Origin: a virus
Virus record (IMG/VR): IMGVR_UViG_3300035696_000001
Strand: one strand, 5' to 3'
Length of the DNA: 64,000 bases
Part shown: positions 1 to 64,000 of the stretch, in pieces
Layout: each line of letters starts with the position of its first letter
How positions within the stretch are numbered: position 1 is the first letter of the stretch
Notes under the pieces: generated by a model
What the model was told of the DNA's origin: nothing
Seen by the model: only the letters and a program-made list of their open reading frames with translations
Database searches by the model: none
Program-made: the position numbers and the translations under genes

Positions 1-1044
1 GACGTTGACGTTCAGGACAGGCTCGGCTGGCGACCCTCCTGTGCCGACCGTGGAAGCGAGGGCGGCGAGGGAGGATTCTGCGGCTGCGTCTTTGACGATC
101 CAAGGCGTCGTGCCTTGGGTGACCTCGAACTCCGATGGGAAATTGCTTACGCTGACGGTGGGCGCGTTCTCGATGTTTACGCCGACGTTCCCGCTTCCGT
201 CTTGGTTCAGGTTGTTCGAGAAGACGCCGCCCGAGGCAATCTGCGTGATCCAAGGCGAGGTGGACTGAGTAACAGCCACGGTTCCGGTCACCATGACAGT
301 GTTCGTCACGTCCACCAGCAGGTTGTACAATGCGTCAAGGCGAAGGTTTTGTAATAGGTTGCTGGGGTCTTGGGCACCGACGAGCACGGGCTGTATTGGC
401 CCGCCCGAAAATCCTGTGAGAACACTTGTGCCGGGGACGGAGACGCCCTGAACGAACGGGTCTGCCCACACAGCACTCGCGTTGCCCGGCTGCGAGATGA
501 GAAGCTGACCAGGGTGTGCTGGGGCGCTGATGTTCGTGGCAACCGGGGTGCATGTGCTGGTCGCAAGCTCGGTCGCCTCGATGACGCCGGAGCCGGGGCA
601 GGCAACGGTGAGCGTCGTGCCATCGCCGACAACGAAGCTCTGCCCGGTGCTGGTGCCGGAAATGATCTCGCTGAATGGCACTGACACAATGCCGGAGGTT
701 GCGTAATAGGCGCTGATGTTGCCGCTTGGGTCGTACTGCCAGATGACATTCGTGTATCCGGCAGGCGCGGCGGGCGTCGTGCTGTTGAAGTCCGGGCTGT
801 CGGGGCCGAACGGAACCGCGTTGCCATTGACGTAGACTGGCAGGTTGGACGGCGGGCTAGGCGGCAGAAGGCATGGATCGATGGTGCCTCCAGCCCCGGT
901 CATTACGATGGAGCCAGGCGGCGCGGGGCAGCCGGACGCTATATTCGCCCGCCACTCTGTCCAAGCGATTTGGTCGGGCTTGTCTCTTCGGTTGATGATG
1001 ACCGATTTTTGAAGCGCATCGAGGATGGGGTTCTCAGTGGACAT
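1..1044 (-). CDS. Structural / tail-fibre-like protein, 3'-partial (C-terminus beyond window edge)
   Basis: ATG at 1044..1042 on the minus strand opens a frame of 348 codons with no stop to position 1 (all triplets checked by hand). Absent from the ORF track, presumably because there is no stop in the window. Protein is G/S/T/N/V-rich (MSTENPILDALQKS...GTSTGQSFVVGDGTTLTVACPGSG...). The overlapping +306..827/370..684 ORFs are R/P/A-rich wrong-frame artefacts. Confidence 0.5.
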   Translation of the reverse strand, partial: MSTENPILDALQKSVIINRRDKPDQIAWTEWRANIASGCPAPPGSIVMTGAGGTIDPCLLPPSPPSNLPVYVNGNAVPFGPDSPDFNSTTPAAPAGYTNVIWQYDPSGNISAYYATSGIVSVPFSEIISGTSTGQSFVVGDGTTLTVACPGSGVIEATELATSTCTPVATNISAPAHPGQLLISQPGNASAVWADPFVQGVSVPGTSVLTGFSGGPIQPVLVGAQDPSNLLQNLRLDALYNLLVDVTNTVMVTGTVAVTQSTSPWITQIASGGVFSNNLNQDGSGNVGVNIENAPTVSVSNFPSEFEVTQGTTPWIVKDAAAESSLAALASTVGTGGSPAEPVLNVNV

Positions 1045-1045
1045 G

Positions 1046-1558
1046 TCAGTAGAAAAGCTGCTCCATATCCCAGAGGAATTGGGCGGCGACTGGACCTTGG
1101 AGCTTGCGTGGCTGCTGGGTCGTAGCTAAGGTGGACTCGGCGTAGTAAAGGTCGCACATGCGGTGCGTCGTGTCGATGACCTGCGCCCCGGCAGGCTCGG
1201 CGGTCAAGCCGTAGTCAGCGTTCGTGAAGTTCGCAGCGAACGATGTCGGCGTTGTGCTCGTGATCGTCAACAATTGCCCGTTAAGGAACGTGGAGTTGGT
1301 CAATCCGCTGAGGATGACAATCTGACCGGGACGCATCTGCCCGGTCGTGGTGACCGTCGCTGTAACGACGTTGCTGGTTACCTGCGTGGCGCTGACGCTG
1401 GCTAGGACGACTGCTGCATTTGCTTCGATGTACTGGATACCGTTGACTTCAACAATCGTCTCTTTTGAAACAGGATCGACGGTGGGATCAGGCCGGAAAA
1501 TCCACCATGCAGAATGGATCGTACTGTTAGCTTGAAATCCTGATTGTGGGTTAGCCAT
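1046..1558 (-). CDS. Hypothetical virion-associated protein (T/S/V-rich)
   Basis: Start is at the internal Met MANPQSG, with AAGGAG 7 nt upstream. The first Met of the ORF-track entry would overlap the upstream HNH gene. Confidence 0.5.
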   Translation of the reverse strand: MANPQSGFQANSTIHSAWWIFRPDPTVDPVSKETIVEVNGIQYIEANAAVVLASVSATQVTSNVVTATVTTTGQMRPGQIVILSGLTNSTFLNGQLLTITSTTPTSFAANFTNADYGLTAEPAGAQVIDTTHRMCDLYYAESTLATTQQPRKLQGPVAAQFLWDMEQLFY

Positions 1559-2336
1559 TTTGCACTCCTTGGCATAAACCACAATCGGGATTGATGACGG
1601 TTCGATTCACATGCCAACGTGCGTGGTTCCCACTGCGTCCACCTTTAGCACGAGATTCGGGGGTGGTAACTTTACGGAGTTGACCACTTTCCACCGCCCT
1701 GCGCCCTAGCTCAGCAGCCCAGCCGGACTCTTTGTTTTTTTGTCCTGCTATGGCAGATGCGTGTTTAAGATGACCATTTTCAACGGCTTTTTTACCCGCC
1801 GCTTTCCCGCCTTTAACGCAAACGTCAATGGTACGTATCCTATCCAAGTGACCGCTTTGGGCGTTCTTCAGTCCTTGAATACGGTTAACCTCTGGGTCCG
1901 GTCTGACACGATCCAAATGTCCATTTTTTATGTTTATTCTGCCTTGCGTAACTCCGAGGGCTACAGCATGGACTTTCTGTACAGCTCTTCCTCTTTCATA
2001 GACCTCAGCGTAAGAAGACACTTCTTCCGGCGTCAGTAGTTTGGCGGCTTTGCGGGGGGCGCTCATCAAGAAGAATGTCCTTTGAAATGAAAGACATTCC
2101 GGGGCGCACAAGGCGAGCCAGTAGTGCGCCCGCAGATGGTCGCCAACGGACAGGTAGATCAAGTTGTCGGGGTTTTTAACGTGTCCGGGAAACTCTCTCT
2201 TAGGGAGTATATGGTGGCGTTCTGAGTCTTTTTGATCACGTACAGGTCGGGATTCGATGAAGGCGAAATAAGGGACAAAGTCTGCGCCCGGAATCCGGTC
2301 GGACAAATCCCTGCGCAAGGTGTCGTTGGTGACCAC
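1551..2336 (-). CDS. HNH homing endonuclease with NUMOD-like repeats
   Basis: N-terminal HNH motif HHILPK..NLIYLSVGDHLRAH. Three repeated NGHLDR/SGHLDR/NGHLKH NUMOD3-like DNA-binding repeats. Confidence 0.7.
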   Translation of the reverse strand: MVTNDTLRRDLSDRIPGADFVPYFAFIESRPVRDQKDSERHHILPKREFPGHVKNPDNLIYLSVGDHLRAHYWLALCAPECLSFQRTFFLMSAPRKAAKLLTPEEVSSYAEVYERGRAVQKVHAVALGVTQGRINIKNGHLDRVRPDPEVNRIQGLKNAQSGHLDRIRTIDVCVKGGKAAGKKAVENGHLKHASAIAGQKNKESGWAAELGRRAVESGQLRKVTTPESRAKGGRSGNHARWHVNRTVINPDCGLCQGVQNG

Positions 2337-2407
2337 TTCGTCTATTCCTATCGGTGCCGACCTTGAGATTGGGGTCAGCCCTAATAAAGCACAGGAAAGA
2401 CGGAAAT

Positions 2408-3160
2408 TTACAGCAGCAGTCCTGCTTCTTTCGCCCGCGTGCAGTCGAGGGAGATGAAGTCCACCTCGCCGTTGCGCTTCGGTCTGATTTCTGCTGGGAC
2501 GCCGCGCTTTTTGCTATATTCCTCGGCAAGCTCCCTGATGCCGGTCTCGATGCCCGAGCCGATGTTGTACGTCCCGTTTGGTGCGTCCAAGGCGCGGACG
2601 ATTGCCTTGCACACCGTGTCCACATGCACGAAGTCGCGGGTCTGATCGCCGCCGTAGATTGTTATGGGGCTGTCGTTCTCGAAGTGGTTATGGACGGCTG
2701 CTTCGCCGCGCATGCCGCAGTCGCCGCCGTAAACGTTCGCCAGCCGCAGGATCACGTAATTCGCATGGAGGTATTGGACGATCAATTCCGCCTGGAGTTT
2801 GCTGCGCGTGTAAGGCGACCGGCAGTTGGCGAAGTCTGCGTCCTGCTCCCCTGCCATTCGCCGGTTGCCGTACAAGCCCCCGGTTGAGATGAACACGAGC
2901 CTGCCGATCTTGTTGCCTTGGAGGAAGTCCCACAGACCGGCTGCGTTGTTCTGGTAGTACTCCTCCGGCTTTTCGAACGACCCCATGACGCTGACGAGCG
3001 CGGCAAGGTGAATGACGGAAGAGAAGCTTCTGCCTTTGATGTCGCGGTAGTCCTCCCCGCGCTTTAGGTCGCAGCCTTCCCAGCCGGGCAACAGCCTCTT
3101 CAGGTGGGTGCCGATGTACCCGGCGTCGCCGATGATGATGAGGCTTCCCGGCATATACAA
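2408..3160 (-). CDS. NAD-dependent epimerase/dehydratase (short SDR-type nucleotide-sugar enzyme)
   Basis: Rossmann motif GDAGYIGTHL and catalytic YTRSK. Paralog of 10849..11658. Confidence 0.65.
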   Translation of the reverse strand: MYMPGSLIIIGDAGYIGTHLKRLLPGWEGCDLKRGEDYRDIKGRSFSSVIHLAALVSVMGSFEKPEEYYQNNAAGLWDFLQGNKIGRLVFISTGGLYGNRRMAGEQDADFANCRSPYTRSKLQAELIVQYLHANYVILRLANVYGGDCGMRGEAAVHNHFENDSPITIYGGDQTRDFVHVDTVCKAIVRALDAPNGTYNIGSGIETGIRELAEEYSKKRGVPAEIRPKRNGEVDFISLDCTRAKEAGLLL

Positions 3161-3217
3161 TAATCGTTCGCATAGACGGGAAACCTAAGCGCGAAAACCG
3201 TGCATTTGTGGGAAACA

Positions 3218-3844
3218 TTACTGACACAGAACTTGTAATTCCTGAAGAGTCTTTGCCTTTCCGGTATTGGGGTGAAAGGCATCGCCCGTGCAATCACAAA
3301 CCGCGACTGCCGAGCGATAATCAGGCTCGCGCCATCCGGGTACCCGAAGAGTATAACGCCTGTCCCAGTAGGGCATGATGCCATGCGTGTGGAGCACGCC
3401 GCCGACCCAGCGGTCTTCTGCCCATTCATTGGGCGGAATGGGGGCTTCGGCAAGAATTCTCATGCAGCGCTCATCGACCCAGTAACAAAACCCTGAACAC
3501 CATGGCTTGGGCGGGGTTGCGTTGATGAAACCTGCGTACGGCTGCGGCGGGATGGCGGACATGATGCGGTTGGCTGCGATGAAGGTGTCGTCGTCAAGCT
3601 TCATAACTTTCTGGTAACCGTTCGCCAGCGCCCACTGAAACATCAGCTTGACCTTGAGGGGAAGCGAGTGGTAGTCGTCAGGGGCATCAAGAAAGACTTC
3701 GTCGGGCAGCGGCTCCCGATCCTGCTTGGCAAGGAAGAACTTCACGTCCGCGCCTTGGATGCGGGGCACCCACGACGCCCGCTGGGCGTCAGCGCGTTCC
3801 TTGAGCCTTTCGCAGGTCACGACGGCAATTAGGATTTTCGGCAT
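3218..3844 (-). CDS. Fringe-like (GT31-type) glycosyltransferase
   Basis: LIAVVTCERL..ASW N-terminal pattern and DDDTF DxD motif. Paralogous to 16950..18930 trio. Confidence 0.55.
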   Translation of the reverse strand: MPKILIAVVTCERLKERADAQRASWVPRIQGADVKFFLAKQDREPLPDEVFLDAPDDYHSLPLKVKLMFQWALANGYQKVMKLDDDTFIAANRIMSAIPPQPYAGFINATPPKPWCSGFCYWVDERCMRILAEAPIPPNEWAEDRWVGGVLHTHGIMPYWDRRYTLRVPGWREPDYRSAVAVCDCTGDAFHPNTGKAKTLQELQVLCQ

Positions 3845-4803
3845 ACCTGCTCAGCAATCCATCTGTAGGTCGGCACCAAGCCGTCTGCCAAGAGCGTTGC
3901 CGGTTCCCACCCGAGGATTTCACGCAGCCTGCTGTTGTCGCTGTTGCGACCGCGAACACCTTGGGGCTTGCTGAGGTCGTGTACCTTGGTCAGGGTTTTC
4001 CCCGCGATGCCGCTCACGATGTCTACCAGTCCGTCCACGGTCACGAGTTCTTCCGTGCCGAGGTTCAAAGGTTTAGTATATCCAGACGCCATCAGGCGGA
4101 TCAGACCCTCGACGCAGTCGTCGATCCACATGTAGCTGCGGGTCGCCTTCCCGTCGCCCCAGACCTCGATTTCTCCGCCGTCTTGAGCAAGCGCGACCTT
4201 GCGACAGATGGCCGCTGGCGATTTTTCTTTGCCGCCGTCGTAGGTTCCAAGCGGACCGTAAACGTTGTGGAAGCGCACTATGCGGATGTCCAAGCCGTAG
4301 TCCCTCTGGTAGTACTCGCACATCTGCTCGGCGAAGAGTTTCTCCCAGCCGTAACCTGGTTCCGGCAATGCTGGGTAAGCGTCCTCCTCCTTCAACGGCA
4401 CCACGTTGGTGTCGCGCTGTTTGTCTTGGTTGTACACGCATGCCGAGGACGTGTAGAGGTACCTCTTTACGCCCCAGTCTTTGGCGGCTTCCAGCATGTT
4501 GACATTGATGAGGATGTTGTTGCGGGCGATGTCGGCGAGGTATCGTGTGATGTAGCCGATGCCGCCCATGTCCGCCGCAAGGTTGTAGACCTCGTCAAAG
4601 TCCCGGACGCCGTAAGGCACGCAGTTGAAAACGGCGCTTGCGGCGTGGCGCAGGTCGTGGATCACGAACTCGTCTGCGGCGCTCCCTTCGTACTCGGGGT
4701 ACTTGATGTCGATGGCACGCACGAAATGACCGTCGCGCTTCAGCCGCTTGACGAGATGATGCCCGATGAACCCGCCTGCCCCAGTTACAAGGATTTTGCT
4801 CAT
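3829..4803 (-). CDS. Nucleotide-heptose epimerase, HldD/RfaD-like extended SDR
   Basis: VTGAGGFIGHHL. YGWEKLFAEQ matches HldD YGYSKFLFDE and VRFHNVYGP matches HldD FRYFNVYGP. Context is the heptose pathway genes. Confidence 0.6.
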   Translation of the reverse strand: MSKILVTGAGGFIGHHLVKRLKRDGHFVRAIDIKYPEYEGSAADEFVIHDLRHAASAVFNCVPYGVRDFDEVYNLAADMGGIGYITRYLADIARNNILINVNMLEAAKDWGVKRYLYTSSACVYNQDKQRDTNVVPLKEEDAYPALPEPGYGWEKLFAEQMCEYYQRDYGLDIRIVRFHNVYGPLGTYDGGKEKSPAAICRKVALAQDGGEIEVWGDGKATRSYMWIDDCVEGLIRLMASGYTKPLNLGTEELVTVDGLVDIVSGIAGKTLTKVHDLSKPQGVRGRNSDNSRLREILGWEPATLLADGLVPTYRWIAEQVCRKS

Positions 4804-4808
4804 TTCAT

Positions 4809-5489
4809 TTACCTCCTGCCTTTGAATACCCCAGAGTAGCAGCGGCCGATGGCGATGCCCTCATCGGAGCCTTCTACGCACCGCACTCCCCCATAAAACT
4901 CTTTGATTTCTTCTACTTTACCGACCCCCCCAAGCCACTTGTTTAAGAGTGCTTCTGTCTGAATGTGTGAGTGTCCGGGAGAAATCTCGGTGTCGATCCA
5001 GTCGAAGAAACGAACGAGCTTTCCCGATTCGAGTGCGTTGGCGACTATTTTCTCGGGGTTTTCCGTGTGTTCCAAGACATTGTAGACCCAAACTTCATCC
5101 ACATCGAATCCCGAGACATCCTCGCCCTTGAGACGGCGATATTCAATACCAGCGATTGCGTAGCGTTCGACGATCCAGTCGGGAAAGGGCAATGGGTCGG
5201 CTAGGGTACCGCGAACATTCCTGCACTTCAACAGCAGGGAAGTCCCGCCGCCGCCAATATCTAGCACAGACCTGCCGCCAAGGTTGAAGATCGGGTACGG
5301 CGTCCCGTTTTTGAATACGCCTTTTTTGCTTCCCCAAGTCGGCTTGTAATCTGCTTTGTCCGCGTCCCACTCAGCAAAAGAGAAGAGTCCCATGCGTTTT
5401 GCGTACACAAGCTGTTTCATCTCCTCGCCCTCGGTCTCGCCGTGCCCCCACCCGCCGAGTTCCTCAACCTGATCTTCTTCCCAACTCAT
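4809..5489 (-). CDS. Class I SAM-dependent methyltransferase
   Basis: Motif I VLDIGGGGTSLL; acidic post-II motif. Confidence 0.5.
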   Translation of the reverse strand: MSWEEDQVEELGGWGHGETEGEEMKQLVYAKRMGLFSFAEWDADKADYKPTWGSKKGVFKNGTPYPIFNLGGRSVLDIGGGGTSLLLKCRNVRGTLADPLPFPDWIVERYAIAGIEYRRLKGEDVSGFDVDEVWVYNVLEHTENPEKIVANALESGKLVRFFDWIDTEISPGHSHIQTEALLNKWLGGVGKVEEIKEFYGGVRCVEGSDEGIAIGRCYSGVFKGRR

Positions 5490-5492
5490 GGT

Positions 5493-6161
5493 CTATTTCT
5501 CCCTGGTCAAGGGGACTCGTCTTAGTAAACCGCCCTCTGGCTGTATTTCATCATTGCTCCAGTCGTCGTAGACGGCGCTTACCAAACGACCGCTTAAGTG
5601 TCTTGAGGCGTCCGAGGCGAGGAACTCTACCAGCTTCACCGCCGGCCCCGGAACACCGTCGGATTCCGGGTTCATCTTGCTCCTCACAGACCCCGGAGCG
5701 ACGGCGTTAATCTGTATGTTGAAGTCTTTGAATTCGTCAGCCACGCACTCTACAAACCGGACTAGACCGGCTTTGGAAGCTGCATAGGCGGAATACTGAG
5801 GCCTGCCGTATGCTGCCCCGCCGCCCGAAAAATGGATGATTTTTCCGTAATTCTTGCCGACCATGCCGGGGAGAACGGCTTTGGTGAGATGAAAAGCGCC
5901 CACCAGATTTACGTTGATCGCTTGCACCCAGTGATCGGCGGGGTTAGATGTGACCGTCCCCACGGGGCCGAGCACTCCCGTGCAGTTTATGAGAATGTCG
6001 GGCTGGAAACGCGAAGCCGCCTGTTCGACATCCCCCAAGCTGGTGACGTCCACCCGATCTTGGTAAACTGTTGCTCCGCCATCCAGCATCCTCTGGGCTA
6101 CAGCGCTGCCGATCACCCCGGATGCGCCCGCCACCCAAACTTTCTTGCCAGTGAATAGCAT
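5493..6161 (-). CDS. Short-chain dehydrogenase/reductase (SDR)
   Basis: VAGASGVIGSAVA N-terminus and YAASKAG catalytic YxxxK. Confidence 0.7.
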   Translation of the reverse strand: MLFTGKKVWVAGASGVIGSAVAQRMLDGGATVYQDRVDVTSLGDVEQAASRFQPDILINCTGVLGPVGTVTSNPADHWVQAINVNLVGAFHLTKAVLPGMVGKNYGKIIHFSGGGAAYGRPQYSAYAASKAGLVRFVECVADEFKDFNIQINAVAPGSVRSKMNPESDGVPGPAVKLVEFLASDASRHLSGRLVSAVYDDWSNDEIQPEGGLLRRVPLTREK

Positions 6162-6162
6162 G

Positions 6163-7143
6163 CTACACCTCTACCCACACTTTTGCCGCTGCGCTGGCGT
6201 ACGCCGCCTCTATCAGTCGCTGCGCTTGCAGCCCGTCATGGCTGTTGCTTTGCAAGACGTTTCCCATGATCTCGTTTTCGAAGGCGGCCCAGTCTATTTC
6301 CCAGTGAGCCAGACTGTTTTCAAATGTTTGCGTGACCTCTGTGGGTCGGCTGTGATCCGGCAGCCGGTGCCCCGCAGTTAGTTTTTGGGGGCCGTAGAAC
6401 CCGTCGCGCCCCTCCAGTCTCAGGTAACCGTCGGTCCCAAAGATTTCCAACTCAAAGATGCTCATCCATTGGGTCCAGCTAACGTGAATCTGCGCCATCC
6501 CCTGCTGGGTTTCTAAGAGAAGAAACGCGTTGTCTTCGGTGTTAGAGAATTTGTGGAAGCAGCAATCCGTCCTCGCTAGCACTTTTCGGGGTTCGCCGAA
6601 AAGGTATCGAACTAAGTCCAGCACATGAATGGCTTGTTCAATCAAGACGCCCCCGCCGCTGAACTCTTTTTGGGTACACCAATCCTTCTCGTAGCCGGGG
6701 TGCCCGCCGTGCCCGTAGCGGCACCTGACGAACATGGGGCGTCCTATGTCACCCCTGTCAAGGCGGGCTTTGGCTGCTCGAACATGCGACATGTGCCGGT
6801 AGTTGAATCCGACGTGTAGCATGCGACTATTCTCTTTGGCGCAGGCGCACATGTCTAGGGCCTCTGAAAGATTCAGACCAAGCGGCTTCTCGCACAGGAC
6901 ATGCTTGCCCTTTTTAAGGGCTTCCATGGCTAGCTCAGCGTGGTACTTCGTGGGCGTGGCGATCACGACGGCGTCGATGTCTTTTCGTGAGAGAATTGAT
7001 TCCTTGGTGTCCGCCAAGTCGGGAGATACCTTGCCGTGGGTGGGGTCATGCGCAGCGACAAGCACAGACCGCTCCGAGTTTTTGATCGCCTCGGCGCGGA
7101 ACTGTCCCGCTCGACCCATCCCGAATATAGCTACGTTGATCAT
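6163..7143 (-). CDS. Gfo/Idh/MocA-family NAD(P) oxidoreductase
   Basis: Start at the internal Met MINVAIFGMGRAGQ, giving an ATGA overlap with the upstream gene. EKPL motif. Typical sugar oxidoreductase. Confidence 0.7.
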   Translation of the reverse strand: MINVAIFGMGRAGQFRAEAIKNSERSVLVAAHDPTHGKVSPDLADTKESILSRKDIDAVVIATPTKYHAELAMEALKKGKHVLCEKPLGLNLSEALDMCACAKENSRMLHVGFNYRHMSHVRAAKARLDRGDIGRPMFVRCRYGHGGHPGYEKDWCTQKEFSGGGVLIEQAIHVLDLVRYLFGEPRKVLARTDCCFHKFSNTEDNAFLLLETQQGMAQIHVSWTQWMSIFELEIFGTDGYLRLEGRDGFYGPQKLTAGHRLPDHSRPTEVTQTFENSLAHWEIDWAAFENEIMGNVLQSNSHDGLQAQRLIEAAYASAAAKVWVEV

Positions 7144-8012
7144 TGGCTGGTTTCCCGGATTTTGTCTACGAGTTCCACAGCGTCCAAAAGAGGGGTCTTG
7201 CAGCCGTACCGACGCCCCAATTCCTGGAGGACGTGCAGGTCTCTTATCAAGTGCCCGCCCGAAAGCCCCCAACCGGGGTTCACGTACGACTTTCCCCCCA
7301 CTCTGCTATCCGCTTTGGTGGCCCGAGCTACGTCCATCTCGTCGGCACCCACCTTTTTACATAGGTTTGCTATCTCGTTGGCGAAGCTGATCTGCGTCGC
7401 CAGCATGGTGTTGTGGGCGTGCTTGGCCATCTCAGCGGATCGCAGGCCCATTTGCAGAACGGGACGACCCAACGGCCGGTACAGGCTGACGACGCGCTCC
7501 AAGACTGCGGGGTCGTCCGCCCCTATGATAATCCGGTCTGCGTACAGAAAATTGGACACCGATTGGCCGGGCCGCAAAAGCTCTGGAACGTAAGCCACCA
7601 TTCCGCTTGTCAAACTCTCTGTCGTGCCCACGGGCACCTGAGAAGTTACGCACAGGATGCTGCCTGCGGATCGCAGTTCTTCTATCTTGGAGGCTGTGAC
7701 TAATGTGGATTCCAGCAGCAGCCCCTTCTCGTTAAACGGTAGGTCAATCGAAAGAAACACAAAGTCAGCCTCAGAGACGGCCTCGTTGTCTGTGGTGAAT
7801 CGAAGGCGGCGGAGAAGCAAGTTGTTGCGAAGCAGGGTCTCCAACCCCGGCTCGGGGATAGCGCCGGAATAATGCCCCGAATTCAACGCAGCAACGCAAC
7901 CGGCATCTCCGTCAATGGCCACGACCTGATAGCCTATCTCAGAGAAGCAAGCCGCTTGAACCACGCCCTGATGCTGCAAGCCTACGATGCAAATTTTGGG
8001 GGCGTCGCTCAT
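7140..8012 (-). CDS. UDP-glucose/GDP-mannose dehydrogenase-family protein, C-terminally truncated
   Basis: N-terminal NAD domain and central domain (RSAEMAKHAHNTMLATQISFANEIANLCKKVGAD, GWGLSGGHL). Only 290 aa, so the C-terminal UDP-binding domain is absent. Confidence 0.55.
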   Translation of the reverse strand: MSDAPKICIVGLQHQGVVQAACFSEIGYQVVAIDGDAGCVAALNSGHYSGAIPEPGLETLLRNNLLLRRLRFTTDNEAVSEADFVFLSIDLPFNEKGLLLESTLVTASKIEELRSAGSILCVTSQVPVGTTESLTSGMVAYVPELLRPGQSVSNFLYADRIIIGADDPAVLERVVSLYRPLGRPVLQMGLRSAEMAKHAHNTMLATQISFANEIANLCKKVGADEMDVARATKADSRVGGKSYVNPGWGLSGGHLIRDLHVLQELGRRYGCKTPLLDAVELVDKIRETSQ

Positions 8013-8725
8013 AGTTTGTACCCAGACTCCTGTGCGTCGCGGTAAAACATCCGCACGGTCTCAAGGGAGTATTCGTCGAGGTCTTTGCCCACAAGCGGGA
8101 GCTTTTTCAGGATGTCGGTCGTCGCCGTGATGATGTGGCATCCGACCGCGTCGGCTTGGAATACGTTCAGGAGTTCTCGCGGGGACGCCCAAAGGAGTTC
8201 GGCGTTGGGCGCGACGGAGTTGATGCGTCGCACCGCCTCCGCCATCTCTGGCACGGGGTCGCGCCCGGTGTCTGCGATGCGCCCCGCGAAAACGGAGATG
8301 TAGGCTGGAGCGCCGCCCGTCAGTGCGTCGCAGCACTGATCGACCTGCTCCAAGGTCATGAGAGCGGTCACGTTGACCTTGATGCCGTCGTGGGACAACT
8401 TGTCTACCAAACCGTAGGATTCGACGCCACGAGTATCGGTAACGGGGATTTTGACATAGACATTGCCTCCCCATGAAGCGATCTTGAGCGCCTGTGCTTG
8501 CATCGAGGCGTAATCGTCCGCGAGTACTTCGAAAGAGACGGGACGATCCGGCACGGATTCCAGTAGGTCTTTCGCGAAGGCTTCGTAATCCTTGATGCCA
8601 GCCTTGCGCATCAAGGTAGGATTTGTCGTGAAACCTTTAATGACGGGGTTCTTGTAAAGCTCCAGAATCGTAGCCTTGTCGGCACCGTCGCCGAAGATTT
8701 TCACTTTCAAATCGGTTACGTTCAC
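8009..8725 (-). CDS. tal: Transaldolase / fructose-6-phosphate aldolase family
   Basis: GFTTNPTL signature and ISVFAGRI. Start assigned to the GTG at 8725, in a GTGA overlap with the upstream stop. The ORF-track 5' extension is Arg-rich junk. Confidence 0.75.
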   Translation of the reverse strand: MNVTDLKVKIFGDGADKATILELYKNPVIKGFTTNPTLMRKAGIKDYEAFAKDLLESVPDRPVSFEVLADDYASMQAQALKIASWGGNVYVKIPVTDTRGVESYGLVDKLSHDGIKVNVTALMTLEQVDQCCDALTGGAPAYISVFAGRIADTGRDPVPEMAEAVRRINSVAPNAELLWASPRELLNVFQADAVGCHIITATTDILKKLPLVGKDLDEYSLETVRMFYRDAQESGYKL

Positions 8726-9825
8726 GGCTTGTCTCCCCGCAGAATCCAGCCCACAGCCTCTCTGAGGGATAGTACCGTGGCATCCGGCGTCGTTTCTGGG
8801 GTTTCGTTGCTGGATTCGATGAACACCGTTTTGCAGCCCGCTGCTTTGCCAGCAATGACATCTCGCCAATAGTCGCCGACCATGTAGCTGGAACCAAGGT
8901 CGATATTGAACGCCTCGGCAGCGAGCGCAAGCATGCCCGGCTTCGGCTTCCGGCAGCCGCAACCATCCTCATCGGAATGGTAGCAAACGTAAATGCGGTC
9001 TATGGGGAGTTCGGCAAGTAGCCTCTCGTTCACAGCTTCGACGAGGCTCCTTTTCACGAGACCTCGACCCACGTCGGGTTGATTCGTGACAACGATAAGC
9101 CTGTAGCCTGCTTCCTTGAGGTTGGCGAGGAGGGCCGCTGCTCCGGGAACGATTCTCAACTCCTCGACGGACTTGGGCGGAAACCGGTCCTCGGTCAGGG
9201 TGCCGTCTCGGTCTAAGAATACCGCCCGCTGGGGAAGCATGGACTCCCACTTGGTTTGTGCTTGCTTCAGAAGGGGATGGGAAACGAGGAGATGCCAAAC
9301 CACGGCCTGGAACGCCTCCGAGTGGGGCGTCACGCGGTCCGGGTTCGCCGTGGGGATTACGACGCATGCGTCCGCGACCTTGGCTGTGTACCCGCCGTCC
9401 CGCCCCACGATGCCCACCACGCGGCTCCCGACGCTTCTGGCGTAGTCTATGGCGGACACCAAGTTGGGGCTGACGTTCCTTTCCGCATCGCCTCCGCCCA
9501 CGGATAGAATCAAAAGCGTGTCCGTGGCTTTCAGGCGGCTGCCCCTGAGCCAAGCCGCGAAGACAGTCGCCCACCCTTCGTCGTTGGTTCTGGCTGTCAG
9601 TTCCGCGACGTTGTCGGTGGGGGCGTAGGCTTCGATCCCGGCTATCTTGCGGAAGTCGTTGACAGCGTGGGAAGCGTTGGCGGCGCTGCCCCCCACGCCC
9701 AAAACAAAGAGCCGACCGTTTTTGCGTGTGTCGGCGAGAATCTCAGCGCTGCGCTCTATCGCATCGAGGTCCAGCGCGGCGGCAATCTGCTGCACTTCCT
9801 CAAGGAAGAGTCTCGAAAAACTCAT
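8722..9825 (-). CDS. gmhA-gmhB: Bifunctional sedoheptulose-7-P isomerase (GmhA, SIS) / D,D-heptose-1,7-bisphosphate phosphatase (GmhB, HAD) fusion
   Basis: N-terminal SIS domain LFVLGVGGSAANASH. C-terminal HAD domain with FLDRDGTLTED and VVTNQ. Confidence 0.75.
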   Translation of the reverse strand: MSFSRLFLEEVQQIAAALDLDAIERSAEILADTRKNGRLFVLGVGGSAANASHAVNDFRKIAGIEAYAPTDNVAELTARTNDEGWATVFAAWLRGSRLKATDTLLILSVGGGDAERNVSPNLVSAIDYARSVGSRVVGIVGRDGGYTAKVADACVVIPTANPDRVTPHSEAFQAVVWHLLVSHPLLKQAQTKWESMLPQRAVFLDRDGTLTEDRFPPKSVEELRIVPGAAALLANLKEAGYRLIVVTNQPDVGRGLVKRSLVEAVNERLLAELPIDRIYVCYHSDEDGCGCRKPKPGMLALAAEAFNIDLGSSYMVGDYWRDVIAGKAAGCKTVFIESSNETPETTPDATVLSLREAVGWILRGDKP

Positions 9826-10802
9826 GAATGCACCATGATTGACGTCCCTACGAAGTCGAAACGGATGCGGACTTCGCGCAAACCGGCTCCAGACAATGCT
9901 TTCCGAAGTCGAGCCTTGTCCTCGGCGTAGAGCATCAAGAATCCCCCGCCTCCTGCCCCGACAAGCTTGCCGCCGAGAGCGCCGTTGTCCAACGCTAGCT
10001 GGTAGAGTTTGTCAATATGGGGGTTCGACATGCCCTCGGAACGCGCCCTCTTATGCAACCAGTGCTCGTGCATGAGGGCGGCGAAAGCACGCAGGTCGCC
10101 TCCCACGAGCGCATCCCGGCTCTGGAGACCAAGCTGTTTGGTGTGGTGCATGTTGTCGAGCATGGCGGCGTCGCTTTGCTTCGATTTGATGTCTTGGTCT
10201 GCAAGGATGCTCGACGCCGAGCGTGCATAGCCCGTGAAGAAAAGAAGCAGATTGTCTTCCAGGTTCGCCAGCGCTTCGCTGTTAATCGGCAACGGGCAGA
10301 AGCTCACGCTTCCGTTCCGGTTGAAGTCAAAGCAGGTCACCCCGCCTATCGCCGCGATGTACTGGTCTTGCTTGCCGCAGTGCTGTCCCAAAATGTCGTG
10401 TTCGATGTGGAACGCCTCCTCCGCGAGGTCTTGGCGCGTGATGGTCTGGTTGTGAAAAAAGTGCAGGGCTTGGAGCAAGGCTGTGGTAAAGCTGCCCGAC
10501 GAGCCTAGCCCGGTGCTATGGGGGATGTCGGCTACGTTAGCTATGTCAATAGAGTTCTGGATGCCCGTGAGCCTAAGAGCCTCGCGGATAACCGGGTGTT
10601 CGATCTGATCTACTGTGTCAACTTCCTCTTGCTTTGAGTATTTTAGGATGATCTTGGACTTGAAGGACTCGTTGACCGTGACATACACGTACCTGTTGAT
10701 CGCTGCGGAGAGGACAAAACCGCCGTGGTCTTGGTAGTAGGACGGCAGGTCAGTACCGCCCCCGCCCAAAGTGACCCTCAATGGTGATCGGACAATAATC
10801 AC
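9822..10802 (-). CDS. hddA: GHMP-family sugar kinase, heptose-7-phosphate kinase (HddA)-like
   Basis: MIIVRSPLRVTLGGGGTDLP N-terminus and PHSTGLGSSGSFTTALLQAL GHMP motif. Confidence 0.7.
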   Translation of the reverse strand: MIIVRSPLRVTLGGGGTDLPSYYQDHGGFVLSAAINRYVYVTVNESFKSKIILKYSKQEEVDTVDQIEHPVIREALRLTGIQNSIDIANVADIPHSTGLGSSGSFTTALLQALHFFHNQTITRQDLAEEAFHIEHDILGQHCGKQDQYIAAIGGVTCFDFNRNGSVSFCPLPINSEALANLEDNLLLFFTGYARSASSILADQDIKSKQSDAAMLDNMHHTKQLGLQSRDALVGGDLRAFAALMHEHWLHKRARSEGMSNPHIDKLYQLALDNGALGGKLVGAGGGGFLMLYAEDKARLRKALSGAGLREVRIRFDFVGTSIMVHS

Positions 10803-10848
10803 TCAATTTAAGCCTCAAATTAGGGCTTGAAAGTCTGCAACATAGGAT

Positions 10849-11658
10849 TTAGCCTTCGTAATCGTTGTTTGGCCGCCCGGACGGAATCAGACCTGCGTCT
10901 ATTGCTTTGGATGGGTCAAGCAGGGTGCTTTTTACGTCTTCTTTTCTGGCGGGTTTGTAGACGACCTCGACTCCGCGAAGCTTTCCGAAATGTTCCGCCA
11001 GGTCGCCGAGGCGGGTGGAATGGCCGTGGGCCAAATTGAACGTCCCGGTGTACTCCTCCCCGCTCGCCCGGATAAGCGCTTTACAGATCAGGTCAACGTG
11101 GATGAAGTCTCGAACTTGGTCGCCGCCGAACACCACGATTGGGTTGTCGTTCTTGAAATGGGTGAGCGCCAGCGTCTCGGCTCTTTCTGGAACGTGGCCG
11201 CCGAAGACGTTTCCGAATCTGGCGATGAAGTTGTTGGGGCACAGACGGTTGATGATGCCCTCGGCTATAAATTTGGATTGGGCGTAGGGGTTCAAGCACT
11301 TGTTCCAATGGGCATCCTCTTCCTTGGCGGGCGTCTCTCGCTCCCCGTACACCGCGCCGGAGGAGGAGAAAATGAACTTCTTCACCGTGTTGTTCTGGAA
11401 AAAGGGAATTAGGTTGAGGGCGTTCACTTGCATCATTTTGTCGGCCAGTTCGACGGAGCCGCCGAGGATGGACAGCGCCCCCAAGTGGAACACCACATCG
11501 AATGTGTGGCCCTGGAGGGTGCTGTAGTCTTGTCCTTCTTTGGCGTCGCACACGGAGATTAAGTCGTATGGAAAAGTCCTTGCGACCGCCTTCAGGAGGT
11601 GCGACCCTATGTAACCCGACGTACCTGTCATCAAAATGTGCATTTGAATCTCCTTCAT
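10849..11658 (-). CDS. NAD-dependent epimerase/dehydratase
   Basis: MTGTSGYIGSHL and YAQSKFIAE. Paralog of 2408..3160. Confidence 0.65.
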   Translation of the reverse strand: MKEIQMHILMTGTSGYIGSHLLKAVARTFPYDLISVCDAKEGQDYSTLQGHTFDVVFHLGALSILGGSVELADKMMQVNALNLIPFFQNNTVKKFIFSSSGAVYGERETPAKEEDAHWNKCLNPYAQSKFIAEGIINRLCPNNFIARFGNVFGGHVPERAETLALTHFKNDNPIVVFGGDQVRDFIHVDLICKALIRASGEEYTGTFNLAHGHSTRLGDLAEHFGKLRGVEVVYKPARKEDVKSTLLDPSKAIDAGLIPSGRPNNDYEG

Positions 11659-12431
11659 TTAACCCCGTATTTTTTCTTCAACTGCTCGTACAGGCTGTCT
11701 TCGGGGTAGTTTTTATTGGGGTTTAGCCCTAGATTGCCGTGTTGCCAATACGAGCAGCGAAGATGGATTGCGCGGGACTTTTCCGGGAAAGACCACGACT
11801 GCCCGCCGCTGACGAACCTCACATACTGCTTCCCGTCGAGGCAGCCTATGGCGTCGAAAACAGCCGAATCGCGATAGTAGTCTTGCAGACCCGCCTTTGG
11901 AACCCATTTTCGGAACAGCCCCGGTCCGATGCCCGCGTTTATGTTGCCTATGATTCTAGTGAGGTCGCACCCTTTTTGCGGGTTCCGGCTTTCGATCTCG
12001 TTGACTATGTTCTGGAGAAAAGGCGCTTCGGCTGGGGCTTTGAAAAGACACCCAGTCAAGTAAGCCGGGTCAAGGAGCGACGAGACACCACCGTCCGGGG
12101 ACTCGCAAAGAAGGACATAGGGTTCCGGGAAGTCGAAGGGCTTCAGGCAGACGATGTCCACATCGACATACCAGCCCCCCTTTTTGCAGATTAGATGAGA
12201 CCGGAAATAGTCGGAAAAGTGGTTTGGGCCGGTGAACCACGTATGAGCATCCTCGGGGACTACCTCGCTTGTGGCATGCACCACCGTGCCCTCGGGGATG
12301 CCCCGGCAGTCCGGGTGCGTGGTGTACAAATGGAACTCGTGCCCGTTGCTCAGAAAGGATCGGATCGAGAGCTTTTCGAGGTTCGTCAGTTCGACCCCAC
12401 ACCATACGCCGTTGATGATCTTGTTGTCCAT
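11655..12431 (-). CDS. GT32-like glycosyltransferase (DXD sugar-binding region)
   Basis: WCGVELTNLEKLSIRSFL..GHEFHLY and DVDIVCLKP DxD. ATG at 12431 is preferred over the TTG at 12464. Confidence 0.5.
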   Translation of the reverse strand: MDNKIINGVWCGVELTNLEKLSIRSFLSNGHEFHLYTTHPDCRGIPEGTVVHATSEVVPEDAHTWFTGPNHFSDYFRSHLICKKGGWYVDVDIVCLKPFDFPEPYVLLCESPDGGVSSLLDPAYLTGCLFKAPAEAPFLQNIVNEIESRNPQKGCDLTRIIGNINAGIGPGLFRKWVPKAGLQDYYRDSAVFDAIGCLDGKQYVRFVSGGQSWSFPEKSRAIHLRCSYWQHGNLGLNPNKNYPEDSLYEQLKKKYGVK

Positions 12432-12439
12432 TGAAACGA

Positions 12440-13084
12440 CTATTTTGCGCCTTTCTGCACCCAAGCGGAGTGGTCTGACAGGTTGTTGTAGATTGGTTGT
12501 TTACCTTGTTTGTGGAAAAACTCTAAGGCCGCTTTCTGGCATCCGGGCCAGAGGTAGAAATCGTCAAAATAGATAAAGCCGCCCGGTACGATAGCGTCAT
12601 AAAATTTTTCCAAGCAAACCCTTTCGGATTCGTACCAATCCGAATCAAGGCTTAGCATTGCGATTTGCGGGACTGCAACAGTCGGAAGGGTATCCTTAAA
12701 CCAACCCGCATGGATGTTGACCTTAGCCATATCTGCTCCGACTTTTTGGAGCACCTCCTTGACCGCGTCAACGCTGCCCTTACAACTACCGACGCAGCTT
12801 TCGGCAGTTACGCCGTTGGGCTGCGGAAGGTCTTCTTTGGTGGGTGTAGGTAGGCCCTCAAAAGAGTCAAATAACCAAACCTTTCTGTTAAACTTGGAAT
12901 TAGCTGCGAAGTGGGCTAAGACAGCGCCCAAGCCGCCGTTCCATACACCGCATTCGACCATATCTCCGGGGATGCCTTCTTCCTCTATTCGGCGTGCTAA
13001 AGGTATGTACTGGCGTACTTGGTCGCCGCAAGCCATAGTATAGGGCTGAACTATCTTTTCAAGTTCTTCGTTTGTTAACATCAC
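12440..13084 (-). CDS. TylF/MycF-family sugar O-methyltransferase
   Basis: ECGVWNGG, DSFEGLP and LSLDSDWYE motifs typical of macrocin-O-MTase-like enzymes. Confidence 0.65.
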   Translation of the reverse strand: MMLTNEELEKIVQPYTMACGDQVRQYIPLARRIEEEGIPGDMVECGVWNGGLGAVLAHFAANSKFNRKVWLFDSFEGLPTPTKEDLPQPNGVTAESCVGSCKGSVDAVKEVLQKVGADMAKVNIHAGWFKDTLPTVAVPQIAMLSLDSDWYESERVCLEKFYDAIVPGGFIYFDDFYLWPGCQKAALEFFHKQGKQPIYNNLSDHSAWVQKGAK

Positions 13085-14121
13085 GCGTTTCCCTTTTCAT
13101 CCAGTTTTGTTCTGTCCGCCAACTGCTGTTCCAGCCTGGCGACTTCCTTGCGCAGGATGCCGATTTCTTCTTCTGATTTGTGGAGTCTTTCCTGATGGAG
13201 GGCGTTCTCAGCTTTTAGTTGCTGCTCCACCTCGGCGACTCTCTCACGCAGGCTGCCGTTATCAGCTTTCAATTTTTCGCACTCAGTAACCAGAAATTGC
13301 ATATATTTTTCCTCGCAGTATCGTGCCTGTATCGTGCACTGCCACCTTGACCATTGGTGAAAGATGAAGTACGGTACGATGTCCGTTGCTTCGTTGTCCT
13401 CTATTTCATTATTCATCATCAATCCGTTCGTCAGTTTTCCGTGCGCCTCTACGAACGGGGCAAACACGAACTTATCTTTATATCGGAAGATTTTTGTTCT
13501 GTCCTTGTACTTGTCCTGGCGGATCAGGACGTTCAACCCCTGTTGGTCGCCGAGGCAGTCATCGTGTGTTGGGTGAAACTTTTCCCTTCGCTTGTCCCTC
13601 AAGCACATCGTGTAAATGTCCCGGCACAGGTCGGCGGCAACGTCCGGCAAGCCTGCGATGACCCCAGCGTTGAGGATTTCCTGTCCCATGAGGGACTCGT
13701 GAACTTCGTGGCCAAAGGCGTCGCAAAGCACCTTGTCATTCTCCTCGTACCGTCCGCTGTAGAGGTGCTCTTCGGAGCCAATAGCCAGGCTGTAGCCGCC
13801 GAGGCTGCCCCGTATCCACTCCATTGGGTTGCGCTGGAACACGACATCCTTGGTGTCGATCAGCAAAACGTAGCGAAGAGCAGTAGCTTCCTTGGCTAAG
13901 ATTTCGGAGATGATGCGGAACCGCGCCATGGCGGCTTCCTCCCCTTTGGAATCGACATCGCAGGTCTCGATGTCGTACGCCTCCAGTTTTTTGTCCTTGC
14001 AGTCAGTGATGAGAATACAGCGCCCGTGGTACCCCGACCACCGCAAAGAAACGACAAAAAACTCCAGTTCCTTCCAACCGTAGCCCGCAGCCATGCCGAT
14101 AATGAGATCATTCTCATTCAT
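13081..14121 (-). CDS. Putative glycosyltransferase-like protein with C-terminal coiled coil
   Basis: N-terminal nucleotide-diphospho-sugar-transferase-like region (LLIDTKDVVF). Last ~80 aa are a heptad-rich coiled coil (LKADNGSLRERVAEVEQQLKAEN..). Function uncertain. Confidence 0.35.
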   Translation of the reverse strand: MNENDLIIGMAAGYGWKELEFFVVSLRWSGYHGRCILITDCKDKKLEAYDIETCDVDSKGEEAAMARFRIISEILAKEATALRYVLLIDTKDVVFQRNPMEWIRGSLGGYSLAIGSEEHLYSGRYEENDKVLCDAFGHEVHESLMGQEILNAGVIAGLPDVAADLCRDIYTMCLRDKRREKFHPTHDDCLGDQQGLNVLIRQDKYKDRTKIFRYKDKFVFAPFVEAHGKLTNGLMMNNEIEDNEATDIVPYFIFHQWSRWQCTIQARYCEEKYMQFLVTECEKLKADNGSLRERVAEVEQQLKAENALHQERLHKSEEEIGILRKEVARLEQQLADRTKLDEKGNA

Positions 14122-14831
14122 TGATGCGCCTTGGGGTTGTCCTTCTCGATATGTATGATTTTGGGGACAAAATCAGGCGTATGCCAGATATGGGGCGCTC
14201 TCCAATAGATACGGTTGGGCGGAAACGCATAGGCCGGTGAAAGAGCTATCGCCGGGGGGTTGTGTTCCAAGTAGCAGTTCCAGTGAGACTCATCTTGCCA
14301 TTTCGCCACGATGCCCCTGCCGTCGTCAATGTCGATGTTGCGGGCGAGAATCTTGCATACCGCCAAATACTCGGGGGCCGAGCCGCCTTGGAAGCAGCCT
14401 TGGTAGTAAAAACGGTGGCTTTGGAGAAACGCTGTCGATTCTCGTCTAGTTTCGACATTCGCCCCCTCGCCGCTGGGGATGTAGTTCCGCTCCACACCGG
14501 GGTGAAGCACCGCTGTAATGCCTTTAGCACAGAATTCTTCTTCGAGAATGGGGGCCACGACCCTCATGTCGATGTCGATGTGCATCAGGTAGTCATAACC
14601 GGCAAGCCAGTCCGCTTGGCTGGATATGGCATGGTAGCGCATCATGCCAGCACGCGGCCACCCCAAATGCGGGTACTCCACGACGCGGGCATCATACGGA
14701 GCTTTGCTGTCCGTGAACAGGACTGGGTCGCAGGGCGGGAAGAACTTCCGCAGCGACTCAATGAGGGGCGGAACGAAGCTCAGGAATTCTTGCTTTCCCG
14801 TCGCGATCAGGATTACGGCAATCTTGCTCAT
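14118..14831 (-). CDS. GT6-family glycosyltransferase (ABO blood-group alpha-1,3-Gal/GalNAc-transferase-like)
   Basis: Start at the internal Met MSKIAVIL, in an ATGA overlap. Aligns with the catalytic region of human GTA/GTB: YLMHIDIDM (DxD), RRESTAFLQSHRFYYQGCFQGG, KWQDESHWNCYLE and ALSPAYAFP. Confidence 0.8.
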   Translation of the reverse strand: MSKIAVILIATGKQEFLSFVPPLIESLRKFFPPCDPVLFTDSKAPYDARVVEYPHLGWPRAGMMRYHAISSQADWLAGYDYLMHIDIDMRVVAPILEEEFCAKGITAVLHPGVERNYIPSGEGANVETRRESTAFLQSHRFYYQGCFQGGSAPEYLAVCKILARNIDIDDGRGIVAKWQDESHWNCYLEHNPPAIALSPAYAFPPNRIYWRAPHIWHTPDFVPKIIHIEKDNPKAHQ

Positions 14832-15508
14832 AAATCGTAGCCGCCCCGGTGCAAAAGTAAGACACCGTGAAAAAACCTGTGCTGCCATCCGGGCACATCG
14901 AAAGGATAGCCCTGATCCACGAGATAGTGACTTACTTCGCACGGACAACCCAACTCGTGGCACGGGTACCCCCGGAACGAAGTCACAGAGCAGCGGTCAC
15001 AGTCAGTTGCCAGCCGCTTCACGTCGTCAACGACGACGAAAGAGTCTGGGGCAAATTTTGCGATGGCGGCAAGTTCAAGCGGAACCTGGAACTCGCATGT
15101 CGTATGGGCATTGTCTCCGAAACAATGAGCGTCGAGCCAGAATAGGACACGCTTGCCGCTCGGAGGCGATGCCCATACCAGTGTCGGCAGGAAGTTTGGC
15201 AGCCAAGCGCCGCTGGAGCCGTGAACGCAGTGAACATTGGGCGCATTTTTGAACCTCTCTGTTGCCTTCTGGTACAAATCGTCACTCAGTTCGATAGTCC
15301 AGATTTCATCAAAATGGTTTTGGCAGGCAGCGGGCATGTTTCCCTTGTACGTTCCCGTTTCGACGAGGACGTTCAGGTCAAAGTGCTCGCCCAGCGCGAT
15401 GAGCAAGTCTCTGCGCCAGTTGTCGGTGGGATGCACCATGTCCGTGCCGCCGTAGCTCTTCCAAAACAACAAATCATTCGTAGTTGCAGGATCGCGAAAG
15501 GTGAACAT
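14828..15508 (-). CDS. SAM-dependent O-methyltransferase (CmcI/Methyltransf_24-like)
   Basis: Start at the internal Met MFTFRD. VLVETGTYKGN and FWLDAHC motifs. Confidence 0.45.
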   Translation of the reverse strand: MFTFRDPATTNDLLFWKSYGGTDMVHPTDNWRRDLLIALGEHFDLNVLVETGTYKGNMPAACQNHFDEIWTIELSDDLYQKATERFKNAPNVHCVHGSSGAWLPNFLPTLVWASPPSGKRVLFWLDAHCFGDNAHTTCEFQVPLELAAIAKFAPDSFVVVDDVKRLATDCDRCSVTSFRGYPCHELGCPCEVSHYLVDQGYPFDVPGWQHRFFHGVLLLHRGGYDL

Positions 15509-16122
15509 TAAAGAACCCTCACGCTGACCGCCGCTTCCCCGCTGTCCCCGATTGTGTGCAGGGCAAGGTATTCGTAGGGGCGTCCTTGGATGAATTCCTG
15601 GAACGCCTTGAACTCGTGCTCCCGCCATCCGGGGTAATCCATGTACTCGTCGAACATGATGACCGTCCCCGGCACAATCTTGGGGCCGAAGTTGTCGAAC
15701 ACCGTTTTGGTGGACGAATAAATGTCGCAGTCGATGTGTATAAAAGAGATCGGACCGGGATGCGACCTTGCGAAATCGGGAAGCGTGTCCGCAAACAGGC
15801 CCTTTACGATCTCTACATTTTCTCGAACTTTGGGCACGTCGCATTTGTTGCGCCCCTTTGGGGCGTTGCCCGGCCAATCCTCTGGCAGCCCTTCAAAGGA
15901 GTCGAAGCCGTAAATCTTGGCGGGCGCTACCAAGTCCGCGAGGCAGTTCAAACTACCGCCTGTCGCCACGCCCAACTCCATGATCAGACCCTCTATGGAG
16001 CGGGCGTCAGTGGAATACCTGTAAAAGTAGTGGCGACCGCTGGGGCGGTAAGAAGAATCGTCTGTGGGAAAGAGAAAGCGTGCGACTGTTTTCCCAGAGA
16101 AATAAAGATTCGAGTCGCGCAT
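15508..16122 (-). CDS. TylF-family sugar O-methyltransferase
   Basis: ELGVATGGS, FDSFEGLPE and IHIDCDIYSST. Confidence 0.6.
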   Translation of the reverse strand: MRDSNLYFSGKTVARFLFPTDDSSYRPSGRHYFYRYSTDARSIEGLIMELGVATGGSLNCLADLVAPAKIYGFDSFEGLPEDWPGNAPKGRNKCDVPKVRENVEIVKGLFADTLPDFARSHPGPISFIHIDCDIYSSTKTVFDNFGPKIVPGTVIMFDEYMDYPGWREHEFKAFQEFIQGRPYEYLALHTIGDSGEAAVSVRVL

Positions 16123-16123
16123 T

Positions 16124-16960
16124 TTATAGTTTTATAGCCGGGACTGTACCCGGCTCCCCCATTTTCACCCACCGCTCGGGAACAACGTCGTCGTAGCGGA
16201 CGGGCGCGTTGCCGAACCATTTCTTGGGTGCGATCACGATTCGGTCGGCCTGTGTGTCACCGAGCCAAGCGCCCCACCAGCCAAACGAGCTATTAGGAAA
16301 GATGGCGTGGCGGCACAGGCTCATCAACCACAAGTCCTCGTGCTCGTGCCCCGGACTGTCGCCGAAGCCCATCTTGTTGTGGTCTACGATTGTGCAGTCG
16401 GCAAACCTCTCCCGGCACCCGTCTGGGTCGTCCGAAAAGACGAAGAATTTCGCATCGGCAATACGTTCGCGTACGTATTGCATCGCCTCTGCATAATAGT
16501 CCCACGTCATGTTGCCGTGGAACGCCGCCTGCCCCGCGCCGAGGTAGTCGGTTCGCCGCACATGGATGAACGCGCTCTGCGGCGCTGCCGCGATTGCGTC
16601 AGCAACCCGCTTGGTCTGCTCGCCGACCGGGTTTCTGAGCGTAAAATCCCTTCGGATCAGGTCGGGTTCTGGCTCAAAGTATTTTTCCGTCTGCCAGCAG
16701 CCCCGGAAATTTGTCCCGTTCGGTACTTTGTAAACTTGCGGATCGAAAATCAGGTGCGATTCGTCGAAAAAAGGCCCTCCGCCTCCCCCGAACCGTACGT
16801 CGCGGACATTGAAGACGTCAAGCCCGTAGGCGCGGTGGCATCCGGGCCCCAAACCTACCTTGTAGAACAAAACATCCTCCCTTCGCACCCGCGAAACGCA
16901 GCGACCGAAAGCGTACTGGAACATCTGGTTGCCCAGGCCTCCATTGAGCCTAACCAACAT
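16124..16960 (-). CDS. GT11 alpha-1,2-fucosyltransferase (FutC/WbsJ/FUT2-like)
   Basis: Canonical motif I GGLGNQMFQYAF. HVRRTDY, FVFSDD and SSFGWWGAWL motifs match H. pylori FutC and E. coli WbnK. Confidence 0.85.
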   Translation of the reverse strand: MLVRLNGGLGNQMFQYAFGRCVSRVRREDVLFYKVGLGPGCHRAYGLDVFNVRDVRFGGGGGPFFDESHLIFDPQVYKVPNGTNFRGCWQTEKYFEPEPDLIRRDFTLRNPVGEQTKRVADAIAAAPQSAFIHVRRTDYLGAGQAAFHGNMTWDYYAEAMQYVRERIADAKFFVFSDDPDGCRERFADCTIVDHNKMGFGDSPGHEHEDLWLMSLCRHAIFPNSSFGWWGAWLGDTQADRIVIAPKKWFGNAPVRYDDVVPERWVKMGEPGTVPAIKL

Positions 16961-17585
16961 TACCCATCTCCCTGTGCTTCTTGTACATCCACGACACGTT
17001 GAAAGTTCGTCCTACAGTAGCGGAACAAAAGTGCGATGTTATCTCGTCGTTGTCACCGTACCGGATGTCGTCTTTCGCGGTGAGCCGACCTTCTGCGACC
17101 GCCGCCCCCACTATTTGGCCGATCCATTTGTCCTCGGCCCACGTATCAGGTTCCAGGCGCACGACCACCTCCATGGCACGCCGCGACATCCAATAGCCTG
17201 CCCCGCCCGATGCCCACGCATACCCGCCCTCCCTGACCCCCGGCACGCCTATCGGCCCGTTGAACCTGCCGATTTGGTCATATCCCTGCGGGTCGTAGGC
17301 AGCTAGCTTGGACATTACTGCGTAGGTGTCCGTGTCCGCTAAAAAAGCGTGGTCGTAGTCGTGCGCCAGTACCCACCCGAATATGGCGCGGGTCTTGTGC
17401 GGCAAGTCCAGATAGGCGTCGCCGCAATCCAACGGCTCCTCGTCCGGCGCAAGTTCGCCCCCGCCCCGCCCAACAAAAAACCTGTAATCAACTGGGCAGT
17501 TCTTCAGCCACGTGTCACGTACGGCTTGGTTGAATCCGTTGCGGCAATCGCGATAGCAGCTTTTTACGGCAATCAGTCTTTTCAC
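16950..17585 (-). CDS. Fringe-like (GT31-type) glycosyltransferase, paralog 1
   Basis: LIAVKSCYRD..VRDTW and DTDTYA DxD. ATGA overlap with the upstream paralog. Confidence 0.55.
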   Translation of the reverse strand: MKRLIAVKSCYRDCRNGFNQAVRDTWLKNCPVDYRFFVGRGGGELAPDEEPLDCGDAYLDLPHKTRAIFGWVLAHDYDHAFLADTDTYAVMSKLAAYDPQGYDQIGRFNGPIGVPGVREGGYAWASGGAGYWMSRRAMEVVVRLEPDTWAEDKWIGQIVGAAVAEGRLTAKDDIRYGDNDEITSHFCSATVGRTFNVSWMYKKHREMGNVG

Positions 17586-18223
17586 AGTATGCCTTTCGCC
17601 TTTTCGTGCACGGCATACAGGTTTGCCCTGTCACGTAGGTTCGTCAAAGAATTCCGTTCGTGGTTGTGACAGGTGATGACGTCGTTGTCGGGCTGGGGGC
17701 CTACCATTGTTCCCCTGTCAGTGCCGATCCTGTACCGGGGATCATGGAACGGTAGGATTCCGGCTTGCCTGAGCACGTAGCGCACCCACCAATCCTCAGC
17801 GCCGGAGCAAGCCGCAATTTCCCCCCTCGCCAAGAGCGCCTCCATCGCCCTGCGGCTGAGCCAATATCCCGTTCCGCCAAAGACGCTGTCGTCCCCCTGT
17901 ACGAATCCCGAATAGTCGTGCCTCTCAAAGCCCGAGGCGAGAAGGCGCGGGACGTGGACGTAGGTGTCCGTATCGCACCGGAACAGGTTGTCGTAGCCGT
18001 TCGCGAGCGCCCACGAAATTGACCCGAGTATTTTCAGACGAAGCTCAGAGCCGCCGCCATCGGGCACGTCCAAGAAGGTCTCGTCTGCTTCCGCATCCGG
18101 CTCCTTGGGGACTCCCAAAAAGAACCTGGTGTCCGCAGCCGGGGCGCTCAGCCACGTGTCACGGATTTGCGCATGGCACCAGCGGTCGCGATGGCAACTC
18201 TCTATGGCGATGAGGGGTTTCAC
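17582..18223 (-). CDS. Fringe-like glycosyltransferase, paralog 2
   Basis: GTG start in a GTGA overlap. VKPLIAIESCHRD..IRDTW and CDTDTYV. Confidence 0.55.
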   Translation of the reverse strand: MKPLIAIESCHRDRWCHAQIRDTWLSAPAADTRFFLGVPKEPDAEADETFLDVPDGGGSELRLKILGSISWALANGYDNLFRCDTDTYVHVPRLLASGFERHDYSGFVQGDDSVFGGTGYWLSRRAMEALLARGEIAACSGAEDWWVRYVLRQAGILPFHDPRYRIGTDRGTMVGPQPDNDVITCHNHERNSLTNLRDRANLYAVHEKAKGIL

Positions 18224-18930
18224 AGCGCACCCGCCGAGAGTTGGTGCGCCCTGTACATCATGCTCGGGTTGTAGGCACCCGTGCCGCAGCCGAGGTGTAC
18301 GCTGATCCCGTCGTATCCGTAGAGTTGGAGACGGTCGCCCTTGAACAGGTAACGGGGGTCGTGGTAGCCGTGCATCCCCAAGGGAAGCAGGATATTTGGA
18401 ATCCAAAGGTCTTCGGCTGGGTTGCCCTTGTTGTCGAGCCGCCTCCAGTCTAAGGGTGCGGCAACGATGGCTTCCATTGCGCGTTTGCTAGTCCAATAGC
18501 CGCATCCCCCCGAACAATAGGGGTAGACCCCTCGGGGATCGCAGTACTCGCTCAGGGTTTGCCCGTCCGCTGGCAGATAGCCTTCCTGCGGATGCAGGGG
18601 AAAGTGGCCCACGTAGTCACTCCGGTCAAAGCCGGAGACGAGCAGACGTCTCGGCGACAGGTAGGTGTCGCGGTCAGCCTTGAACACCCATTCATATTCG
18701 TGCTCAAGCGCCCATTTCCGTATGGCTTGCGACTTTTCCGGCAGGTGGGGGTAGTCATCCGGCACGTCAAGACGCTCCTCGTCGGGGAGCAGCGTCCGGC
18801 TGCCTTGCCCCACGAATATCTTGTAGTCCAGCCCCGGCACCATGTGCTGCATCCACGTGCGCCGCATGGCGTCGTGGCAGCCGTTTGCCGCGTCGCGCTC
18901 GCAACTCATCACGCCTATGAGAATTTTCAC
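18220..18930 (-). CDS. Fringe-like glycosyltransferase, paralog 3
   Basis: GTG start in a GTGA overlap. VKILIGVMSCERD..MRRTW and ADRDTYL. Confidence 0.55.
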   Translation of the reverse strand: MKILIGVMSCERDAANGCHDAMRRTWMQHMVPGLDYKIFVGQGSRTLLPDEERLDVPDDYPHLPEKSQAIRKWALEHEYEWVFKADRDTYLSPRRLLVSGFDRSDYVGHFPLHPQEGYLPADGQTLSEYCDPRGVYPYCSGGCGYWTSKRAMEAIVAAPLDWRRLDNKGNPAEDLWIPNILLPLGMHGYHDPRYLFKGDRLQLYGYDGISVHLGCGTGAYNPSMMYRAHQLSAGAL

Positions 18931-19676
18931 GCCCCCACCCAATCCTTGATGCCCTCTTTCCTCAGCATAATCGTGTGCCCTGCTGCGAAAGCCCGCCTGC
19001 GGAACCGCCCGTAGCGGGGGTCCTGCACGTCCGCCCCGGTGCCCAGCTTGAACGTGTCCACGCTCCAGCCGGGCAGCCACACCGTGACCCTGCCCGCCTT
19101 CTTCATGTGCCAGAAGAACTGCCCGTGCTCCCCGCCTATGGGGCGGACCTCCTCGTCCCACGGCACCCCGCGCAGCGTCGATGCGCGTGCGAGGAACGCG
19201 TTCACCACGAGGTCGCACCGCTGGTAGGGCGACCCGTCCGGCACCAGGCGGATTTCGCGGATCACATTCTTTTCGGCGTCAAAAACAAGATTTGATTCGT
19301 ACGGGTTGCCGTCCACGCGCCCGCCCACCAAGTCGATTTCGGGGTGCGTGTCGAGGATGTCGGCGGCTTTGGTCAAGCTTTCTTTGAACCCTTTGGTCGC
19401 GAAGTCGAAGTCGTCAGCGCCGCAGTACCAGTAAGGCGTCTCGCACAGGAGCACGCCACGGTTGCGCTTCGCCGTCAAGCCCGAGTCGAACGGCAACCAA
19501 GCCCACTGGGTGTTGAGCATGGGCGCACGCGGAGTCAAGTCCATGCCGCTCCCGCTGTCGTCCACGACGATCACTTGGCATTCCGGCAAGCTCATGCGGA
19601 CGCTGTCGAGGCACGCCCGCAGATAGCCCGGACGTAAGAAGGAGGATATAAACACTGAAATTTCATTAAGTGGCAT
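18927..19676 (-). CDS. GT2-family glycosyltransferase
   Basis: ISVFISSF, VVDDSGSG and GLTAKRNRG GT-A motifs. Confidence 0.65.
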   Translation of the reverse strand: MPLNEISVFISSFLRPGYLRACLDSVRMSLPECQVIVVDDSGSGMDLTPRAPMLNTQWAWLPFDSGLTAKRNRGVLLCETPYWYCGADDFDFATKGFKESLTKAADILDTHPEIDLVGGRVDGNPYESNLVFDAEKNVIREIRLVPDGSPYQRCDLVVNAFLARASTLRGVPWDEEVRPIGGEHGQFFWHMKKAGRVTVWLPGWSVDTFKLGTGADVQDPRYGRFRRRAFAAGHTIMLRKEGIKDWVGA

Positions 19677-19809
19677 GTGCCCTCACTTTCTTTTCGCGGT
19701 AACGGCGTGCTTTCTCTGCTCCAGTCAACGGTCTCTCACCTATGCGACGATAAGTACGGTGTCCTCCTATCCTCGCGGAGCCACATGTACGTGTAGTAGA
19801 CCTTGTCCA

Positions 19810-20481
19810 TCACAAATCTCCCCCCACCAACTGCTGGATGGTCTCGAACGGAACCGGCTTGTATTCGTTGCTGGTAAAGTTTTTTCGGCAGGCGTTCGTG
19901 TCGTGTATGCTGGCAATGACGAGCTTGGGGTCGAACAAATCCAATTTCGCCTCGGCAGGCAGTTTCCTCTGCAAATTATAGTCGGCACCCGCAACGATAT
20001 GGTCGAACTTGTTCTGCTCCCAGACGGATTTCCGAAACGCAATAGCCCCCAGCCAGCCGATGGACTTCGGGCTGGTGTACTGCCATGCCTTCTGCATGTC
20101 CTTCCGGTAGTAGTACAACGTGGACGTGCCCGTCATCTGCACCTGCTGCCGGTCGATCATGGGCTGTATCTGGCGTGCAAGGCGGTCTGTTGAATAGACG
20201 TCGTCATCGTCCCAAACGAGGAGAAAAGCCCCAGACGCCAGTTCGATGCATTGGTTGAGTTTGATCCCATGGTTGTAAACGTTCGATTGCCATGTGTACT
20301 TGATCCTCGGGTCATCCGGCAGCAGGGGCTTGACCGGCTCGGTCGAATCGTCAAGTATCAAAAGCTCCACGACCCAGTCAGCGGGGTACTGCTGCGCCTG
20401 AAAGCAGCGGATCGCACGCGGGATGAACCCACAGCGGTTGCGCGTGGGCATTAACGCTGATACGATTAAGGGGCTAGGCAT
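19810..20481 (-). CDS. GT2-family glycosyltransferase
   Basis: VSALMPTRNR and LVWDDDDV. First gene of the island, 133-bp gap to the next gene. Confidence 0.65.
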   Translation of the reverse strand: MPSPLIVSALMPTRNRCGFIPRAIRCFQAQQYPADWVVELLILDDSTEPVKPLLPDDPRIKYTWQSNVYNHGIKLNQCIELASGAFLLVWDDDDVYSTDRLARQIQPMIDRQQVQMTGTSTLYYYRKDMQKAWQYTSPKSIGWLGAIAFRKSVWEQNKFDHIVAGADYNLQRKLPAEAKLDLFDPKLVIASIHDTNACRKNFTSNEYKPVPFETIQQLVGGDL

Positions 20482-20667
20482 GGCATAACTCGCAGTTTGG
20501 GTTGGCCACCAACCCCACGGGCTTGCCGTCCACGAAGACTTCGTATGTTCTGCCGGACACCTCGGGCATTCGAATTTCCCCCTACTTAAAATACGAAAAA
20601 CCAGTAGATTGCCGGGCGTCGGGCTGGTATGCTAGGGATATTATGGTAAGGATCAAGGAGCCTGCCA
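20482..20667. promoter_or_regulatory. Divergent intergenic control region with inverted repeat CTACT-N16-AGTAG (20582..20607)
   Basis: Strand-switch point between the minus-strand glycan island and the plus-strand block. Lower GC; TATTAT and TATGCT -10-like hexamers. Carries the SD and ATG of 20668. Confidence 0.3.
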
Positions 20668-21495
20668 ATGCGAAAGGGAAGTAAGCCAGCCCTGATCTAC
20701 GACGATGCCCGCAAAGGGGCGGACGGTAAGCCGCTGCTCTTGGGCGTCGATCTTTCCTCGGATTTCTGCGCCGAGCACGAATGGGGCATCGCGGGCATCA
20801 AGAGAGCGTTCGGCCTCCTCGACGATCTGAAGGTTTACGGCCTGTGGCGGCGCATCATCACCCGCGTGCCCAAAGGCTTTGCGTGGGTGAAGTTCACATC
20901 CAAGTATTACGTCTCCAGACTAGACGTCGAGCGGGGGCTTGCCAAAAAGGTCGGGGACGTCGAAATCCAAAACGAAGGCTTCGTGTACCATAGCTGGTAC
21001 TGCGAGGAGCCGGAAAAGCTCGCCTTGAACTCCGAACTGTACGGCACCAGCCTGCGCGGCGCATGGTCTGAGGACGACTTTGCCGCAGTGTCGAGCAAGC
21101 CGGAGGAGATCGCAGCCCTGCGGGAAATCTTCGCTGAATTTGAAAAGCAGAACATTGCTTTCTGCTTCTCGGGCACGCTGCCAGTCTTTGAGAACGCCGG
21201 TCTCGTCTTCGCCATCGCCGACCGCCTGCCGGAAGGCGTCACCGAGAACTGGGACAAGCACGACCGCGACCGGGAACAGATCGATAAGGAGTTCGAGGCG
21301 ACGGGGATCGAGAAGCTTTTGGCCGATTCCGGCAAGAGGTACTACGCCCTCTCGCCCAGCCGCCAGAAGGACGGCAGCCTGCACTATTGGCTCAACCCCA
21401 TGGAGCAGCAGCAGAACAACTACGGCTGGTTCACGCTCGAAGACCTGCAAGCGTGGGCACGCGGCGAGGGTCCGATCCCGATGAAACAAAAGTAG
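20668..21495 (+). CDS. Hypothetical protein
   Basis: 275-aa ORF with AGGAG upstream. No motif recognised. Confidence 0.5.
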   Translation: MRKGSKPALIYDDARKGADGKPLLLGVDLSSDFCAEHEWGIAGIKRAFGLLDDLKVYGLWRRIITRVPKGFAWVKFTSKYYVSRLDVERGLAKKVGDVEIQNEGFVYHSWYCEEPEKLALNSELYGTSLRGAWSEDDFAAVSSKPEEIAALREIFAEFEKQNIAFCFSGTLPVFENAGLVFAIADRLPEGVTENWDKHDRDREQIDKEFEATGIEKLLADSGKRYYALSPSRQKDGSLHYWLNPMEQQQNNYGWFTLEDLQAWARGEGPIPMKQK

Positions 21496-21512
21496 CTCAG
21501 TATTAAGTCGAT

Positions 21513-21899
21513 GTGAAGCCATCGACTATCGTTGAAGCGATCCGCGCTCAACTCGGACCGCACCTCGTAAAGCCTAACTACAGAAAGTCCATTCCGAGGA
21601 ATGCCGCGCCTTCTTGGGGTTGCTGCTACGTCGCACATGAAGCCCTTTACCACCTATGGGGCAAGGAGAACGGCTTCACGCCTGTTCGCGTTCCCTATAG
21701 GGTCAGCCGCACCATGACCGGGCAGCATTGGTTCCTTGAGCACCGCCCCTCGGGGCTTCAGGTGGACATCACGGCAGACCAGTTCACGAGCCGGATGCCG
21801 GACTACGAGAAAGCGGTGCCCTGCGGGTTCATGACCAAGAAGCCCTCCAAGCGTGCCCAGCGGATCATTGACGTCGTCCGCAAAAACCTCTCAATTTAG
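21513..21899 (+). CDS. Hypothetical protein
   Basis: 128-aa ORF with coding-like composition. Confidence 0.4.
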   Translation: MKPSTIVEAIRAQLGPHLVKPNYRKSIPRNAAPSWGCCYVAHEALYHLWGKENGFTPVRVPYRVSRTMTGQHWFLEHRPSGLQVDITADQFTSRMPDYEKAVPCGFMTKKPSKRAQRIIDVVRKNLSI

Positions 21900-22444
21900 G
21901 ATTTTCCGTGCTCTTTATTTTCGTGGCGTTTTACCCAGTTGCAGTTAGCGCACAATACTTGGTACATCTGGCTTCTTTCGGGATCGGCAACGGCTTTCTT
22001 GTAGTCGTTATAGGCACCTCCTGCTTCTCGCCGAGTTTTATGGCCTCCCCCATGCTTGTGGTCTACCTGTAAACAGCGGAGGTCAGTGCATCCTTTCGTG
22101 CCATCATCGTTGACCCAATGGCAATTCGGGTCGGAACACCGACCGCCTAAAAGTCTTATAAGTTCTGTGTGTAGGCGCTTATTCCCTGACCAAAATTTTT
22201 CCAGATTTATAGGCTTTTTGGGGCAGGTTTCAGTGAATATCCACGGCTGAAAAGCCCCGGTTTTCCATGCTTCATAGTAGCATTTCCGGCATAGTCCTCT
22301 GGCTATTTTTGGCTGGTGAGTGCAAACAAATCTCATTCCGCTAAATACTGAAATCGCTAGTTGACACGAATTCCCTAAATATGTAGTATCAATAACAGAG
22401 AGACTTTGACGGAGACGTTTTCCCTGCGTTTGCAGGGCGGACAT
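21896..22444 (-). CDS. HNH endonuclease (zinc-ribbon type), homing-endonuclease-like
   Basis: VDHKHGGGHK...LCANCNWVKRH with CxxC pairs. Lone minus-strand gene in a plus-strand block, in a lower-GC island. Confidence 0.65.
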   Translation of the reverse strand: MSALQTQGKRLRQSLSVIDTTYLGNSCQLAISVFSGMRFVCTHQPKIARGLCRKCYYEAWKTGAFQPWIFTETCPKKPINLEKFWSGNKRLHTELIRLLGGRCSDPNCHWVNDDGTKGCTDLRCLQVDHKHGGGHKTRREAGGAYNDYKKAVADPERSQMYQVLCANCNWVKRHENKEHGKS

Positions 22445-22479
22445 CCCCCTCTTAGCAAACAGTTTTGATTTGGTTGTCG

Positions 22480-22700
22480 TGCAGCGGTGTTTGGCTGACG
22501 GTTACTTCTTACCTAGAAAATGTCCTTGCCCGCAAGGGCAGGACATGGGGAAACCCTCTCCGTTGCCTCTTGTTCCCTGCCGACAGTTTTCCAGCGCGGC
22601 GGTTTTTGGTTGCGGTTACTTCTGCCTGTAAAGCAGACGAGCGGGGTCCGAATCCCCGGCGACCCGCGAGGGTCGAGGCTTGGGCCTAGTCAAAATACCG
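22480..22700 (+). ncRNA. Candidate Y RNA (YrlA-like) with tRNA-like module, upstream of rsr
   Basis: 300-bp ORF-poor gap before the Ro60 gene. Hairpin with GCAA tetraloop (22521..22546). GGGG-TCCGAAT-CCCC T-arm-like hairpin at 22642..22658 containing GGTCCGA (22645..22651), which is identical to the conserved Ro-binding 5' strand of Y RNAs. CUAGUC 3'-strand-like element at 22686. Boundaries and strand not determined. Confidence 0.35.
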
Positions 22701-22749
22701 AGGCCTATTGTTCCCCGCGCCTAAATTTCTAGCTCAAAAGAGGTGAACC

Positions 22750-24174
22750 ATGGCATCACTCAACGCTGCAACCCGTACCGCAAAGACCCCGCTCCGCACC
22801 GCCGAGGGCGGCAGGGCGGTCGGCATCGGCAAGGTCGCGCAGCTTCAGCGCCTGCTGAACGCCTGCCTCCTGTGGGAGGACAACTTCTACTCGGACGGCA
22901 AGAGCGTCGCCGACCTCATGCGCGAGCTTGTGCGCGAAGTCCCAGCCGAGAAGGTCGCGGAGCTTGCGATCAAGGCCCGCGAGGAGCAGAAGCTCCGCCA
23001 TGCCCCGCTGCTCATCGTCTACGAGATGACGCTCGCCTCGAAGGCTCACCGCGAGCTTGTCGGGGAGACGCTCACCCGCGTGATCCAGCGCCCGGACGAG
23101 ATCACCGAGTTCGTCGCCATCTACTACAAGCTCGGCGGCGGGAAGCGCCCGCTCTCGAAGCAGGTCAAGAAGGGCCTTGCCGCTGCCTTCAACAAGTTCA
23201 ACGAGTATGCGCTCGCAAAGTACAACCGCGACAAGGACGTCAAGCTCGCGGACGTGCTGGCGCTCGTCCACGCCAAGCCGAAGGACAGGGAGCAGGGCCT
23301 CCTCTTCGCGAAGCTTGCGAACAAGGACCGCCTGCCGAAGAAGACCAAGTTCGCGCAGTTCCCGGTGGCCGACACCTACCGCTCGCTCGCGAAGAACTTC
23401 AAGGGTCTGGAGACCCCGGACACTTGGGAGGTCGCGCTCTCTGGCGGCGCGGACAAGAAGGAGGCCTTCGAGCGCCTCATCCGCGAGGACAAGCTCGGCG
23501 GCCTCGCGATGATCCGCAACCTGCGCAACATGCAGGAGGCGGGCGTCTCCGACGCGGTCATCAAGCAGGGCCTTGCGCAGATGAACGCCGAGCGCGTGCT
23601 CCCGTTCCGCTTCATCGCGGCGGCGAAGTACGCCCCGAAGTTCGAGGCGCACCTTGAGGAGGCGATGTTCAAGTGCCTTGAGGGGCACCCGAAGCTGCCG
23701 GGCAAGACCGTGCTGCTCGTGGACGTTTCCGGCTCGATGGATCAGCATGTTTCCTCGAAGTCCGACCTGATGCGCGTGGACGCTGCCGTCGCCCTTGCGA
23801 TGCTCCTCCGCGAGGTCGGCGAGGACGTGGTCGTGTATTCGTTCTCGGAACGGGAAGTCCTCGTCCCGACCCGGCGCGGGTTCGCCCTCGCCGAGGCGAT
23901 CAAGGGGTCGCAGCCCCATTCGGGCACGTACCTCGGCCGCTCCGTGACCGCCGTTGCCCGCGCCGAGGGCGACGCCGACCGCGTCATCGCGATCTCGGAC
24001 GAGCAGGCGCACGACAACGTCTCGAACCCATTCCGCAAGACCGAGTCGAAGGCGTACATGATAAACGTGGCAAGCGAAGCTCACGGAGTCGGATACCGTA
24101 ATGGTTGGAATCACATCGATGGATGGTCTGAGGCTGTGGTAGACTACGTAGTTGCTGAAGAGGCAACAAAATAG
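22750..24174 (+). CDS. rsr: Ro60/Rsr ortholog (TROVE domain + vWA/MIDAS)
   Basis: N-terminal TROVE-like region (LLWEDNFYSDGKSVAD..HAPLLIVYEM). C-terminal vWA domain with the MIDAS motif VLLVDVSGSMD. The overlapping ORFs 22743..23657 and 22756..24114(-) are frame artefacts. Confidence 0.8.
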   Translation: MASLNAATRTAKTPLRTAEGGRAVGIGKVAQLQRLLNACLLWEDNFYSDGKSVADLMRELVREVPAEKVAELAIKAREEQKLRHAPLLIVYEMTLASKAHRELVGETLTRVIQRPDEITEFVAIYYKLGGGKRPLSKQVKKGLAAAFNKFNEYALAKYNRDKDVKLADVLALVHAKPKDREQGLLFAKLANKDRLPKKTKFAQFPVADTYRSLAKNFKGLETPDTWEVALSGGADKKEAFERLIREDKLGGLAMIRNLRNMQEAGVSDAVIKQGLAQMNAERVLPFRFIAAAKYAPKFEAHLEEAMFKCLEGHPKLPGKTVLLVDVSGSMDQHVSSKSDLMRVDAAVALAMLLREVGEDVVVYSFSEREVLVPTRRGFALAEAIKGSQPHSGTYLGRSVTAVARAEGDADRVIAISDEQAHDNVSNPFRKTESKAYMINVASEAHGVGYRNGWNHIDGWSEAVVDYVVAEEATK

Positions 24175-24239
24175 TTGATCTGTTTTATTCCGATAATCAA
24201 CCAGAAAAGCTAATTCAGCCCTCGTATTAGAGGGTTGAA

Positions 24240-24785
24240 ATGCTTGGTCAAAGGTTTGGACGTTACACGGTTATTGAGAAAGCGGGCTACCACACATCGC
24301 CCTGTGGGCAGAAGCAAGCGATGTGGAAATGTCGTTGTGACTGCGGTACGGTGAAGACTGTCATTGGTGCAGCGTTACGAAGGGGCAATACTAAGAGTTG
24401 CGGATGCTTAAAGCTTGAGTTACTTCCTTTGTATCGTTTCAAACTCCCAGAAGGGCACTCCATACGGAACAAAGTGCTAGGAACCTATAAACATAGCGCT
24501 AAAGTACGAAAACTGATATGGCAACTTACGGATGTACAATTTGACATTTTGACGCAACAAAATTGCCATTATTGCGGAACGGCTCCGACAACTGTGCGTC
24601 AGATCAAAAACCTGAACGGACCGTTCGTATACAACGGTATCGACCGGAAGAATAATTCAAAGGGGCACACCCCGGACAATGTGGTATCATGCTGCGAAGT
24701 TTGTAATAAGATGAAGCTGACGATGTCAATCGAAAAATTTTTGGCACATGTACAGCGAATCGTTGCTCATATTCCTAGCATCTAA
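24240..24785 (+). CDS. HNH homing endonuclease
   Basis: N-terminal FGRYTV..W.CRCDCG zinc-ribbon module. HYCGT...NGIDRKNNSKGHTPDNVVSCCEVCNKMK HNH motif. Paralogous to the N-terminus of 58246..59388. Lower-GC island. Confidence 0.65.
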   Translation: MLGQRFGRYTVIEKAGYHTSPCGQKQAMWKCRCDCGTVKTVIGAALRRGNTKSCGCLKLELLPLYRFKLPEGHSIRNKVLGTYKHSAKVRKLIWQLTDVQFDILTQQNCHYCGTAPTTVRQIKNLNGPFVYNGIDRKNNSKGHTPDNVVSCCEVCNKMKLTMSIEKFLAHVQRIVAHIPSI

Positions 24786-25268
24786 GCTGTGAGGAGACCG
24801 AAGTGGTGCATAAGCGCGTGTTCAAGGCGGTAAACCGGAAGATCGACGGCAAGACCACCGTTTCCTACAAGGAAGGCGCTGACGGCACGGGGGTCACCTT
24901 GCCGTCCACCTGCGGGTTCTGCAAGGATCGCCACGGCAACGTGACGTTCGCGTGCCGCTCGCGCAGGGAGCGGAACCGCCACGCGAACGAATGCTCGGAT
25001 CGCGGGTAAAATGGCACAGAATTGCCAACGCTGCGGAAGCTACAAGCATACGACGGACGACCACGACCGCCGCAAGTTCGGAAGGCGGCGGGTTCTGCGG
25101 ACGAAGCCGGTTAAAAAAATGAAGAAGTGAAGATTCAGCGGGCGGTGCCGGACGACCTGCACCCGTCAAAGTGCTCTCTAATCGTCCATGTTCCCCCGCT
25201 TGTCAGCATCAACGAGGCGTTCCCCTCGGCGCTTTTCTGGGGTACAATTGCGGATTGAGGATACCCTG

Positions 25269-25634
25269 ATGAAGCTGTCGGCATTATTAGCCTTGATTTT
25301 TCTAGCCTTGCCATTGTTGATGGCATCCCCAAAGCCCAAAAAGGGGCAGACACAGCCTGACCCGAAACGCATCGCCGAGATTCAGCAAGCTCTCGCCGAC
25401 CATGGCTACCCTTCAGGCAAAAATTGGAACGAGACAAGGGAAATCTGCCGCAAAATCGCCGACGACCATGGCTGGCAGAACATGTGGGCACCCGACGCCC
25501 GCGTGCTTTTCCTGTTGGGCCTAGCACCGAACCTCAGCTTGAACGCCGACGACCTGAAGCCCGGCAATACCGACGCGTACGAGCGCAAGTGGGTCGAAGA
25601 CCACGGCGGCGAGGCGGCGCGAGCAACACAATGA
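25269..25634 (+). CDS. Small secreted protein (signal peptide)
   Basis: Starts MKLSALLALIFLALPLLMASPKPKKG, consistent with a signal peptide. Confidence 0.4.
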   Translation: MKLSALLALIFLALPLLMASPKPKKGQTQPDPKRIAEIQQALADHGYPSGKNWNETREICRKIADDHGWQNMWAPDARVLFLLGLAPNLSLNADDLKPGNTDAYERKWVEDHGGEAARATQ

Positions 25635-26113
25635 GCGGTAAGAGAGTCGGATTCACGGGAACCCACAAGGGCGTAAGCGCCTTTCAGCTTGCGGCTTTGA
25701 CGAAGAAGCTGGAATCCTTGAAGGAAGAAGGCTTCAACGAATTCCATCACGGTCAGTGCGTCGGGGCCGACGAGCAAGCCGCGAGGATCGCGAAGAGTCT
25801 CGGCTACCGCGTGGTGGCGCATCCCGGTCTGGCGAAAGACCCGGCGAACCTGCTGTACCGCTCCGAGTGGGGCGGGAACGACGAGGTGCGGGAACCCAAG
25901 CCGTTCATCGAGCGCGACCGCGACATCGTGGACAAGACCGAGACGATGCTTGCGACGCCGCTGACTTACGAAGAGACGACCCGATCCGGGACTTGGAGCA
26001 CGGTGCGCTACGCGAGAAAGCAGGGGCGCGTGGAGGGGCAGACTCTTTACGTGATTCGTCCGCCGTGGATGCCGCCGAGGTGGACAGATGGGATGCTCAA
26101 GGAGCCACAATGA
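25631..26113 (+). CDS. Hypothetical protein (Rossmann-like GFTGTHKG...HHGQCVGADE)
   Basis: ATGA-coupled to the upstream gene. Function unknown. Confidence 0.4.
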   Translation: MSGKRVGFTGTHKGVSAFQLAALTKKLESLKEEGFNEFHHGQCVGADEQAARIAKSLGYRVVAHPGLAKDPANLLYRSEWGGNDEVREPKPFIERDRDIVDKTETMLATPLTYEETTRSGTWSTVRYARKQGRVEGQTLYVIRPPWMPPRWTDGMLKEPQ

Positions 26114-26451
26114 GCGCAGACAACGGAATTTACATTGCGGTATTTGCTGACGGTAAGCGGCGTGTGGCGCACTGCCAAGCAATCGACAACTGCTACTATC
26201 CTGACCAAGAAAACGCCGAGTCGATAGTTGACTACTTCGGCGACGCGCCGGAGTTTTCAACGGAGCAGGAAGCATGCGGGCATGCCATGCGCATGCTGCA
26301 CGAAATCATGGACAGCGATTTTCCCGTACTGGAATACGGAATTTCTGAACTGAGGTTCGCAAAAGCGTTCGCTGACTACCTTCACGAATGCGAACAAAAC
26401 TACACGGACAAGGCGATGAAGGTCGTTGATTCGAAAAAGCGTACGAGTTGA
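26110..26451 (+). CDS. Hypothetical protein
   Basis: ATGA-coupled, 113 aa. Confidence 0.4.
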   Translation: MSADNGIYIAVFADGKRRVAHCQAIDNCYYPDQENAESIVDYFGDAPEFSTEQEACGHAMRMLHEIMDSDFPVLEYGISELRFAKAFADYLHECEQNYTDKAMKVVDSKKRTS

Positions 26452-26458
26452 GGGGCTG

Positions 26459-26809
26459 ATGGGGCACATCAAGCAAAACCGATTCAGGGGCAGCATGGCT
26501 GAGTACGGCGCGATAACGGCGCTGTTCGAGGACATCCCGGCGTCCGAGGTCAGCGTCACATCCGGGGCGCAACTTGCGTTCGACGCAGCCCGCGCCTTCA
26601 TCAAAGAGATGATCGCCAACCAATGCAGACTCGCCGGGTGCAAGCTGACAGGGCATCCCCATGGCGAGGGCGATGAGCATACGAACAAGTGCTGGTTCGG
26701 CATGAGGCAAGCTTACTACGCGGACAGGAACGCCAAAAAGCTGCTTCGAGAAGCCGAAGACCGGATGAAAATGCACGTCAAAGGCTTCGGAGGATTTGAG
26801 TTTGAATGA
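26459..26809 (+). CDS. Hypothetical protein
   Basis: GAGGGG SD before the ATG at 26459. Confidence 0.35.
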   Translation: MGHIKQNRFRGSMAEYGAITALFEDIPASEVSVTSGAQLAFDAARAFIKEMIANQCRLAGCKLTGHPHGEGDEHTNKCWFGMRQAYYADRNAKKLLREAEDRMKMHVKGFGGFEFE

Positions 26810-27216
26810 GCGAAGCATACTGGAAGGCGCGGTACCACGCAGCGGAGAGGGCGTTCCAGAAGCTCAAGGTTATCACCAAGCAAGTCCCTGCGGGCACGTG
26901 GACTGCCGACTACCGTAAACTGGCGGAGGCGGTGCATACCCTTGGGCGCGACGTATTCTGGGTGCCCCTTTGCGGCGGCTGCGGCAAATGCGAGGAGTGC
27001 CTGAAGGTCGAGCCTTCAAGTCGGGGGGAGGAAAAACCTATGGGTGACACAGTCAAGGCTACGAGCGGCATGGTCAAGTTTTGCGAGAAACACCAGCGGG
27101 AGTACGAGGTGATAAATTACGGAGACCGCTTCGGGATGGAATGCCCGGCATGCCGGGAGGAAGCCGAGTCCGAGCACACTGTGGCGTTCCTTGACCGGGT
27201 GGAATTTCCCAAGTAA
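26806..27216 (+). CDS. Hypothetical Cys-rich (zinc-binding?) protein
   Basis: CGGCGKCEEC and CPACREE pairs. Confidence 0.4.
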   Translation: MSEAYWKARYHAAERAFQKLKVITKQVPAGTWTADYRKLAEAVHTLGRDVFWVPLCGGCGKCEECLKVEPSSRGEEKPMGDTVKATSGMVKFCEKHQREYEVINYGDRFGMECPACREEAESEHTVAFLDRVEFPK

Positions 27217-27261
27217 CCAAAACCTCCGTCCTGGCTGTACACTATGGGCAGGAGGGTCACC

Positions 27262-27606
27262 ATGTATACAGGGAAGATCGTCAATGAGGGCGAGATCAAG
27301 GACGTTGACCGTATCGTCACGAATGGCGAGGGCAAGGTGCTTGACCTTGAAGCCAGCCTTAGGGTCGTGAACCATTCCCCAACAGGGTTCTGCTGGGGCT
27401 ACAACGGCTCCGGCCCGGCGCAGCTTGCGCTCGCCATCCTGCTCGACCACCTCAACGGCGACCGCGCTTACGCGCTGTCGATCTACCAAGACTTCAAGGA
27501 CAAGGTCATCGCCCGGCTTCCGATAGACGAGGACTTCGTGCTGACCGACCAGCAGGTCGAGTCCGCCATCACCGAGATCAACATTGAAAGAATGCGGAGA
27601 GCGTGA
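27262..27606 (+). CDS. Hypothetical protein (SPTGFCWGYNGSGPAQLALAIL motif)
   Basis: AGGAGGG SD before the second ATG. Confidence 0.4.
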   Translation: MYTGKIVNEGEIKDVDRIVTNGEGKVLDLEASLRVVNHSPTGFCWGYNGSGPAQLALAILLDHLNGDRAYALSIYQDFKDKVIARLPIDEDFVLTDQQVESAITEINIERMRRA

Positions 27607-28049
27607 GCGAATGGTTAAACCTAAGAAGAGACCGAAGCCCTGCTCCATGAAGATAGTTAGAATTCCTTTGTACATCGAACGTGCTGTTCAGCGGTTGGCA
27701 GATGACGAAGACCTATGCCGTGCTTTGCAAAGCGCAATGCCTTACTGCGTGCATGTTGTTGGAACGAGTTTCCATAACGCTACAGTGGAAGCAGGACACC
27801 GAGAAGACGAAGAATTACGGAAGCAAGACCTTTGCAAGCGGAAAGGTGGCGTAGCATGAAAATGGGAACCGAAGCCCTGCAATCCACACGCGAAGCCGAG
27901 TCGCTCATCGGCTCGCCGGTCACCCAGATGTTCATGGACAGTTTTCCCGAGCATCGTTTGGCGTGGCTCAGAGAAGCGCGGAAAATTCTCCGTGCGAACG
28001 GCGTCAAGCCAGAGAATCTCGACGGGCCGTGGCACACGGAGTAGTCGCC

Positions 28050-28355
28050 ATGAGAAAACTAACTTTTGCGCAATATCAGGTTCTTCAAGCATTGCTGGAC
28101 GGTAAGCCGTTCTGCGAGTTTTTAACCTTCGATAACCGCCGTTTGGTTTTTCGCACGTTGGGTAACTCTGTTCCTGCGCGTTTGAACTATGTGCTGGACG
28201 GCAAGCGGGTAGCGTACCGAACCTTTCGATCCCTGTTCAAGGCGAACATGATCAAACCGGGCAAGTACAAAGGTGACAACGATCCCGGAGACGGCATTAC
28301 GCAATTTTACCTCACTGAATTAGGGTATAAAACGTTGGTTGGAAACAAATGCTGA
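28050..28355 (+). CDS. Hypothetical protein
   Basis: Start at the internal Met, with GGAG SD. Confidence 0.4.
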   Translation: MRKLTFAQYQVLQALLDGKPFCEFLTFDNRRLVFRTLGNSVPARLNYVLDGKRVAYRTFRSLFKANMIKPGKYKGDNDPGDGITQFYLTELGYKTLVGNKC

Positions 28356-28554
28356 GTGGGCAACCTAATGCCAAAAGTCACGCGCAAGCAAAAAGCCGTT
28401 GAACTTCGTTGCCGCTTAGAGAATGGCCCGGCATTTGGGTTTCCCGGTCAAGAATTCACGCCAGAAATAGCGGCGCGGGATTTTCGCATCTGGTGCAATT
28501 CGTGGATTTTGCCTGTGGTTGACGAACTTGTTCCAGAATTGAGAAAGAAGAAGA

Positions 28555-29088
28555 ATGTCTGAATGTATCAGAGTACTGCCCCTGCGCTATTGGGACGACC
28601 CGGCGCTGTCCAAGGTCTGCGACAAGGTCGGCGACGGCGAGTTCGGGCCACAGCTTGAGGAGTTTGCCCGCCAGCTTGCGGCCACGATGGACGCCAACAA
28701 CGGCATCGGGCTGGCAGCCCCGCAAGTCGGCGTGCTCAGGCGAATGTTCGTGATGCGGTTTCCCGACCACCGGAATGCCGCGCCCATAACCGTGTGCAAC
28801 CCGGTGATGGTTTTCAGCGGGGCGAATTTGGCTGAGAGCGAGGGCTGCCTGAGCGTGCCGGGAGTGCATGTCCCGGTGTTTCGGGCATCGCATGCCAACA
28901 TGACGTACCGCACGCCGTCTGGCGAACACGTGGAATTGCTGCTAGACTTGTGGGACGCTCGCGTGGCGGCCCATGAGAGAGATCATTTAGACGGGATTAT
29001 GATGTTCGACCGGCTCAGGGTGTCGAGGCAGGTCAGCCGGGCGGCGTTGCGCGAGTGGGAGAAGGAAAAGAGGAAGCGGGGACTTTGA
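28555..29088 (+). CDS. def: Peptide deformylase
   Basis: All three PDF motifs present: GIGLAAPQVG, EGCLSVPG and HERDHLDG. Confidence 0.85.
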   Translation: MSECIRVLPLRYWDDPALSKVCDKVGDGEFGPQLEEFARQLAATMDANNGIGLAAPQVGVLRRMFVMRFPDHRNAAPITVCNPVMVFSGANLAESEGCLSVPGVHVPVFRASHANMTYRTPSGEHVELLLDLWDARVAAHERDHLDGIMMFDRLRVSRQVSRAALREWEKEKRKRGL

Positions 29089-29354
29089 GCGACCGTGCAC
29101 AACATTACAAGTTGGCAGGATGTCGCTCTCTCTCCTTGATCTGGTTACCGGGTCTTGTAGTCTCATTGACCGCCTTGGCGAACAAAAAGACTCAGTACCC
29201 ACGATCATCCTCTATCTGGTACGCCTGCATCTGCGGCGCTGAGGCTATTATATGCTCAACTTTGCATTTGTATATAGTTACAGGCATTTCCACTGCTTTC
29301 TTTTTGGTCAACATAGCCTTCGCCGTTTGGCGACCTATTAAGAAGGAGATTTAA

Positions 29355-29585
29355 TTGGCGACGACAGACCTTGACGGCGCGAATCTGCTGCTCCTGCGTG
29401 AGGGCATGCTGGTGACCCTCACCCTCGGCGACAAGAGCTACACCGGCGTCCTTAGGATGCGCAGGGAAGGCGTCCGAGAGTCCTGGTTCATAGCGCTGAT
29501 CTATCGGGCTGGGGACGACGTCCACGAAATCAAGATTCACAGGCGCGAAGGCGCGGTGGAGATCACTGATAAGAAGGAGGTTTGA
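29355..29585 (+). CDS. Hypothetical protein
   Basis: 76-aa ORF after a 270-bp lower-GC non-coding stretch (29089..29354). Confidence 0.35.
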   Translation: MATTDLDGANLLLLREGMLVTLTLGDKSYTGVLRMRREGVRESWFIALIYRAGDDVHEIKIHRREGAVEITDKKEV

Positions 29586-29816
29586 ATGACCCCCTGCGGG
29601 TGCCCGCCAGAGACGTTCTGGACGCTGCTCCATGACGCGGCGCATTGGGAATTCGAGCTTTTCCTGATGCTGGTCTTTGACGGCATCATCGGCGCGATTG
29701 CGTGGCCGTTCATAAAGAAGCACTGGCAGCACCACGTTGAGAGGGACACGGCGGAGGGGCGATGAAGAAGGGGGAAAGTCGAGTCATTATCAAGAGCGAC
29801 GGTCTGGAGGAAAGCA

Positions 29817-30902
29817 GTGGGCGAGTTTACCGAGCAACGGTTTGATTATTCTGCGGGACGCGAAGATGCCCCTGAATTGACTATTATGGTGGGGATCAGC
29901 GGCTCGGGGAAATCTACGCTCGTTAAGCAATGGATAAACCGTGGGCGTGGCGACATCGTGCGCCTGAACCGGGACAGCTTGCGTGCCATGCTGTATATAG
30001 ATGTGCCTTGGAGTAATAATTTGGAGAACTTAACGCGTGACGTGCAAAAGCACGCTGCGATTTTAGCGCTCCAACGGGGTAAGGATGTGATTATTGATGA
30101 TTGTAATCATCTTCGTCAAGTTCGTCAAAAATGGGAAGAGTTTGCCAAGGAAAACCGGGCGAAGTTTCGTATCGTAACAATGACTACAGACCTCGACGTT
30201 TGCATCAAGCGGGATTCCAAGCGCGAGGGTAAGGAAAAAGTTGGCGAGGGTGTGATTCGCCGCCAGTACAAGGATTTGCATGCTTTGGACAGGACTTCTA
30301 GGAAGGAAACGGCTCCGGCGAAGCTGACCCGCCCGTACTTCGAGCGCACCGAGTACCTCAAGAACGGTGGGTGGGTCACCCGCCTGCCCAACGCCAAGTG
30401 GGTGCTGGTGGACGTTGACGGCACGCTGGCGAACCATGTCGGCGTGCGCGGCCCCTACGACGAGTCCCGAGTGCTTGAGGATTCGGTGTGGGAGCCTGTC
30501 GCCGAGATGGTGCGCTCGCTGTACCCTAGCCACAACGTCTGCGTGGTGTCCGGCCGCCACGACTTTTGCGGCGACGACACGTGCGACTGGCTGGAGATGA
30601 ACGCCGTCCCGTTCGACCACATACTGATGCGGTACAGCGGGGACAACCGCTCTGACATTGTCATCAAGCAGGAGCTTCTCGACGAGCTTTCGGCGGTGAT
30701 CGGCAAGGAGAGCATAGCGTTCGTGATCGACGACCGCCCTCGGGTCTGCGAGATGTGGAGGAGCAACGGCCTCGCGGTGAAGCAGGTTTTCGCCGGGGAG
30801 GTCTTGGAAAACCCGACTCTTAAACATGCGGACGGATGCGCCTATGAGAAGCAAACGGGCTACCGGCGCTGCCCGGACTGCGGGGCTTTAGAGTATTTTT
30901 AG
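29817..30902 (+). CDS. pnkp: Polynucleotide kinase-phosphatase (T4 Pnk/PseT-like)
   Basis: N-terminal P-loop kinase GISGSGKST. C-terminal HAD 3'-phosphatase LVDVDGTLA..VVSGR. Same domain order as T4 Pnk. GTG start with GGAGG SD. Confidence 0.8.
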   Translation: MGEFTEQRFDYSAGREDAPELTIMVGISGSGKSTLVKQWINRGRGDIVRLNRDSLRAMLYIDVPWSNNLENLTRDVQKHAAILALQRGKDVIIDDCNHLRQVRQKWEEFAKENRAKFRIVTMTTDLDVCIKRDSKREGKEKVGEGVIRRQYKDLHALDRTSRKETAPAKLTRPYFERTEYLKNGGWVTRLPNAKWVLVDVDGTLANHVGVRGPYDESRVLEDSVWEPVAEMVRSLYPSHNVCVVSGRHDFCGDDTCDWLEMNAVPFDHILMRYSGDNRSDIVIKQELLDELSAVIGKESIAFVIDDRPRVCEMWRSNGLAVKQVFAGEVLENPTLKHADGCAYEKQTGYRRCPDCGALEYF

Positions 30903-30946
30903 TCTGGAAAATCCGGCTTCCGCAGTATTAAACAGCAGAGGCTTGG

Positions 30947-31738
30947 ATGTTCGTTTACCTGATCGTCAACGACGTGAATCTGAAGATTTACGTCGGCAAG
31001 ACCATCAGCAAAAATCTACAACTTTACTTTCAAAAGAAGCTTTGGGACGCAGAGCACCCCGAGTCCTCCCGAGGAAATTCCCATCTTTTTGCTTCTGTTC
31101 GTAAATACGGACGCGAACACTTCCACATCTTTCCGCTGTTCGAGGGTCAAACTAACGAAGAAATCTGCGTCCATGAGAAGCTACTCATAAAGGTTCTCGC
31201 TGTGCAGAATTCTGAGATTGGTTACAACATCTGCCGTGGTGGTGAAGGGCGCATGGGGTCGCACACCGCCGAGACCATCGTCAAAATTAGTAAGTCTAAT
31301 AAAATTACAAAGTCTGACCAGAAATATCGTGCTAAAGCCAGTGAAACCATGAAACAAACATGGAGAATCAATCCGCAAAATCGGATTAGGCTTAGTGAAT
31401 CTACTAAAAATAAATGGTCTACTCCTGAGTTTCGTGCAAAAGCCAGCGGAGGTATAAAGCAACGGTATATAACCGATCCGAATTATCGCTCCCAAATTTC
31501 CGAGGCGGGTAAAAAGCAGTGGATTGAAGCCGATCCTATAGAGCAAGTTAAAAGGGTAGAACGGTTAGTCAAAGCTACGAAAAGAAGGTGGGTAAAGTAC
31601 AGGGAAGAAACCAAAGAACTGACCGCACAAATTGTCAATTTACATCAAAAGGGATGGACTCAAAGGGCCATAGCGCATGAACTGAGCATAGGGAAAAGTA
31701 CAGTTCATAGCCGCTTAAAACAGACAAGAGATTACTAG
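30947..31738 (+). CDS. GIY-YIG homing endonuclease with NUMOD3 repeats and C-terminal HTH
   Basis: VYLIVNDVNLKIYVGKT (GIY) and YNICRGG (YIG). Repeated SHTAETIVKISKSN, ASETMKQTW and LSESTKNKWS NUMOD3 motifs. Markedly AT-richer than its flanks. Confidence 0.75.
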   Translation: MFVYLIVNDVNLKIYVGKTISKNLQLYFQKKLWDAEHPESSRGNSHLFASVRKYGREHFHIFPLFEGQTNEEICVHEKLLIKVLAVQNSEIGYNICRGGEGRMGSHTAETIVKISKSNKITKSDQKYRAKASETMKQTWRINPQNRIRLSESTKNKWSTPEFRAKASGGIKQRYITDPNYRSQISEAGKKQWIEADPIEQVKRVERLVKATKRRWVKYREETKELTAQIVNLHQKGWTQRAIAHELSIGKSTVHSRLKQTRDY

Positions 31739-31779
31739 ACGGCTAGCTTTCCGCCTCTTTTTGTAGGATAATCACTGAC

Positions 31780-32271
31780 ATGGCCTCGAAGAAAAATGAC
31801 ATCGAAAAGGCGCTGGGGAAGATCGGTGAAAACGCTCGTGCGGTCGGCAAGGCGGCGGAGAGCCTGAGCAAAGAGTGGCGTCAGACCCTCGACGACGTCA
31901 ACGAGGCGGACAAGGCATTCGGCGACGAGGTGTTTCAGAATAAGGAAAATTTTGTGGATTTCCTGAGAAGCAAAATCAGAAACGGCAAAACTGAAATCCG
32001 CGTGATGCAGGTTGGGCCGGATGGTCTCCTTACCGACGTCTCGGACAAGGTCAATGCAAAAGACCTCAAACCCGAGGACATCAGCGGCATCCAGACCGAA
32101 AACGGCAGGACAATACCAATCGGTCAGAGCAGGGAAGCCGCCTATCGGCTCTTGCAAGAACTGCTGACCTCAGCATCGGCAGCAAGCCAATTCGGCACAT
32201 CGGAATCGATCAGAAGAATGGAGCTTGTTTTGGCTGAGAGCGACAAAATTTTGGAGCATTGGAAGAAGTGA
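31780..32271 (+). CDS. Hypothetical protein
   Basis: 163-aa ORF, followed by a GC-rich stem-loop. Confidence 0.45.
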   Translation: MASKKNDIEKALGKIGENARAVGKAAESLSKEWRQTLDDVNEADKAFGDEVFQNKENFVDFLRSKIRNGKTEIRVMQVGPDGLLTDVSDKVNAKDLKPEDISGIQTENGRTIPIGQSREAAYRLLQELLTSASAASQFGTSESIRRMELVLAESDKILEHWKK

Positions 32272-32315
32272 CCCCCCTTCGGTATTAGACCCCGAAGAGG
32301 GGTCTGGTACCGAAA

Positions 32316-33434
32316 ATGAAGCTTTTACTCAAGAATATCCTGCCCTTCGACCTGTTCAGGCGCATGCTTGACGAGGGATACGTCCGCTCGCAGGTGCATC
32401 CCCTTTATCCTGAGTTGGTTGTCTTCAACTACACCGAGGCGGCCCAATTTGACCGTGCGTGGAATGAGGCGACCAACGTGTGCCGCGGCCTGGTCGTGCG
32501 GCTCGCAAACGGCGTGCTGGACGACGACGCCGAGGTGTTGGCGCGGCCTTTCAACAAGTTCCATAACCTGAACACTGCCTACGTGCCGGAGACTATGGAG
32601 GCGAGCCTGCCGGACGAGGCACCGCTTGTGACCACGAAGCTTGACGGCTCGATGGGCATCGTGTATTCGTACGACGGTCAATGGTGGGTCGCGACTCGCG
32701 GGTCGTTCGACTCGGATCAGGCACGCCGGGCGACAGCGTGGTACCGCCAGCACATAGCCGTGGGGTTTCCCCAGAACTGGCCCGACGGCGTTACGCCCGT
32801 GTGCGAGATCATCTACCCGGAGAACCGGATCGTCGTGGACTACGACTTCGAAGGATTGGTGTTGCTCTCGATGATCGAGAACGCAACCGGGCGCGAGCTT
32901 GCCCGCGACGAGGTGGAGGCATGGGCGAGAGTCAACGTGCTCCAGATCGTTGATAAGTTTGACAAGACGCTAGCGGAGTGCGCGGCTGAGAACGCGCTGA
33001 ACGAGGAGGGGTACGTTTTGACTTACTCGAACGGCGTGAAGGTGAAGGTGAAGTTCGCGGAGTACGTGCGGCTCCACCGCATCCTTACTGGGTTGAACCC
33101 GAAGGCGATCTGGGAGATGCTTGCCCAGAATTTCGGGGCGGGGGTGGATGCGATCCTTGCAGACCCGAAGATGCCCGTCACCTTCATCGAATGGTTCAAG
33201 GGGTGGGTGGATCAGCTTCGCAGGAAGTACGCGGAGATCGAGCGGGAGGCGCAGGCTGTGTTCGCCGCGCGTCCGCAGTCGCCCGTCCGCAAGGATCAGG
33301 CGCTCTACTTCATGCAGACGCCGCAGCACAAGTCTGTCCTGTTCGCAATGCTCGACGGCAAGGACTACGCCGGGATCATTTGGGACCGCATTGCGCCGAA
33401 GGGCAACCAGACGTTCAAGAAGGACGGAGAATAA
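32316..33434 (+). CDS. rnl: RNA ligase (T4 Rnl-like, ATP-dependent)
   Basis: Motif I TTKLDGSMG (KxDG), motif IV EEGYVL and motif V VKVKVKF. Partner of Pnkp. Confidence 0.7.
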   Translation: MKLLLKNILPFDLFRRMLDEGYVRSQVHPLYPELVVFNYTEAAQFDRAWNEATNVCRGLVVRLANGVLDDDAEVLARPFNKFHNLNTAYVPETMEASLPDEAPLVTTKLDGSMGIVYSYDGQWWVATRGSFDSDQARRATAWYRQHIAVGFPQNWPDGVTPVCEIIYPENRIVVDYDFEGLVLLSMIENATGRELARDEVEAWARVNVLQIVDKFDKTLAECAAENALNEEGYVLTYSNGVKVKVKFAEYVRLHRILTGLNPKAIWEMLAQNFGAGVDAILADPKMPVTFIEWFKGWVDQLRRKYAEIEREAQAVFAARPQSPVRKDQALYFMQTPQHKSVLFAMLDGKDYAGIIWDRIAPKGNQTFKKDGE

Positions 33435-33580
33435 AAGTTCCCGTGCGGTAACATTTCGTTGGTTTTGCCCCAAAACCGACAGAATGCTCCCGTGCGGGAA
33501 CATTGTATTCCAAAGGAACGTTATACTCCAAGTAACTGATCCTGCTGGGGTTATTCCCTTTTCCCTTTCTGGCCTTTTCA

Positions 33581-33600
33581 GGGGACTCCGCTGTATACTA
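33581..33600 (+). promoter_or_regulatory. Repeated promoter-like motif copy 1 (GGGGACTCCGCTGTATACTA)
   Basis: Extended -10-like TGTATACT. 30 nt shared with copy 2. Lies 19 nt before the ATG at 33619. Confidence 0.35.
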
Positions 33601-33618
33601 TAGGCGGAGAAACGATAA

Positions 33619-34995
33619 ATGAAGAAATCTACGGTCTTTTGGATGGTCGTGGCCGCCCTCGCTGTCCGCATCGCTTTCATGGTGGCGTTTGATACGTATC
33701 ACTTCGTTGGCGTAGACGACATGACCAAGGTCGGTGAAACGACGAACATCGCGGCGTCCATCGCCAGGGGGCACGGATTCAGTTCACCGTTCGGCGGCGA
33801 ATACACGGGGCCGACAGCTTGGATTGCCCCCGTCTATCCGTACTTCATTGCCCTTGTGTTCCACTTCTTTGGGATATTCTCGAACGCCTCAGCGGCAGTC
33901 GTTTTCACGATTCAAGCACTGTTTTCCGCCTTGACTGTCATTCCGATTTTGGGCATCGCCAATAAAACTGTCGGGAAGCGTTCCGGTTTGGTAGCCGCTT
34001 GGACATGGACTCTTTTCCCTTGGTTTAGCAAATGGGCATTAACTTGGGAGTGGGAAGTCAGCTTGAGTGCGTTGCTCCTCTCCTTAATCGTTTGGTACAT
34101 GCTCAGTCTGGAAAAGGCAGCCGCCGTTAAGTCGTGGGCTGGGTTTGGAATCCTAGAGGGATTCGCTCAGCTAGTCAATCCGGCACTGAGCGCCGTTCTC
34201 CCGGTTGCATTTGCGTGGCAGGTCTACAAACTGCGATTCAACCGCAAAGAGTGACTCAAGCCGGTCGTGGCGCTGCTGGCGTGCGTCGCCACAATAACAC
34301 CTTGGGTAGTGCGAAATCGCGTTGTGTTCGGACAATGGGTGTTCCTGCGCGGCAACTTCGGTTACGAGTTCGCCCTTGGCAACTACCATAACAGCTTCGG
34401 GCGCGGGTGGGGAGGGTTTCACCCTTCGGGTAACTTGCGCGAATACGACGACTACAAGCGCATGGGCGAGGCGGCTTACATCGAATCCCATAAAGAAAAA
34501 GGCCTCCAGTTTGTGCGCCAGTACCCGGTTGAATTCGTTACGCTAACAGCGAAACGGGTTTCCTACTTTTGGGATGGGAGCGCCGTCGGTTACCGGGCAC
34601 CCGTCGCCAAGCATTGGATTCCGTCCAGCTTCGGCGTGATCTCATTATTGCTGCTTCCAGCCCTGCTGATTACGTACAGGAATCGGGTACCGGCATGGCA
34701 AGCGTTCTTCGGTGTGTTTCTGCTGTACCCGGCACCCTATTATCTTACGTTCAGTCAATTGCGTTACCGGCACGCCGTTGAGCCTCTCATGGTAATTCTA
34801 ATCTCTTACGCCGTGGTCAACGCCATAACTGCGATCTATCAAAGTTTTTTAGGTTTGCGTCTTCCTAGCCTTTTCGGGGGACTCCGCTGTATACTACCGA
34901 CGAAAGCAGCGACGTCTGCGGCACCCGCTGCCCGAAGTCGGAGAAATCCGAAGGGCAAACGTCCTGCAAATTTTATGCTCAAGGACTCGTTATGA
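33619..34995 (+). pseudogene. GT-C fold membrane glycosyltransferase (ArnT/PMT-like) interrupted by a single in-frame TGA at 34252
   Basis: ORFs 33619..34254 and 34267..34995 are in the same frame, separated only by TGA 34252..34254 (NRKE*LKPVVALLA). Together ~455 aa with multiple TM helices and a first-loop VGVDD..GE acidic motif, typical of ArnT/PMT_2. May be a readthrough/recoded gene, a pseudogene or a sequencing error. Confidence 0.45.
34876..34896 (+). promoter_or_regulatory. Repeated promoter-like motif copy 2 (GGGGGACTCCGCTGTATACTA)
   Basis: Same 30-nt element as 33571..33600. Lies ~95 nt upstream of the CCA-enzyme gene start. Confidence 0.3.
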
Positions 34996-36317
34996 GTTGG
35001 AAGCGAGAAAATTTCATCTCGTCATTCCAGATTGCCGCGCACGCCAAGGTGATGTACAAGCTTGAAAACAAGGGCTTCGAAGCTTTCCTTGTCGGCGGCT
35101 GCGTGCGCGACCGGCTTCTCCAACGGCAATCCAGGGACTTCGATGTGACGACCGACGCCACGCCCGACCAGATTCGTGCCATCTTCCCTCACACCATCCC
35201 GGTCGGCGCGAAGTTCGGCGTCGTGGTCGTGCTGATGGACGGCGTGCAGGTCGAAGTTGCAACGTTTCGAAGCGACGGGACTTACACTGACGGTCGGCGA
35301 CCGGACGAAGTCACGTACAGCAGGAACGCAAAGGATGACGTCGTCCGCCGCGATTTCACCATGAACGGCTTGCTCATGGACTCCCTCGGCGACATTATCG
35401 ACCACGTTGACGGTCAGGAAGACATCAAGCACGGAATCATCCGCGCCATCGGCGACCCAAACGTGCGCTTCGCGGAGGATGCGCTCCGCATGATGCGGGC
35501 TGTCCGCTTCGCGGCGCAGCTTGGCTTCAAGATCGAGGAAAAGACCCTTGAAGCGATCAAGAGCAACGCCCGGCTCCTGTCCGCCATCAGCCGGGAGCGC
35601 ATCGCGATGGAGCTTTTCAAGATGCTTTCCGCGCCGTTTCCGCTCAAGGGGATCGTGCCTTTCATTGCGACGGGGCTGTTCCGCTATGCCTTGCCGGAGC
35701 AGTTCCCCGACCATGTGAACATGGCGCGAACCATACAGCGGTTCGGCACGTTCGAGGCGAAGGACGCCATGCTCGGCATGGCTATGCTATTCGCCGACAT
35801 CAACGACTTCTACTGTGGGGGGCTTGCGGATTACCTCAAGCTGTCCAACGAGCAAAAAGACGAGCTTATTTGCATGAAGAGCCACGTTCATAATTTCCAG
35901 CACCACTTAACCGGGGCGTACCGCATGACTGAGGCGCGGATCAAACGCAACCTGCGGTATCCGGGCGTCAGGCTGGCGCTGGAGATCATGACGCAGGACG
36001 AGGTCATGGGCAAGACCGGCTTCGGCATCGAGGCGCTGATGGCGTTCGTGCTCAAGGTCAAGGCGTACAAACCCGAGGAGATCAAGCCGAAGCCGCTGGT
36101 GACGGGCAAGGACTTGATTGACGCTGGCATCCCACCGGGGCCGATCTATACGAGCATCCTGTTCGACATTGAGAGCCACCAGCTTAACGGCGTGTTCACG
36201 ACGAAGGAGCAGGGCATGGAGTTCGTCCGCGAGCGCGTACGCCAAGGAGCGGGTCTGCATGGGCTTGAGTGGGTTTATACGGGCTTGTCCGCAACGGAAG
36301 CGCGGGAGCTAGAATGA
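34992..36317 (+). CDS. cca: tRNA nucleotidyltransferase (CCA-adding enzyme), class II
   Basis: Head-domain motifs LVGGCVRDRLL, RDFDVTTDA, VATFRSDG and DVVRRDFTMNGL (RRD). Confidence 0.8.
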   Translation: MSWKRENFISSFQIAAHAKVMYKLENKGFEAFLVGGCVRDRLLQRQSRDFDVTTDATPDQIRAIFPHTIPVGAKFGVVVVLMDGVQVEVATFRSDGTYTDGRRPDEVTYSRNAKDDVVRRDFTMNGLLMDSLGDIIDHVDGQEDIKHGIIRAIGDPNVRFAEDALRMMRAVRFAAQLGFKIEEKTLEAIKSNARLLSAISRERIAMELFKMLSAPFPLKGIVPFIATGLFRYALPEQFPDHVNMARTIQRFGTFEAKDAMLGMAMLFADINDFYCGGLADYLKLSNEQKDELICMKSHVHNFQHHLTGAYRMTEARIKRNLRYPGVRLALEIMTQDEVMGKTGFGIEALMAFVLKVKAYKPEEIKPKPLVTGKDLIDAGIPPGPIYTSILFDIESHQLNGVFTTKEQGMEFVRERVRQGAGLHGLEWVYTGLSATEARELE

Positions 36318-36868
36318 TCACCCCGCGTTTCAACCAGATCACCCTCCTGCACGGAAGGAACGAGCTTCCGAACGGAAAATTTCCCGGCGTCACCGAGCAC
36401 TTGGAAGCCATCCTGCATGCGGCGTATCCGGCTGTGCTTTTCGCCTGCCCGTTCGTGCCGTCCGACCTTGGTGCCAAGGATGCGTTCTTTTTCGTGCGGA
36501 AGAATTATGTCAGCCGGATGCAGGCCGACTCGCTGCTCGTCGGTCTGGAGCGCGGCGGTCTGATCGCGTGCGCCGTGCAAGATGCCTTTCCTGCGTTGCG
36601 CCTTTCGGTGTTCGCCGCCAACTCGCCCACTGAGGATGACAAGCTCGTCGTGGAGCCGTGCGATTCCCATACCCGCCTTGCCCTGTATTCCAGCGCTTAT
36701 CCCCCAATCAAGGGGCGCTGCGACTGGAAGGCGCTCACGTCAACGGCGTACGACGTTCCGTGGCTGGCGTCCGGCTGCAAGAACCTGTACCCGCTCGCCT
36801 ACCTGATCTCCGCGTACAGCCACGGGGTTGACATGGACAAGCAGGTTGCCATGATGTTCCCCTCCTAG
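36314..36868 (+). CDS. Hypothetical protein
   Basis: Start at the internal Met MITPRF, ATGA-coupled to cca, with GGGAG SD. Confidence 0.4.
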   Translation: MITPRFNQITLLHGRNELPNGKFPGVTEHLEAILHAAYPAVLFACPFVPSDLGAKDAFFFVRKNYVSRMQADSLLVGLERGGLIACAVQDAFPALRLSVFAANSPTEDDKLVVEPCDSHTRLALYSSAYPPIKGRCDWKALTSTAYDVPWLASGCKNLYPLAYLISAYSHGVDMDKQVAMMFPS

Positions 36869-36880
36869 TACAATCGAGGC

Positions 36881-37615
36881 ATGGACAAATGGCCTTCGCT
36901 CCTCATGCTCACACGGCATGGATACTCCGTCGCCAACGAGCGCAAGAACAAGGCTAAGCAGGCGGGTGCAGACTCGTGGGCCGGTATCGCCCGCGACCAG
37001 GACGCGGAACTGACCGCGCTGGGGCACCAGCAATCATTCGAGCTTGGCGTGATGATCGGAAAGTCCGTCAGCATCAATTTCAAGTCCGACCTTCCAGAAG
37101 TTATCATCACGTCGCCGCACCGCCGCGCCAAACAAACCACCGCAGGCATCGTACGGGGCGTTCAAAGCACCCACCCGGACTACAACCCGACCGTCGTCGT
37201 CGAGGAGCGCATCCGAGAGATCGAGTTCGGGATCATGGACGGCATCGACCGCGCCACGTTCCGCAAGCTCTTTTCATCCGAGGCGGATCGCCGGGAGCGC
37301 GACGGGAAGTACTATTACCGCCCGCCCGGAGGCGAGAATCGCCCCGACGTGCGCCTGCGGGTGCATTCCGTCCTCGACACACTGAACCGCGACTATGTCG
37401 GTAAGAAGGTTCTGATCGTCTGCCACAGCGTCGTCGTGCTTGCGTTCAGGAGCCTGATAGAGCGCTGGGAAGAGGACGAATACCTTCAAGTGGACAAGGA
37501 AGACGACGTCAAGAACTGTGGTCTTACGATCTACGACCGCATCGACTACCGGAAGCTCAAACTCCGGGAATACAACAAGGTCGCTCCTGCATCTAACCCG
37601 GTAGAGGCTCCATGA
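36881..37615 (+). CDS. Histidine phosphatase superfamily protein (PGAM-like)
   Basis: LTRHGYS (RHG catalytic motif) and a second His in CHSVVVLAF. Possible RNA 2'/3'-end phosphatase role in the RNA-repair context. Confidence 0.6.
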   Translation: MDKWPSLLMLTRHGYSVANERKNKAKQAGADSWAGIARDQDAELTALGHQQSFELGVMIGKSVSINFKSDLPEVIITSPHRRAKQTTAGIVRGVQSTHPDYNPTVVVEERIREIEFGIMDGIDRATFRKLFSSEADRRERDGKYYYRPPGGENRPDVRLRVHSVLDTLNRDYVGKKVLIVCHSVVVLAFRSLIERWEEDEYLQVDKEDDVKNCGLTIYDRIDYRKLKLREYNKVAPASNPVEAP

Positions 37616-37787
37616 GTAAAGCTGTTGAGCAACGAAACCAAGTAGCAGAGCGTATTTGCTTCGGCTGGAACTCCCTGCACGGACTCACCATGCTGCACAC
37701 CCTTAAGAACGCCATCGTGTACTGGAAATGCAAGTGCGGGGACGACGGCAAGACCGCCCAAGAGTGGAAGGAGCATCTGCACCAGAT

Positions 37788-38048
37788 ATGACACTTCACA
37801 CCAAGTTGAGCTATGCCAAAAGCGGCGTCCGCATTGTCGGCTGCGTTTGCCTGGTCGTCATCGGCGTCGCGCGAGGTTTGCTGGGCTTGTGGCTTGGCGG
37901 TGGGTTGCTCCTTCTTGCGGAGCTTATCGGCATCGCCGAAGAAGCGTGGCCCGGCGCGTACAAGGGCACCGAAACAGACACTTCGGGCATACGGGATGGG
38001 ACGGATGGTTGTAAGTATCATTCATCGTCTGACGTGAGCGTCAAATGA
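37788..38048 (+). CDS. Small membrane protein (2 TM)
   Basis: Start at the internal Met MTLHTK. IVGCVCLVVIGVARGLLGLWLGGGLLLLAELIGIA. Confidence 0.4.
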   Translation: MTLHTKLSYAKSGVRIVGCVCLVVIGVARGLLGLWLGGGLLLLAELIGIAEEAWPGAYKGTETDTSGIRDGTDGCKYHSSSDVSVK

Positions 38049-38293
38049 GCGAACCCCTCATGATAAAGTGCCGCTACCGCGCAGAAGGCATTCAGTGCAG
38101 TTCCGGTCTGCTGTACGACTCCGTCACGCTGGCACCCATCTTGCTTGACGGCACGGGCGTCTACTGCCCGGCATGCGAGGGCAGGGGCATGCTCCCGACC
38201 CCCAAGGGGCGCGAGTTCCTTGCGTTCCTGGAAAAATTCGGCAGGTCCCAACTCCGCGACATAGTGGACGAACTCTTCGGGGAACGCGGCTAG
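38045..38293 (+). CDS. Hypothetical Cys-containing protein
   Basis: 82-aa ORF with CPACEGRG. Confidence 0.4.
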   Translation: MSEPLMIKCRYRAEGIQCSSGLLYDSVTLAPILLDGTGVYCPACEGRGMLPTPKGREFLAFLEKFGRSQLRDIVDELFGERG

Positions 38294-38304
38294 ACGAAAT
38301 TCCT

Positions 38305-38322
38305 CTCCCCGCTGTATACTAC
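38305..38322 (+). promoter_or_regulatory. Repeated promoter-like motif copy 3 (CTCCCCGCTGTATACTAC)
   Basis: The -10-like TATACT ends 6 nt before the ATG at 38327, which implies a leaderless transcript. Confidence 0.35.
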
Positions 38323-38326
38323 TGAC

Positions 38327-38590
38327 ATGATCGAGCCTGCTGCATGGAACCCGCGCTACCTTGCTTACTGCCGGGCGCATAAAATGACCCCGGAGCAGAT
38401 GATGGAGCATGATCGCGAGAAATGGGAGGGCGGCTGCATGTGCGGCTTTATCCTCTGGCACACCGCCAAGCTGAGCGAGGCGCGGCGCATACACCGAGAA
38501 TTCTTCCACATCGAGATCAGCGGTACTGCCGGGGGCTTGCTTGACCACAAGGGCTACGATGAGTGGCTCAACGAGAGTGTGGCTAACTGA
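38327..38590 (+). CDS. Hypothetical protein
   Basis: 87-aa ORF immediately after the promoter-like motif. Confidence 0.4.
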   Translation: MIEPAAWNPRYLAYCRAHKMTPEQMMEHDREKWEGGCMCGFILWHTAKLSEARRIHREFFHIEISGTAGGLLDHKGYDEWLNESVAN

Positions 38591-38605
38591 GCCAAGGCGA
38601 CGGTC

Positions 38606-38818
38606 ATGAAGATCGAGAAACTGCAACCCGGTCAGATCAGCGTGGAGCGCCAAGGCATGGGCAACATCGTGTTTCGAGTCCACATAGTGGCAATCGACCC
38701 GAAGAAGCGGTGGGTGTTGGCTTCGTGGAACGGCAATATCCCGCGCAGATTCTCCAACCGCTCGGTCAGCAAATGGCGCGAGAAGAAACCCAATGAAAAC
38801 CCCACAGCCACAGCCTGA
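38606..38818 (+). CDS. Small protein, paralog A (MKIEKLQPGQ...WVLASWNGN)
   Basis: Paralogous to 39504..39788, ~55% identity by eye. Confidence 0.45.
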   Translation: MKIEKLQPGQISVERQGMGNIVFRVHIVAIDPKKRWVLASWNGNIPRRFSNRSVSKWREKKPNENPTATA

Positions 38819-39131
38819 TTGGCTTTACAACATCACCTACGGCTTGTCCGAGGGGCGAAAGACCCGCGTGCTGATCGACGGCACCCGGTTCGCGGTCGTG
38901 CAGACCCCCGGTGGCAAATGGTACGACAACTCGGGGGAGCACCTTGGATACGTGTGCTACTATCTCGTTGACAAGCAAACAAACCTTCGCAAGGCTCACG
39001 GACTCTTGGATTGCCGCGAGTTGCAGCGCGGCGGTCGTGCTAAGACCGCGAAGTGGAAGAAGCTCGTCGGGGGGCTAGACCGCAATCCGTGGCGCGTGTC
39101 CGAGTCGTTCGACGACCTTGAGGCTTGGTGA
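38793..39131 (+). CDS. Hypothetical protein
   Basis: 112-aa ORF. Confidence 0.4.
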   Translation: MKTPQPQPDWLYNITYGLSEGRKTRVLIDGTRFAVVQTPGGKWYDNSGEHLGYVCYYLVDKQTNLRKAHGLLDCRELQRGGRAKTAKWKKLVGGLDRNPWRVSESFDDLEAW

Positions 39132-39144
39132 GGGGGAAACTGCC

Positions 39145-39507
39145 ATGCGAGTTAACCACAAAGAATTTGTCACCATGCCTGCGATAGCGGAAGTCGTTGA
39201 CCTGTACGATGCAGGCTTGCTTGTCGAACAGGCGCAACCCACGGAGCACAGCCCAACCTGCCCGACCCAGCAGTTAACGCTCACCACCCTGTCGGCATTC
39301 TTGGAAGAGGATGAATGCACCTGCCCGCCAGAGACCCTTTACGCTATCGGCAGCCACGGAGAAGAGGCGGCGGGCATTTTGCCGTATTCTGTGACCCCGT
39401 CCTTTCGTAGCGTTGCGGAACTGGAAGCGTTTTGCAAGCTCAACCTCGACGAATTTCGGCGTTGCGCCGAGACCGACGAAGAGCCGAATTTGATCACACC
39501 CAAATGA
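39145..39507 (+). CDS. Hypothetical acidic protein
   Basis: Start at the internal Met with GAGGGGGAAA SD. Confidence 0.4.
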   Translation: MRVNHKEFVTMPAIAEVVDLYDAGLLVEQAQPTEHSPTCPTQQLTLTTLSAFLEEDECTCPPETLYAIGSHGEEAAGILPYSVTPSFRSVAELEAFCKLNLDEFRRCAETDEEPNLITPK

Positions 39508-39788
39508 AGATTGAAAAACTGCAACCCGGTCAAATGGTGTACAGCGTGGAGCGCCAGAAAATGGGCAACACAACGCTAACAACCATGTCCGTGTTCAGTG
39601 TCCGTATCGTGGAGATCGACCCGGAGAAGCAGTGGGTACTGGCTTCGTGGAACGGCAACACTCCGCGCAAGTTCTACAAGCACGCGGTCAGCAAGTGGCG
39701 GGGGAAGAAGCCAGCGATGATCTCTGGCATTTTTGGCAGCCAACGGCTGGCAACCCGCGAAGAGATCAAGGCAATGGGGCAAAAATAG
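39504..39788 (+). CDS. Small protein, paralog B (MKIEKLQPGQ...WVLASWNGN)
   Basis: ATGA-coupled. Duplicate of 38606..38818. Confidence 0.45.
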   Translation: MKIEKLQPGQMVYSVERQKMGNTTLTTMSVFSVRIVEIDPEKQWVLASWNGNTPRKFYKHAVSKWRGKKPAMISGIFGSQRLATREEIKAMGQK

Positions 39789-40300
39789 TGTTCGACTACG
39801 CACAACACGGCACCGTGGACACGCACCGCTACCGGAGCCATTACGACGCGCAACCCGGCTCGACGACCCAATGCGCCTATTGCGGTCGCGTCATACGCTA
39901 CTGCTACGTCATGCACGACCAGCACGGCAAGACCTTCGTGATCGGAACCTGCGACTTCGCCCGGTACAGGGGCACCAAGGAGCATGCCTACCTTAAAGCG
40001 GCGCAGCGGCTACAGGAATCCTTGCAAAGCAACATCCGGCATGATCTCAAGCTCTACGGCGGCGAAGCCGAGGTTCGGGAGCGCCGGAAGGCTTGGGCAC
40101 GCGCCCGGCGCGACGGCAAAAAGCTGGTGCGCATGTGGGTCATGGTCAAGGGCGCGTGGCTGCCGAGGGGCCTTTACGACCTGCGCCAAGCCGCTGGGGA
40201 AAAGCCCCGCCAGTACAAGCGGCCATCCGCCGCCCTCCGCTGGTACCAACGGCAAACCGAAAAAATCATTTCCCTGACGAAAAACATCGCCAGTATTTAA
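39788..40300 (+). CDS. Hypothetical basic protein with CxxC...C zinc-binding-like motif
   Basis: GTG start in a TAGTG overlap. CAYCGRV..GTCDF. Confidence 0.35.
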   Translation: MFDYAQHGTVDTHRYRSHYDAQPGSTTQCAYCGRVIRYCYVMHDQHGKTFVIGTCDFARYRGTKEHAYLKAAQRLQESLQSNIRHDLKLYGGEAEVRERRKAWARARRDGKKLVRMWVMVKGAWLPRGLYDLRQAAGEKPRQYKRPSAALRWYQRQTEKIISLTKNIASI

Positions 40301-40546
40301 CCCTCTACGAACCCCCCAAGTAGGGAGGGGTTATCACCGATGTCAAAATTTTTGGAAGACGAGGACTTCGACCGCGACGAGGGGGGTGCCGAGGTCGAGG
40401 AGGAAGAAGGCTACCTCGAAGAGGAAGAAACCCTCGAAGAGCTTGACGTGGACGACCGTGGGCATGTCCGCCCCCGACGCCGCCAGCGCGATGGGGACAT
40501 CGACCCCGAAGAGTACTGAATCCTTTGGAAGTGGTATTATACGGTC

Positions 40547-40834
40547 ATGAGCAACAAAGCAGTCCGCGAATTGGCTAAAGACGACCCTGATTTCCACGAC
40601 ATCCGGGCAAAAATCCTGCTTGAAGCAGCGCAACATATGGAGCGGTATGCAAAAGAGGCCCCATACGGCGCGGTTTCCGAGCGCCTTTTCGCGGCAGGGC
40701 TGCAAGAAGCGGCCGCCGAGCTTCGCCGCATGGCGTCCAACGCACGCCGGGCGCATAAGAAGCTCCAAGACGAGCGCCGGACTGTGGCGCAAGCCGGTAA
40801 CGCAAAAGTAAAAACGTTCGTATACAGAGACTAA
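40547..40834 (+). CDS. Hypothetical protein
   Basis: 95-aa ORF. Preceded by an unlisted 59-aa highly acidic ORF at 40341..40520. Confidence 0.35.
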   Translation: MSNKAVRELAKDDPDFHDIRAKILLEAAQHMERYAKEAPYGAVSERLFAAGLQEAAAELRRMASNARRAHKKLQDERRTVAQAGNAKVKTFVYRD

Positions 40835-40963
40835 TTCCCGCCAACAGTTGTGGGCTTTCCGCTCCTCGAAATAGAAAAATTTCACCGCTACCGCGTACTG
40901 TAGTGTGGGCAGCTTTATTGCCCTAGTGCAGTCAAATCCTGAGTAAGGTACAGTGAGGTTCAC

Positions 40964-42037
40964 ATGTCTCAGCAAGATGAAGCACGTCAATCCCCCATTT
41001 TCTCCGATTTTGGTGGTCAACTCCTCAATAAGCCGACGTTTGCCGCTCTGTCCGAAGCTATGGTTGACGCTGCCAACAGCATCAGTGCCGAGCCGTCTAG
41101 GGACGGAGGGCCGCTTCCGGGCGCGGCTTTCAACAAGCTTCGCGATCAGCTTTTCCTCTCGCCCCGGTTGTCCCAATGGCAAGTCGGAACCGATGAAAAG
41201 AGTAATCGCGGATACTGGCTGAAAAGCCAAGACCAGACCATAACCGTAACCGTCAGGGAGGACAAAGTCATTTTGTCTGCTTCAAAGTGCGAGGTGCCGT
41301 GGTACCCGTTCTACGATGTTGTCACGGACGGCTTAGCAGCAGCCACTCTCTTCAAATCCATACAGGACGCACAAGCCATAGTCCAACCGAAAAACCCGTC
41401 AGGAATGGCGACCGACGACGAAGACGGAGAGTTTTTCGGCGATAATGATCCGAAATACCTTTGGGGTGCCAACATGGACCCCGCCCTCGAAGAGACCCAC
41501 CCCAAGCCGTTGGTCGAGGATGACGCGGAGCTTATCGAAGAGGTCTGCGCTGAGGAGGAAATCTCAGGGAAAATAGCAGCGGACGAGGAGACCCCAGCCC
41601 TCGGTGATACCCACGTCTGGCAAAAAAACGAGCATGGCGAGCAGTGCCTAGTCGAAAAACAGGACAGTTACACGACGGCTGCAAACCAGAAAAACGCCGT
41701 TACTGACGGCTTTATCTGCCCCTACTGCGGCAACCTTAACCAGTCCGCGTACAAAGGCACCTGTCCGAAATGCCCCAAGACGATATTTGACACTGAAGTT
41801 GAACGAGCAAAAGTTCATGAGTCTTTGACCGCTACCCAGAAAGCACAATGGATGCCGCCGCAATCCAGTAAGGGTCTTGTCCTCAACACAGCTTTCATAT
41901 CCAACTTGAAATCGCTCCAAGGCCGAGTTTTGACCATTGTGGACGGATCGTTCTCCGACAAAACCCAGCGCGAGGCGGTCAAGCAGATGATCAACAAGGA
42001 ATTCCGCCGCGAAATCGGTAAGGTCACTGGAGAATAA
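40964..42037 (+). CDS. Hypothetical protein with C-terminal zinc ribbon
   Basis: 357 aa. CPYCGN...CPKCPK. GAGG SD. Confidence 0.5.
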   Translation: MSQQDEARQSPIFSDFGGQLLNKPTFAALSEAMVDAANSISAEPSRDGGPLPGAAFNKLRDQLFLSPRLSQWQVGTDEKSNRGYWLKSQDQTITVTVREDKVILSASKCEVPWYPFYDVVTDGLAAATLFKSIQDAQAIVQPKNPSGMATDDEDGEFFGDNDPKYLWGANMDPALEETHPKPLVEDDAELIEEVCAEEEISGKIAADEETPALGDTHVWQKNEHGEQCLVEKQDSYTTAANQKNAVTDGFICPYCGNLNQSAYKGTCPKCPKTIFDTEVERAKVHESLTATQKAQWMPPQSSKGLVLNTAFISNLKSLQGRVLTIVDGSFSDKTQREAVKQMINKEFRREIGKVTGE

Positions 42038-42039
42038 CC

Positions 42040-42234
42040 ATGCGTCCCAAAGAGACCGAGATCGCCAAGGTCGTCCGAAACTGCGACGGCTCCATGGACG
42101 TCACGTTCCGCGACGACTCCAACGCCCGGTACGCGGTGTTCACCATGCAGGACGGCGGCAAGATCAAGTTCAAGGACCCCAAGGGCTGCTTCCAGGCGAG
42201 CAGGCGCGTGGTCGAGGTCTCCATTCGCGGCTAA
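42040..42234 (+). CDS. Hypothetical small protein
   Basis: 64 aa, adjacent to the upstream gene. Confidence 0.35.
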   Translation: MRPKETEIAKVVRNCDGSMDVTFRDDSNARYAVFTMQDGGKIKFKDPKGCFQASRRVVEVSIRG

Positions 42235-42250
42235 TGGCGTATTAGACTAG

Positions 42251-44230
42251 GTGCCTGACCAAGAAGACTTCTCTGGCTGCCCCCTGTGGACGGCCTACGC
42301 GACGGACGAAAGCCTGAAGACCGACGTCCGTCCGTTCGCCGCCCTCGACAAAGACACGCTGGAACGGCTTTACATCATCCGCAGGTGGCCTATCGACGCC
42401 GTGAGCAACCCCATCCCGCTCAGGGTCCCAGACACCATCCGGCAGTTCCATTACGACGTAACCGCACGCAGCCTCACCGACACCCCGCTGGTCATCAAGG
42501 AATTCCAGAAGCAGGCGATTCAGCACCTCATCAGGATGCCTCGATTCATACTCGGCGACGCCGTGGGACTGGGCAAGACCCTTGACGCGCTGGCGGCCTT
42601 CGCGTGGCTCAAGGCGAAGAACCCGCAGGCGAAGATGGTCGTGATCACCACCAAATCCACCACGTACCAGTGGGCGGACGAATGCGAGAAGTACACCGCG
42701 CTGCGCCCAAGGGTGATGACTGATACTTATCGCGGGCTGAAGTCTTCCAATGCCCGCTACGCGCAGATGCGGGACTTCCTCCAGAACGATGACCACGACA
42801 TACTGGTCTGCAAGTACGACTCGCTGAAGGGCACGCGCAAATGGGTCGTCGAAGACGGCGTGAAGGAACGCCAGTGCGAATCCGAGGAGACCACATTCTA
42901 CAAGGGGATGTTCAAGGAGCACCGCAGCAAGCTGGTGCTAACGCTGGACGAATGCCACCGCTTTCGCGCCACGAGCACCCAGACGCGGCACTTCATCTCC
43001 CGCGTCTGCCGCTTCCCGGAGCGCGTGTGGGCGCTGACCGCCACGGCGATCAAGAACGGCCTGGACGAGTTCTACTCCATCGCGCACGCCATCGGCGTTC
43101 GGCCGCTTGGCCCGATGGCTCAGTTCTGGGAGGAGTATTGCCTGTGGCGCGAGCAGCCCATCGGGCAGGGTCGCACGATCAGGCTCATCCGGGGCTACCA
43201 GAACGTCGCCCATTTCAAGGAGCAGCTACGCCCGTTCTTCCTCGGGCGCTCGCAGAAGCAGGTCAAGGAGAAGCTCCCCGCTTTGTCCACCATCTACCAC
43301 CCCATCGACCTCGACGAGAAGCAGGCGAAGCTCCTCGTGGAAATCCCGATGGGCTTAGTCGAGCTTCCGCTGATCCTGTTCAAGGTCGCCGGGGAGGTGT
43401 TCGTCAAGGAGCGCGACGCCTCGAACGAGATGACCCAGCTTTCCTGCCAGCAGCTTGTGGCGAACCACTGGGCGCTGCTCGACCGCAACAACCTGGAGAC
43501 GTTCCTCACGCCGACGCTGTCGCCGAAGGAGGACGCGCTGCTCGACATGCTGGACGGCGAGTACCGGGGCGAGAAGGTCGTGGTTTACACAAAGTACCGA
43601 AGTTGGATAGATCGCCTCGAATGGCTCACCAAGAACGGGAAGTTCACCGAACGCAAGTTCCTGCGCATCACGGGTGCGGAGAGCGAGAGCCAGCGCAATG
43701 AGAACAAGCGCAAGTTCCAAGACCCTGACTCCGGCTATGACCTGATCGTAGTCAACGCTGCCGGGATGGAGGGCATCAACCTCCAGCAGGCAGCCCACAT
43801 GATCATGCTGGATGTGCCGTGGTCGTGGGGCGACTTGATACAGCTTGTCGGCCGCATGGTGCGCATGGCCTCGCCTCACTCCGCCTGCACGCTCCATATC
43901 ATGGTTGCCAAGGGAACCATCGACGAGTACGCCATCGAGACGCTGCGCGGGAAGAAAGGGGTCTTCGAGGCCATCTTGGGGAACAGCCATTCGGCTGGTA
44001 TCCTAGATAGCGGGGACAGTTTAGATTTGCAGGCGGGCATGGAAGTCGCCGGGAGCGACGCGGAGTTCAAGGCGCTGCTCAGGGCTTACGCCAAGAGAAT
44101 AAGGATGAGGGCATACCTCACGGGCGAACAGGTCGAGGCGGCGCAGGAGTTGGAGTACCTCATGCCTTTTGAGCGCGAACCCAAGAAGAAACGCAAGAGA
44201 GGGGGGCAGGACGACTCATGGGCGTTTTAG
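42251..44230 (+). CDS. SNF2/DEAD-like superfamily-2 helicase
   Basis: Motif I LGDAVGLGKTL, motif II LTLDECHRF and motif VI IQLVGRMVRMAS (QxxGRxxR). Confidence 0.8.
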   Translation: MPDQEDFSGCPLWTAYATDESLKTDVRPFAALDKDTLERLYIIRRWPIDAVSNPIPLRVPDTIRQFHYDVTARSLTDTPLVIKEFQKQAIQHLIRMPRFILGDAVGLGKTLDALAAFAWLKAKNPQAKMVVITTKSTTYQWADECEKYTALRPRVMTDTYRGLKSSNARYAQMRDFLQNDDHDILVCKYDSLKGTRKWVVEDGVKERQCESEETTFYKGMFKEHRSKLVLTLDECHRFRATSTQTRHFISRVCRFPERVWALTATAIKNGLDEFYSIAHAIGVRPLGPMAQFWEEYCLWREQPIGQGRTIRLIRGYQNVAHFKEQLRPFFLGRSQKQVKEKLPALSTIYHPIDLDEKQAKLLVEIPMGLVELPLILFKVAGEVFVKERDASNEMTQLSCQQLVANHWALLDRNNLETFLTPTLSPKEDALLDMLDGEYRGEKVVVYTKYRSWIDRLEWLTKNGKFTERKFLRITGAESESQRNENKRKFQDPDSGYDLIVVNAAGMEGINLQQAAHMIMLDVPWSWGDLIQLVGRMVRMASPHSACTLHIMVAKGTIDEYAIETLRGKKGVFEAILGNSHSAGILDSGDSLDLQAGMEVAGSDAEFKALLRAYAKRIRMRAYLTGEQVEAAQELEYLMPFEREPKKKRKRGGQDDSWAF

Positions 44231-44529
44231 CATTTGTATTGATCGTGCTGCTTTTGCTGGGCATCAAGGTCACATGGATGTCCGGTTACGTCGCTGGCAC
44301 CATGCATGAAGTGAAATTTTGGCTTGACGCGATAGACAAGCTCATGGTACCGAACTGGCAGTCCCTGCCTGTCACAGGGGACGATGAGAGCCTAACGCCA
44401 GAGCAGTCCAAGTCTGTAAATCAAGTTTATGTGTCGGCCTACGCTTTGGCTCTCTATACCATCAAGACGGAAATAGCCGAGGCAAGGCGCGAGGCTATCG
44501 AAAAAATAAAGGCCAAAAAGCTGCTATAA
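44218..44529 (+). CDS. Small membrane protein
   Basis: N-terminal TM helix VLAFVLIVLLLLGI. Confidence 0.4.
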   Translation: MGVLAFVLIVLLLLGIKVTWMSGYVAGTMHEVKFWLDAIDKLMVPNWQSLPVTGDDESLTPEQSKSVNQVYVSAYALALYTIKTEIAEARREAIEKIKAKKLL

Positions 44530-44542
44530 CGGAGGTTTCAGA

Positions 44543-44854
44543 ATGAACAATCCGATCAAAGGCGAGTTCCCCACTTTCGCGGACTTCTGCTACCGTCCCG
44601 ATCCCGAGTACCCGAGGGGGAGGAACGGAAAGTTCCAGTGCCCGTGCTGCTGCAACTTCACGCTGGACGCGGTTGCGGTGTACAACATCTGCCCGGTATG
44701 CTTCTGGGAGGACGACGGCACCACAAACGAGCATTGCTTTTCCCCGAACGGCATCAACTTGGACGAAGGACGCATGAATTACCGGAAATACGGCTCAAGC
44801 AAGGAACACGACATCCCATATGTGAGGCCCCCGAAGCCCGATGAGCTTCCATAA
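44543..44854 (+). CDS. Cysteine-rich CPCC-family protein
   Basis: KFQCPCCCNFTLD...ICPVCFWEDDG matches the CPCC cysteine-rich domain. Confidence 0.5.
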   Translation: MNNPIKGEFPTFADFCYRPDPEYPRGRNGKFQCPCCCNFTLDAVAVYNICPVCFWEDDGTTNEHCFSPNGINLDEGRMNYRKYGSSKEHDIPYVRPPKPDELP

Positions 44855-45036
44855 CCACAGGAGTGCATTCCCGAAGCGCAACGTTGACCGCTTCACGATA
44901 AGCTGCCCCGCTTGCGGGACGGGCAAGAATTCCGAGGATTTCGGCGGAAACGACCGTTGCTTCCACTGCGACACATGCGGGCTGGTCGAATGCGAAATAA
45001 CCAGCCCGGCTGTCAAAAACGAGAGTATTAACGGGT

Positions 45037-45396
45037 ATGGCCAAAGTCAATAAGCTCGCTCTGGTGCGCCTCGCGCTGCGCACGACCCTCCTCCAACTGG
45101 ACGACAGGGAACTGCTGTGCGTCCTGACTGACATGTACACGGGCGGCGCTGTCGCTGATCAGCCCCGCTGGTGCGGCAACGGCGGCGGCACAAGCGGTCT
45201 TGAACAGGGCATTTACAACTATATGACGACGTTCCGCCGCGTCGCGAACTTGTGGATGAAGATCATAGCCCTACACGACAGCGATAAGGACAAGATCAAG
45301 CAAGAAACCATGCGCGTGCGCGACATGATCGTAAAGCGGCTCACCGAAAAAGGGGTGGAACTGACGGAAATCGAAGTAGAGGAGCCGAATGAGTAA
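45037..45396 (+). CDS. Hypothetical protein
   Basis: 119-aa ORF. Confidence 0.4.
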   Translation: MAKVNKLALVRLALRTTLLQLDDRELLCVLTDMYTGGAVADQPRWCGNGGGTSGLEQGIYNYMTTFRRVANLWMKIIALHDSDKDKIKQETMRVRDMIVKRLTEKGVELTEIEVEEPNE

Positions 45397-46276
45397 CGCA
45401 GTCTCCGGCGTGATGAACGCCCTGAAGGCCGAGGAGCTTCTGAAAGGCTCGCAGCTTTTCGACCAAATCGAGAAGCTGCGCGGCAACGTTTCGTACAGCA
45501 CGGCGGACGGGAAGCTCGCCTTCGACGATTACTTCAAGACGCTCGCGGAAGCTATCGACGCGATCCCGAAGCTCCAGCTTGAGGACGACGTCGCCCCCGG
45601 AACCGAGACCACCTACACCATCCAGCTTACCCAGGAGGTCGAGCGGATCGTTGACGAGTGCGACCGCATCTTCCGCAGGCTCAACCAGTTCGAGGGGAAG
45701 CTCCGCGAGGCGGAGCGCCAAATCCTCAACCAGAAAGCGGAATTCGTGGCGTGGTACATGCTTGCGGCGGCGACCCTCCTGAAGGACTTGGAGGACATCA
45801 AGCTCCCGCAGGCGGAGATACGCAAGCTCGGGGAGGCTGAGTTCTCCCGGCTCATGGGCGGGCTGGACGTCGTGCTCGCGTCATTGCTGGACGCCGTCAA
45901 GATCGAGACCAACCGTGCCGCGCAGCACAAGGCTTCGCAGAAGGAGAAATACAATCTCGGCAGGGATCAGGCGAACGCAAGCTGGACTAGCTCGCTCCCG
46001 GCGTTCGGCAATGCCTTCGCCGAGGAGCGCGGCGAAGTGTCCGGCGTCCAAGAAATGGACGAGGATGTGCCCGCACAGGTCAAGGCAAAGCCGCAGATTT
46101 CCATCGGCGACACGCTGCGCGTCATCAAGCCTGAGGATGCTACGATCAAGGGAACGTTCGCTAAGACGGGTGACCCGGTGCCAGCTAGGGTGATCGGCGA
46201 AGTTGAAATCCCAAATGAAGAAAAGCCGAAGTCCCCGCGCAGAAAGCTGATCGAGGAAGAGGACGAGGCGGTCTGA
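45389..46276 (+). CDS. Hypothetical coiled-coil protein
   Basis: 295 aa, helical and acidic C-terminus. Confidence 0.45.
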   Translation: MSNAVSGVMNALKAEELLKGSQLFDQIEKLRGNVSYSTADGKLAFDDYFKTLAEAIDAIPKLQLEDDVAPGTETTYTIQLTQEVERIVDECDRIFRRLNQFEGKLREAERQILNQKAEFVAWYMLAAATLLKDLEDIKLPQAEIRKLGEAEFSRLMGGLDVVLASLLDAVKIETNRAAQHKASQKEKYNLGRDQANASWTSSLPAFGNAFAEERGEVSGVQEMDEDVPAQVKAKPQISIGDTLRVIKPEDATIKGTFAKTGDPVPARVIGEVEIPNEEKPKSPRRKLIEEEDEAV

Positions 46277-46475
46277 TGCCGCCGTTCGTCGAAACCGTCA
46301 GGCTCACAGAGCAAGAACGAAAAGTCCTCAGCTTAACAGGCGAGGTATGGAACGAGTACTGCAAGCTGGACCGGGTGCATCCCGACGAGTTCGAAGAGTT
46401 GCGGCAATTCGTCCACCAGATTCAATATCTTTTGGCGAGACGAGTCGCACGGCGCGTGGAACCGGAGGTTTGGCG

Positions 46476-47078
46476 ATGAGCTTGTACGGCATGATCAACC
46501 CCGAGATTCGTCTTGCCGCTCTTGAGGCGGAGCAGGGGCATTACCTCAGCTTTGTCGCGCTCCTCGCGTTAATCCCGAAGCCCAACTACACTAAATTTTG
46601 GGAGATTATCCACGACCACAAGGAAAAAATCGTCAAGGGCCTAGGTTCCAGCCATAACCACCAGAATTGGCCTGGGGGCTACCTCGACCACATCGTGGAG
46701 ACGATGAACATAGCCTGCCAGCTTTACCGCACATTGAACGGGCTGCGCAAGCTGCCGTTCAGCCTCCACGAGGCGCTGGAGGTCATGTTCCTGCACGACA
46801 TCGAGAAACCGTTCTCCGAAGAGTTGAAGGCGGAGGGCAAATACGCCAAGGCGGACCGGAGGCGGTTCCGGGCGGACATCATCCAGAAATACGAAATCAG
46901 CCTGACGCCCGAGCAGGAGAATGCCCTGCGCTACGTGGAGGGCATACCGGACAGCGAGTACACGCCCGACGAGCGCGTCATGGGCGAGCTTGCGGCGCTT
47001 TGCCACAGCGTCGATATTTTGTCTTCGCGCCTGTGGCACGACAGGGGCAGCAAAGTCCCCGCGCCGGATTGGGAGTGA
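46476..47078 (+). CDS. HD-domain phosphohydrolase
   Basis: Start at the internal Met MSLYG. SSHNHQ..GGYLDH and FLHDIEK (H, HD, D). Confidence 0.5.
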   Translation: MSLYGMINPEIRLAALEAEQGHYLSFVALLALIPKPNYTKFWEIIHDHKEKIVKGLGSSHNHQNWPGGYLDHIVETMNIACQLYRTLNGLRKLPFSLHEALEVMFLHDIEKPFSEELKAEGKYAKADRRRFRADIIQKYEISLTPEQENALRYVEGIPDSEYTPDERVMGELAALCHSVDILSSRLWHDRGSKVPAPDWE

Positions 47079-47483
47079 GCTATGAAAAAATTCAATAAAC
47101 GAGAAAAAGCCTTCTTGCGCGACATCAAAAAGGCAAAACAGTTGGTAGACAAGAATTTCAACGGAGGCGATTCCGATGCGCTATGCGATGCGAATCTTGC
47201 TGCGTCGCGTGCATTGGACAATATTTTGAAAGGATTAGAGCCTTCATGCCGAGCCTGCTGAACGCTGCGCGGCACCTGTTCGACGAGTCCGGCATGGAGT
47301 TTATCTGGCTTGACGATCCGATGTTCCCAGACCCGATCATCGCCGTCAAGGACGCCGAGACCCTCAAAGCCATCCACACCCTGATGTGCGCCGCGACGGG
47401 GGCAGACCCGGCGTACGTCAACGTACGGCGCGTCGCCGACTGGCTGACCGAGGGGCACGCCGCCCGGAAAGCCAAGGCGGCGC

Positions 47484-47960
47484 ATGCCTCTTGATGCCGA
47501 GGTCGTCGTCAATAAGGATTTCGAGGGCCCCTCGATTCTTGAACTGACGGACATCATCCCCGGAGTCGAGGACGCCGTCAGGGTGGACTGGTCCAATTCC
47601 CGCGACGAGATAGCCACGATCCTGCGCTTCCCCGGCAAGAAGCTCATCCTCTACGTCCGCGACTTTGCCGCGCGGGACCGCACGGTGTCCTCTCTGGGGC
47701 TTCCCCTGAGGATCGAGGAGCCGGTGGTCGCAAGGGCGTGGAGCGCCCTCGCTTACCCCAAGGAGTACGACTGGCGCAACTTTTGCAAGCAGAACGAGCA
47801 CGGACCGTCCACGCGCAACATCCTGCTCAAGCTGGCGGCGGACTCGCTGCGCAAGGGCAACCGCCCATTTATAGCCGACCTCATCGAGCCGCTTTTCCTC
47901 GACGGTGTTAATATTGTGGATGTGGACGTGCTTTTGCGTTTGAAAGGCAGACAAAGGTAA
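47484..47960 (+). CDS. Hypothetical protein
   Basis: 158-aa ORF. Confidence 0.4.
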   Translation: MPLDAEVVVNKDFEGPSILELTDIIPGVEDAVRVDWSNSRDEIATILRFPGKKLILYVRDFAARDRTVSSLGLPLRIEEPVVARAWSALAYPKEYDWRNFCKQNEHGPSTRNILLKLAADSLRKGNRPFIADLIEPLFLDGVNIVDVDVLLRLKGRQR

Positions 47961-48218
47961 GCATGTGGAGGGGGCTGTGAGCATGAAGGCATTTGACAGC
48001 GGGAAAGTGACGTTCGACATTCCAAGAACATTCGATGGGGACAAGTGCCCTACGTGCGGCACGGTATTCATCAAGGACATGCACCCGTTCGCCGTGAAGT
48101 TCCGCAAGGAGCAGGAGCGCAAGCGCCGCTCCCGCGCCGCCAAGAAAGGCTGGCAGAGGCGCAAGTGCGAGGAAAACGACCCCGACCGCGACGGGGCGAG
48201 GCACTACTAGGGCATAAT

Positions 48219-48470
48219 ATGTCAGAAGCCTGTAACCACGAACGCTACAACCCAACGTGCAAGCATGCGAAGCCGACTAAGTTCGAGCTTAAGGTCGCCA
48301 AGGTGCTTTGCGACGCGCAGGGCGAGTACGACTGGAAGGGTCTCAAGGATGTAAAGAATAACCCCTCCACGGCGTATGCCTATTACGACTACATCGAGAT
48401 GGCTCAGAAAGTCATCAAGAAGTTGGGGCTGAAAGACGATGCCGAAGGGTCAAAGGGGATGTCGCGATAG
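48219..48470 (+). CDS. Hypothetical protein
   Basis: Start at the internal Met MSEACNHERY. Confidence 0.35.
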   Translation: MSEACNHERYNPTCKHAKPTKFELKVAKVLCDAQGEYDWKGLKDVKNNPSTAYAYYDYIEMAQKVIKKLGLKDDAEGSKGMSR

Positions 48471-48514
48471 CCCGGACATACGAGCCACGAGGCGTTTCCT
48501 ATTCGTCGAGGCTG

Positions 48515-48904
48515 TCAGTCTTTTCTCTCACCGCGATCCACGAGCTTAATGATCCCGTCCCTGATTTCCCGCGAAAGCAAAATCTGTTCCTCGTGGTACT
48601 TTTTCTCGTCGATGAGAGCGTCCTCAATATGCCGAAGGTGGTTAGTTTCAATGGCGTCCACCCCAAGCTTGGTCTCTGCAACCATCTTAGCAGACTCGAC
48701 CAATGTTACTTTCATTTCTTCGATACTCATGATGTTGCGAAACGCCTCGGAACTTTTCTCGTACATAACGCCTATCCACCGGATCATCCCGTAGCACACG
48801 CCGACAGCGCCCCCCACGCTCACGATGATGCCGCAAACCCAAAGTAGTTTTGTCAGGGATACGAGTGCGAGGAAGGTCGTTACGATCTCGGCTTTTGGTG
48901 TCAT
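48515..48904 (-). CDS. Hypothetical membrane protein (opposite strand, lower-GC islet)
   Basis: Start at the internal Met MTPKAEIVTTFLALVSLTKLLWVCGIIVSVGGAVGV. The upstream part of the ORF-track entry is junk. No good SD. Confidence 0.35.
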   Translation of the reverse strand: MTPKAEIVTTFLALVSLTKLLWVCGIIVSVGGAVGVCYGMIRWIGVMYEKSSEAFRNIMSIEEMKVTLVESAKMVAETKLGVDAIETNHLRHIEDALIDEKKYHEEQILLSREIRDGIIKLVDRGERKD

Positions 48905-48973
48905 ACTACTTAAAGGACAGGAAGTTAAGGAATATCGCCGGATTGCGGTATTACTTTGAAGAGGTAAGGAAAT

Positions 48974-49276
48974 TTGCCAATAAATGAAGCAAATATGGTG
49001 GCGACCGCTGACAGTGAGGTAGTGACGTTCGACAGGACATCGAATACCTGCTATGGAGAAACGATGGCGATAGACTGGAAAAAGGAGCTTAGCCTTCTCG
49101 GGCGCGGTTATTGGTGGTATATGAAGGCGGGCCTCATCTCCGTGCCCTTCGGCATTGCCTACGGGTGCATCAACCTGTACCTCGGGCACGAAAGCAAGGC
49201 AGCCTTCGTCGTCATCATCGCCGCGGCCTTGATTACTACCTTCAAAATTCAGGGGATGATGCCGCCGAGAGAGTAA
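48974..49276 (+). CDS. Hypothetical membrane protein
   Basis: TM segments ISVPFGIAYGCINLYL and AAFVVIIAAALITTF. Confidence 0.35.
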   Translation: MPINEANMVATADSEVVTFDRTSNTCYGETMAIDWKKELSLLGRGYWWYMKAGLISVPFGIAYGCINLYLGHESKAAFVVIIAAALITTFKIQGMMPPRE

Positions 49277-49296
49277 TAGACTCGTGGAGGTCCGCC

Positions 49297-49611
49297 ATGA
49301 GTAAAAACAATTCGTACATCACCCTTGTCCAAGCACCCGGAATCCCCGCGTCAGAACGCAAAGCCCTTGAGGCGCATTGGCGCAAAGCTGAGCTAGACCC
49401 TAATTACGCCGTCGTATTAAACTACGAGTGCAGGGTCGATGTGATCACAATTTTACCCGGTTCTAAGCTGCTTGTGCAGGCTCCCGAGATTCCGGTGTCG
49501 GAGCTTCGCAAGCTTGGCGAGCAGGTCACGAAGGCAAGAAAAGCCAAGCGACAAGAAGATCGTCTAGTTGTGGTCAACTACGGATGCCGGATCGACGCTG
49601 TCGCCGCCTGA
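49297..49611 (+). CDS. Hypothetical protein with internal duplication
   Basis: VQAPGIPASERKALE and VQAPEIPVSELRKLGE half-repeats. GGAGG SD. Confidence 0.4.
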   Translation: MSKNNSYITLVQAPGIPASERKALEAHWRKAELDPNYAVVLNYECRVDVITILPGSKLLVQAPEIPVSELRKLGEQVTKARKAKRQEDRLVVVNYGCRIDAVAA

Positions 49612-49944
49612 AGTGGTGTGGTAGACTTGCGGGGGAGGCTTGATGGCGACGAAATCAACCATTACCGACCTGCAAGCGGTCTTGGATCGCCTTCGCTCCC
49701 ATCGTGAATGCGAATGTTGCGGGGAGACCGTGGTTTGCCTCGGTCCCGACCCCAACAACAGACCCTACGGATTGTGGGTTCACGAAGCCACACAGGACAA
49801 ATTGTGCCAATACGATGATGCCGAGGCGCACGAAGCGAGGAGACGATGACGGATCGCTTGGGAACCCACAAAGTCGGTCATCCTCCGGGGCACCGTGCGG
49901 CAGACCTGAAAATCGGGAATAGCCTCCTTTAGTAGGAGCTTTCG

Positions 49945-50625
49945 GTGAACAATTGGTATGACATCCTAAAAATGACCCAAGTCGGTCACAGGCTTTTCGT
50001 GGGCGGATACGCCCAAGCGACGGACTTGGCCAAGGACAATCCCCACAAGATCACTGCGGTTTTGTGCGTCCATCAGGTGATGGACTACCCCAAAGACCCC
50101 GGCATTGTCTACATGCACATCCCGTTCGCTGACGGCGAGGGCATTCCGCCCAAGGTGTTTGTGAGATGCCTCGGCTGGCTGAAGTACATGTACGAGAACG
50201 GGCATACGATCTACATCCACTGCGCCGCTGGCATTTCCCGGTCGGTGGCGATAATGGCAGCCTTCATGCACTACGAGGGCATTGCGGAATTCAACGAGGC
50301 GCTCGACCAAATTCGCCTGTGCCGCCCGAACGCCAGCCCCGCGCCGAACGTGCTCAATTCCGCGAGGCAGATGCTGGGCGTGTACCCCTACGACGGGTCA
50401 TATGACGCCGAGCCGGAACACCAGAAAGCTGTTCACAGCGATCTGATCGAAGCAGCGCAAAACCGCCGTGCCGCCGAGCAGCACCCGGACGAGAATTGTC
50501 CGATGCGGCAGTTTCTCCTGTCGGGAACGGAAAGCAACGTGCCGCGCCACGAGATTCCTTGTTCCTGCGAGTCGCTCCAAACGCCGCTGGACATCGCAAG
50601 GCAGAAGGACGAAGCACCCCAATGA
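49945..50625 (+). CDS. Dual-specificity protein phosphatase (DUSP, CX5R)
   Basis: Active-site P-loop IHCAAGISRSVAIMAAFM. Confidence 0.8.
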   Translation: MNNWYDILKMTQVGHRLFVGGYAQATDLAKDNPHKITAVLCVHQVMDYPKDPGIVYMHIPFADGEGIPPKVFVRCLGWLKYMYENGHTIYIHCAAGISRSVAIMAAFMHYEGIAEFNEALDQIRLCRPNASPAPNVLNSARQMLGVYPYDGSYDAEPEHQKAVHSDLIEAAQNRRAAEQHPDENCPMRQFLLSGTESNVPRHEIPCSCESLQTPLDIARQKDEAPQ

Positions 50626-50799
50626 GCATTGGGCTATGCCCTACGGGCGAGCATTACGACGACTGGTGCTGCAAGGTGCACGACCACGGCATCGAGGACG
50701 CTCTTTGCGTTTGCGATGAGCTTCGGGAAAATGCTGAGGATTTTGCCAGGGCGCTAAAGACCGCCTTCTCTCCCCGTCGCATCAAACCCAGTGGGAGCA

Positions 50800-51440
50800 A
50801 TGGTGACACCTGAACAAATCCTCGACGAAGCCTTCGACAACGAAGGCGTTGCCCAGAACCATCGCGACGACATCAAAGCCTACCTTCATGCCCTGAAGAA
50901 CCGCGACCCGAAGACCTATGAGCACAGCATCCGCGTCGGCGTGCTGGCCAGCAGGGTTGCTCTTTATGCCGCCAAGCCGGGAATCAGCGCGAGGATGCTC
51001 CTCTGGGCTGGGTTGCTGCACGACATAGGCAAGACTCTCGTCCGCCCGGAAGTCCTCACCAAGACGTCGAACTTCACGCAAGAGGACTACGCCGCCATAG
51101 AGCCGCATGTCCAGTACGGCTGGGACATGCTGAATCGCGTCCACGACTGGACGGCGTACATCATCGTTAGGCACCACCAGTTCAGGGCTAAACCCTATCC
51201 CGCCGAGCTTCCCCCGCTGCCGGAGTACCTGCGCGACAAAGCCGAGATAATCCAAGTTGCCGCCCGCCTGTGTTGGCGCTTGCAGATTTTTTTGACGCCC
51301 TCACCCACAGGGATAACGACAGGAACGGCAACAAGCCCTTTACAGCTAGGGAAAAACGCGAAATCTACATGCGGGATAACGCCGACCAGAGAGAACTCAT
51401 TGAGCTTCTTGAATCAGTTGGCGTGCTGAAGTTCTCATGA
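50800..51440 (+). CDS. HD-GYP/HDIG-type HD-domain phosphohydrolase with apparent frameshift near 51270-51285
   Basis: YEHSIRVG..LLHDIGK..HHQ in frame A up to ~51280. The canonical C-terminal IADFFDALTHRDNDRNGNKPF..REIYM continues in the -1 frame, which ends at TGA 51438..51440. No single intact frame covers both parts. Confidence 0.5.
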
Positions 51441-51683
51441 CGCAAGACGAATGGCGGGAAATCATAGAGATTCTTTTTGACCATTGGAACCCGTTCCCGA
51501 GCCGGTCTTATTGTGAAAAAGTGGGCTGGGAGGCGAATCCAGACGGCACCGTCGAAACACCGTTCGGATGCATCCCCACCAGCGACCTTTGCGAAATCCG
51601 GGAGCTTGAAGCGTTATACCGAAAATGACCCTAGCCAAGCGAATAAGACTGTTTTTCAGGCGCTTAGGTAGGGGAAAACCTGC

Positions 51684-52154
51684 ATGGCAGTAGAAATCAA
51701 AGCGCCCGGAAAGTACGATACCTCAGCACGCTACACGATCTTCCTTGCAGGAGCCATAGACCAAGGGAAGGCGGAGAACTGGCAGGAAAAGGTCGTCCGA
51801 GCGCTGGATGAGTTTGACGTCACCGTTCTGAACCCACGTCGGGACGACTGGGACGACTCTTGGGAACAGACTGCCGATAATCCTCAGTTTCGGGAGCAAG
51901 TAGAATGGGAGCTTGATGCGCAAGAAGCGGCTGATATGATCGTTTTCGTTTTTACCGCCGACTCGAAGGCCCCGATCACCTTCCTTGAATTCGGGCTGTT
52001 CGCCCCGAAGAAGGACGCGGTGGTCTGCGCCGAGGAGGGCTTCTACAGGCAGGGGAACCTCGACATCGTGGCCGAGCGCCACAAGGTGTCGATGTACCAC
52101 AACCTCGACGAGATGATAGCCGATCTGCAAACAGTTTTGAGGGAGAAGGCTTGA
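51684..52154 (+). CDS. Nucleoside 2-deoxyribosyltransferase-like protein
   Basis: YTIFLAGAIDQG N-terminus and FLEFGLFAPKKDAVVC with a candidate catalytic Glu. Weak family assignment. Confidence 0.4.
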   Translation: MAVEIKAPGKYDTSARYTIFLAGAIDQGKAENWQEKVVRALDEFDVTVLNPRRDDWDDSWEQTADNPQFREQVEWELDAQEAADMIVFVFTADSKAPITFLEFGLFAPKKDAVVCAEEGFYRQGNLDIVAERHKVSMYHNLDEMIADLQTVLREKA

Positions 52155-52984
52155 TGGGCCAGATGGTGTATGTCTTGACGACTTTCGAGGGCACCGGCAA
52201 GCACAAGGAATGGAGACCCGTGGCCGTGGTCTCCAACCCTGACCTCGCGAGCCAGTGGTACGAGTACGGCACGAACGTTGACTGGATTCCGTTTGAGCTT
52301 GACGACGTCAAGAACATCTCGCCGGAAAACATGCCGACCTTCCACCCCCGCGAAACCACGCCCGGCGAGGCGAGAGCCATCGAACTTAGCAAAAAGATGG
52401 AGGCGACGATCCAGCGGATGCAGAAGATCATCGACGACCAGGAAGCGCTCATCAAGAAGCTGACGCGGGGGAAGAAAGCCGGGCACGAGTCGATGCTAAA
52501 AGGCGTCAATGTACTGAACATCTCAGACCCGGAGAACCCAGCCCCCAACCCTTTCGTCCACAACTCGGGGACTGCCGAGGAGGATACAATCCCGCCAAAG
52601 CCGATGGAAGGCGGTTCGCGACCATTTCCCCCGACGTTGGACGCGCAAGGGATCGCCGATTACATCGAGACCTACGCGGTGTACCCGGTGGACAACGAGT
52701 TCGTGTACGAGAAGTTCCGGGGCAGCCACGCAGTTCTCAAGCTGGTGCCGATAGCCAGCCTCCGCGAGGGCGGTCGCGAGCAGAATCTCCGAAGCAAGAA
52801 GATCGAGGACAAGTACCTGAAGCAGAGTCTCAAGACGCAGCCCCCCGCCGTGGTCGAGGACGGGGAGGTCTTGGACGGCAACCACAGGCTCCGAGCCAAC
52901 AAGCGGAGGGGTTTGACGCACATGTGGTGCTATGTTGTTATGGGGGATGAGAATGGTGACACTGACGCCAACGGCAGTAATTAA
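52151..52984 (+). CDS. ParB-like nuclease domain protein
   Basis: C-terminal VVEDGEVLDGNHRLRANKRRG (DGxHR ParB N-terminal-domain motif). Confidence 0.5.
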   Translation: MMGQMVYVLTTFEGTGKHKEWRPVAVVSNPDLASQWYEYGTNVDWIPFELDDVKNISPENMPTFHPRETTPGEARAIELSKKMEATIQRMQKIIDDQEALIKKLTRGKKAGHESMLKGVNVLNISDPENPAPNPFVHNSGTAEEDTIPPKPMEGGSRPFPPTLDAQGIADYIETYAVYPVDNEFVYEKFRGSHAVLKLVPIASLREGGREQNLRSKKIEDKYLKQSLKTQPPAVVEDGEVLDGNHRLRANKRRGLTHMWCYVVMGDENGDTDANGSN

Positions 52985-53282
52985 GATCAAGCAGATCGCG
53001 GAGCAGCAAGACCCGAAGCCTCCTGCGGTGCGCATCGGCGTGCGCGGCGGGGGATGCAGTGGTTTTAGCTACGCCATGGCGTTCGACCCTGAGCCTGCTG
53101 CGGGCGAAAATGACAACGAGTTCGACCTCGACGGCTTGAAGGTGCGGGTGGACAACATGTCGGCCATGTACCTTGAAGGCTGCGAGATCGACTACGTGGA
53201 GGCGCTGGACGGCGCGGGCTTCAAGTTCAACAACCCGAACGTGAAGAGCACGTGCGGCTGCGGAAGCTCGTTCAGCGTATAA
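52953..53282 (+). CDS. iscA: IscA/ErpA-type Fe-S cluster insertion protein
   Basis: RIGVRGGGCSGFSY...NPNVKSTCGCGSSFSV carries the three conserved Cys. Start at the internal Met MVTLTP with GGGGGATGAGA SD. Confidence 0.8.
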   Translation: MVTLTPTAVIKIKQIAEQQDPKPPAVRIGVRGGGCSGFSYAMAFDPEPAAGENDNEFDLDGLKVRVDNMSAMYLEGCEIDYVEALDGAGFKFNNPNVKSTCGCGSSFSV

Positions 53283-53291
53283 TGGGGAAGC

Positions 53292-53954
53292 GTGAATTTC
53301 CCGTACAACAAAGTCCTTGAGATCAGGGCGCAGTACCAAGCCGGGAAGCTCGACCGCGAGGCGGCGAAGGAACGGCTTGCGTACCTGCTTGACTTGAAGG
53401 ACGACAGCGACTTCTGCGAGGATGCCGTCAAGGCTCAGGTCGATAGCGGCGGCTGGGGGGAGCTTTGGTCAAAAAACTATCGGAGCTACGGCCCGCTCCT
53501 GCGGCTGTCCGATGTGTGCAACGTCCTGAGGCTGTGGGCTAGGGTGTATGCCGCGCCGCTTCCCGGCGACGACGAACACAAAAGGCAGGACCGCGAGAAG
53601 CTGCAAGAGACGGCGAGCTACGTGGACATGCAAATCTCGAAAAGCTGCCTGCTCGACCGCCTCTTCCTCCAAGAGGAAGGGCTGCGCACTGTCCCTTGCC
53701 CCGAGCACAAAGGGTACTGGAGCGGCTGCAACTGGGACGCCCTTGGCTGTGCGTGCCGCAATGGGGCGAACGTGACGGGCTGGCTCCCTGCCGGGGAATC
53801 CACCGGGTACTCCGACGACCCCGAAGCCCCGCCGTGCGATTTCTGCGGCAAGCCGCCGCTCAGGCAGGGGCTGTGGAGCCGCCGGATAGACGGCAAGCAT
53901 GGGCACCCCGAGTGCCTGGACAAAAATCCCATGGCCCCGAAGGACGCAGCATGA
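53292..53954 (+). CDS. Hypothetical Cys-rich protein (possible metal/Fe-S client)
   Basis: 220 aa with CPEHKGYWSGCNWDALGCACRNG and CDFCGKPP...HPECLDKNP. Confidence 0.45.
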   Translation: MNFPYNKVLEIRAQYQAGKLDREAAKERLAYLLDLKDDSDFCEDAVKAQVDSGGWGELWSKNYRSYGPLLRLSDVCNVLRLWARVYAAPLPGDDEHKRQDREKLQETASYVDMQISKSCLLDRLFLQEEGLRTVPCPEHKGYWSGCNWDALGCACRNGANVTGWLPAGESTGYSDDPEAPPCDFCGKPPLRQGLWSRRIDGKHGHPECLDKNPMAPKDAA

Positions 53955-54286
53955 TCGGCGCGGGCACACACATCCCAACTCCGAAGGACGCCCCCACGGG
54001 GGGCTGGGACACGGGGGGCTGGGACACGGGGGGCTGGGACAACATGTACTGCTACAGCGTGCCCGCGACGCCTGAGCGCCCAGACCCACGCAAAAACCCC
54101 AAGAATTGGGCGCTGTGGTTCCGGGAATTCCTGGCGCTGGTCTGCCTCCGTTGTGAACAGCCCACAATTCGAGCTACGAGGATCGTTTATGATTGGCTCG
54201 CCGGGCAAGTGCGCTGCCGATCCGGCACCCTGCCGACCCGTGAATGGAAAATGAAGGATTGGGTTCAAGCGCTGAGAGCTTCCTGA
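53951..54286 (+). CDS. Hypothetical protein with GGWDT x3 repeat
   Basis: ATGA-coupled. Encodes TGGWDTGGWDTGGWDN from a 15-bp tandem repeat. Confidence 0.4.
   Translation: MIGAGTHIPTPKDAPTGGWDTGGWDTGGWDNMYCYSVPATPERPDPRKNPKNWALWFREFLALVCLRCEQPTIRATRIVYDWLAGQVRCRSGTLPTREWKMKDWVQALRAS
53996..54045. repeat. 15-bp tandem repeat x3 (GGGGGGCTGGGACAC)
   Basis: Direct perfect repeats visible in the sequence, lying in-frame within the CDS 53951..54286. Confidence 0.8.
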
Positions 54287-54666
54287 TGGCGTACAGCGAA
54301 AAAGTTCTGGATCATTACAACAACCCCCGCAATGTGGGTTCGCTGGACAAGTCCAGCCCGGATGTGGGCACGGGCTTGGTCGGAGCGCCGGAGTGCGGGG
54401 ACGTGATGAAGCTTCAGATCAGGGTAAACGGAGCCGGGGTCATCGAGGACGCCAAGTTCAAGACCTTCGGCTGCGGCTCGGCAATTGCCTCGTCCTCGCT
54501 TGCGACCGAGTGGGTCAAGGGCAAGACCGTGGACGAGGCGCTCCAGATCAGGAACACCGAGATCGTCAGGGAGCTTTCCCTTCCCCCGGTCAAGATTCAC
54601 TGCTCAGTGCTTGCCGAAGACGCGATCAAGGCCGCCATTGCGGATTGGAAGAATAAAAAACAGTAG
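54286..54666 (+). CDS. iscU: IscU Fe-S cluster scaffold protein
   Basis: MAYSEKVLDHYNNPRNVGS...GAPECGDVMKLQI...FGCGSAIASSSL...PPVKIHCSVLAEDAIKAAIADWK. Near-collinear with E. coli IscU (~75-80% identity by eye), including the three Cys and LPPVK. Confidence 0.9.
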   Translation: MAYSEKVLDHYNNPRNVGSLDKSSPDVGTGLVGAPECGDVMKLQIRVNGAGVIEDAKFKTFGCGSAIASSSLATEWVKGKTVDEALQIRNTEIVRELSLPPVKIHCSVLAEDAIKAAIADWKNKKQ

Positions 54667-54754
54667 CTTACGCTGCGCCACAAAATAGCCAACTTTTCCC
54701 CATTTTTCGGGTATTGAATCCCTAGTAGGCGGCTAAACCGCCAGAAAGGGAAAC

Positions 54755-55099
54755 ATGTACAAATACCCGAAGTACCCACGCCGCCCCCACCCTGGATGCC
54801 CGGCGAATCAGGAGCCTTGGATCGACCCGTGGTGGGAGTCTCAATGCATCCTTAACAAGCCCCTTATGATAGTGATACCACCGGAAGGCATCCATCTTCC
54901 CTGCCCGGTGCACCCGGAAGGTCACCACATCTACGGCTCCGGCATCGTGTGGTGCGAAAACAACCTGCCCGACCCGGCCAACAAGCCGTGGTGCGAGTAC
55001 GAGCACGACCCCTCCAAGGACTTAACTTACGACTCAACGAGGCCTTGCGGGACGGCAACAGGCTTTACCGGAAAAGACACCTTCAAATTTTCGATGTAA
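54755..55099 (+). CDS. Hypothetical Pro/Trp/Cys-rich protein
   Basis: 114-aa ORF. Confidence 0.4.
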   Translation: MYKYPKYPRRPHPGCPANQEPWIDPWWESQCILNKPLMIVIPPEGIHLPCPVHPEGHHIYGSGIVWCENNLPDPANKPWCEYEHDPSKDLTYDSTRPCGTATGFTGKDTFKFSM

Positions 55100-55118
55100 A
55101 CTGCCCAATTAGTTTAAC

Positions 55119-55556
55119 TTAGACGGGTCTATTTCGTTTCAACCATCCACGCTGCTTCCGGGAAGCTATTCGCTTTGCAACATGAGCGGCTGTCTGCTTA
55201 CGGCCAAGATTCAGTGGATTGCCCTTTAAGGAAATGCTATTTTTTGCGTTAATCTGCCTTCGAATTTCTGGTGTGATGGCTTTAGCTCCTTCTTTACCTC
55301 CTGCCCTGCTGTTGCAAATAAAGTGGGAAAACGCGATATTGGTGAGGTCCCAAAAGAGCGCTGGGTCAACATCAAGCCAACGTTGTTTATGTTCGATACT
55401 AAAGTCTTTCACTTGTTCAATCTGTTTACCGCAGCGGTAGCATGTGTCTAACCCTAGACGTTGAACCAACGAAAAGAGAATGATACGTTCAAGTCGTTTG
55501 CTTGCTCTCCCGTGATCCATCCCAAGTTGCATTTGATATTTGACTTTGAGTTCCAT
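55119..55556 (-). CDS. HNH endonuclease, homing-endonuclease-like
   Basis: CYRCGKQI..SIEHKQRWLD..NIAFSHFICN. Opposite strand in an AT-rich islet. Confidence 0.6.
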   Translation of the reverse strand: MELKVKYQMQLGMDHGRASKRLERIILFSLVQRLGLDTCYRCGKQIEQVKDFSIEHKQRWLDVDPALFWDLTNIAFSHFICNSRAGGKEGAKAITPEIRRQINAKNSISLKGNPLNLGRKQTAAHVAKRIASRKQRGWLKRNRPV

Positions 55557-55647
55557 TTTTAGTATTACTATATAAGCGGGAGAAATCCCGTATCCAATGG
55601 ACTTAAAAATGGGCGTTTAGTCCATGCGCCGTTAAAGGAGACCCACC

Positions 55648-56463
55648 ATGGTCTACAGTCCGAACAAGGTAGTAGCTTGCGTCAAAGTGGACGGGAAGAT
55701 TCTGCGCGAGGACAAAAACGTCGTCACGCTGCCTTTCGGTTCCGAGTATTCCGTTTTCATCAAGAACCTCAATGCGGTCCGCATCAAAATCAAGGTGTCC
55801 GTGGACGGCACCAACGCCACAGAAGGCGTTTGGCTTGTCGTAGAGCCGAACTCTGATTTGGAATTGGACCGCTTCATCCGCGCCGCCAACGTAGAGAGAG
55901 GCAACCGCTTCAAGTTCATCGAGTCTACCAGCGACATCGAGGAGCACCGGGGCATCAAGGCGGAGGACGGCCTGATCCGCGTCGAGTACCAAGTCGAAAA
56001 GCCGAAGCCCATCGTCCGGGAAGTCATTGAGGAGCATCACCACCGTCACCATGACGATTGGCCTTGGTACCCGCCATACTACCCGCGTCCGTACCCCCGC
56101 CCATGGAGGTACTACGAATGCTCTATTGGCGGAGCCTTGAAGTCTTCCAACAGCGGGCCGCTCCGTGCCAGCATGAGACCTAGCGCAAGCATGGCGAAGA
56201 AGGTCGTTCGCCCCATGTCGTTTAACGACCACGGCATCACCGTGCCGGGCAGCGAGTCCAACCAGAAGTTTCGCTGGACTGAATGGTTCGAGACGGGGCC
56301 AAGCGAAGTCATCGTGCTCCAGCTTCGCGGCGAGGTGGCAGGCAAAAAGGTGACCAAAGCGGTCACCGTGGCAACCAAGCTCTGCTGCCCGACCTGCGGC
56401 AAGACGCAGAAGAGCACGGAGAAATTCTGCGGGAAGTGCGGCACCGCCCTGGAGATCATCTAG
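55648..56463 (+). CDS. Hypothetical protein with His-rich and Pro/Tyr-rich segment and C-terminal zinc ribbon
   Basis: EEHHHRHHDDWPWYPPYYPRPYPRPWRYYE and CCPTCGKT..CGKCGT. AT-rich promoter-like region and inverted repeat ATGGACT-N15-AGTCCAT upstream. Confidence 0.5.
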   Translation: MVYSPNKVVACVKVDGKILREDKNVVTLPFGSEYSVFIKNLNAVRIKIKVSVDGTNATEGVWLVVEPNSDLELDRFIRAANVERGNRFKFIESTSDIEEHRGIKAEDGLIRVEYQVEKPKPIVREVIEEHHHRHHDDWPWYPPYYPRPYPRPWRYYECSIGGALKSSNSGPLRASMRPSASMAKKVVRPMSFNDHGITVPGSESNQKFRWTEWFETGPSEVIVLQLRGEVAGKKVTKAVTVATKLCCPTCGKTQKSTEKFCGKCGTALEII

Positions 56464-56488
56464 CCAAATCTGGGTATTAGAGGTAGGT

Positions 56489-56986
56489 ATGGTGGACGAC
56501 CGTACCTACCTCGATACCTGCTATGAGTACGCCAAACAGACCACGTGCGTAAAGGCGCGGGTTGGCGCTTTGGTGGTATCTGCCGGTCAAGTTGTTGGCG
56601 CAGGTTACAATCACCCGCCTAATGTTGCGTTCCTCGACTGCGCCAAACTGTGCGCCGGAGGCATCAGGCAGGGCGTCAAGTCCGGCACCCGACTGGAATT
56701 GTGTTACGCCGTCCACGCTGAGCAGTGGGCTATCCATGAGGCGGGCCCGCTTGCCAAGGGCGCGACGCTGTACGTCGCCTCGTTCGATGACAGGTGGAAC
56801 AAGCGCCTGAAGGATTCTTCCCTCCCGCTGGGGCACCCCATGCATTCTTTCTATTGTTCGATGTGTGCCCGCGCCTGCTGGATGGCGGGCATCGACCGCA
56901 TCGTCACTGACGGCGTCAGCGGCATCGTGGAGTTCACCCCCGAGGAAATCTGGAAAACGTCATACGGCGTTGCCGGGAGTATTTGA
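56489..56986 (+). CDS. Cytidine/deoxycytidylate deaminase family protein
   Basis: HAEQWAI (HxE zinc-ligand motif) and SFYCSMCARA (CxxC). Confidence 0.6.
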   Translation: MVDDRTYLDTCYEYAKQTTCVKARVGALVVSAGQVVGAGYNHPPNVAFLDCAKLCAGGIRQGVKSGTRLELCYAVHAEQWAIHEAGPLAKGATLYVASFDDRWNKRLKDSSLPLGHPMHSFYCSMCARACWMAGIDRIVTDGVSGIVEFTPEEIWKTSYGVAGSI

Positions 56987-56990
56987 GATT

Positions 56991-57470
56991 ATGGAACAAA
57001 AACAAATGTACGTGGTCGGATTTTTGTTAGACCCCACGTTGTCTAAAGTCGTCCTCATCCGCAAGACGAAGCCCGAATGGCAAGTTGATCTTCTCAATGG
57101 CGTCGGCGGCAAGATAGAGCCGGATGAGGGTGCGCTAACCGCCATGCACCGAGAGTTTCTGGAGGAGACCGGGGTGGGGGGCTTGGAGTGGAAGCCGTAC
57201 CTCACGCTTCATACCCCGCACTCCGAGATTCACTTTTTCCGCGCCGTGGGGAACGTCCACTATTGCGCGTCTGTCACGGACGAGGCGGTGGGCGTGTTCG
57301 ACATCAGCAACGTGATGGATCGTTGCGACACTATGCCCAACATCCGTTGGTGCATCCAGATGGCTCGCACTTTCCACTTCGGCGAAAACGCACAGGCATT
57401 CGAAGTAAAGGAAGTTATGGCCCCAGAATGGTCTGGAGACGGCTACCGATTGGGAAAGAGCGCGACGTGA
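56991..57470 (+). CDS. Nudix hydrolase
   Basis: Nudix box GGKIEPDEGALTAMHREFLEETGV. Confidence 0.8.
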   Translation: MEQKQMYVVGFLLDPTLSKVVLIRKTKPEWQVDLLNGVGGKIEPDEGALTAMHREFLEETGVGGLEWKPYLTLHTPHSEIHFFRAVGNVHYCASVTDEAVGVFDISNVMDRCDTMPNIRWCIQMARTFHFGENAQAFEVKEVMAPEWSGDGYRLGKSAT

Positions 57471-58246
57471 AAACAAAGCGTCCGGTAAACCAAGGAGCGG
57501 AGGAATTTCTTTACGTTGAGATTCCTGTCTTAGACAAGGGGTATATAAAGCTTGTGGATTACATGGGCAACGACGACTCGGTTGTGGGTGCCGCACGGGT
57601 CAGCTATGCGAAAACCGCCAACCCCGAGGAGGCGGAGAAGAACGCCAAGCTCATTAGCTACCTGATGCGGCATAAGCACACGTCGCCGTTCGAGCAATGC
57701 ATCCTGACCTTCGAGTGCAAAATGCCCATTTTCGTGGCCCGGGAGTGGGTCAGGCACCGCACCGCGAGGCTGAACGAGATGTCGGGGCGCTATACCCAGC
57801 TTCCCCAAGAAGTCTATACCCCCAGCCGCGAACGCATAATGGGGCAGGACAAGGCGAACAAGCAGGGAAGCGCAGGCGAAGTATCTGAAGACATTAAAGA
57901 CAGCTTTTTGGCGACGCACGGCTCCGCCACTCAAGAAGTCTTTCAACATTATCAAGCCTACATCGACGGCGGCATCGCCAAGGAGGTCGCCCGGATCGAC
58001 CTCCCGCTGAGCACCTACACGAAATGGATATGGCAGATGGACTTGCACAACCTGTTCCACTTTCTCCAGCTTCGGATGGCCCCGAACGCACAGTGGGAAA
58101 TCAGGCAGTACGCGAACGCAATCGCCCAAGTCGTGGAGAAAAGCTTCCCCGCCGCCTGGGACGCCTTCCAAGAGCACGTTTTGAATGCCGTGACTATACC
58201 GATTGCCGAGTACCGACAATTGACAGAGCGCAGAGGAGACAAATAG
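57467..58246 (+). CDS. thyX: Flavin-dependent thymidylate synthase ThyX
   Basis: ThyX motif RHRTARLNEMSGRY. GTG start in a GTGA overlap with the Nudix gene. The ORF-track 5' extension is junk. Confidence 0.85.
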   Translation: MKTKRPVNQGAEEFLYVEIPVLDKGYIKLVDYMGNDDSVVGAARVSYAKTANPEEAEKNAKLISYLMRHKHTSPFEQCILTFECKMPIFVAREWVRHRTARLNEMSGRYTQLPQEVYTPSRERIMGQDKANKQGSAGEVSEDIKDSFLATHGSATQEVFQHYQAYIDGGIAKEVARIDLPLSTYTKWIWQMDLHNLFHFLQLRMAPNAQWEIRQYANAIAQVVEKSFPAAWDAFQEHVLNAVTIPIAEYRQLTERRGDK

Positions 58247-59388
58247 TGCCTGCGAAGATTAAAAGTCTTGTGGGGCAAACTTTTGGCGAACTTACTGTGG
58301 TTCGCATGGGCGAGCGTACCGGCAAAAGAAATCGAGTGACTTGGGTGTGTCGTTGTTCGTGCGGAAATGAGGTACAAGTAACCGCTTCTAACCTCATAAG
58401 AGCGGGGAAATTCAGCCATACGTGTAAGAATCATGCTGGATATGGGCTTGTGGGAAAACGTTTTGATCGTTTATTTGTGCTTCGTCGCTCGACAAAACGC
58501 ACGCGATATGGCGGGGCGTACTGGGAGTGTCGCTGCGATTGCGGGAATACCGCTGTTGTCTTAAAACAAGCTCTTATTAACGGTTCTATACGATCCTGTG
58601 GCTGTCTGAAAAAGGAGAAAGAGACTAGGTTTGAGGGCATAAGCGGTAATTATTGGGGTTCCCTAAAGGCAAGCGCTCTAAAACGCAGACTAGAGTTTTC
58701 TATCAGCATTAAGCAAGCATGGGACTTATACAACAGCCAGAAGGCCCGTTGCGCCTTGTCTGGGGTACCGATTTTGTTTGGGCATAATCAAACAGCATCA
58801 CTGGATAGGGTTGATAGCAACCTTGGCTATGTGTTGGGGAACGTGCAATGGCTTCACAAGGATGTGAACAGAATTAAAAGCGATTTTTCGGAGTTCGATC
58901 TTACCCAATGGTGCGCCAGAATTTATTTGACTTCTTTGAAGAACTTGAACGGAGACGACAAGTGGGATATGAGGTTTTTGCAGCTAGCCAGATTTATGGC
59001 CTCATTCTCCAAAGACCCGTCCACGCAAACGGGGGCGGCTATAATTCGCCCCGACCGAACTGTAGTGTCTGTGGGCTATAATGGGCTTGCTCGCGGGGTA
59101 CAGGACAGCCCTGAACGTCTCAATAACCGTGAGATCAAATACAAAGTTATCTGCCATTGCGAACGCAATGCCATTGTGTTTGCTCGGCAAGACGTAGGCG
59201 GATGTACTCTATATACGTGGCCCTTCATGTCGTGTGCGGCTTGTGCTGCTATAGTCATCCAAGCCGGGATCAAGCGCTGCGTAGCCCCGCGCAACGACAA
59301 TCCCCGCTGGCAGGAAGACTTCAAGCTGGCGCAGCAGCAGTTCGCCGAAGCCGGAGTGACGATGGACTTTACCGACTCTATGGAGTAG
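58246..59388 (+). CDS. HNH endonuclease fused in-frame to dCMP deaminase
   Basis: GTG start in a TAGTG overlap. N-terminal ~230 aa carry two FGxLTV..W.CRC.CG modules and an HNH motif (paralog of 24240..24785), in lower-GC DNA. C-terminal ~150 aa are a dCMP-deaminase domain (AAIIRPDRTVVSVGYNG, HCERNAI, SCAACAAIVIQAGIKR) in high-GC DNA. Confidence 0.6.
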   Translation: MPAKIKSLVGQTFGELTVVRMGERTGKRNRVTWVCRCSCGNEVQVTASNLIRAGKFSHTCKNHAGYGLVGKRFDRLFVLRRSTKRTRYGGAYWECRCDCGNTAVVLKQALINGSIRSCGCLKKEKETRFEGISGNYWGSLKASALKRRLEFSISIKQAWDLYNSQKARCALSGVPILFGHNQTASLDRVDSNLGYVLGNVQWLHKDVNRIKSDFSEFDLTQWCARIYLTSLKNLNGDDKWDMRFLQLARFMASFSKDPSTQTGAAIIRPDRTVVSVGYNGLARGVQDSPERLNNREIKYKVICHCERNAIVFARQDVGGCTLYTWPFMSCAACAAIVIQAGIKRCVAPRNDNPRWQEDFKLAQQQFAEAGVTMDFTDSME

Positions 59389-59398
59389 AATTATTACC

Positions 59399-60346
59399 GT
59401 GCCTAAAAAAGCCAAAGCTAAACTGCCCAAGCTGCGACCCTATCGCGTGGACTATTTCGACATCGAGGAGATGAAGGACAACGACTTGGCTCTCGTCCGG
59501 TCGGTCGTCGTTCGCGCCGTAACCGCTGGCGATGCGATCTACGAGATCACGGCAAGACCCGAGTTGAACACGACCAACTATCCTTCTTTGGTCGTCATCC
59601 GCGCTTATCGCTACTACAAGAACCTCGTCCACAAGAAGGACGTATACAAGGCGGTTGAAGACCTTTTCACCGCGAACAAAGCGGTCGAGGTCATGGAGAC
59701 AGTCGAAGCCTACCGCAGGAAAAAATCCGGCGGGCACGTCACCAGACTCTCCGATTCAAGCTTGTACGATGAGGTCTGCACGAACTGCGGAGCGACGGAC
59801 GCCAGTGGAAAACTTAATCAGCCTTGTCCCGCGACTGCTCCCGCGCCTGAGCCGACTCCCGCCGCCGCCCCCGCGACCGGACCGGACAGTCCCGCGACCA
59901 AAGCCGTGGTCGCCGACCTGCAAGGCATGCTTTCGCACGACGCGCACGAGCAGGCGATGGACACGTTTATTCCCCAAGTCACGCCCGGCATTACCACTCC
60001 ACAACTTCAAGCTGCCGTAGGGACAAAGGAGCCGTTCACTGTCCGTACAAGCAACGGAAAGCTCGGAGTGCTCGACCCAACTGCCACTAATGAGGCAGCG
60101 AAAACCCCAACGTCAAAAGTGACTTATAAGTCAATCGGGATGCCGTGGCTTCACCACGACACAGAACCTCCCATCGAGCCAGATCAGGCAGTAGGCCCTA
60201 CTGGACGCCCCAAGTACTTCAACGATTCGCCGCCTCCACCTCCACCGAATGTCTTTGGCAATTTCCCGCTATGGGCAAAGATTTTTCTCTTCCTCGGCGT
60301 GCTGGCGATCACAATCCTGACGGTTCTTGCCCTCCTGCACCACTGA
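59399..60346 (+). CDS. Hypothetical membrane-anchored protein (Pro/Ala/Thr-rich linker, C-terminal TM)
   Basis: C-terminal hydrophobic anchor LWAKIFLFLGVLAITILTVLALL. Confidence 0.45.
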   Translation: MPKKAKAKLPKLRPYRVDYFDIEEMKDNDLALVRSVVVRAVTAGDAIYEITARPELNTTNYPSLVVIRAYRYYKNLVHKKDVYKAVEDLFTANKAVEVMETVEAYRRKKSGGHVTRLSDSSLYDEVCTNCGATDASGKLNQPCPATAPAPEPTPAAAPATGPDSPATKAVVADLQGMLSHDAHEQAMDTFIPQVTPGITTPQLQAAVGTKEPFTVRTSNGKLGVLDPTATNEAAKTPTSKVTYKSIGMPWLHHDTEPPIEPDQAVGPTGRPKYFNDSPPPPPPNVFGNFPLWAKIFLFLGVLAITILTVLALLHH

Positions 60347-60390
60347 CTTGTGGAGCAGGTGTATAATGGTATAGTGGTCTTGGGGCTTGT

Positions 60391-60900
60391 ATGGAACTAC
60401 AAAAAGAGTTGCTACAGATACGGCAGGCTGGGATGAAGAAGGCTGCGGCGATTTGGGAAACCCTAGAAAGCCTCCCGGTTCCGATAGCGCCAGCCAACAT
60501 TTACAAAGCCGCAGTGTCCGTGAAATGCGCGGAATTCACCAACCGCGTACGCACCCACAGGTTCGCCCCCGCGCTTCTAAAGCTTGTGGTCCAGTTTCTG
60601 GACGACACCCTCGATGTGGTCGGCGTCAATGCAGGCGACATATCCGGGGGCGTACGCGCCCTCGCATTTTTTGCGGAAGCTATGCCGCTGACCAATGAGA
60701 TTTTCAATGATCCGGCAGCCTACGCAATGCGCCAGCACGTGTACGATGATTTGCTCCTGCTGGCTGCCTTGCGGCTTGGCAAAGAAGCCGAGACCAAAAA
60801 GTGCATCAATGACATGCAGTATGGCGTGATGAGGTTGCTGGTCACAGGCTATTTCGAAGGAAGTAGCCTACGATTCGACCCGGACAAGCCGCAAGCATGA
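60391..60900 (+). CDS. Hypothetical protein
   Basis: 169-aa ORF. Confidence 0.4.
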   Translation: MELQKELLQIRQAGMKKAAAIWETLESLPVPIAPANIYKAAVSVKCAEFTNRVRTHRFAPALLKLVVQFLDDTLDVVGVNAGDISGGVRALAFFAEAMPLTNEIFNDPAAYAMRQHVYDDLLLLAALRLGKEAETKKCINDMQYGVMRLLVTGYFEGSSLRFDPDKPQA

Positions 60901-61199
60901 TCATCGAGCAAATTTTCGACGATGAGCGGGAGCGGAAAGTCCTGCGCGAGACCATGGAGAAGCTGGGCATCTCCGCCGAGGCAACCGTCCGCTACCTTTG
61001 CCGGATAGGGCAGCTTGTCGATCACCAAACCCGGCAGGGATACAAGCTCGCATGGGTCAAGGATGGCGAGGTCGTCGATCCTCTTGACTTGGGTCCCAAG
61101 AGGGCACCCACGGGGGGCGGTCACGTCGATTGCCCGTGCTGGATCACCGGAAGCTTCAAGCGGACGGAAGGCTGCCGCTTTCACCCCTACGACCTGTGA
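60897..61199 (+). CDS. Hypothetical protein
   Basis: ATGA-coupled, 100 aa. Confidence 0.4.
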   Translation: MIIEQIFDDERERKVLRETMEKLGISAEATVRYLCRIGQLVDHQTRQGYKLAWVKDGEVVDPLDLGPKRAPTGGGHVDCPCWITGSFKRTEGCRFHPYDL

Positions 61200-61425
61200 A
61201 AGCCCGAGTCACATTGACGCCCGCTCTCCTGAAGCTGCTGCTGGACGGGAAGCCCCTCCGGTTCAAGTTCCCAAAGGCGGCGACAGAGGTTGAAATTACC
61301 ATTGAAGAAGACATTTTTGCCAAGTTTGACCGCATTTTTTCCAAGCTTTGGCACAAGGCGCTGGACAAGCTCGACAAGCTGACCTAAAAACCCAATTGGC
61401 GATCCCTTAGTAGGACAGGACGCCT

Positions 61426-62016
61426 ATGCCGCGCTACATCCAAGTCAGTTCCGAACGCTTCTCCGAAATGCATGAAACGCTTGCGCTTATCGAGGCTGTT
61501 GACAGGGACGGCTTTTACAATCTCGACCTGTACATCTACGGTCTGACCACCAACCCCCAGATTTTGGACGCCGCCAAGGAAGCCATCGCTGAGGAAGCAG
61601 AGATCGCCGAACAGGACGTCCAGCTTGCCGAGGTCGCTGTCGCCATTCCCTTGAGTTCCGACATCATCTACTACTTTGCCGGAAGCGGGCTGACCCTTCG
61701 GCGCGAGGACTTCGCTTACATGGGCGGGGGCGGCGAAGGCGTCCGCACCATGAGCTTTGCCTTTGCCCACTACCGCCCCAAGGCAACCTTCAGCTATTTC
61801 AGCAAGCTGGCGCTGGCGAATTCCAGCGCTTGGCTGGACGACTTCCTCCGCAAGGAAGGCTCCGGCAAGCCCGCCACGGTCACCCAGAACGTCCGCCGCA
61901 CCGAGGAAGCCACCCAACCCGGCGTTCCGCCCGCGCCGCAACCAGCAGCCCCGCAGGGGCGGATGCCGAAGCAGACTTCTCTCGACCAGAAATTTTTCGA
62001 CGAGTTTTTGGACTAG
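61426..62016 (+). CDS. Hypothetical protein
   Basis: 196-aa ORF. The overlapping 550-aa minus ORF 61384..63036 is rejected. Confidence 0.45.
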   Translation: MPRYIQVSSERFSEMHETLALIEAVDRDGFYNLDLYIYGLTTNPQILDAAKEAIAEEAEIAEQDVQLAEVAVAIPLSSDIIYYFAGSGLTLRREDFAYMGGGGEGVRTMSFAFAHYRPKATFSYFSKLALANSSAWLDDFLRKEGSGKPATVTQNVRRTEEATQPGVPPAPQPAAPQGRMPKQTSLDQKFFDEFLD

Positions 62017-62070
62017 ACACCCCCAACTTATTTTTGTATCATCCTTGCCGAGTCTGGCATCATAGAGACT

Positions 62071-62979
62071 ATGGCGACCAATTTCCGCAAAGATGCCTTT
62101 GGCGACCGCATGAAGCGGTACGAAGAGGCGACGCGTTTCGTTCTTCCCAGACGCACTTACACCATCCTTCGGGTTGACGGTCGGGCGTTCCACTCGTGGA
62201 CGCGGGGCCTCGCCAAGCCCTACGACCCCAACTTCATGGAGTGCATCGACAGCGCGGCGGTGGTCTTGTGCGAGCAGATTTCCGGCGCACAGTTCGCCTA
62301 CGTGCAGTCCGATGAGATCAGCGTGCTCGCCGTGGATTTCCTCGCAGTCGATACCCAAGCGTGGTTCGACGGCAATGTGCAGAAGTGGGCGAGCATCGGA
62401 GCGGGCATTGCTACGATGGCATTTAATAATATGGTTGTGAGCATGCACCACCGGGCGCTCGACGCACTCGAAGAGCACACGAGCAAGACGCTCCCTGAGG
62501 AGCGCAGCAAGGACTGGGTGAACCCCTACAGTGAGATTTCCAGGAAGGCACCCAACGCAGTTTTTGACGCCCGCGTGTTCACCGTCCCGGACCCAATCGA
62601 GGTGGAAAATTATTTCGTCTGGCGGCAGCAGGACGCGGAGCGCAACTCCGTCATGATGCTCGCTCGCGCTCATGCCAGCCACAAGCAGCTTGCGGGCAAG
62701 AAGCGGGCCGACCAGCACGAGATCATCCACAAGGCGGGCGATAACTGGGCGAAGCATCCTGTGCGGTTCAAGCACGGGGCTGTCGTCCGCAGGTCCGGTG
62801 TGAAGGACTGGGGCAAGGATGTGGGTCGGCAGCCCTTCTCGGAGAACTATTTCGTCGGCAACTGGTTCGTGGACAACGACACCCCGATGTTCACCAAGGA
62901 TCGGAAGTACCTCCGCAGTCTCGTCCCCATCGTCTGGAACGACGACCTGTTGGTCAGGAAGGCAGCGGCGGGTGGCTAA
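62071..62979 (+). CDS. Thg1-like protein (tRNA-His guanylyltransferase family 3'-5' nucleotidyltransferase)
   Basis: ILRVDGRAFHSW..KPYDPNFMECIDSAA...AYVQSDEISVL matches the Thg1/TLP catalytic core (RxDGxxF, SDE). Confidence 0.75.
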   Translation: MATNFRKDAFGDRMKRYEEATRFVLPRRTYTILRVDGRAFHSWTRGLAKPYDPNFMECIDSAAVVLCEQISGAQFAYVQSDEISVLAVDFLAVDTQAWFDGNVQKWASIGAGIATMAFNNMVVSMHHRALDALEEHTSKTLPEERSKDWVNPYSEISRKAPNAVFDARVFTVPDPIEVENYFVWRQQDAERNSVMMLARAHASHKQLAGKKRADQHEIIHKAGDNWAKHPVRFKHGAVVRRSGVKDWGKDVGRQPFSENYFVGNWFVDNDTPMFTKDRKYLRSLVPIVWNDDLLVRKAAAGG

Positions 62980-63125
62980 GAGACTGAAAAAAGCAACGAA
63001 GCGCCGGACATCCGTGGCAGATCGCATTATCGCCATTGCGGAGCGGGAGCGAGAACCGATAGGTTACGGCGAAGACGGTGTGACCCGCGAGGGGTATCAA
63101 AAGATTTTGAGGATTTTAAGGGACA

Positions 63126-63413
63126 ATGGCCTCTAAGAAGAGACCGAAGAAACCGGAATGCTACCTGTTGGTGGTGATTGGCCCGCTTGGTTTCGACTAT
63201 CCCGCCGACGTGCGCTGGCTGTCAAAGCCCCCGGAAAGCCTTTACCAGTACACGCGGGGCGAGGGGCAGGCGCTCCTGTTCAAGCTGGAAAATTATGATG
63301 CGTCCACAGAGTTCCATGAAGCGCTTCTTTCGGGAGAGGCGCAGGAAGCCTACGGCAAGATAGCCTTTGCTCTGGCAATGAGCGGGAGAAAGCCGAATGG
63401 AAAACAGCAATGA
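63126..63413 (+). CDS. Hypothetical protein
   Basis: 95-aa ORF. Confidence 0.4.
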   Translation: MASKKRPKKPECYLLVVIGPLGFDYPADVRWLSKPPESLYQYTRGEGQALLFKLENYDASTEFHEALLSGEAQEAYGKIAFALAMSGRKPNGKQQ

Positions 63414-63750
63414 CGGCAAGCTGGGGTACCGGGTCATCAATCTCCTCGGCGCAACATTCCGCTTCCGCATCAAGCGGCTGGAGACGGAGTTCCTGTTTGC
63501 CGATGGCTCCGTCCATGTGTTCTCGAACTGGGACGTCAAGGGGTGCCGCGAGCGGTTCTACATGGAGGAGTTCGTCAACGTGCCCATAGACGAGTACCTG
63601 CGGATGGCCGCCGAGTCCGGCGAGATCGTGGAATACGGGATCAAGACTTCCGATGTCAGGAGGTTCGTTGAGCAGAAAGCGGAATTCTTCGAGGACTTGC
63701 TGCTCGCTGCGGCAGGCGACATGCCCCTCGACTCAAAAGAAAATTTATAA
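63397..63750 (+). CDS. Hypothetical protein
   Basis: 117-aa ORF. Confidence 0.4.
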   Translation: MENSNDGKLGYRVINLLGATFRFRIKRLETEFLFADGSVHVFSNWDVKGCRERFYMEEFVNVPIDEYLRMAAESGEIVEYGIKTSDVRRFVEQKAEFFEDLLLAAAGDMPLDSKENL

Positions 63751-63760
63751 GGCGATTGGT

Positions 63761-64000
63761 ATGAAAGACATCAAGGTCGAACTGGCACGGCTGCGGCAAG
63801 GGGTCAAGACTCTGAGCCAAATGGCAGACCTGCTGGTGATGGACAAGCAGGTGCGCATCCTGTCTGACTACAACGGTCAGCCATACGGCAGGTCTCGGTG
63901 CTCGCTGCGCGGGCAGATCATGACGGTTGAACGGGCGCACATTGACCCGCACTGGGGTGTCTTTTTGTTCCTTCGAGGGGAGAGGGTCTTGATCAGAGAA
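63761..64000 (+). CDS. Hypothetical protein, 5'-partial in window (continues past 64000)
   Basis: MKDIKVELARLRQG... runs open to the window end. Confidence 0.35.
   Translation, partial: MKDIKVELARLRQGVKTLSQMADLLVMDKQVRILSDYNGQPYGRSRCSLRGQIMTVERAHIDPHWGVFLFLRGERVLIRE

What the first reader, a model, noticed from the sequence alone, without database searches (positions are those of the whole stretch)
22445..22745. Candidate phage Y RNA (YrlA-like) immediately upstream of the Ro60 gene
The 300-bp gap before rsr has no credible ORF. It contains a near-perfect hairpin closed by a GCAA tetraloop (22521..22546) and a GGGG-TCCGAAT-CCCC T-arm-like hairpin (22642..22658). The T-arm-like hairpin holds the heptamer GGTCCGA (22645..22651), identical to the conserved Ro60-binding 5' strand of metazoan and bacterial Y RNAs. 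A CUAGUC element (22686..22691) resembles the pairing 3' strand. Two ~33-nt imperfect direct repeats sit at 22481..22513 and 22594..22626. Bacterial YrlA RNAs combine an Rsr-binding stem with a tRNA-like module and are encoded next to rsr. The sequence does not prove expression or strand.
Basis: partly seen in the sequence, partly recalled or inferred. Interest (0 to 1): 0.7.

Follow-up and report, generated by a model that had tools for sequence, protein, structure and literature searches.

The report
Tandem phage Y RNAs before Ro60
The DNA in front of this uncultivated phage's Ro60 gene most likely encodes two small structured Y RNAs, one with a tRNA-like domain, and a third lies downstream; these are the expected RNA partners of Ro60, so this is a divergent example of a known system, not a new one.

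Summary
The proposed anatomy does not.

- GGTCCGA (22645-22651) sits in the T-loop of a tRNA-like T arm. All ten aligned relatives have TTCGA there, and the heptamer occurs five times in the window.
- CTAGTC lies in a junction after a reduced D hairpin. It does not pair with GGTCCGA.
- The two "direct repeats" are the 5' strands of two tandem modules, A (22475-22585) and B (22594-22720).

Each module has a terminal helix with a bulged C, a GG:CC clamp, a U-rich internal loop opposite UUGUUCC, a second helix, and GUUACUUC.

- Module A ends in hairpins, including the GCAA hairpin.
- Module B carries V, T, acceptor-like and mini-D arms in YrlA order.
- A weaker third module lies at 25137-25201.

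About a dozen metagenomic relatives conserve both modules with compensatory changes. A model built from module B finds similar elements beside Ro60 genes, 112 of 113 on the Ro60 strand. Rfam's YrlA model misses the window entirely. Expression and Ro60 binding are untested.

Verdict: new member of a known kind; moderate interest.

The parts
22361..22389 (+). Sigma-70-type promoter: TTGACA, 17-nt spacer, TAGTAT. Predicted +1 at about 22396-22397.
   Evidence: It is the only perfect match to TTGACA-N17-TANNAT in the window. TTGACA and a TAnnnT hexamer at the same spacing are kept in all relatives. Function is inferred, not shown.
22397..22474 (+). Transcript leader. It holds the invariant 5' end AGAGAGACUUUGACGG (22397-22412), a hairpin CCCUGC-GUUU-GCAGGG (22422-22437), and an A/U-rich linker.
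   Evidence: The 16-mer is identical in nearly all relatives and unique in the window. The hairpin sequence differs between relatives but a hairpin is always there. Its role is unexplained.
22475..22585 (+). Y RNA module A (YrlB-like).
- P0: 22476-22479 with 22581-22584.
- P1: GCAG-C-GG (22481-22487, C22485 bulged) with CC-CUGC (22575-22580).
- Internal loop: UGUUU opposite UCUUGUU.
- P2: 22493-22501 with 22560-22567.
- GUUACUUC: 22501-22508.
- Apical hairpins: 22520-22546 (GCAA loop) and 22547-22556.
   Evidence: 12 distinct homologues. P0-P2 are 93% paired, with 17 double-change cells against 6.6 in shuffles. The same fold is the MFE in every homologue. Folding z-score is -4.5. The module-B model R1 hits it at 32.7 bits, E 2.7e-4.
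22594..22720 (+). Y RNA module B (YrlA-like, with a tRNA-like domain).
- P1: GCGCGG-C-GG (22594-22602, C22600 bulged) with CC-CCGCGC (22713-22720).
- Internal loop: UUUUU opposite UAUUGUU.
- P2: 22608-22615 with 22698-22705.
- GUUACUUC: 22615-22622.
   Evidence: In alignment A4, 34 pairs are 98.3% paired. Ten pairs changed on both sides against 3.4 in shuffles (0/500) and 0-2 in slid controls. RNAalifold and single-sequence MFE folds agree.
22621..22637 (+). Module B V arm: UCUGC-CUGUAAA-GCAGA (5-bp stem, 7-nt loop).
   Evidence: Two of the five pairs show compensatory changes, G-C to C-G and C-G to U-A or A-U.
22642..22658 (+). Module B T arm: CGGGG-UCCGAAU-CCCCG.
   Evidence: The stem covaries (C-G and G-C to A-U in L043). 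The loop is UUCGAnU in all 10 other homologues. A weak Rfam match to tRNA-like mascRNA covers this arm.
22659..22676 (+). Module B acceptor-like stem-loop: GCGACCC-GCGA-GGGUCGA (6 bp plus a G-A mismatch at the base).
   Evidence: Covariation at 70:83 and 68:85. The loop sequence and length vary.
22677..22697 (+). Reduced D element GGC-UUGG-GCC (22677-22686), followed by the junction UAGUCAAAAUA (22687-22697).
   Evidence: The sequence is invariant in the mini-D relatives, so pairing cannot be tested by covariation. Five other relatives have a 4-bp D arm, GUGYAAYGGYAGCAC, at this place.
22740..24174 (+). Shine-Dalgarno GAGGUG (22740-22745) and the rsr/Ro60 gene (22750-24174, 474 aa).
   Evidence: Pfam TROVE 65 bits plus a vWA domain; PHROG 850 'RNA-binding protein'. 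The closest solved structure is the Thermus phage phiLo Ro60, 9KOP/9L5Y, E 1.3e-29.
25137..25201 (+). Y RNA module C, a simple hairpin type. P1 is AGCGGG-C-GG with CC-CCCGCU. P2 is GGACGA with UCGUCC. GUUACUUC is lost.
   Evidence: R1 gives only 10.9 bits, E 0.3, with filters off. It is nonetheless homologous to 27-34-bit hits at the same position downstream of rsr in relatives. The same fold appears in 8 of the 9 homologues; L035's MFE differs slightly. Folding z-score is -3.4.

Best explanation
The region is a polycistronic Y-RNA locus.

1. A sigma-70-type promoter (22361-22389) drives one transcript carrying a short leader, Y RNA A (22475-22585), Y RNA B (22594-22720) and the rsr/Ro60 mRNA. 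This is inferred.
2. Host RNases cut the A/U-rich single-stranded linkers and release the two RNAs. This is inferred by analogy with M. smegmatis, where YrlA and YrlB are processed from one precursor upstream of rsr.
3. Phage Ro60 binds each RNA at the terminal helix formed by its 5' and 3' ends. That helix has a single bulged C, a GG:CC clamp and an internal loop opposite UUGUUCC. This is inferred from the position of the GNCGAA motif in the wider family and from the stem-bulge contact in the phiLo Ro60-Yrl2 complex.
4. The distal parts act as effector modules. Both RNAs have a single-stranded pyrimidine-rich GUUACUUC. B also has a tRNA-like fold with V, T, acceptor-like and reduced D arms. 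By analogy with D. radiodurans, S. Typhimurium and phage phiLo, these tether or gate Ro60 towards host PNPase or tRNA-handling enzymes.
5. The RNP then reshapes RNA decay or repair during infection, next to the phage's own Pnkp, RNA ligase and CCA-adding enzyme genes. This last step is speculative.

A third RNA of the same type (C, 25137-25201) lies downstream.
For: Partner protein and architecture:
- rsr is a bona fide TROVE+vWA Ro60.
- Module B has the published YrlA element order (one search compared).

Conservation and covariation:
- Both modules are conserved in about 12 distinct relatives and covary.
- Each homologue folds into the same architecture on its own.

Family-wide signal from model R1:
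- In the window it finds only these elements.
- In 85 sources it gives 113 matches, 112 on the Ro60 strand, mostly within about 1.4 kb upstream of Ro60.
- 60 of them aligned show 95.7% pairing and 521 double-change cells against 149 in shuffles.
- They share the signature: stem, bulge, GGYG...AG, helix, GUUACUUC ... helix, UUGUUCC, stem.

Link to YrlA:
- Rfam's YrlA model gives sub-threshold hits (30-52 bits) at several of these elements in phages Sopo, CcrColossus and Gurke, and in D. gobiensis.

Strand:
- About 90 of 1620 paired cells are G-U wobbles, which would be mismatches on the other strand.
- An invariant G-U sits in module A P2.

Precedent:
- YrlA RNAs were found in most phage genomes searched (22 phages reported), and YrlA/YrlB upstream of rsr come from one precursor.
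- Two Yrl RNAs upstream of the phiLo Ro60 gene bind it and form ternary complexes with PNPase.
Against: - There are no expression, end-mapping or binding data.
- Rfam YrlA and Y_RNA give no hit in the window, even at E<=10 on 551 nt.
- The GNCGAAN0-1G / CGAA motif that contributes to binding in phiLo is degenerate here: GGUGUUUG in A and GGUUUUUG in B.
- The T-loop has C where tRNAs and YrlA have U55 (pseudouridine).
- The D arm is reduced to an invariant 3-bp hairpin, so its pairing is untested.
- Module B's folding energy is not exceptional (z -1.5), and the minus strands fold about as well.
- No separate promoters or terminators flank the individual RNAs, so release from the mRNA leader is an assumption.
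Confidence: 0.8

Rival explanations
1. The modules are cis-acting parts of the rsr mRNA 5' leader. Ro60 binds its own leader to autoregulate translation or stability, and no free small RNAs accumulate.
For: There is a single promoter, and no convincing terminator lies between the modules and rsr. The only terminator-like match, 22595-22614, is inside P1/P2 of module B. In relatives, GGCGGTGATAGG replaces GGCGGTTTTTGG within that predicted stem-loop. The SD starts 20 nt after module B.
Against: Modules of the same type also lie downstream of Ro60: module C here, L006 4315-4449, L007 4300-4432. They occur in arrays of up to about 7 (CcrColossus), which a leader role does not explain. In M. smegmatis the equivalent upstream RNAs are processed and Rsr-bound. 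The two roles are not mutually exclusive.
Confidence: 0.12
2. One reading: one Y RNA whose Ro60 site is a terminal stem pairing GGUCCGA (22645-22651) with CUAGUC (22686-22691).
Against: GGUCCGA is the loop and 5' stem of a covarying T arm. All 10 other homologues read UUCGA. The heptamer is at chance frequency in the window. No fold pairs it with CUAGUC. An acceptor-like hairpin and a D hairpin lie between them.
Confidence: 0.01
3. A decayed or permuted tRNA gene, or tRNA-derived debris, with no link to Ro60.
For: A T arm with a near-canonical loop, a 6-7-bp acceptor-like stem, a weak mascRNA-type hit, and tRNA genes next to Ro60 in other phages.
Against: ARAGORN and Rfam tRNA find nothing in the window. 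The acceptor stem is closed by a loop and the arm order is T, acceptor, D, as in YrlA. The domain is framed by a conserved, covarying stem that module A shares without any tRNA part. Conservation rules out debris.
Confidence: 0.02
4. Signals for the minus strand, such as a promoter, 5' region or terminator of the divergent HNH-like ORF 21896-22444.
For: The long ORF overlaps 22337-22444. A terminator-like hairpin is called on the minus strand at 22537-22524. The minus strands fold about as stably.
Against: Relatives lack that ORF altogether yet keep the whole region. G-U pairs, T-loop orientation and 112 of 113 model hits point to the Ro60 strand. The minus-strand 'terminator' would lie upstream of that gene, not after it.
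Confidence: 0.03

Closest known systems
YrlA (Rfam RF02553; Chen et al. 2014, PMC4201824): bacterial and phage tRNA-like Y RNA
   Same: Encoded within a few hundred nt of rsr on the same strand. The 5' and 3' ends form the stem that carries the Ro60 site. YUAY (here UUAC) comes next, then V arm, T arm, acceptor-like stem-loop closed by a loop, D element and 3' strand with a UUGU motif. It is accompanied by a second, simpler Y RNA.
   Different: No Rfam hit at any threshold tried. The D arm is cut down to GGC-UUGG-GCC instead of the near-invariant GUAGCUCA..GGUAGAGC. GNCGAA is replaced by GGU(G/U)UUUG. The terminal helix has a bulged C. The T-loop has C at the position of U55.
YrlB / Yrn2-type simple Y RNAs (S. 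Typhimurium, M. smegmatis, D. radiodurans)
   Same: Modules A and C are long stems made from the 5' and 3' ends, with the same Ro-site signature and a pyrimidine-rich distal single strand. They are encoded in tandem with the tRNA-like RNA.
   Different: Module A ends in a three-way junction with two or three small hairpins rather than one small loop. Sequence relatedness to YrlB was not compared here.
Thermus phage phiLo Yrl1/Yrl2 with phiRo60 (PMC12135203; PDB 9KOP, 9L5Y)
   Same: Two Y-like RNAs directly upstream of a phage Ro60 gene. phiRo60 is the closest solved relative of the window's Ro60 (E 1.3e-29). A stem-bulge-stem is the binding site. The host supplies PNPase.
   Different: The phiLo RNAs are simple hairpins identified by a CGAA motif, which is absent here. 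No tRNA-like domain is reported there. The protein relationship is distant (107 bits over 457 residues).
Metazoan Y RNA (Rfam RF00019)
   Same: A terminal helix of 5' and 3' ends with a single bulged C on the 5' strand and a UUG-containing 3' strand. It partners with Ro60.
   Different: The GGUCCGA in the window is not in that helix. There is no Rfam hit, no tRNA-like domain in metazoan Y RNAs, and the transcription system differs.
tRNA and tRNA-like RNAs (mascRNA type)
   Same: A T arm with 5-bp stem and 7-nt loop, an acceptor-like stem stacked next to it, and GG in a D-like loop.
   Different: The topology is permuted and closed. There is no anticodon arm in the tRNA position. ARAGORN and Rfam tRNA do not detect it.

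Membership tests
YrlA (Rfam RF02553) | Scores at or above the family's gathering threshold (69 bits) with the Rfam covariance model | tested here: not met
   There is no match in the whole window at gathering, and none at E<=10 on 22250-22800. As a positive control, the same library scores R. etli YrlA at 92 bits.
YrlA (Chen et al. 2014 definition) | Encoded within 4 kb of the Ro60 gene on the same strand | tested here: met
   Module B ends 29 nt before the rsr start codon and module A 164 nt before it, both on the + strand.
YrlA (Chen et al. 2014 definition) | Stem formed by the 5' and 3' ends, enclosing the rest of the RNA | tested here: met
   P1 and P2 are 95-100% paired with compensatory changes.
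YrlA (Chen et al. 2014 definition) | GNCGAAN0-1G motif near the 5' end (candidate Ro60 contact) | tested here: not met
   At the homologous place the window has GGUGUUUG (A) and GGUUUUUG (B). Relatives L036, L037 and L039 have GGUGAUAG, and distant phage modules have GGUGAAAG or GGCGUAG.
YrlA (Chen et al. 2014 definition) | Element order YUAY, V stem-loop, T arm, acceptor-like stem-loop, D arm | tested here: met
   UUAC, V (22621-22637), T (22642-22658), AS (22659-22676) and the D element (22677-22686) occur in that order.
YrlA (Chen et al. 2014 definition) | Near-invariant T arm with a UUCGA-type loop (U55 pseudouridylated by TruB) | tested here: inconclusive
   The 5-bp stem and 7-nt loop are present and covary. 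The window's loop is UCCGAAU, with C at the U55 position, while relatives have UUCGAnU. Modification cannot be tested here.
YrlA (Chen et al. 2014 definition) | Near-invariant D arm (GUAGCUCA..GGUAGAGC) able to make tRNA-type tertiary contacts | tested here: not met
   The window has only GGC-UUGG-GCC, a 3-bp invariant hairpin. Five relatives have a 4-bp GUGYAAYGGYAGCAC arm. L004 and L008 have the canonical sequence.
Y RNA in the functional sense | Stable small RNA bound by Ro60 in vivo | not testable with these tools
   This needs Northern blots or RNA-seq and Ro60 co-immunoprecipitation or EMSA.
Metazoan Y RNA (RF00019) | GGUCCGA on the 5' strand of a bulged terminal helix, paired with a UUGAC-type 3' strand | tested here: not met
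   The heptamer lies in the T arm, is not conserved, and there is no Rfam hit. A bulged-C terminal helix exists, but with a different sequence.
tRNA | Cloverleaf with open acceptor ends and an anticodon arm, detected by ARAGORN or Rfam RF00005 | tested here: not met
   There are 0 tRNA genes in the window.
phiLo-type Yrl RNAs | Stem-bulge-stem upstream of a phage Ro60 gene, with a CGAA motif in the bulge | tested here: inconclusive
   The stem-bulge-stem and its position are met. CGAA is absent.

The most novel reading that the evidence does not exclude
In this clade of uncultivated large phages, the Ro60-binding stem is fixed while the effector domain of the rsr-proximal Y RNA is swapped between close relatives. 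It is a full tRNA-like domain in some, a minimal-D tRNA-like domain in the window, and absent in the nearest relatives (Ro60 90% identical). The canonical CGAA contact motif has drifted to a U-run. Together with the neighbouring Pnkp, Rnl1-type ligase and CCA-adding enzyme genes, this could mean the tRNA-like Y RNA is a fast-evolving decoy or scaffold. It might couple Ro60 to phage tRNA repair, or to evasion of host tRNA-cleaving defence nucleases, rather than simply tethering PNPase.
Probability: 0.12. Interest if true: 0.65.

Novelty: new member of a known kind. Interest (0 to 1): 0.35.

Why it matters
Ro60-Y RNA particles are a conserved RNA-surveillance device, and their role in phages is barely explored. 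There is one biochemical study, on Thermus phage phiLo.

- This locus shows that a whole set of phage Y RNAs falls below the Rfam YrlA threshold. They share a simple signature: a bulged stem, GGYG..., GUUACUUC, and UUGUUCC.
- In published genomes they are therefore left unannotated, and in CcrColossus and Gurke an annotated tRNA lies inside a match to the model.
- The natural series of full, reduced and absent tRNA-like domains on an otherwise constant Ro60-binding stem could be used to ask what the tRNA mimic is for.
- The loss of the CGAA motif gives a test of what Ro60 actually recognises.

For genome annotation, the practical result is three ncRNA genes and one promoter in a region that gene callers leave empty or cover with a spurious ORF.

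Tried and rejected
- **Rfam searches.** Gathering threshold on the whole window and E<=10 on 551 nt gave no Y_RNA or YrlA hit. I first wondered whether Rfam lacked the family. A positive control on an R. etli plasmid showed it is there.
- **tRNA detection.** ARAGORN found no tRNA.
- **Close phages.** Megablast against 50,697 phage records found nothing.
- **Motif scan of viral contigs.** GGGCCTAGTCAAA(N)TAC returned the three known relatives plus five chance matches, four of them inside coding sequence resembling DNA polymerase (my reading of the sequence).
- **Regex module finder.** My hand-written finder was too rigid and missed the window's own modules. I replaced it with a covariance model.
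- **Genome scan.** A T-arm pattern scanned against GTDB species genomes gave 0 hits, so there is no host or prophage clue.
- **Folding energy.** It does not separate the strands, and it is unremarkable for module B. Strand assignment therefore rests on G-U pairs, motif orientation and model hits.
- **Stop-free stretches.** A comparison across relatives was uninformative. Frame-breaking indels are the better argument against coding.
- **Apical hairpins and V arm.** MAFFT alignments put the apical hairpins of module A, and the V arm of full-D relatives, out of register. I did not count covariation there and relied on per-sequence folds.
- **Leader pairing.** I looked by eye for pairing between the invariant leader GAGAG and downstream CUCUC-type tracts. 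It was not consistent across relatives, so I dropped it.
- **RNase P and CCA addition.** I considered cleavage and CCA addition at the acceptor-like stem, as in M. smegmatis. The window's loop GCGA would allow G-C + CA, but the loop is not conserved in relatives, so this stays a low-probability idea.

Full report
**Setting**

The window looks like part of a large uncultivated phage.
- The ORF at 22750-24174 is a TROVE+vWA Ro60 protein. It scores 65 bits against Pfam TROVE and matches PHROG 850 'RNA-binding protein'.
- Its nearest isolates are Brevundimonas and Caulobacter jumbo phages, at 45-49% identity.
- The closest solved structure is the Ro60 of Thermus phage phiLo, 9KOP/9L5Y, E 1.3e-29.
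- Exactly this protein is encoded on seven metagenome-derived contigs; one of the three shown is from JGI sample 3300033405.
- Further downstream the window encodes a Pnkp-type kinase-phosphatase, an Rnl1-type RNA ligase, a CCA-adding enzyme and a histidine phosphatase. Ro60 therefore sits beside an RNA-repair gene set.

**Checking the observation**

- the GCAA hairpin at 22520-22546;
- CGGGG-TCCGAAT-CCCCG at 22642-22658;
- GGTCCGA at 22645-22651;
- CTAGTC at 22686-22691;
- two imperfect repeats, which need a 2-nt shift and one gap to align.

The heptamer itself is not informative. It occurs five times in the window, against about eight expected by my arithmetic.

**Standard tools give nothing**

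Rfam finds no family at gathering threshold in the whole window. It finds no Y_RNA or YrlA even at E<=10 on 551 nt. Only a 13.9-bit match of the T-arm region to tRNA-like mascRNA appears. ARAGORN finds no tRNA. This is not because the family is missing from the library. The same library scores R. etli YrlA at 92 bits and a D. gobiensis RNA at 49.6 bits.

**Relatives**

Searching with the Ro60 protein gave 16 viral and 67 metagenomic loci. About fifteen have Ro60 at 64-90% identity. In all of them with enough upstream sequence, the same arrangement is present:
- a TTGACA-N17-TAnnnT promoter;
- an invariant AGAGAGACUUUGACGG at the predicted start;
- a variable hairpin;
- two modules that each contain G(U/A)UACUUC and later UUGUUCC (CUGUUCC in L038, L041 and L095).

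In the window the promoter (22361-22389) is the only perfect match to that consensus. The 16-mer is unique in the window.

**Anatomy of the two modules**

*Module A (22475-22585)*
- Helix P0.
- P1, GCAG-C-GG with CC-CUGC, where the C is bulged.
- An internal loop, UGUUU opposite UCUUGUU.
- P2, GGC-U-GACGG with CCGUU-GCC.
- Single-stranded UUACUUC.
- Two or three small hairpins.

*Module B (22594-22720)*
- It has the same P1 (GCGCGG-C-GG with CC-CCGCGC), loop, P2 and UUACUUC.
- It then carries a 5-bp/7-nt V arm, the T arm, a 6-7-bp hairpin closed by GCGA, a 3-bp hairpin with a UUGG loop, and the junction UAGUCAAAAUA.
- This is the order published for YrlA: 5' strand, YUAY, V, T, acceptor-like stem-loop, D, 3' strand.

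GGUCCGA is the T-loop. CUAGUC is junction sequence after the D element.

**Tests of the structure**

- Module B, seven sequences: 34 pairs are 98.3% paired. Ten pairs changed on both sides, against 3.4 +/- 1.5 in shuffles (0/500) and 0-2 when partners are slid by 1-3 columns. P1, P2, V, T and the acceptor-like stem each have two such pairs. The mini-D hairpin never varies, so it is untested.
- Module A, twelve sequences: P0-P2 are 93% paired, with 17 double-change cells against 6.6 (0/500). The count of covarying pairs is not exceptional (5 against 3.6; 72/500).
- RNAalifold recovers the same helices.
- Nearly every homologue folds into the same architecture on its own (L043's module B departs).
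- Folding energy alone is weak evidence. The z-scores are -4.5 for A and -1.5 for B, and the reverse strands fold about as well.

**Family-wide picture**

I built a covariance model from module B (R1). In the window it hits module B itself (151 bits), module A (32.7 bits, E 2.7e-4) and nothing else with default filters. In 85 sources it gives 113 matches at E<=1. Of these, 112 are on the Ro60 strand, most within about 1.4 kb upstream of Ro60.

Sixty matches aligned to the model show 95.7% pairing and 521 double-change cells against 149 in shuffles. That alignment is fitted to the model, so it leans towards the structure. They share one signature:
- a stem of 4-6 bp;
- one bulged base;
- GG clamped to CC;
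- GGYG(A/U)..AG;
- a second helix;
- GUUACUUC ... second helix;
- G(C/U)UUGUUCC and the closing stem.

About 90 of the paired cells are G-U wobbles, which supports the Ro60 strand.

Rfam's YrlA model gives sub-threshold scores (30-52 bits) at several of these elements in Xanthomonas phage Sopo, Caulobacter phage CcrColossus and Brevundimonas phage Gurke. The group therefore grades into YrlA, but lies outside the curated threshold.

**What differs in the window**

- At the place of the published GNCGAAN0-1G motif, the window has GGUGUUUG (A) and GGUUUUUG (B). Some relatives keep GGUGAUAG. In phiLo, each CGAA base contributes 3-4-fold to binding.
- The T-loop has C at the U55 position. All ten aligned relatives have U.
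- The D arm is a minimal hairpin. Five relatives have a 4-bp GUGYAAYGGYAGCAC arm. The two closest relatives (Ro60 90% identical) have no tRNA-like domain at all in module B, which is only 68 nt.

**A third module**

With filters off, R1 gives a weak match at 25136-25201 (10.9 bits, E 0.3). It is homologous to 27-34-bit matches found several hundred nt to about 1 kb downstream of rsr in relatives. It has the same bulged P1, with covariation, and the same fold.

**Mechanism**

Shown here: conservation, covariation, architecture, position and strand.

Inferred:
- transcription from the consensus promoter as one precursor with rsr. No credible terminator intervenes, because the one pattern match, at 22595-22614, lies inside module B;
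- processing at the A/U-rich linkers;
- Ro60 binding at the bulged P1 region;
- an effector role for GUUACUUC and the tRNA-like domain.

The inferences rest on published work. In M. smegmatis, YrlA and YrlB lie upstream of rsr, come from one precursor and are bound by Rsr. In D. radiodurans, Y RNA tethers Rsr to PNPase. For phage phiLo, two upstream Yrl RNAs bind phiRo60 through a stem-bulge-stem, and the paper reports that ternary complexes with host PNPase attenuate RNA degradation.

**Rivals**

- *Purely cis-acting autoregulatory leader.* This is the only serious alternative. It fits the lack of separate promoters and terminators. It does not fit modules downstream of Ro60 or arrays of up to about seven.

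**Novelty**

YrlA RNAs were reported in most phage genomes searched in 2014, 22 phages in all. Tandem Yrl RNAs upstream of a phage Ro60 were characterised in 2025. This locus is therefore a new, divergent member of a known kind. Its interest lies in three things:
- it escapes the Rfam model;
- the CGAA motif is degenerate;
- close relatives form a natural series of full, reduced and absent tRNA-like domains.

Noticed in passing
window 25137-25201 (+): A third Y-like RNA (module C) lies about 960 nt downstream of rsr, after an HNH gene and two small ORFs. It is conserved in relatives at the same relative position. The window's copy has lost GUUACUUC.
   Followed up: yes
window 21896-22444 (-) and 24240-24785 (+): Two HNH-type endonuclease ORFs flank the Y-RNA/rsr unit. 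The upstream one (CxxC...DH...N...CxxC by eye, no Pfam or PHROG hit) has no homologue in any fetched locus, and relatives run straight from the homologue of 21513-21899 to the promoter. The downstream one (PHROG HNH hits) is missing at least from L033. They look like mobile insertions. The upstream ORF as listed would overlap the promoter, so its real start is probably the Met at 22336.
   Followed up: partly
window 28555-37615 (+): An RNA-repair style gene set sits 5-13 kb from rsr: peptide deformylase (28555-29088), Pnkp kinase-phosphatase (29817-30902), Rnl1-type RNA ligase (32316-33434), CCA-adding enzyme (34992-36317) and histidine phosphatase (36881-37615). The window has no tRNA genes.
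   Followed up: partly
window 22397-22412 (+): The invariant 16-mer AGAGAGACUUUGACGG sits at the predicted transcription start. It is identical in nearly all relatives and unique in the window. No consistent pairing partner was found, and its function is unexplained.
   Followed up: partly
L043 1376-1473 (+): A bona fide bacterial small SRP (4.5S) RNA (Rfam 66.6 bits, gathering 40) lies between the Y RNAs and rsr on a metagenomic contig whose Ro60 is 64% identical. L032 has a related CAGGUCCGCAAGGAA stretch at the same place.
   Followed up: no
L033 1118-1185 and the same place in L032, L034, L037, L039, L044, L077: A conserved structured element of about 60 nt (CGCUUG..UACGCU..AGCGUA..CAAGCG, with compensatory changes in L034) lies between module B and rsr in many relatives. 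It is absent from the window and has no Rfam match.
   Followed up: partly
L028 (Caulobacter phage CcrColossus JX100810, 261-1456), L027 (Brevundimonas phage Gurke, 1014-1445), L029 (Xanthomonas phage Sopo, 787-1390): The long 'empty' gaps upstream of the TROVE genes of published phages hold arrays of 3 to about 7 Y-like modules. The annotated tRNA-Gln of CcrColossus and tRNA-Ser of Gurke lie inside such matches.
   Followed up: partly
L011 2730-2880 (+): A complete, normally ordered tRNA (Rfam 61.9 bits; ARAGORN calls it tRNA-SeC, anticodon tca) appears to be embedded between a Y-type 5' strand (GGAG-UGGCUAG..UUACAAC) and a Y-type 3' strand (UUUUUCC-CUCC). This looks like a Y-stem/tRNA chimera.
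   Followed up: no

Follow-up and report, generated by a model that had tools for sequence, protein, structure and literature searches.

The repeated element analysed here is very probably the bipartite promoter (CTAGCC, 19 nt, TATACT) of a group of related jumbo phages from soil, all uncultured, occurring twice in near-identical form as a consequence of the insertion of a glycosyltransferase gene. It was recognized in a 64-kb stretch of viral DNA, referred to below as the window. At such sites, a bacterial-type RNA polymerase holoenzyme would open the DNA at TATACT and start transcription 7 nt downstream, so that transcripts would begin with the A of an ATG, giving a leaderless mRNA (P3 in Table 1), or with the first G of GGAG, giving a Shine-Dalgarno-first mRNA (P1 and P0). 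We infer both transcription initiation and the exact start sites from these sequence features. The promoter-like character proposed in the initial annotation is retained, as the element is bipartite, fixed in spacing, intergenic, co-oriented with its genes, kept in relatives and found before a tRNA array; the upstream CTAGCC box had been missed.

Repeat copies and predicted promoter sites in the window

The two long copies (P1 and P2) form a direct repeat of 36 nt, identical at 33 of 36 positions (92%) and offset by 1296 nt, and a third, shorter copy lies at 38305-38322. The repeat as first described, with two near-identical long copies and a shorter third, is therefore confirmed, together with the start codons given for it (33619, 34992 and 38327). 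The segment CTCCGCTGTATACTA is exact at 33586-33600 and 34882-34896 and has one mismatch at 38307-38321; with up to three mismatches allowed, five matches were obtained against 0.66 expected, a number reached in none of 100 shuffles. CCGCTGTATACTAC is common to the third copy and the two long ones, the 13-mer CCGCTGTATACTA is present in all three, and GTATACT occurs three times in the whole 64 kb, each time on the plus strand. Every copy carries CTAGCC, CTGGCC or CTAGAC exactly 19 nt 5' of TATACT. The identical peptide tail that had been noted in two open reading frame tracks, and taken as a sign of a non-coding signal, is present but trivial, because the 1296-nt offset is a multiple of three.

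A position-weight-matrix (PWM) scan of the window, with a reporting cut-off of 10, returned only four sites, all intergenic and on the plus strand, 7-97 nt 5' of plus-strand starts (Table 1). All four stand directly before co-oriented genes. With four sites per 64 kb, most genes of the window must use other signals. Two of the upstream boxes overlap the ends of preceding genes: the TAG of the P3 box is the stop codon of the gene at 38045-38293, and the TAA of the P0 box is the stop codon of the gene at 26806-27216. The "weaker relative" formerly placed near 22709 proved unrelated; TCCCCGCGCCTAAATT at 22712-22727 has no TATACT-type hexamer, the two boxes with a 19-nt spacer are not present, and no PWM site of at least 10 was returned there. 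This segment sits within a non-coding block conserved with a related contig (L001).

Table 1. Predicted promoter sites, predicted transcription starts and neighbouring genes in the window.
Feature	Position	Strand	Description
P0, weaker fourth site	27213..27243	+	box GTAACC, then AAAAC; 19-nt spacer; -10 TACACT 27238-27243
P0 predicted start	A27250 of AGGAGG	+	ATG 27262 (DUF6166 protein)
Rnl1-type RNA ligase gene	32316..33434	+	upstream anchor of the conserved ligase-promoter-CCA arrangement
P1 promoter copy	33565..33600	+	box CTGGCC 33569-33574; 19-nt spacer; -10 TATACT 33594-33599
P1 predicted start	G33606, first base of GGAGAAAC	+	13-nt leader opening with Shine-Dalgarno; ATG 33619
PMT_2 (GT39/ArnT-like) glycosyltransferase gene, inserted	33619..34995	+	P1 and P2 on either side
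P2 promoter copy	34861..34896	+	box CTAGCC 34865-34870; 19-nt spacer; -10 TATACT 34890-34895
P2 predicted start	G34902	+	90-nt leader to CCA-adding enzyme ATG at 34992
CCA-adding tRNA nucleotidyltransferase gene	34992..36317	+	served by P2 (predicted)
P3 promoter	38290..38326	+	box CTAGAC 38290-38295; 19-nt spacer; -10 TATACT 38315-38320; then ACTGAC
P3 predicted start	A38327 of ATG	+	leaderless mRNA predicted
87-aa ORF	38327..38590	+	predicted leaderless gene behind P3

This promoter class appears to serve an RNA-repair and tRNA-processing block at 27-38 kb of the window. A middle or late timing had been put forward initially; the served genes belong to nucleic-acid metabolism or are auxiliary and would point, if to any time, to an early or middle one.

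Conservation in related phages

The RNA ligase shares 85% amino-acid identity with that of the closest relative (L077), 72% with that of L001 and 57% with that of L080, and no relative above 40% ligase identity was found among 50,697 GenBank phage records. L077 has three sites, all at orthologous places. In L001 and L080, a site lies directly 3' of the ligase gene despite the diverged intergenic DNA around it. When 10 orthologous sites are aligned, conservation is confined to the two boxes, and the -10 hexamer TATACT (TACACT at P0) is invariant. At the sites orthologous to P0 in L077 and L004, which precede the orthologous gene, CTAGCCAAAAC…GCTGTATACTA is perfect. The P3 orthologue in L077, whose -10 ends at 10920, shares the architecture of P3, and the protein encoded behind it is homologous, with a matching N-terminus (…AWNPRYLAYCRAHK…). 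Sites are found on the gene strand and upstream of genes without exception in the window (4/4), L077 (3/3), L036 (2/2), L078 (3/3) and L080 (2/2).

Anatomy of the probable promoter family

Viral contigs were scanned with the pattern CTAGCC-N18-GTATACTA, which returned 63 stretches, several contigs having two or three each; the arrangement thereby recurs across many viral contigs from soil. The motif itself served to fetch most family loci, so that its presence there is circular and only unselected features count. About 21 distinct scan sites share such features, including A-rich flanks (aaaaaCTAGCCaaaac). The upstream box CTAGCC, at about -37 to -28, is usually followed by AAAA or TTTT; the spacer, exactly 19 nt long, varies in sequence and has a GC-rich 3' end; and TATACT is usually followed by A. 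Among sites of these loci that lie outside the fetch pattern, the 19-nt spacer was found at 22, against 0-6 for each other spacer within 14-24 nt. One site (L021) lies about 19 nt 5' of the first gene in an array of nine tRNAs, which argues for a transcription signal, not a translation signal.

The seventh base after TATACT begins either ATG or GGAG in the family, and 11 of the 48 distinct sites have ATG at this position, where about 0.75 would be expected. At the level of sequence, this placement implies leaderless or Shine-Dalgarno-first mRNAs. The third copy fits the leaderless mRNA first suggested for it: the A of ATG 38327 is the seventh base after TATACT, no Shine-Dalgarno sequence or upstream in-frame start is present, and this ATG is the first possible start of its reading frame. 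The L077 and L001 orthologues retain this spacing, and in two further relatives (L023 and L035) the gene for the CCA-adding enzyme would itself be leaderless, directly behind a family promoter. The likening of the core to an extended -10 element (TGnTATAAT) had to be abandoned, as TG abuts TATACT in the window and in L077 (GCTGTATACT), with no intervening base, and the majority of the family carries CCGG or CCCG at this place.

The resulting consensus, aaaaaCTAGCC(A/T)4-N15-TATACTA with predicted starts, is precise and testable and would apply to jumbo phages of Acidobacteriota, a soil phylum that ranks among the most abundant and the least tractable. It could help to mark out transcription units and leaderless genes in these contigs, and the promoter class may offer parts for genetic tools in Acidobacteriota.

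Probable phage specificity and possible readers of the upstream box

The form CTAGCCAAAA-N14-GTATACTA was matched 10 times in 596 Gb of bacterial genomes, against about 17 expected by chance, and none of these 10 records is labelled Acidobacteriota; about 15 distinct sites were found in 2.9 million viral contigs. Because bacterial genomes contain the motif about as often as chance predicts, the element looks like a clade-specific sigma-70-type promoter. The earlier suggestion of a phage-specific element is consistent with these counts.

The hosts are probably Acidobacteriota (Terriglobia), as judged from the captured glycosyltransferase gene and from one weak DNA match to the Tunturiibacter phage Tunturi_5. 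The motif is absent from the 40 kb of Tunturi_5 examined, and no PWM match of at least 12 was found in two bacterial contigs (L084 and L085) or in the Tunturi_5 region.

We also infer that a sigma factor or an activator reads the upstream box. It is possible, at rather less than even probability, that CTAGCC and the four A/T bases behind it (-37 to -28) are read by a phage-encoded sigma factor, or by a MotA-like activator acting with host sigma-A. Such a reader would set apart a transcription class confined to one clade of uncultured jumbo phages of Acidobacteriota, with mRNAs that begin precisely at the ATG or the first Shine-Dalgarno G, and translation initiation would then be tuned to minimal 5' ends. 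The sequence examined, a small part of these genomes, yielded no sigma factor or MotA-like gene, and the Pfam families listed for proteins of the window (25 of 63) include none of MotA/AsiA type.

A competing account, likewise tentative and short of an even chance, holds that the element is an ordinary host sigma-A promoter with nothing phage-specific about it: the primary sigma factor would read TAGCCA, an 18-nt spacer and TATACT, and the sites would be strong near-consensus versions, like the early promoters of T7 and T5. TATACT is a good TAnnnT -10 hexamer, an 18-nt spacer is inside the sigma-70 range, and a generic promoter scanner labelled P3 as a sigma-70-like site. TAGCCA matches TTGACA at four of six positions, and the box read as TAGCCA or TAGACG with an 18-nt spacer matches at only three to four. 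The A-rich, UP-element-like tracts upstream of many family members suggest the alpha subunits of a host core polymerase, one GTAGCA-N18-TATACTA site is present in Tunturi_5, and leaderless genes are predicted at 10-19% in Acidobacteria (PMC3160421). Against this account stand the chance-level count and the missing Acidobacteriota label in 596 Gb of bacterial genomes, as well as the lack of PWM matches in L084, L085 and the Tunturi_5 region. In addition, the conserved upstream block of about 10 bp is longer than a -35 hexamer and different in sequence, and the one likely host-type strong promoter inspected, before rpmH on the soil bacterial contig with the closest homologue of the glycosyltransferase, is a canonical TTGACC-N17-TACACT.

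Insertion of the PMT_2 gene and duplication of the probable promoter

In L077, L001 and L080, a single promoter lies between the genes for the ligase and the CCA-adding enzyme, and the PMT_2 glycosyltransferase gene is lacking; no PMT_2 homologue was found in the related phage loci. The homologues that were found share 52-67% identity, and the closest of them are bacterial; those that are named come from Terriglobales or from Ca. Acidoferrum, and the best match lies in a bacterial housekeeping locus. The PMT_2 gene has a GC3 of about 0.63, compared with about 0.8 in neighbouring genes, a low coding score and a codon usage that departs from that of the window. Where six of seven aligned homologues have an invariant tryptophan, it has an in-frame TGA (34252-34254), and no terminator-like site was found on the plus strand from 34254 to 34992.

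P1 aligns with the sole promoter of L077 over 41 nt, from the upstream box through GGAG, and is taken as the orthologous copy because of this alignment; GGTTATTCCC, immediately 5' of the box, also matches by eye between the two. P2 falls within the 3' tail of the PMT_2 reading frame, a part that is not conserved, and its flanks have no homology to the relatives. The insertion put an acidobacterial-type glycosyltransferase gene 3' of the ancestral ligase-to-CCA promoter, and the 36-nt copy behind the insert would keep the gene for the CCA-adding enzyme supplied with a promoter. The near-identity of P1 and P2 is a lineage-specific duplication tied to gene insertion, not functional constraint. 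The locus offers a clean and recent case of a phage that captured a host cell-envelope glycosyltransferase gene and duplicated a resident promoter, the captured gene already bearing a nonsense codon.

That the 36-nt repeats are instead recombination scars or the ends of a mobile cassette carrying PMT_2 (a target duplication, or att-like), with no transcriptional role, is improbable. The repeats do enclose a single foreign gene, which the relatives lack, and a direct repeat of 36 nt would permit excision by recombination. However, the repeat unit is a pre-existing conserved promoter, single in L077 with two to five differences over 33 positions (counted by eye), and it also occurs where nothing is duplicated (P0, P3 and their orthologues); neither an integrase nor a transposase adjoins it, and its boundaries are those of the promoter. 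Slightly less probable still is that a phage repressor or regulator binds CCGCTGTATACTA, as at the asymmetric "stoperators" of cluster A mycobacteriophages, the element not being itself a promoter: the window copies do share 13 nt, more than a hexamer, and GTATAC is a 6-bp palindrome, but the consensus is asymmetric, the bases just 5' of TATACT vary across the family (GCTG, CCGG, CCCG, CAGG), GCTGTATACTA is merely a sub-clade form of the -10 region that also occurs at all L077 and L036 sites, and what is conserved, two boxes 19 nt apart at a fixed distance from ATG or GGAG, is promoter geometry.

Comparison with known systems

No promoter of this kind was found in the accessible literature, and the bipartite promoter proposed here shares parts with several known systems. 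Middle promoters of T4 combine a MotA box at about -30 with a sigma-70 -10 element and are used through AsiA/MotA "sigma appropriation". Like them, the present sites have a TAnnnT -10 hexamer and a conserved box of about 9-10 bp in place of the TTGACA -35 element, and would form a phage-specific class serving genes of nucleic-acid metabolism. In contrast to T4, the box is CTAGCC with four A/T bases instead of TTTGCTTTA, it lies at -37 to -28 and 19 nt from the -10 hexamer instead of about 12 nt, and the phages are unrelated jumbo phages.

Thermus phages phiYS40 and P23-45 produce leaderless middle and late transcripts, and their promoters are not known to have a -35-type box. The predicted starts in the present family resemble these, in that the -10 hexamer is set so that the transcript begins at the A of the ATG, without a Shine-Dalgarno sequence, in what would be systematic use by a phage; they differ in the strong conserved upstream box and in a second sub-class with GGAG-first mRNAs. 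The same likeness extends to bacteria with leaderless genes, which include Actinobacteria, Deinococcus and Acidobacteria (PMC3160421).

The PMT_2 gene itself resembles the morons of lambdoid and other phages, foreign genes that sit between two conserved ones and form their own transcription units: it is present in one phage and missing at the same junction in relatives, appears host-derived, has an atypical composition and is preceded by a promoter. Unlike in morons, P1 is resident and not imported, P2 would restore the promoter of the downstream gene, and PMT_2 has no terminator behind it and carries a nonsense codon. In the PeSL cassettes of T4-type phages, genes reportedly lie between repeated units of an early promoter and a stem-loop that mediate shuffling. 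The present locus differs in having one cassette only, in a repeat without a conserved stem-loop and in belonging to a different family of phages; it shares with the PeSL arrangement the repeated promoter units around a dispensable gene and the homology that these provide for gene gain and loss.

A two-part element upstream of plus-strand genes

The repeat that the initial annotation proposed as a phage promoter corresponds to one half of a two-part element, in which an upstream box (CTAGCC) precedes a -10 hexamer (TATACT) by 19 nt; the box had been overlooked. Sequence comparison leaves the reading of this element as a putative promoter well supported. The near-identical long copies and the shorter third copy were recovered by motif search; the long copies form a direct repeat of 36 nt (33565-33600 and 34861-34896; 33 of 36 positions identical, 1296 nt apart). 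The genes begin at 33619, 34992, and 38327, in agreement with the start codons first noted. The 15-mer CTCCGCTGTATACTA has two exact copies, at 33586-33600 and 34882-34896, and a third at 38307-38321 that differs at one position. When up to three mismatches are tolerated, it has five matches in the window against 0.66 expected, a count reached by none of the shuffles. All three copies share CCGCTGTATACTAC, and GTATACT occurs three times in 64 kb, on the plus strand every time. The identical peptide reported in two open-reading-frame tracks is indeed present, but its cause is trivial, because 1296 nt is a multiple of three. The core was said to resemble an extended -10, but the element is not a canonical one.

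A position weight matrix (PWM) built from family sites, applied with a cut-off of 10, identified only four sites in the window, P0 to P3, all of which are intergenic, on the plus strand, and shortly upstream of plus-strand genes. The seventh base past the hexamer is the A of the ATG in P3, the initial G of GGAGAAAC (13 nt upstream of the ATG) in P1, and the A of AGGAGG (12 nt upstream of the ATG) in P0. In P2 it is a G, and a leader of 90 nt then runs to the gene for the CCA-adding enzyme. The 96 nt from P2 to this start codon fold only moderately better than shuffles (z = -2.5) and are not significantly similar to the leaders in the related loci L077 and L001. At P3 and P0, the stop codon of the gene before the site falls inside the upstream box (TAG, 38291-38293, and TAA, 27214-27216, respectively); overlap of the box TAG with a stop codon was rejected as a rule, as it applies to only 13 of 67 sites. 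A hairpin, CTCCGC…GCGGAG, was likewise rejected as part of the element, being confined to the P1 copy. The window contains no tRNA, and Rfam searches, run at gathering scores over the whole window and with E values up to 1 for 22380-22760 and 33400-35050, gave no relevant match; the element therefore does not correspond to any known RNA gene.

Features of the window, with positions and strand
Feature	Position	Strand	Description
Glycan-biosynthesis block	1-20500	-	Sugar-nucleotide enzymes in the first 20 kb
Divergent-region site	20595-20640		GTAGAT-N18-TATGCT before first plus-strand gene (20668); under PWM cut-off
Block upstream of rsr	22460-22727	+	Non-coding, ~260 nt
HNH endonuclease	24240-24785		Low-GC3 ORF
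P0	27213-27243	+	Weaker site from PWM scan, GTAACCaaaac…gctgTACACT
GIY-YIG homing endonuclease	30947-31738		Low-GC3 ORF with C-terminal HTH
Site before gene 31780	31734-31782		CTAGCT-N18-GATAAT-N7-ATG; under PWM cut-off
Rnl1-type RNA ligase	32316-33434	+	Plus-strand block
Near-palindrome	33434-33504		71 nt; arms of 34 nt, 76% complementary
Direct repeat	~33499-33531		GGAACrTTrTAyTCC
P1 upstream box	33569-33574	+	CTGGCC, exactly 19 nt before TATACT
In-frame TGA of PMT_2 gene	34252-34254
P2 upstream box	34865-34870	+	CTAGCC, exactly 19 nt before TATACT
CCA-adding enzyme	34992-36317	+	Plus-strand block
P3 upstream box	38290-38295	+	CTAGAC, exactly 19 nt before TATACT
Similar gene pair	38606-38790, 39504-39712		80-91% identical, ~900 nt apart
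Tandem repeat	53995-54041		15-nt unit, three perfect copies

The two sites that score under the PWM cut-off may be variants of the promoter class. Another candidate motif, CCTAGTAGG, found before several genes, was not enriched. Words resembling C(C/T)TAGTAGG lie 10-25 nt upstream of three plus-strand starts (49928, 54721, and 61406) and might represent another class of signal; the word is not enriched over shuffles.

Conservation in related phages

Relatives were fetched through protein similarity. Three contigs, of 170 kb (L077; ligase 85% identical), 332 kb (L001 and L078; 72%), and 463 kb (L080 and L032; 57%), are syntenic with the window. L077 carries three sites at positions orthologous to P0, P1/P2, and P3, and a site lies immediately behind the ligase gene in L001 and L080. 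Among ten aligned orthologous sites, the two boxes are conserved and nothing else, the remaining intergenic DNA having diverged. In L077, the closest relative, the promoter downstream of the ligase (7162-7290) has GGAGGCAAC at the seventh base with no start codon after it, and a leader of ~120 nt extends to a small cysteine-rich ORF (MMNFCTACQ…); this leader could contain a small RNA or derive from a gene that has been lost.

A scan of viral contigs for CTAGCC-N18-GTATACTA retrieved 63 stretches, and several contigs had two or three matches. Presence of the pattern in loci fetched by the motif is circular, whereas three unselected features are not. A-rich flanks are common to ~21 distinct sites, with the consensus aaaaaCTAGCCAAAAc…CCGGTATACTA. 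An ATG starts at the seventh base past TATACT in 11 of 48 distinct sites, compared with ~0.75 expected, and a second group of sites has GGAG or GGGAG at this base. A spacer of 19 nt was counted 22 times, against 0-6 for each other spacer of 14-24 nt (further sites outside the fetch pattern). The exact 20-mer GGGGACTCCGCTGTATACTA is absent from viral contigs. Relaxed matching of the two boxes (9 of 12 positions) gave 20 matches against 39 in shuffles, and weak matches are therefore uninformative.

In one phage (3300041809_000801; locus L021), a site lies ~19 nt upstream of the first gene in a nine-tRNA array, which argues that the signal is transcriptional, not translational. In two further loci (L023 and L035), the gene for the CCA-adding enzyme follows a site directly and is predicted to be leaderless. 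Sites elsewhere serve genes for a PARP-like protein, a DinG-type helicase, an ATP-dependent DNA ligase, and many small ORFs; no structural genes were found among those scanned or recognisable. The first tRNA of the L021 array (6296-6423 in L021, minus strand) has the anticodon CTA, of amber-suppressor type, and this phage may recode TAG.

An inserted, probably captured gene between the two near-identical copies

L077, L001, and L080 have a single promoter between the ligase and CCA-adding enzyme genes, followed by a small ORF in the first two and by a predicted leaderless ORF in the third. In the window, a 1.26-kb PMT_2 (GT39/ArnT-like) gene lies between P1 and P2; it is absent from these three loci and from every related locus examined. 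P1 can be aligned to the L077 promoter over 41 nt, from the upstream box through GGAG, and GGTTATTCCC just upstream of both boxes matches by eye. The flanks of P2 are non-homologous. Two differences from L077 are common to P1 and P2, indicating that the duplication is younger than the split from the L077 lineage.

Full-length homologues of the PMT_2 protein number in the hundreds (52-67% identity), and those with names belong to Terriglobales or Ca. Acidoferrum. The best homologue is located among ffh, rpsP, rimM, trmD, rplS, and rnpA/yidD on bacterial contigs. The gene is atypical for the window in GC3 (0.63 vs ~0.8) and in coding score. Its in-frame TGA stands in place of the tryptophan of a WLKP motif, a residue kept by six of the seven homologues aligned, so the gene is either a nonsense pseudogene or affected by a sequencing or assembly error. 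The last ~40 codons of the open frame, which span P2 and the leader, are not conserved. The likely course of events is that a host gene was recently captured beside the resident promoter and that the 36-nt promoter copy behind the insert would continue to serve the gene downstream. Recombination-free or not, the insert could in turn be lost by way of the repeats.

Gene content and other sequence features

The window looks like a portion of a jumbo-phage genome with many auxiliary genes. The plus-strand block starts at ~20.6 kb and encodes, besides the ligase and the CCA-adding enzyme, Ro60/TROVE, a polynucleotide kinase-phosphatase, Thg1, a histidine phosphatase, ThyX, deaminases, and peptide deformylase. 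The minus-strand block, a glycan-biosynthesis module that is unusually large for a phage, includes four epimerase/dehydratase-family proteins, two TylF-type O-methyltransferases, a UDP-glucose/GDP-mannose dehydrogenase, and a GFO/IDH/MocA oxidoreductase.

Neither box is present in the supposed weaker relative of the element near 22709, whose actual position is 22712-22727. This sequence sits in the non-coding block upstream of rsr, which is conserved at the DNA level with L001 (300-470) and precedes the rsr/Ro60 ATG at 22750. This block carries tRNA T-arm-like GGGGTCCGAATCCCC / GAGCGGGGTCCGAATCCCCGGCGAC and resembles a Ro60-partner Y RNA of the YrlA type; Rfam gave no match to it, even at E up to 1. 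Two similar TTGTTCCC(T/C)GC stretches lie close to its ends, and the block possibly comprises two tandem modules.

Directly behind the ligase stop codon, a near-palindrome contains TCCCGTGCGGnAACATT twice and is followed by a direct repeat. The surrounding 191 nt fold much better than shuffles (z = -4.5). Neither L077 nor L001 has the palindrome, which may act as a hairpin for termination or stabilisation, or else be a small palindromic element that was inserted. The GIY-YIG and HNH ORFs are probably free-standing mobile endonuclease genes. The similar pair downstream of P3 represents small tandem paralogous genes, as judged by its identity and spacing, and the 15-nt tandem repeat appears as CACGGGGGGCTGGGACA at period 15.

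Candidate readers of the putative promoter

The natural reader is host core polymerase carrying a sigma-70-family factor, since TATACT is an ordinary TAnnnT hexamer and the upstream A-tracts resemble UP elements. The upstream box spans ~10 bp; taken as TAGCCA with an 18-nt spacer, it agrees with TTGACA at only three to four of six positions. The strong form, CTAGCCAAAA-N14-GTATACTA, has 10 matches in 596 Gb of bacterial genomes against ~17 by chance, and none of these 10 records carries an Acidobacteriota label; ~15 distinct sites occur in 2.9 million viral contigs. The soil bacterial contig with the closest PMT_2 homologue has a canonical TTGACC-N17-TACACT before rpmH. The PWM gave no match in the more distantly related phages that carry the ligase (L081-L083), and none in the bacterial contigs or the region of Tunturiibacter phage Tunturi_5. 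This Acidobacteriota jumbo phage (PMC11924767) gave a weak match, the only one at the DNA level to a named phage or host; in the 40 kb examined, the motif is absent except for one GTAGCA-N18-TATACTA site, and the paper describing the phage makes no mention of promoters (PMC11924767). Because of the chance-level frequency in bacteria, the canonical rpmH promoter, and the absence of PWM matches from these sequences, the balance leans slightly towards a phage-specified reader, which would be either a sigma factor of the phage or an activator of the MotA type. No gene for either turned up in the limited genome portions searched. A crude tblastn search with sigma-factor regions found nothing there, and Pfam scans listed no full sigma factor. 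Sigma region-4-like matches were sub-threshold only and fell inside the C-terminal HTH of the GIY-YIG homing endonuclease.

Comparison with known systems

No description of the consensus was found in the searchable literature, and no cultured relative was identified, the ligase being <40% identical to all 50,697 GenBank phage records. The finding is unsurprising in principle and useful for annotation and tool-building. By analogy, the element resembles phage-specific sigma-70-type promoter classes in function. T4 middle promoters, in which a long box replaces the -35 element, are the nearest analogue of the upstream box, and the leaderless promoters of Thermus phages, which couple start site and ATG, are the nearest analogue of the spacing to the start codon. 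The PMT_2 insert resembles a moron, and its promoter-flanked arrangement recalls PeSL cassettes.

Follow-up and report, generated by a model that had tools for sequence, protein, structure and literature searches.

A probable recent nonsense mutation in a GT-C glycosyltransferase gene acquired by a very large phage-like genome

When a single in-frame stop codon divides a membrane enzyme gene into two open reading frames (ORFs), is the codon decoded, do the two parts make separate proteins, or has the gene been broken? This question is raised by a locus within a 64,000-nucleotide stretch of viral DNA (hereafter the window), in which an ORF of 211 codons starts at the ATG at 33619 and ends at a TGA (34252-34254). 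Beyond this TGA the frame remains open for 246 more codons, until a second TGA at 34993-34995, and the first start codon after the interruption is a GTG at 34267, which opens an ORF of 242 amino acids (34267..34995). The two ORFs (33619..34254 and 34267..34995) share one frame and have the TGA as their sole separator, an arrangement that was first pointed out in a preliminary description of this DNA and that we confirmed in the sequence. The size of 211 amino acids given there is correct, whereas the downstream ORF has 242 rather than 243 amino acids when counted from the GTG, and the protein joined by readthrough has 458 residues rather than about 455.

By itself, this layout is within chance because adjacent ORFs in the same frame are common in the window, where several instances occur. 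Three ORFs at 29355-30902 that share a frame and are separated by TGA codons were also considered, and these are ordinary neighbours; the polynucleotide kinase-phosphatase (PNKP) has the same length as in a related phage contig (L004, a 332-kb IMG/VR viral contig). It is homology that makes the two-ORF arrangement significant, as evident by a protein domain match and by full-length homologues that span the stop. For annotation, a single interrupted gene should be recorded in place of two proteins, by merging the two ORFs and flagging the result. The features of the locus are collected in the table.

Table. Features of the interrupted glycosyltransferase gene and its surroundings, in window coordinates.
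Feature	Position	Strand	Basis or remark
T4 Rnl1-type RNA ligase gene, ancestral left neighbour of the insertion	32316..33434	+	Pfam RNA_lig_T4_1, E 6.5e-16
Left copy of 36-nt direct repeat, promoter-like motif CCTTTTC-N13-GTATACTA	33565..33600	+	33/36 identity
Shine-Dalgarno GGAG, 10 nt 5' of ATG 33619	33605..33608	+	read from sequence
N-terminal 211 codons of GT-C glycosyltransferase	33619..34251	+	PMT_2 34.6 bits; alignment A1
In-frame TGA, context GAG TGA C, at conserved Trp codon	34252..34254	+	
C-terminal homologous half, residues 213-410, fully family-like	34255..34848	+	
Non-homologous, low-confidence C-terminal tail	34849..34995	+	homologues end at about residues 410-440
Right copy of 36-nt direct repeat, promoter-like motif	34861..34896	+	
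CCA-adding tRNA nucleotidyltransferase gene, ancestral right neighbour	34992..36317	+	Pfam PolyA_pol, E 1.5e-34

The joined protein matches the Pfam family PMT_2 (PF13231) with 33.1 bits against a cut-off of 26.1, and the matching segment (residues 70-227) runs across the stop at position 212; the N-terminal half alone scores 34.6 bits against the same cut-off. An AlphaFold2 model made from an alignment of 28 sequences (A1) reaches a pTM of 0.80, and the top Foldseek matches in the PDB are PglB, AglB, ArnT and STT3 (probability 1.0, E values of about 4e-4 to 1e-3), with 12-16% identity and TM-scores of 0.37-0.50. The family does conserve the acidic motif VGVDD..GE in the first loop, which had been noticed from the letters of the DNA: every sequence of A1 has D33 and E40, and at least 90% of them have D34. 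These three residues and most of the PMT_2 domain are carried by the N-terminal 211 codons, and the C-terminal half retains the invariant residues from P228 to P389. The model, the structural matches and the domain match bear out the earlier proposal of a transferase with multiple transmembrane segments: the joined protein is a GT-C-fold glycosyltransferase that falls in PMT_2 at the superfamily level. By analogy with such enzymes, an intact protein would be expected to take a polyprenyl-phosphate-linked sugar as donor and to transfer it to a periplasmic acceptor.

The preliminary label 'ArnT/PMT-like' holds at the level of the superfamily and not below it. A search of NCBIfam models yielded noise only and no match to ArnT, and a search of PDB sequences with a family profile recovered neither ArnT nor any GT-C chain, only a spurious match to FliQ. 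The likeness to ArnT exists at the fold level only, with 13-15% identity in the Foldseek alignments. Among Pfam domains of the PMT type, PMT_2 alone was found and PMT (PF02366) was not; the STT3 model stays below its threshold (17.6 bits, cut-off 24.5), and structures of Pmt1/2/4 appear only at E values above 0.4. The protein is thus not demonstrably an orthologue of ArnT (GT83) or of the protein O-mannosyltransferases, since no family-specific model reaches threshold. In a library of viral structures, the sole match was to an uncharacterised protein of a Nitrosopumilus virus, and at E 1.1e-3 it is borderline.

A collection of about 15 billion proteins yielded 368 homologues, the closest at 67-68% identity, and a scan of metagenomes returned homologues at 52-57% identity only. 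The best 120 of the 368 are all single proteins (401-514 amino acids) that align without a gap across the position of the stop, and none is split there, which speaks against the possibility, raised at the outset, that the homologues are two-gene systems. All 18 matches that come from genomes belong to Acidobacteriota (Terriglobia, Terriglobales, subdivision 2, or Ca. Acidiferrum). These bacterial PMT_2 proteins are annotated as 'glycosyltransferase family 39 protein' or 'ArnT-like' (for example P0001 and the metagenome-assembled genome QHYS01000028.1) and are 52-68% identical to the phage protein over the full length. The phage and Terriglobia copies have in common the motifs VDD...E, GFSSPF..YTGPTAW, FPWFSKW, NP, PW..RNR, RGWG, YFWDGS and RYRH..EP, and they are alike in the GC content of third codon positions (GC3). 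The phage copy differs from its bacterial homologues in lacking an N-terminal extension of about 35 amino acids, in having a replaced C-terminal tail, and in carrying TGA in place of a tryptophan codon.

What stands at the interrupted position in other members of the family is clear. The column is tryptophan in 101 of the 120 best homologues (alignment of 121 sequences) and cysteine in three, and it is tryptophan in 25 of the 27 homologues in the smaller alignment A1. The DNA of the closest homologue (P0001) has AGG GAA TGG CTC AAG at this site and the window has AAA GAG TGA CTC AAG, with the flanking codons CTC AAG the same in both. From the TGG of this homologue and the tryptophan column, it follows that the lesion is one G>A transition at 34254 that turned TGG into TGA. 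Comparison of the residue at this site had been proposed as a check on the nature of the interruption, and the outcome fits a recent nonsense pseudogene and, equally, readthrough that inserts tryptophan.

The most trivial explanation would be a sequencing or assembly error hiding a true TGG codon, which is only a single base away. However, an identical 211-amino-acid product is encoded on at least seven contigs from JGI, ENA and Logan assemblies, which represent three pipelines (megahit in the case of ENA), and the loci that were fetched are 100% identical to the window over this region. The 242-amino-acid product is likewise present on a contig of 196,020 nt, and a contig of this length, from ERZ27256877, derives from a slightly different strain with a 15-nt indel relative to the window elsewhere. 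In the second member of the cluster of 242-amino-acid products (P0123), the sole difference is V/M at the position of the GTG start, and no intact allele with TGG is present in the collection of about 15 billion proteins. The allele comparison covers assembled contigs from one population, in which heterogeneity or a TGG allele carried by a minority would not show. Because the allele recurs across JGI, ENA and Logan contigs, a random error or an artefact of a single assembler is unlikely. An error, an option that the preliminary description had kept, is therefore highly improbable given the same sequence in at least seven contigs that include samples differing slightly elsewhere.

If the TGA is real, a cell might still read it as an amino acid. 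A far-reaching version of this idea is that a UGA-suppressor tRNA encoded elsewhere in the genome makes TGA mean tryptophan at some stage of infection, in the manner of genetic code 4. The TGA does fall exactly on a conserved tryptophan codon, the 64 kb plus about 10 kb that were inspected come from a genome of possibly 0.9 Mb, and the window holds no late or structural genes that could reveal recoding of TGA. On the other hand, TGA is the commonest terminator in the window, ending about 40 of 84 greedy ORF calls, and it terminates both the glycosyltransferase frame itself and the CCA gene. The CCA enzyme that ends at its TGA has 441 amino acids, compared with 446 for the homologue in a related phage, and several ORFs end in four-base ATGA overlaps, for example at 9822-9825, 14118-14121, 34992-34995, 37612-37615 and 60897-60900. 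No tRNA gene was found in the window or in about 10 kb of flanking loci, and no other in-frame TGA within the 64 kb is supported by homology. Two further places, 26306 (minus strand) and 8061/8969, had looked like possible cases, but the frames concerned lie antisense to, or are alternative frames of, better-supported genes. These observations uphold the earlier judgements that TGA is clearly a stop elsewhere and that genome-wide recoding is unlikely, and we regard a suppressor tRNA as a very improbable explanation, slightly ahead of an error.

Insertion of selenocysteine, for which an in-frame UGA is the starting point, is effectively refuted. Homologues have tryptophan in this column, and cysteine in just three of 120. 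Downstream of the TGA, the folding of the RNA is on a par with that of shuffled sequence (z = 0.11), so there is no stable hairpin directly downstream beyond chance, and Rfam gave no match to a SECIS, even at E values of up to 5, or to any other element, in agreement with the first impression that no SECIS was obvious. In the AlphaFold2 model, the stop position falls in a short loop (residues 209-213) between helices 188-208 and 214-237, and the flanks of this loop (YKLRFNRKE-W-LKP) are rich in positive charge. By the positive-inside rule the loop is probably cytoplasmic. The site is a predicted inter-helix loop rather than a redox site.

The state of the sequence on the two sides of the stop bears on whether the gene is still maintained. 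Where at least 90% of the sequences share a residue, the phage protein deviates at 2 of 65 columns before the stop and at 3 of 67 after it, and intact homologues deviate on average at 2.5 and 2.3 such columns, respectively. The part downstream of the stop thus shows no detectable decay, which points to a nonsense mutation of very recent date or to selection that persists. Because both halves keep the family-conserved residues in the way that intact homologues do, the lesion appears to be recent. In our preferred reading, to which we give a probability of roughly 0.74, a nonsense mutation has recently struck an acquired accessory gene, which would be newly inactivated or strongly hypomorphic at most. 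An absence of decay is also to be expected of a gene that still functions, and to this extent it counts against inactivation.

The alternatives are, in descending order, readthrough with tryptophan, a re-initiated enzyme in two pieces, a suppressor tRNA, a sequencing error and selenocysteine. The first, which is unlikely, holds that the stop is leaky, that tRNA-Trp reads it at a low rate and restores the wild-type residue, and that a little full-length functional enzyme is made, in which case the allele would be tolerated or even favoured as a low-dosage control of a membrane protein. A UGA followed by C is the weakest and leakiest stop context for termination in E. coli, and near-cognate readthrough of UGA inserts tryptophan. 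The context here is TGA C, the ancestral residue is tryptophan, the downstream half is free of decay, and the allele appears fixed in every sampled assembly. However, TGAC serves as the ordinary stop of seven other ORF calls in the window, the folding score given above reveals no structure that would promote readthrough, and recency accounts equally well for the lack of decay. In addition, with one population sampled, conservation of the TGA over evolutionary time lacks support. A more ambitious proposal, which we consider improbable, is that the TGA serves as a dosage device, so that a captured host GT-C enzyme is expressed only through UGA-C decoding that inserts tryptophan, either by near-cognate readthrough or by a phage suppressor tRNA active during one phase of infection. 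Were this true, the phage would remodel the surface of its host with a membrane enzyme made in small quantity and at a set time.

A further possibility is that ribosomes re-initiate at the GTG at 34267 and that the fragments of 211 and 242 amino acids assemble into an active GT-C enzyme. This GTG is in the same frame and only 12 nt past the stop, and the break would fall in the short, positively charged inter-helix loop of the model (YKLRFNRKE|LKP), which could be a favourable place to split the protein. Against such an assembly, none of the best 120 homologues is split and all have at least 400 amino acids, the GTG lacks a convincing Shine-Dalgarno sequence (the closest candidate, AAGAG, is about 15 nt upstream), and the conserved tryptophan and four neighbouring residues would be lost. 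A functional split enzyme is therefore quite unlikely, less so than the suppressor tRNA but more so than the dosage device.

The surroundings of the gene indicate how it was acquired. The RNA ligase encoded on its left is 72% identical to that of the related contig L004, and the CCA enzyme on its right is 60% identical to its homologue in L004/L005. The glycosyltransferase is absent from the corresponding locus of L004, where the order is RNA ligase, a terminator-like hairpin, one promoter-like motif (CCTTTTTC...GTATACTA), a GGAGAAAAC leader, an ORF of 78 codons and the CCA gene. The leader of the glycosyltransferase gene is similar to this leader of the small ORF (GGAGAAAAC), and the promoter-like motif occupies the same place in both phages, as a single copy in L004. 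In the window the motif is part of a 36-nt repeat (family D1) whose two copies match at 33 of 36 positions and are spaced 1296 nt apart; its 20-mer core occurs twice in 64 kb, where zero occurrences are expected. A partial third copy of the repeat is also found within the 64 kb. The right copy falls within the non-homologous C-terminal tail of the ORF, at a distance of 96 nt from the CCA gene. Judging from its position, the motif in the left copy probably drives the glycosyltransferase gene, and that in the right copy is placed such that it could give the CCA gene its own transcription, separate from that of the interrupted gene; a scan with the sigma-70 consensus does not call the left motif as a promoter.

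Composition also sets the insert apart. Its GC3 is 0.64-0.65, compared with 0.80-0.83 for the neighbouring phage genes and 0.61-0.69 for the bacterial homologues, and in the C-terminal tail GC3 falls to 0.47. There the frame crosses sequence of the phage intergenic type until its TGA overlaps the ATG of the CCA gene; the last 48 residues of the phage copy are unrelated to the homologues, and pLDDT is below 50 for residues 415-458. The gene was acquired horizontally as a single-gene cassette, and two copies of a promoter-like element bracket it. Other genes in the window encode PNKP, a Ro60/TROVE protein, a His-phosphatase, ThyX, Thg1, a helicase and a homing endonuclease. The phage-like genome to which the window belongs is very large and may come close to 0.9 Mb (894 kb).

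A recent nonsense mutation in an acquired gene can be laid out as a series of events. A very large phage would have captured a stand-alone GT-C gene, of a family seen so far only in Acidobacteriota (Terriglobia), as a single-gene cassette inserted between the genes for RNA ligase and the CCA-adding enzyme. The insert would have come to sit behind a promoter-like motif and a ribosome-binding site of the phage, with the motif duplicated at its far side. Later, the G>A transition at 34254 would have changed the codon for Trp212 to a stop, and ribosomes would now normally halt after 211 residues. The resulting fragment would have the acidic first loop and would lack the C-terminal transmembrane helices and a large loop region. 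Because the missing parts carry many family-invariant residues, activity would be lost or nearly so. Even if the early stop has polar effects, the downstream copy of the promoter-like motif may maintain expression of the CCA gene. We infer the recency of the mutation, the loss of function and an acidobacterial host.

Viewed in this manner, the event is an ordinary one: an accessory gene acquired by a phage from its host has gained a nonsense mutation, and the finding would be of interest only if the TGA proved to be decoded. Nevertheless, the locus may let one compare the states before and after a gene was gained between duplicated promoter-like repeats, and then see its rapid loss. It also suggests Terriglobia as the group in which a very large soil phage probably has its host. 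The window gene is the only phage-borne copy that was found of this widespread, uncharacterised family of Acidobacteria. A megablast search with the 5.4-kb locus against GenBank phages and a tblastn search with the joined protein against 50,697 GenBank phage genomes produced no match, motif scans of 2.9 million IMG/VR contigs (with the protein and with the family alignment) revealed no phage-borne homologue, and none of the PHROG families matches the glycosyltransferase.

A role in a glycan pathway had been suggested by an island of sugar-nucleotide genes at about 2.4-20.5 kb in the window, with the enzyme thought to attach the glycan made by this island to protein or lipid. The glycosyltransferase gene is about 13 kb away, in an RNA-repair cluster, and what is known of it does not favour this proposal: it is a solitary foreign insert, absent from the related phage locus, interrupted, and bacterial in codon composition. 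Nor do the bacterial homologues lend support, as the gene is a single ORF in the three chromosomal loci examined and has no conserved glycan-pathway neighbours there. Because the homologue genes stand alone among unrelated housekeeping genes, no substrate can be inferred from their context, and we know of no member of this PMT_2 family in Acidobacteriota that has a known substrate.

Among characterized proteins, PglB (5OGL), AglB (5GMY), ArnT (5F15/5EZM) and STT3 have the same GT-C transmembrane fold as the joined protein, with an acidic pair in the first external loop, and this likeness leads one to expect an active site that faces the periplasm. Unlike PglB or ArnT, the phage protein has no C-terminal periplasmic domain. 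Phages also carry membrane glycosyltransferases in the Gtr systems for serotype conversion (GtrA-GtrB-GtrC, as in P22, SfV and epsilon34), which use lipid-linked sugar to modify the cell envelope. These systems could serve as a functional analogy for why a phage might carry such a gene, namely for superinfection exclusion or the masking of a receptor. Membership in the Gtr group was considered and rejected: no GtrA or GtrB gene lies beside the gene, whose neighbours encode RNA ligase, the CCA enzyme, PNKP and a homing endonuclease, and there is no PHROG or GenBank phage match. Moreover, Gtr genes sit beside attP in temperate phages, whereas the gene described here is interrupted and is located in the RNA-repair cluster of a huge phage.

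Parallels also exist for the form of the insertion and for the stop. Morons and the promoter-early stem-loop cassettes of T4-type phages are gene cassettes flanked by promoters, and the insert may resemble such cassettes: it is a lone foreign ORF between two promoter-like copies, missing from the corresponding locus of a relative and atypical in codon composition. It differs from them in that 64 kb contain only the two flanking copies and one partial third, with putative promoter activity. The A1 protein of phage Qbeta is made by UGA readthrough, tRNA-Trp decoding UGA at a low rate. As in that gene, the stop could be decoded by tRNA-Trp, since it stands at a tryptophan position in the weak UGA-C context; unlike that gene, it has no stimulatory structure, and the product of readthrough would be an ordinary enzyme and not an extended isoform.

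Two bacterial homologues of the glycosyltransferase (P0024 and P0034) carry an insertion of ~48 amino acids (columns about 324-372 of the 28-sequence family alignment, A1), which falls exactly at the loop that holds the stop codon in the window. The conserved Trp is replaced by Thr in both proteins. The interrupted loop tolerates large changes. A second truncated gene may also be present, as the 290-aa UDP-glucose/GDP-mannose dehydrogenase-family ORF consists of N-terminal and central domains alone and lacks the UDP-binding domain that normally makes up the C-terminus. A GFO/IDH/MocA gene begins immediately after this ORF.

The sugar-nucleotide and glycan island also includes several NAD-dependent epimerase/dehydratases and a GFO/IDH/MocA oxidoreductase. 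Its combination of SIS, HAD, kinase and transaldolase genes suggests that a heptose-type pathway is encoded. The window is likewise dense in genes for RNA repair and maturation, with seven located between positions 22750 and 62979 (the genes from Ro60/TROVE-vWA to Thg1 in the table below). GC3 is very low (0.47) in the GIY-YIG/HTH homing-endonuclease-like gene. Although a Ro60 homologue is present, searches of the 64 kb revealed neither a Y-RNA-like family (Rfam, gathering thresholds) nor tRNA genes (ARAGORN).

Features of the window
Feature	Coordinates	Strand
Sugar-nucleotide/glycan island	about 2400-20500	minus
UDP-glucose/GDP-mannose dehydrogenase-family ORF	7140-8012	minus
Transaldolase-family protein (island)	8009-8962	minus
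SIS+HAD fusion (island)	8722-9825	minus
GHMP kinase (island)	9822-10802	minus
GT6 (island)	14118-14963	minus
GT11 (island)	16124-16960	minus
GT2, weak match (island)	18927-19676	minus
Ro60/TROVE-vWA protein	22750-24174	
PNKP (kinase + HAD phosphatase)	29817-30902	
GIY-YIG/HTH homing-endonuclease-like	30947-31738	
T4 Rnl1-type RNA ligase	32316-33434	
22-nt direct repeats AAAGTTCCCGTGCGGTAACATT and AATGCTCCCGTGCGGGAACATT, spacing 49 nt	33434-33504	
CCA-adding enzyme	34992-36317	
Histidine phosphatase	36881-37615	
Third copy of promoter-like core, CCGCTGTATACTAC	38308-38329	
Thg1	62071-62979	

A protein cluster look-up places the identical 211-aa N-terminal product on public contigs of up to 894,233 nt. 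If the longest of these is composed entirely of phage sequence, the phage would have a genome of exceptional size. Its nearest relative in IMG/VR, at 332 kb, derives from the same JGI sample (3300033405). Comparison of window positions 53382-64000 with loci fetched from other samples (L019 and L021) reveals two differences: the ERZ27256877 contig carries a 15-nt indel, and ERZ27256913 a single SNP. Given this slight strain variation between samples, the phage population has therefore been sampled more than once.

The third copy of the promoter-like core resides just 6 nt 5′ of ATG 38327, where external pipelines place the start of a gene, and would yield a leaderless transcript if TATACT serves as the -10 element. 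Upstream of the glycosyltransferase gene, a perfect hairpin (GGTTTTG-CCC-CAAAACC) lies between the two 22-nt repeats, within a segment of roughly 105 nt located between the RNA ligase stop codon and the promoter-like motif. This segment may constitute an operator pair or another regulatory module, and it has no counterpart in the related phage L004 (a 332-kb IMG/VR contig).
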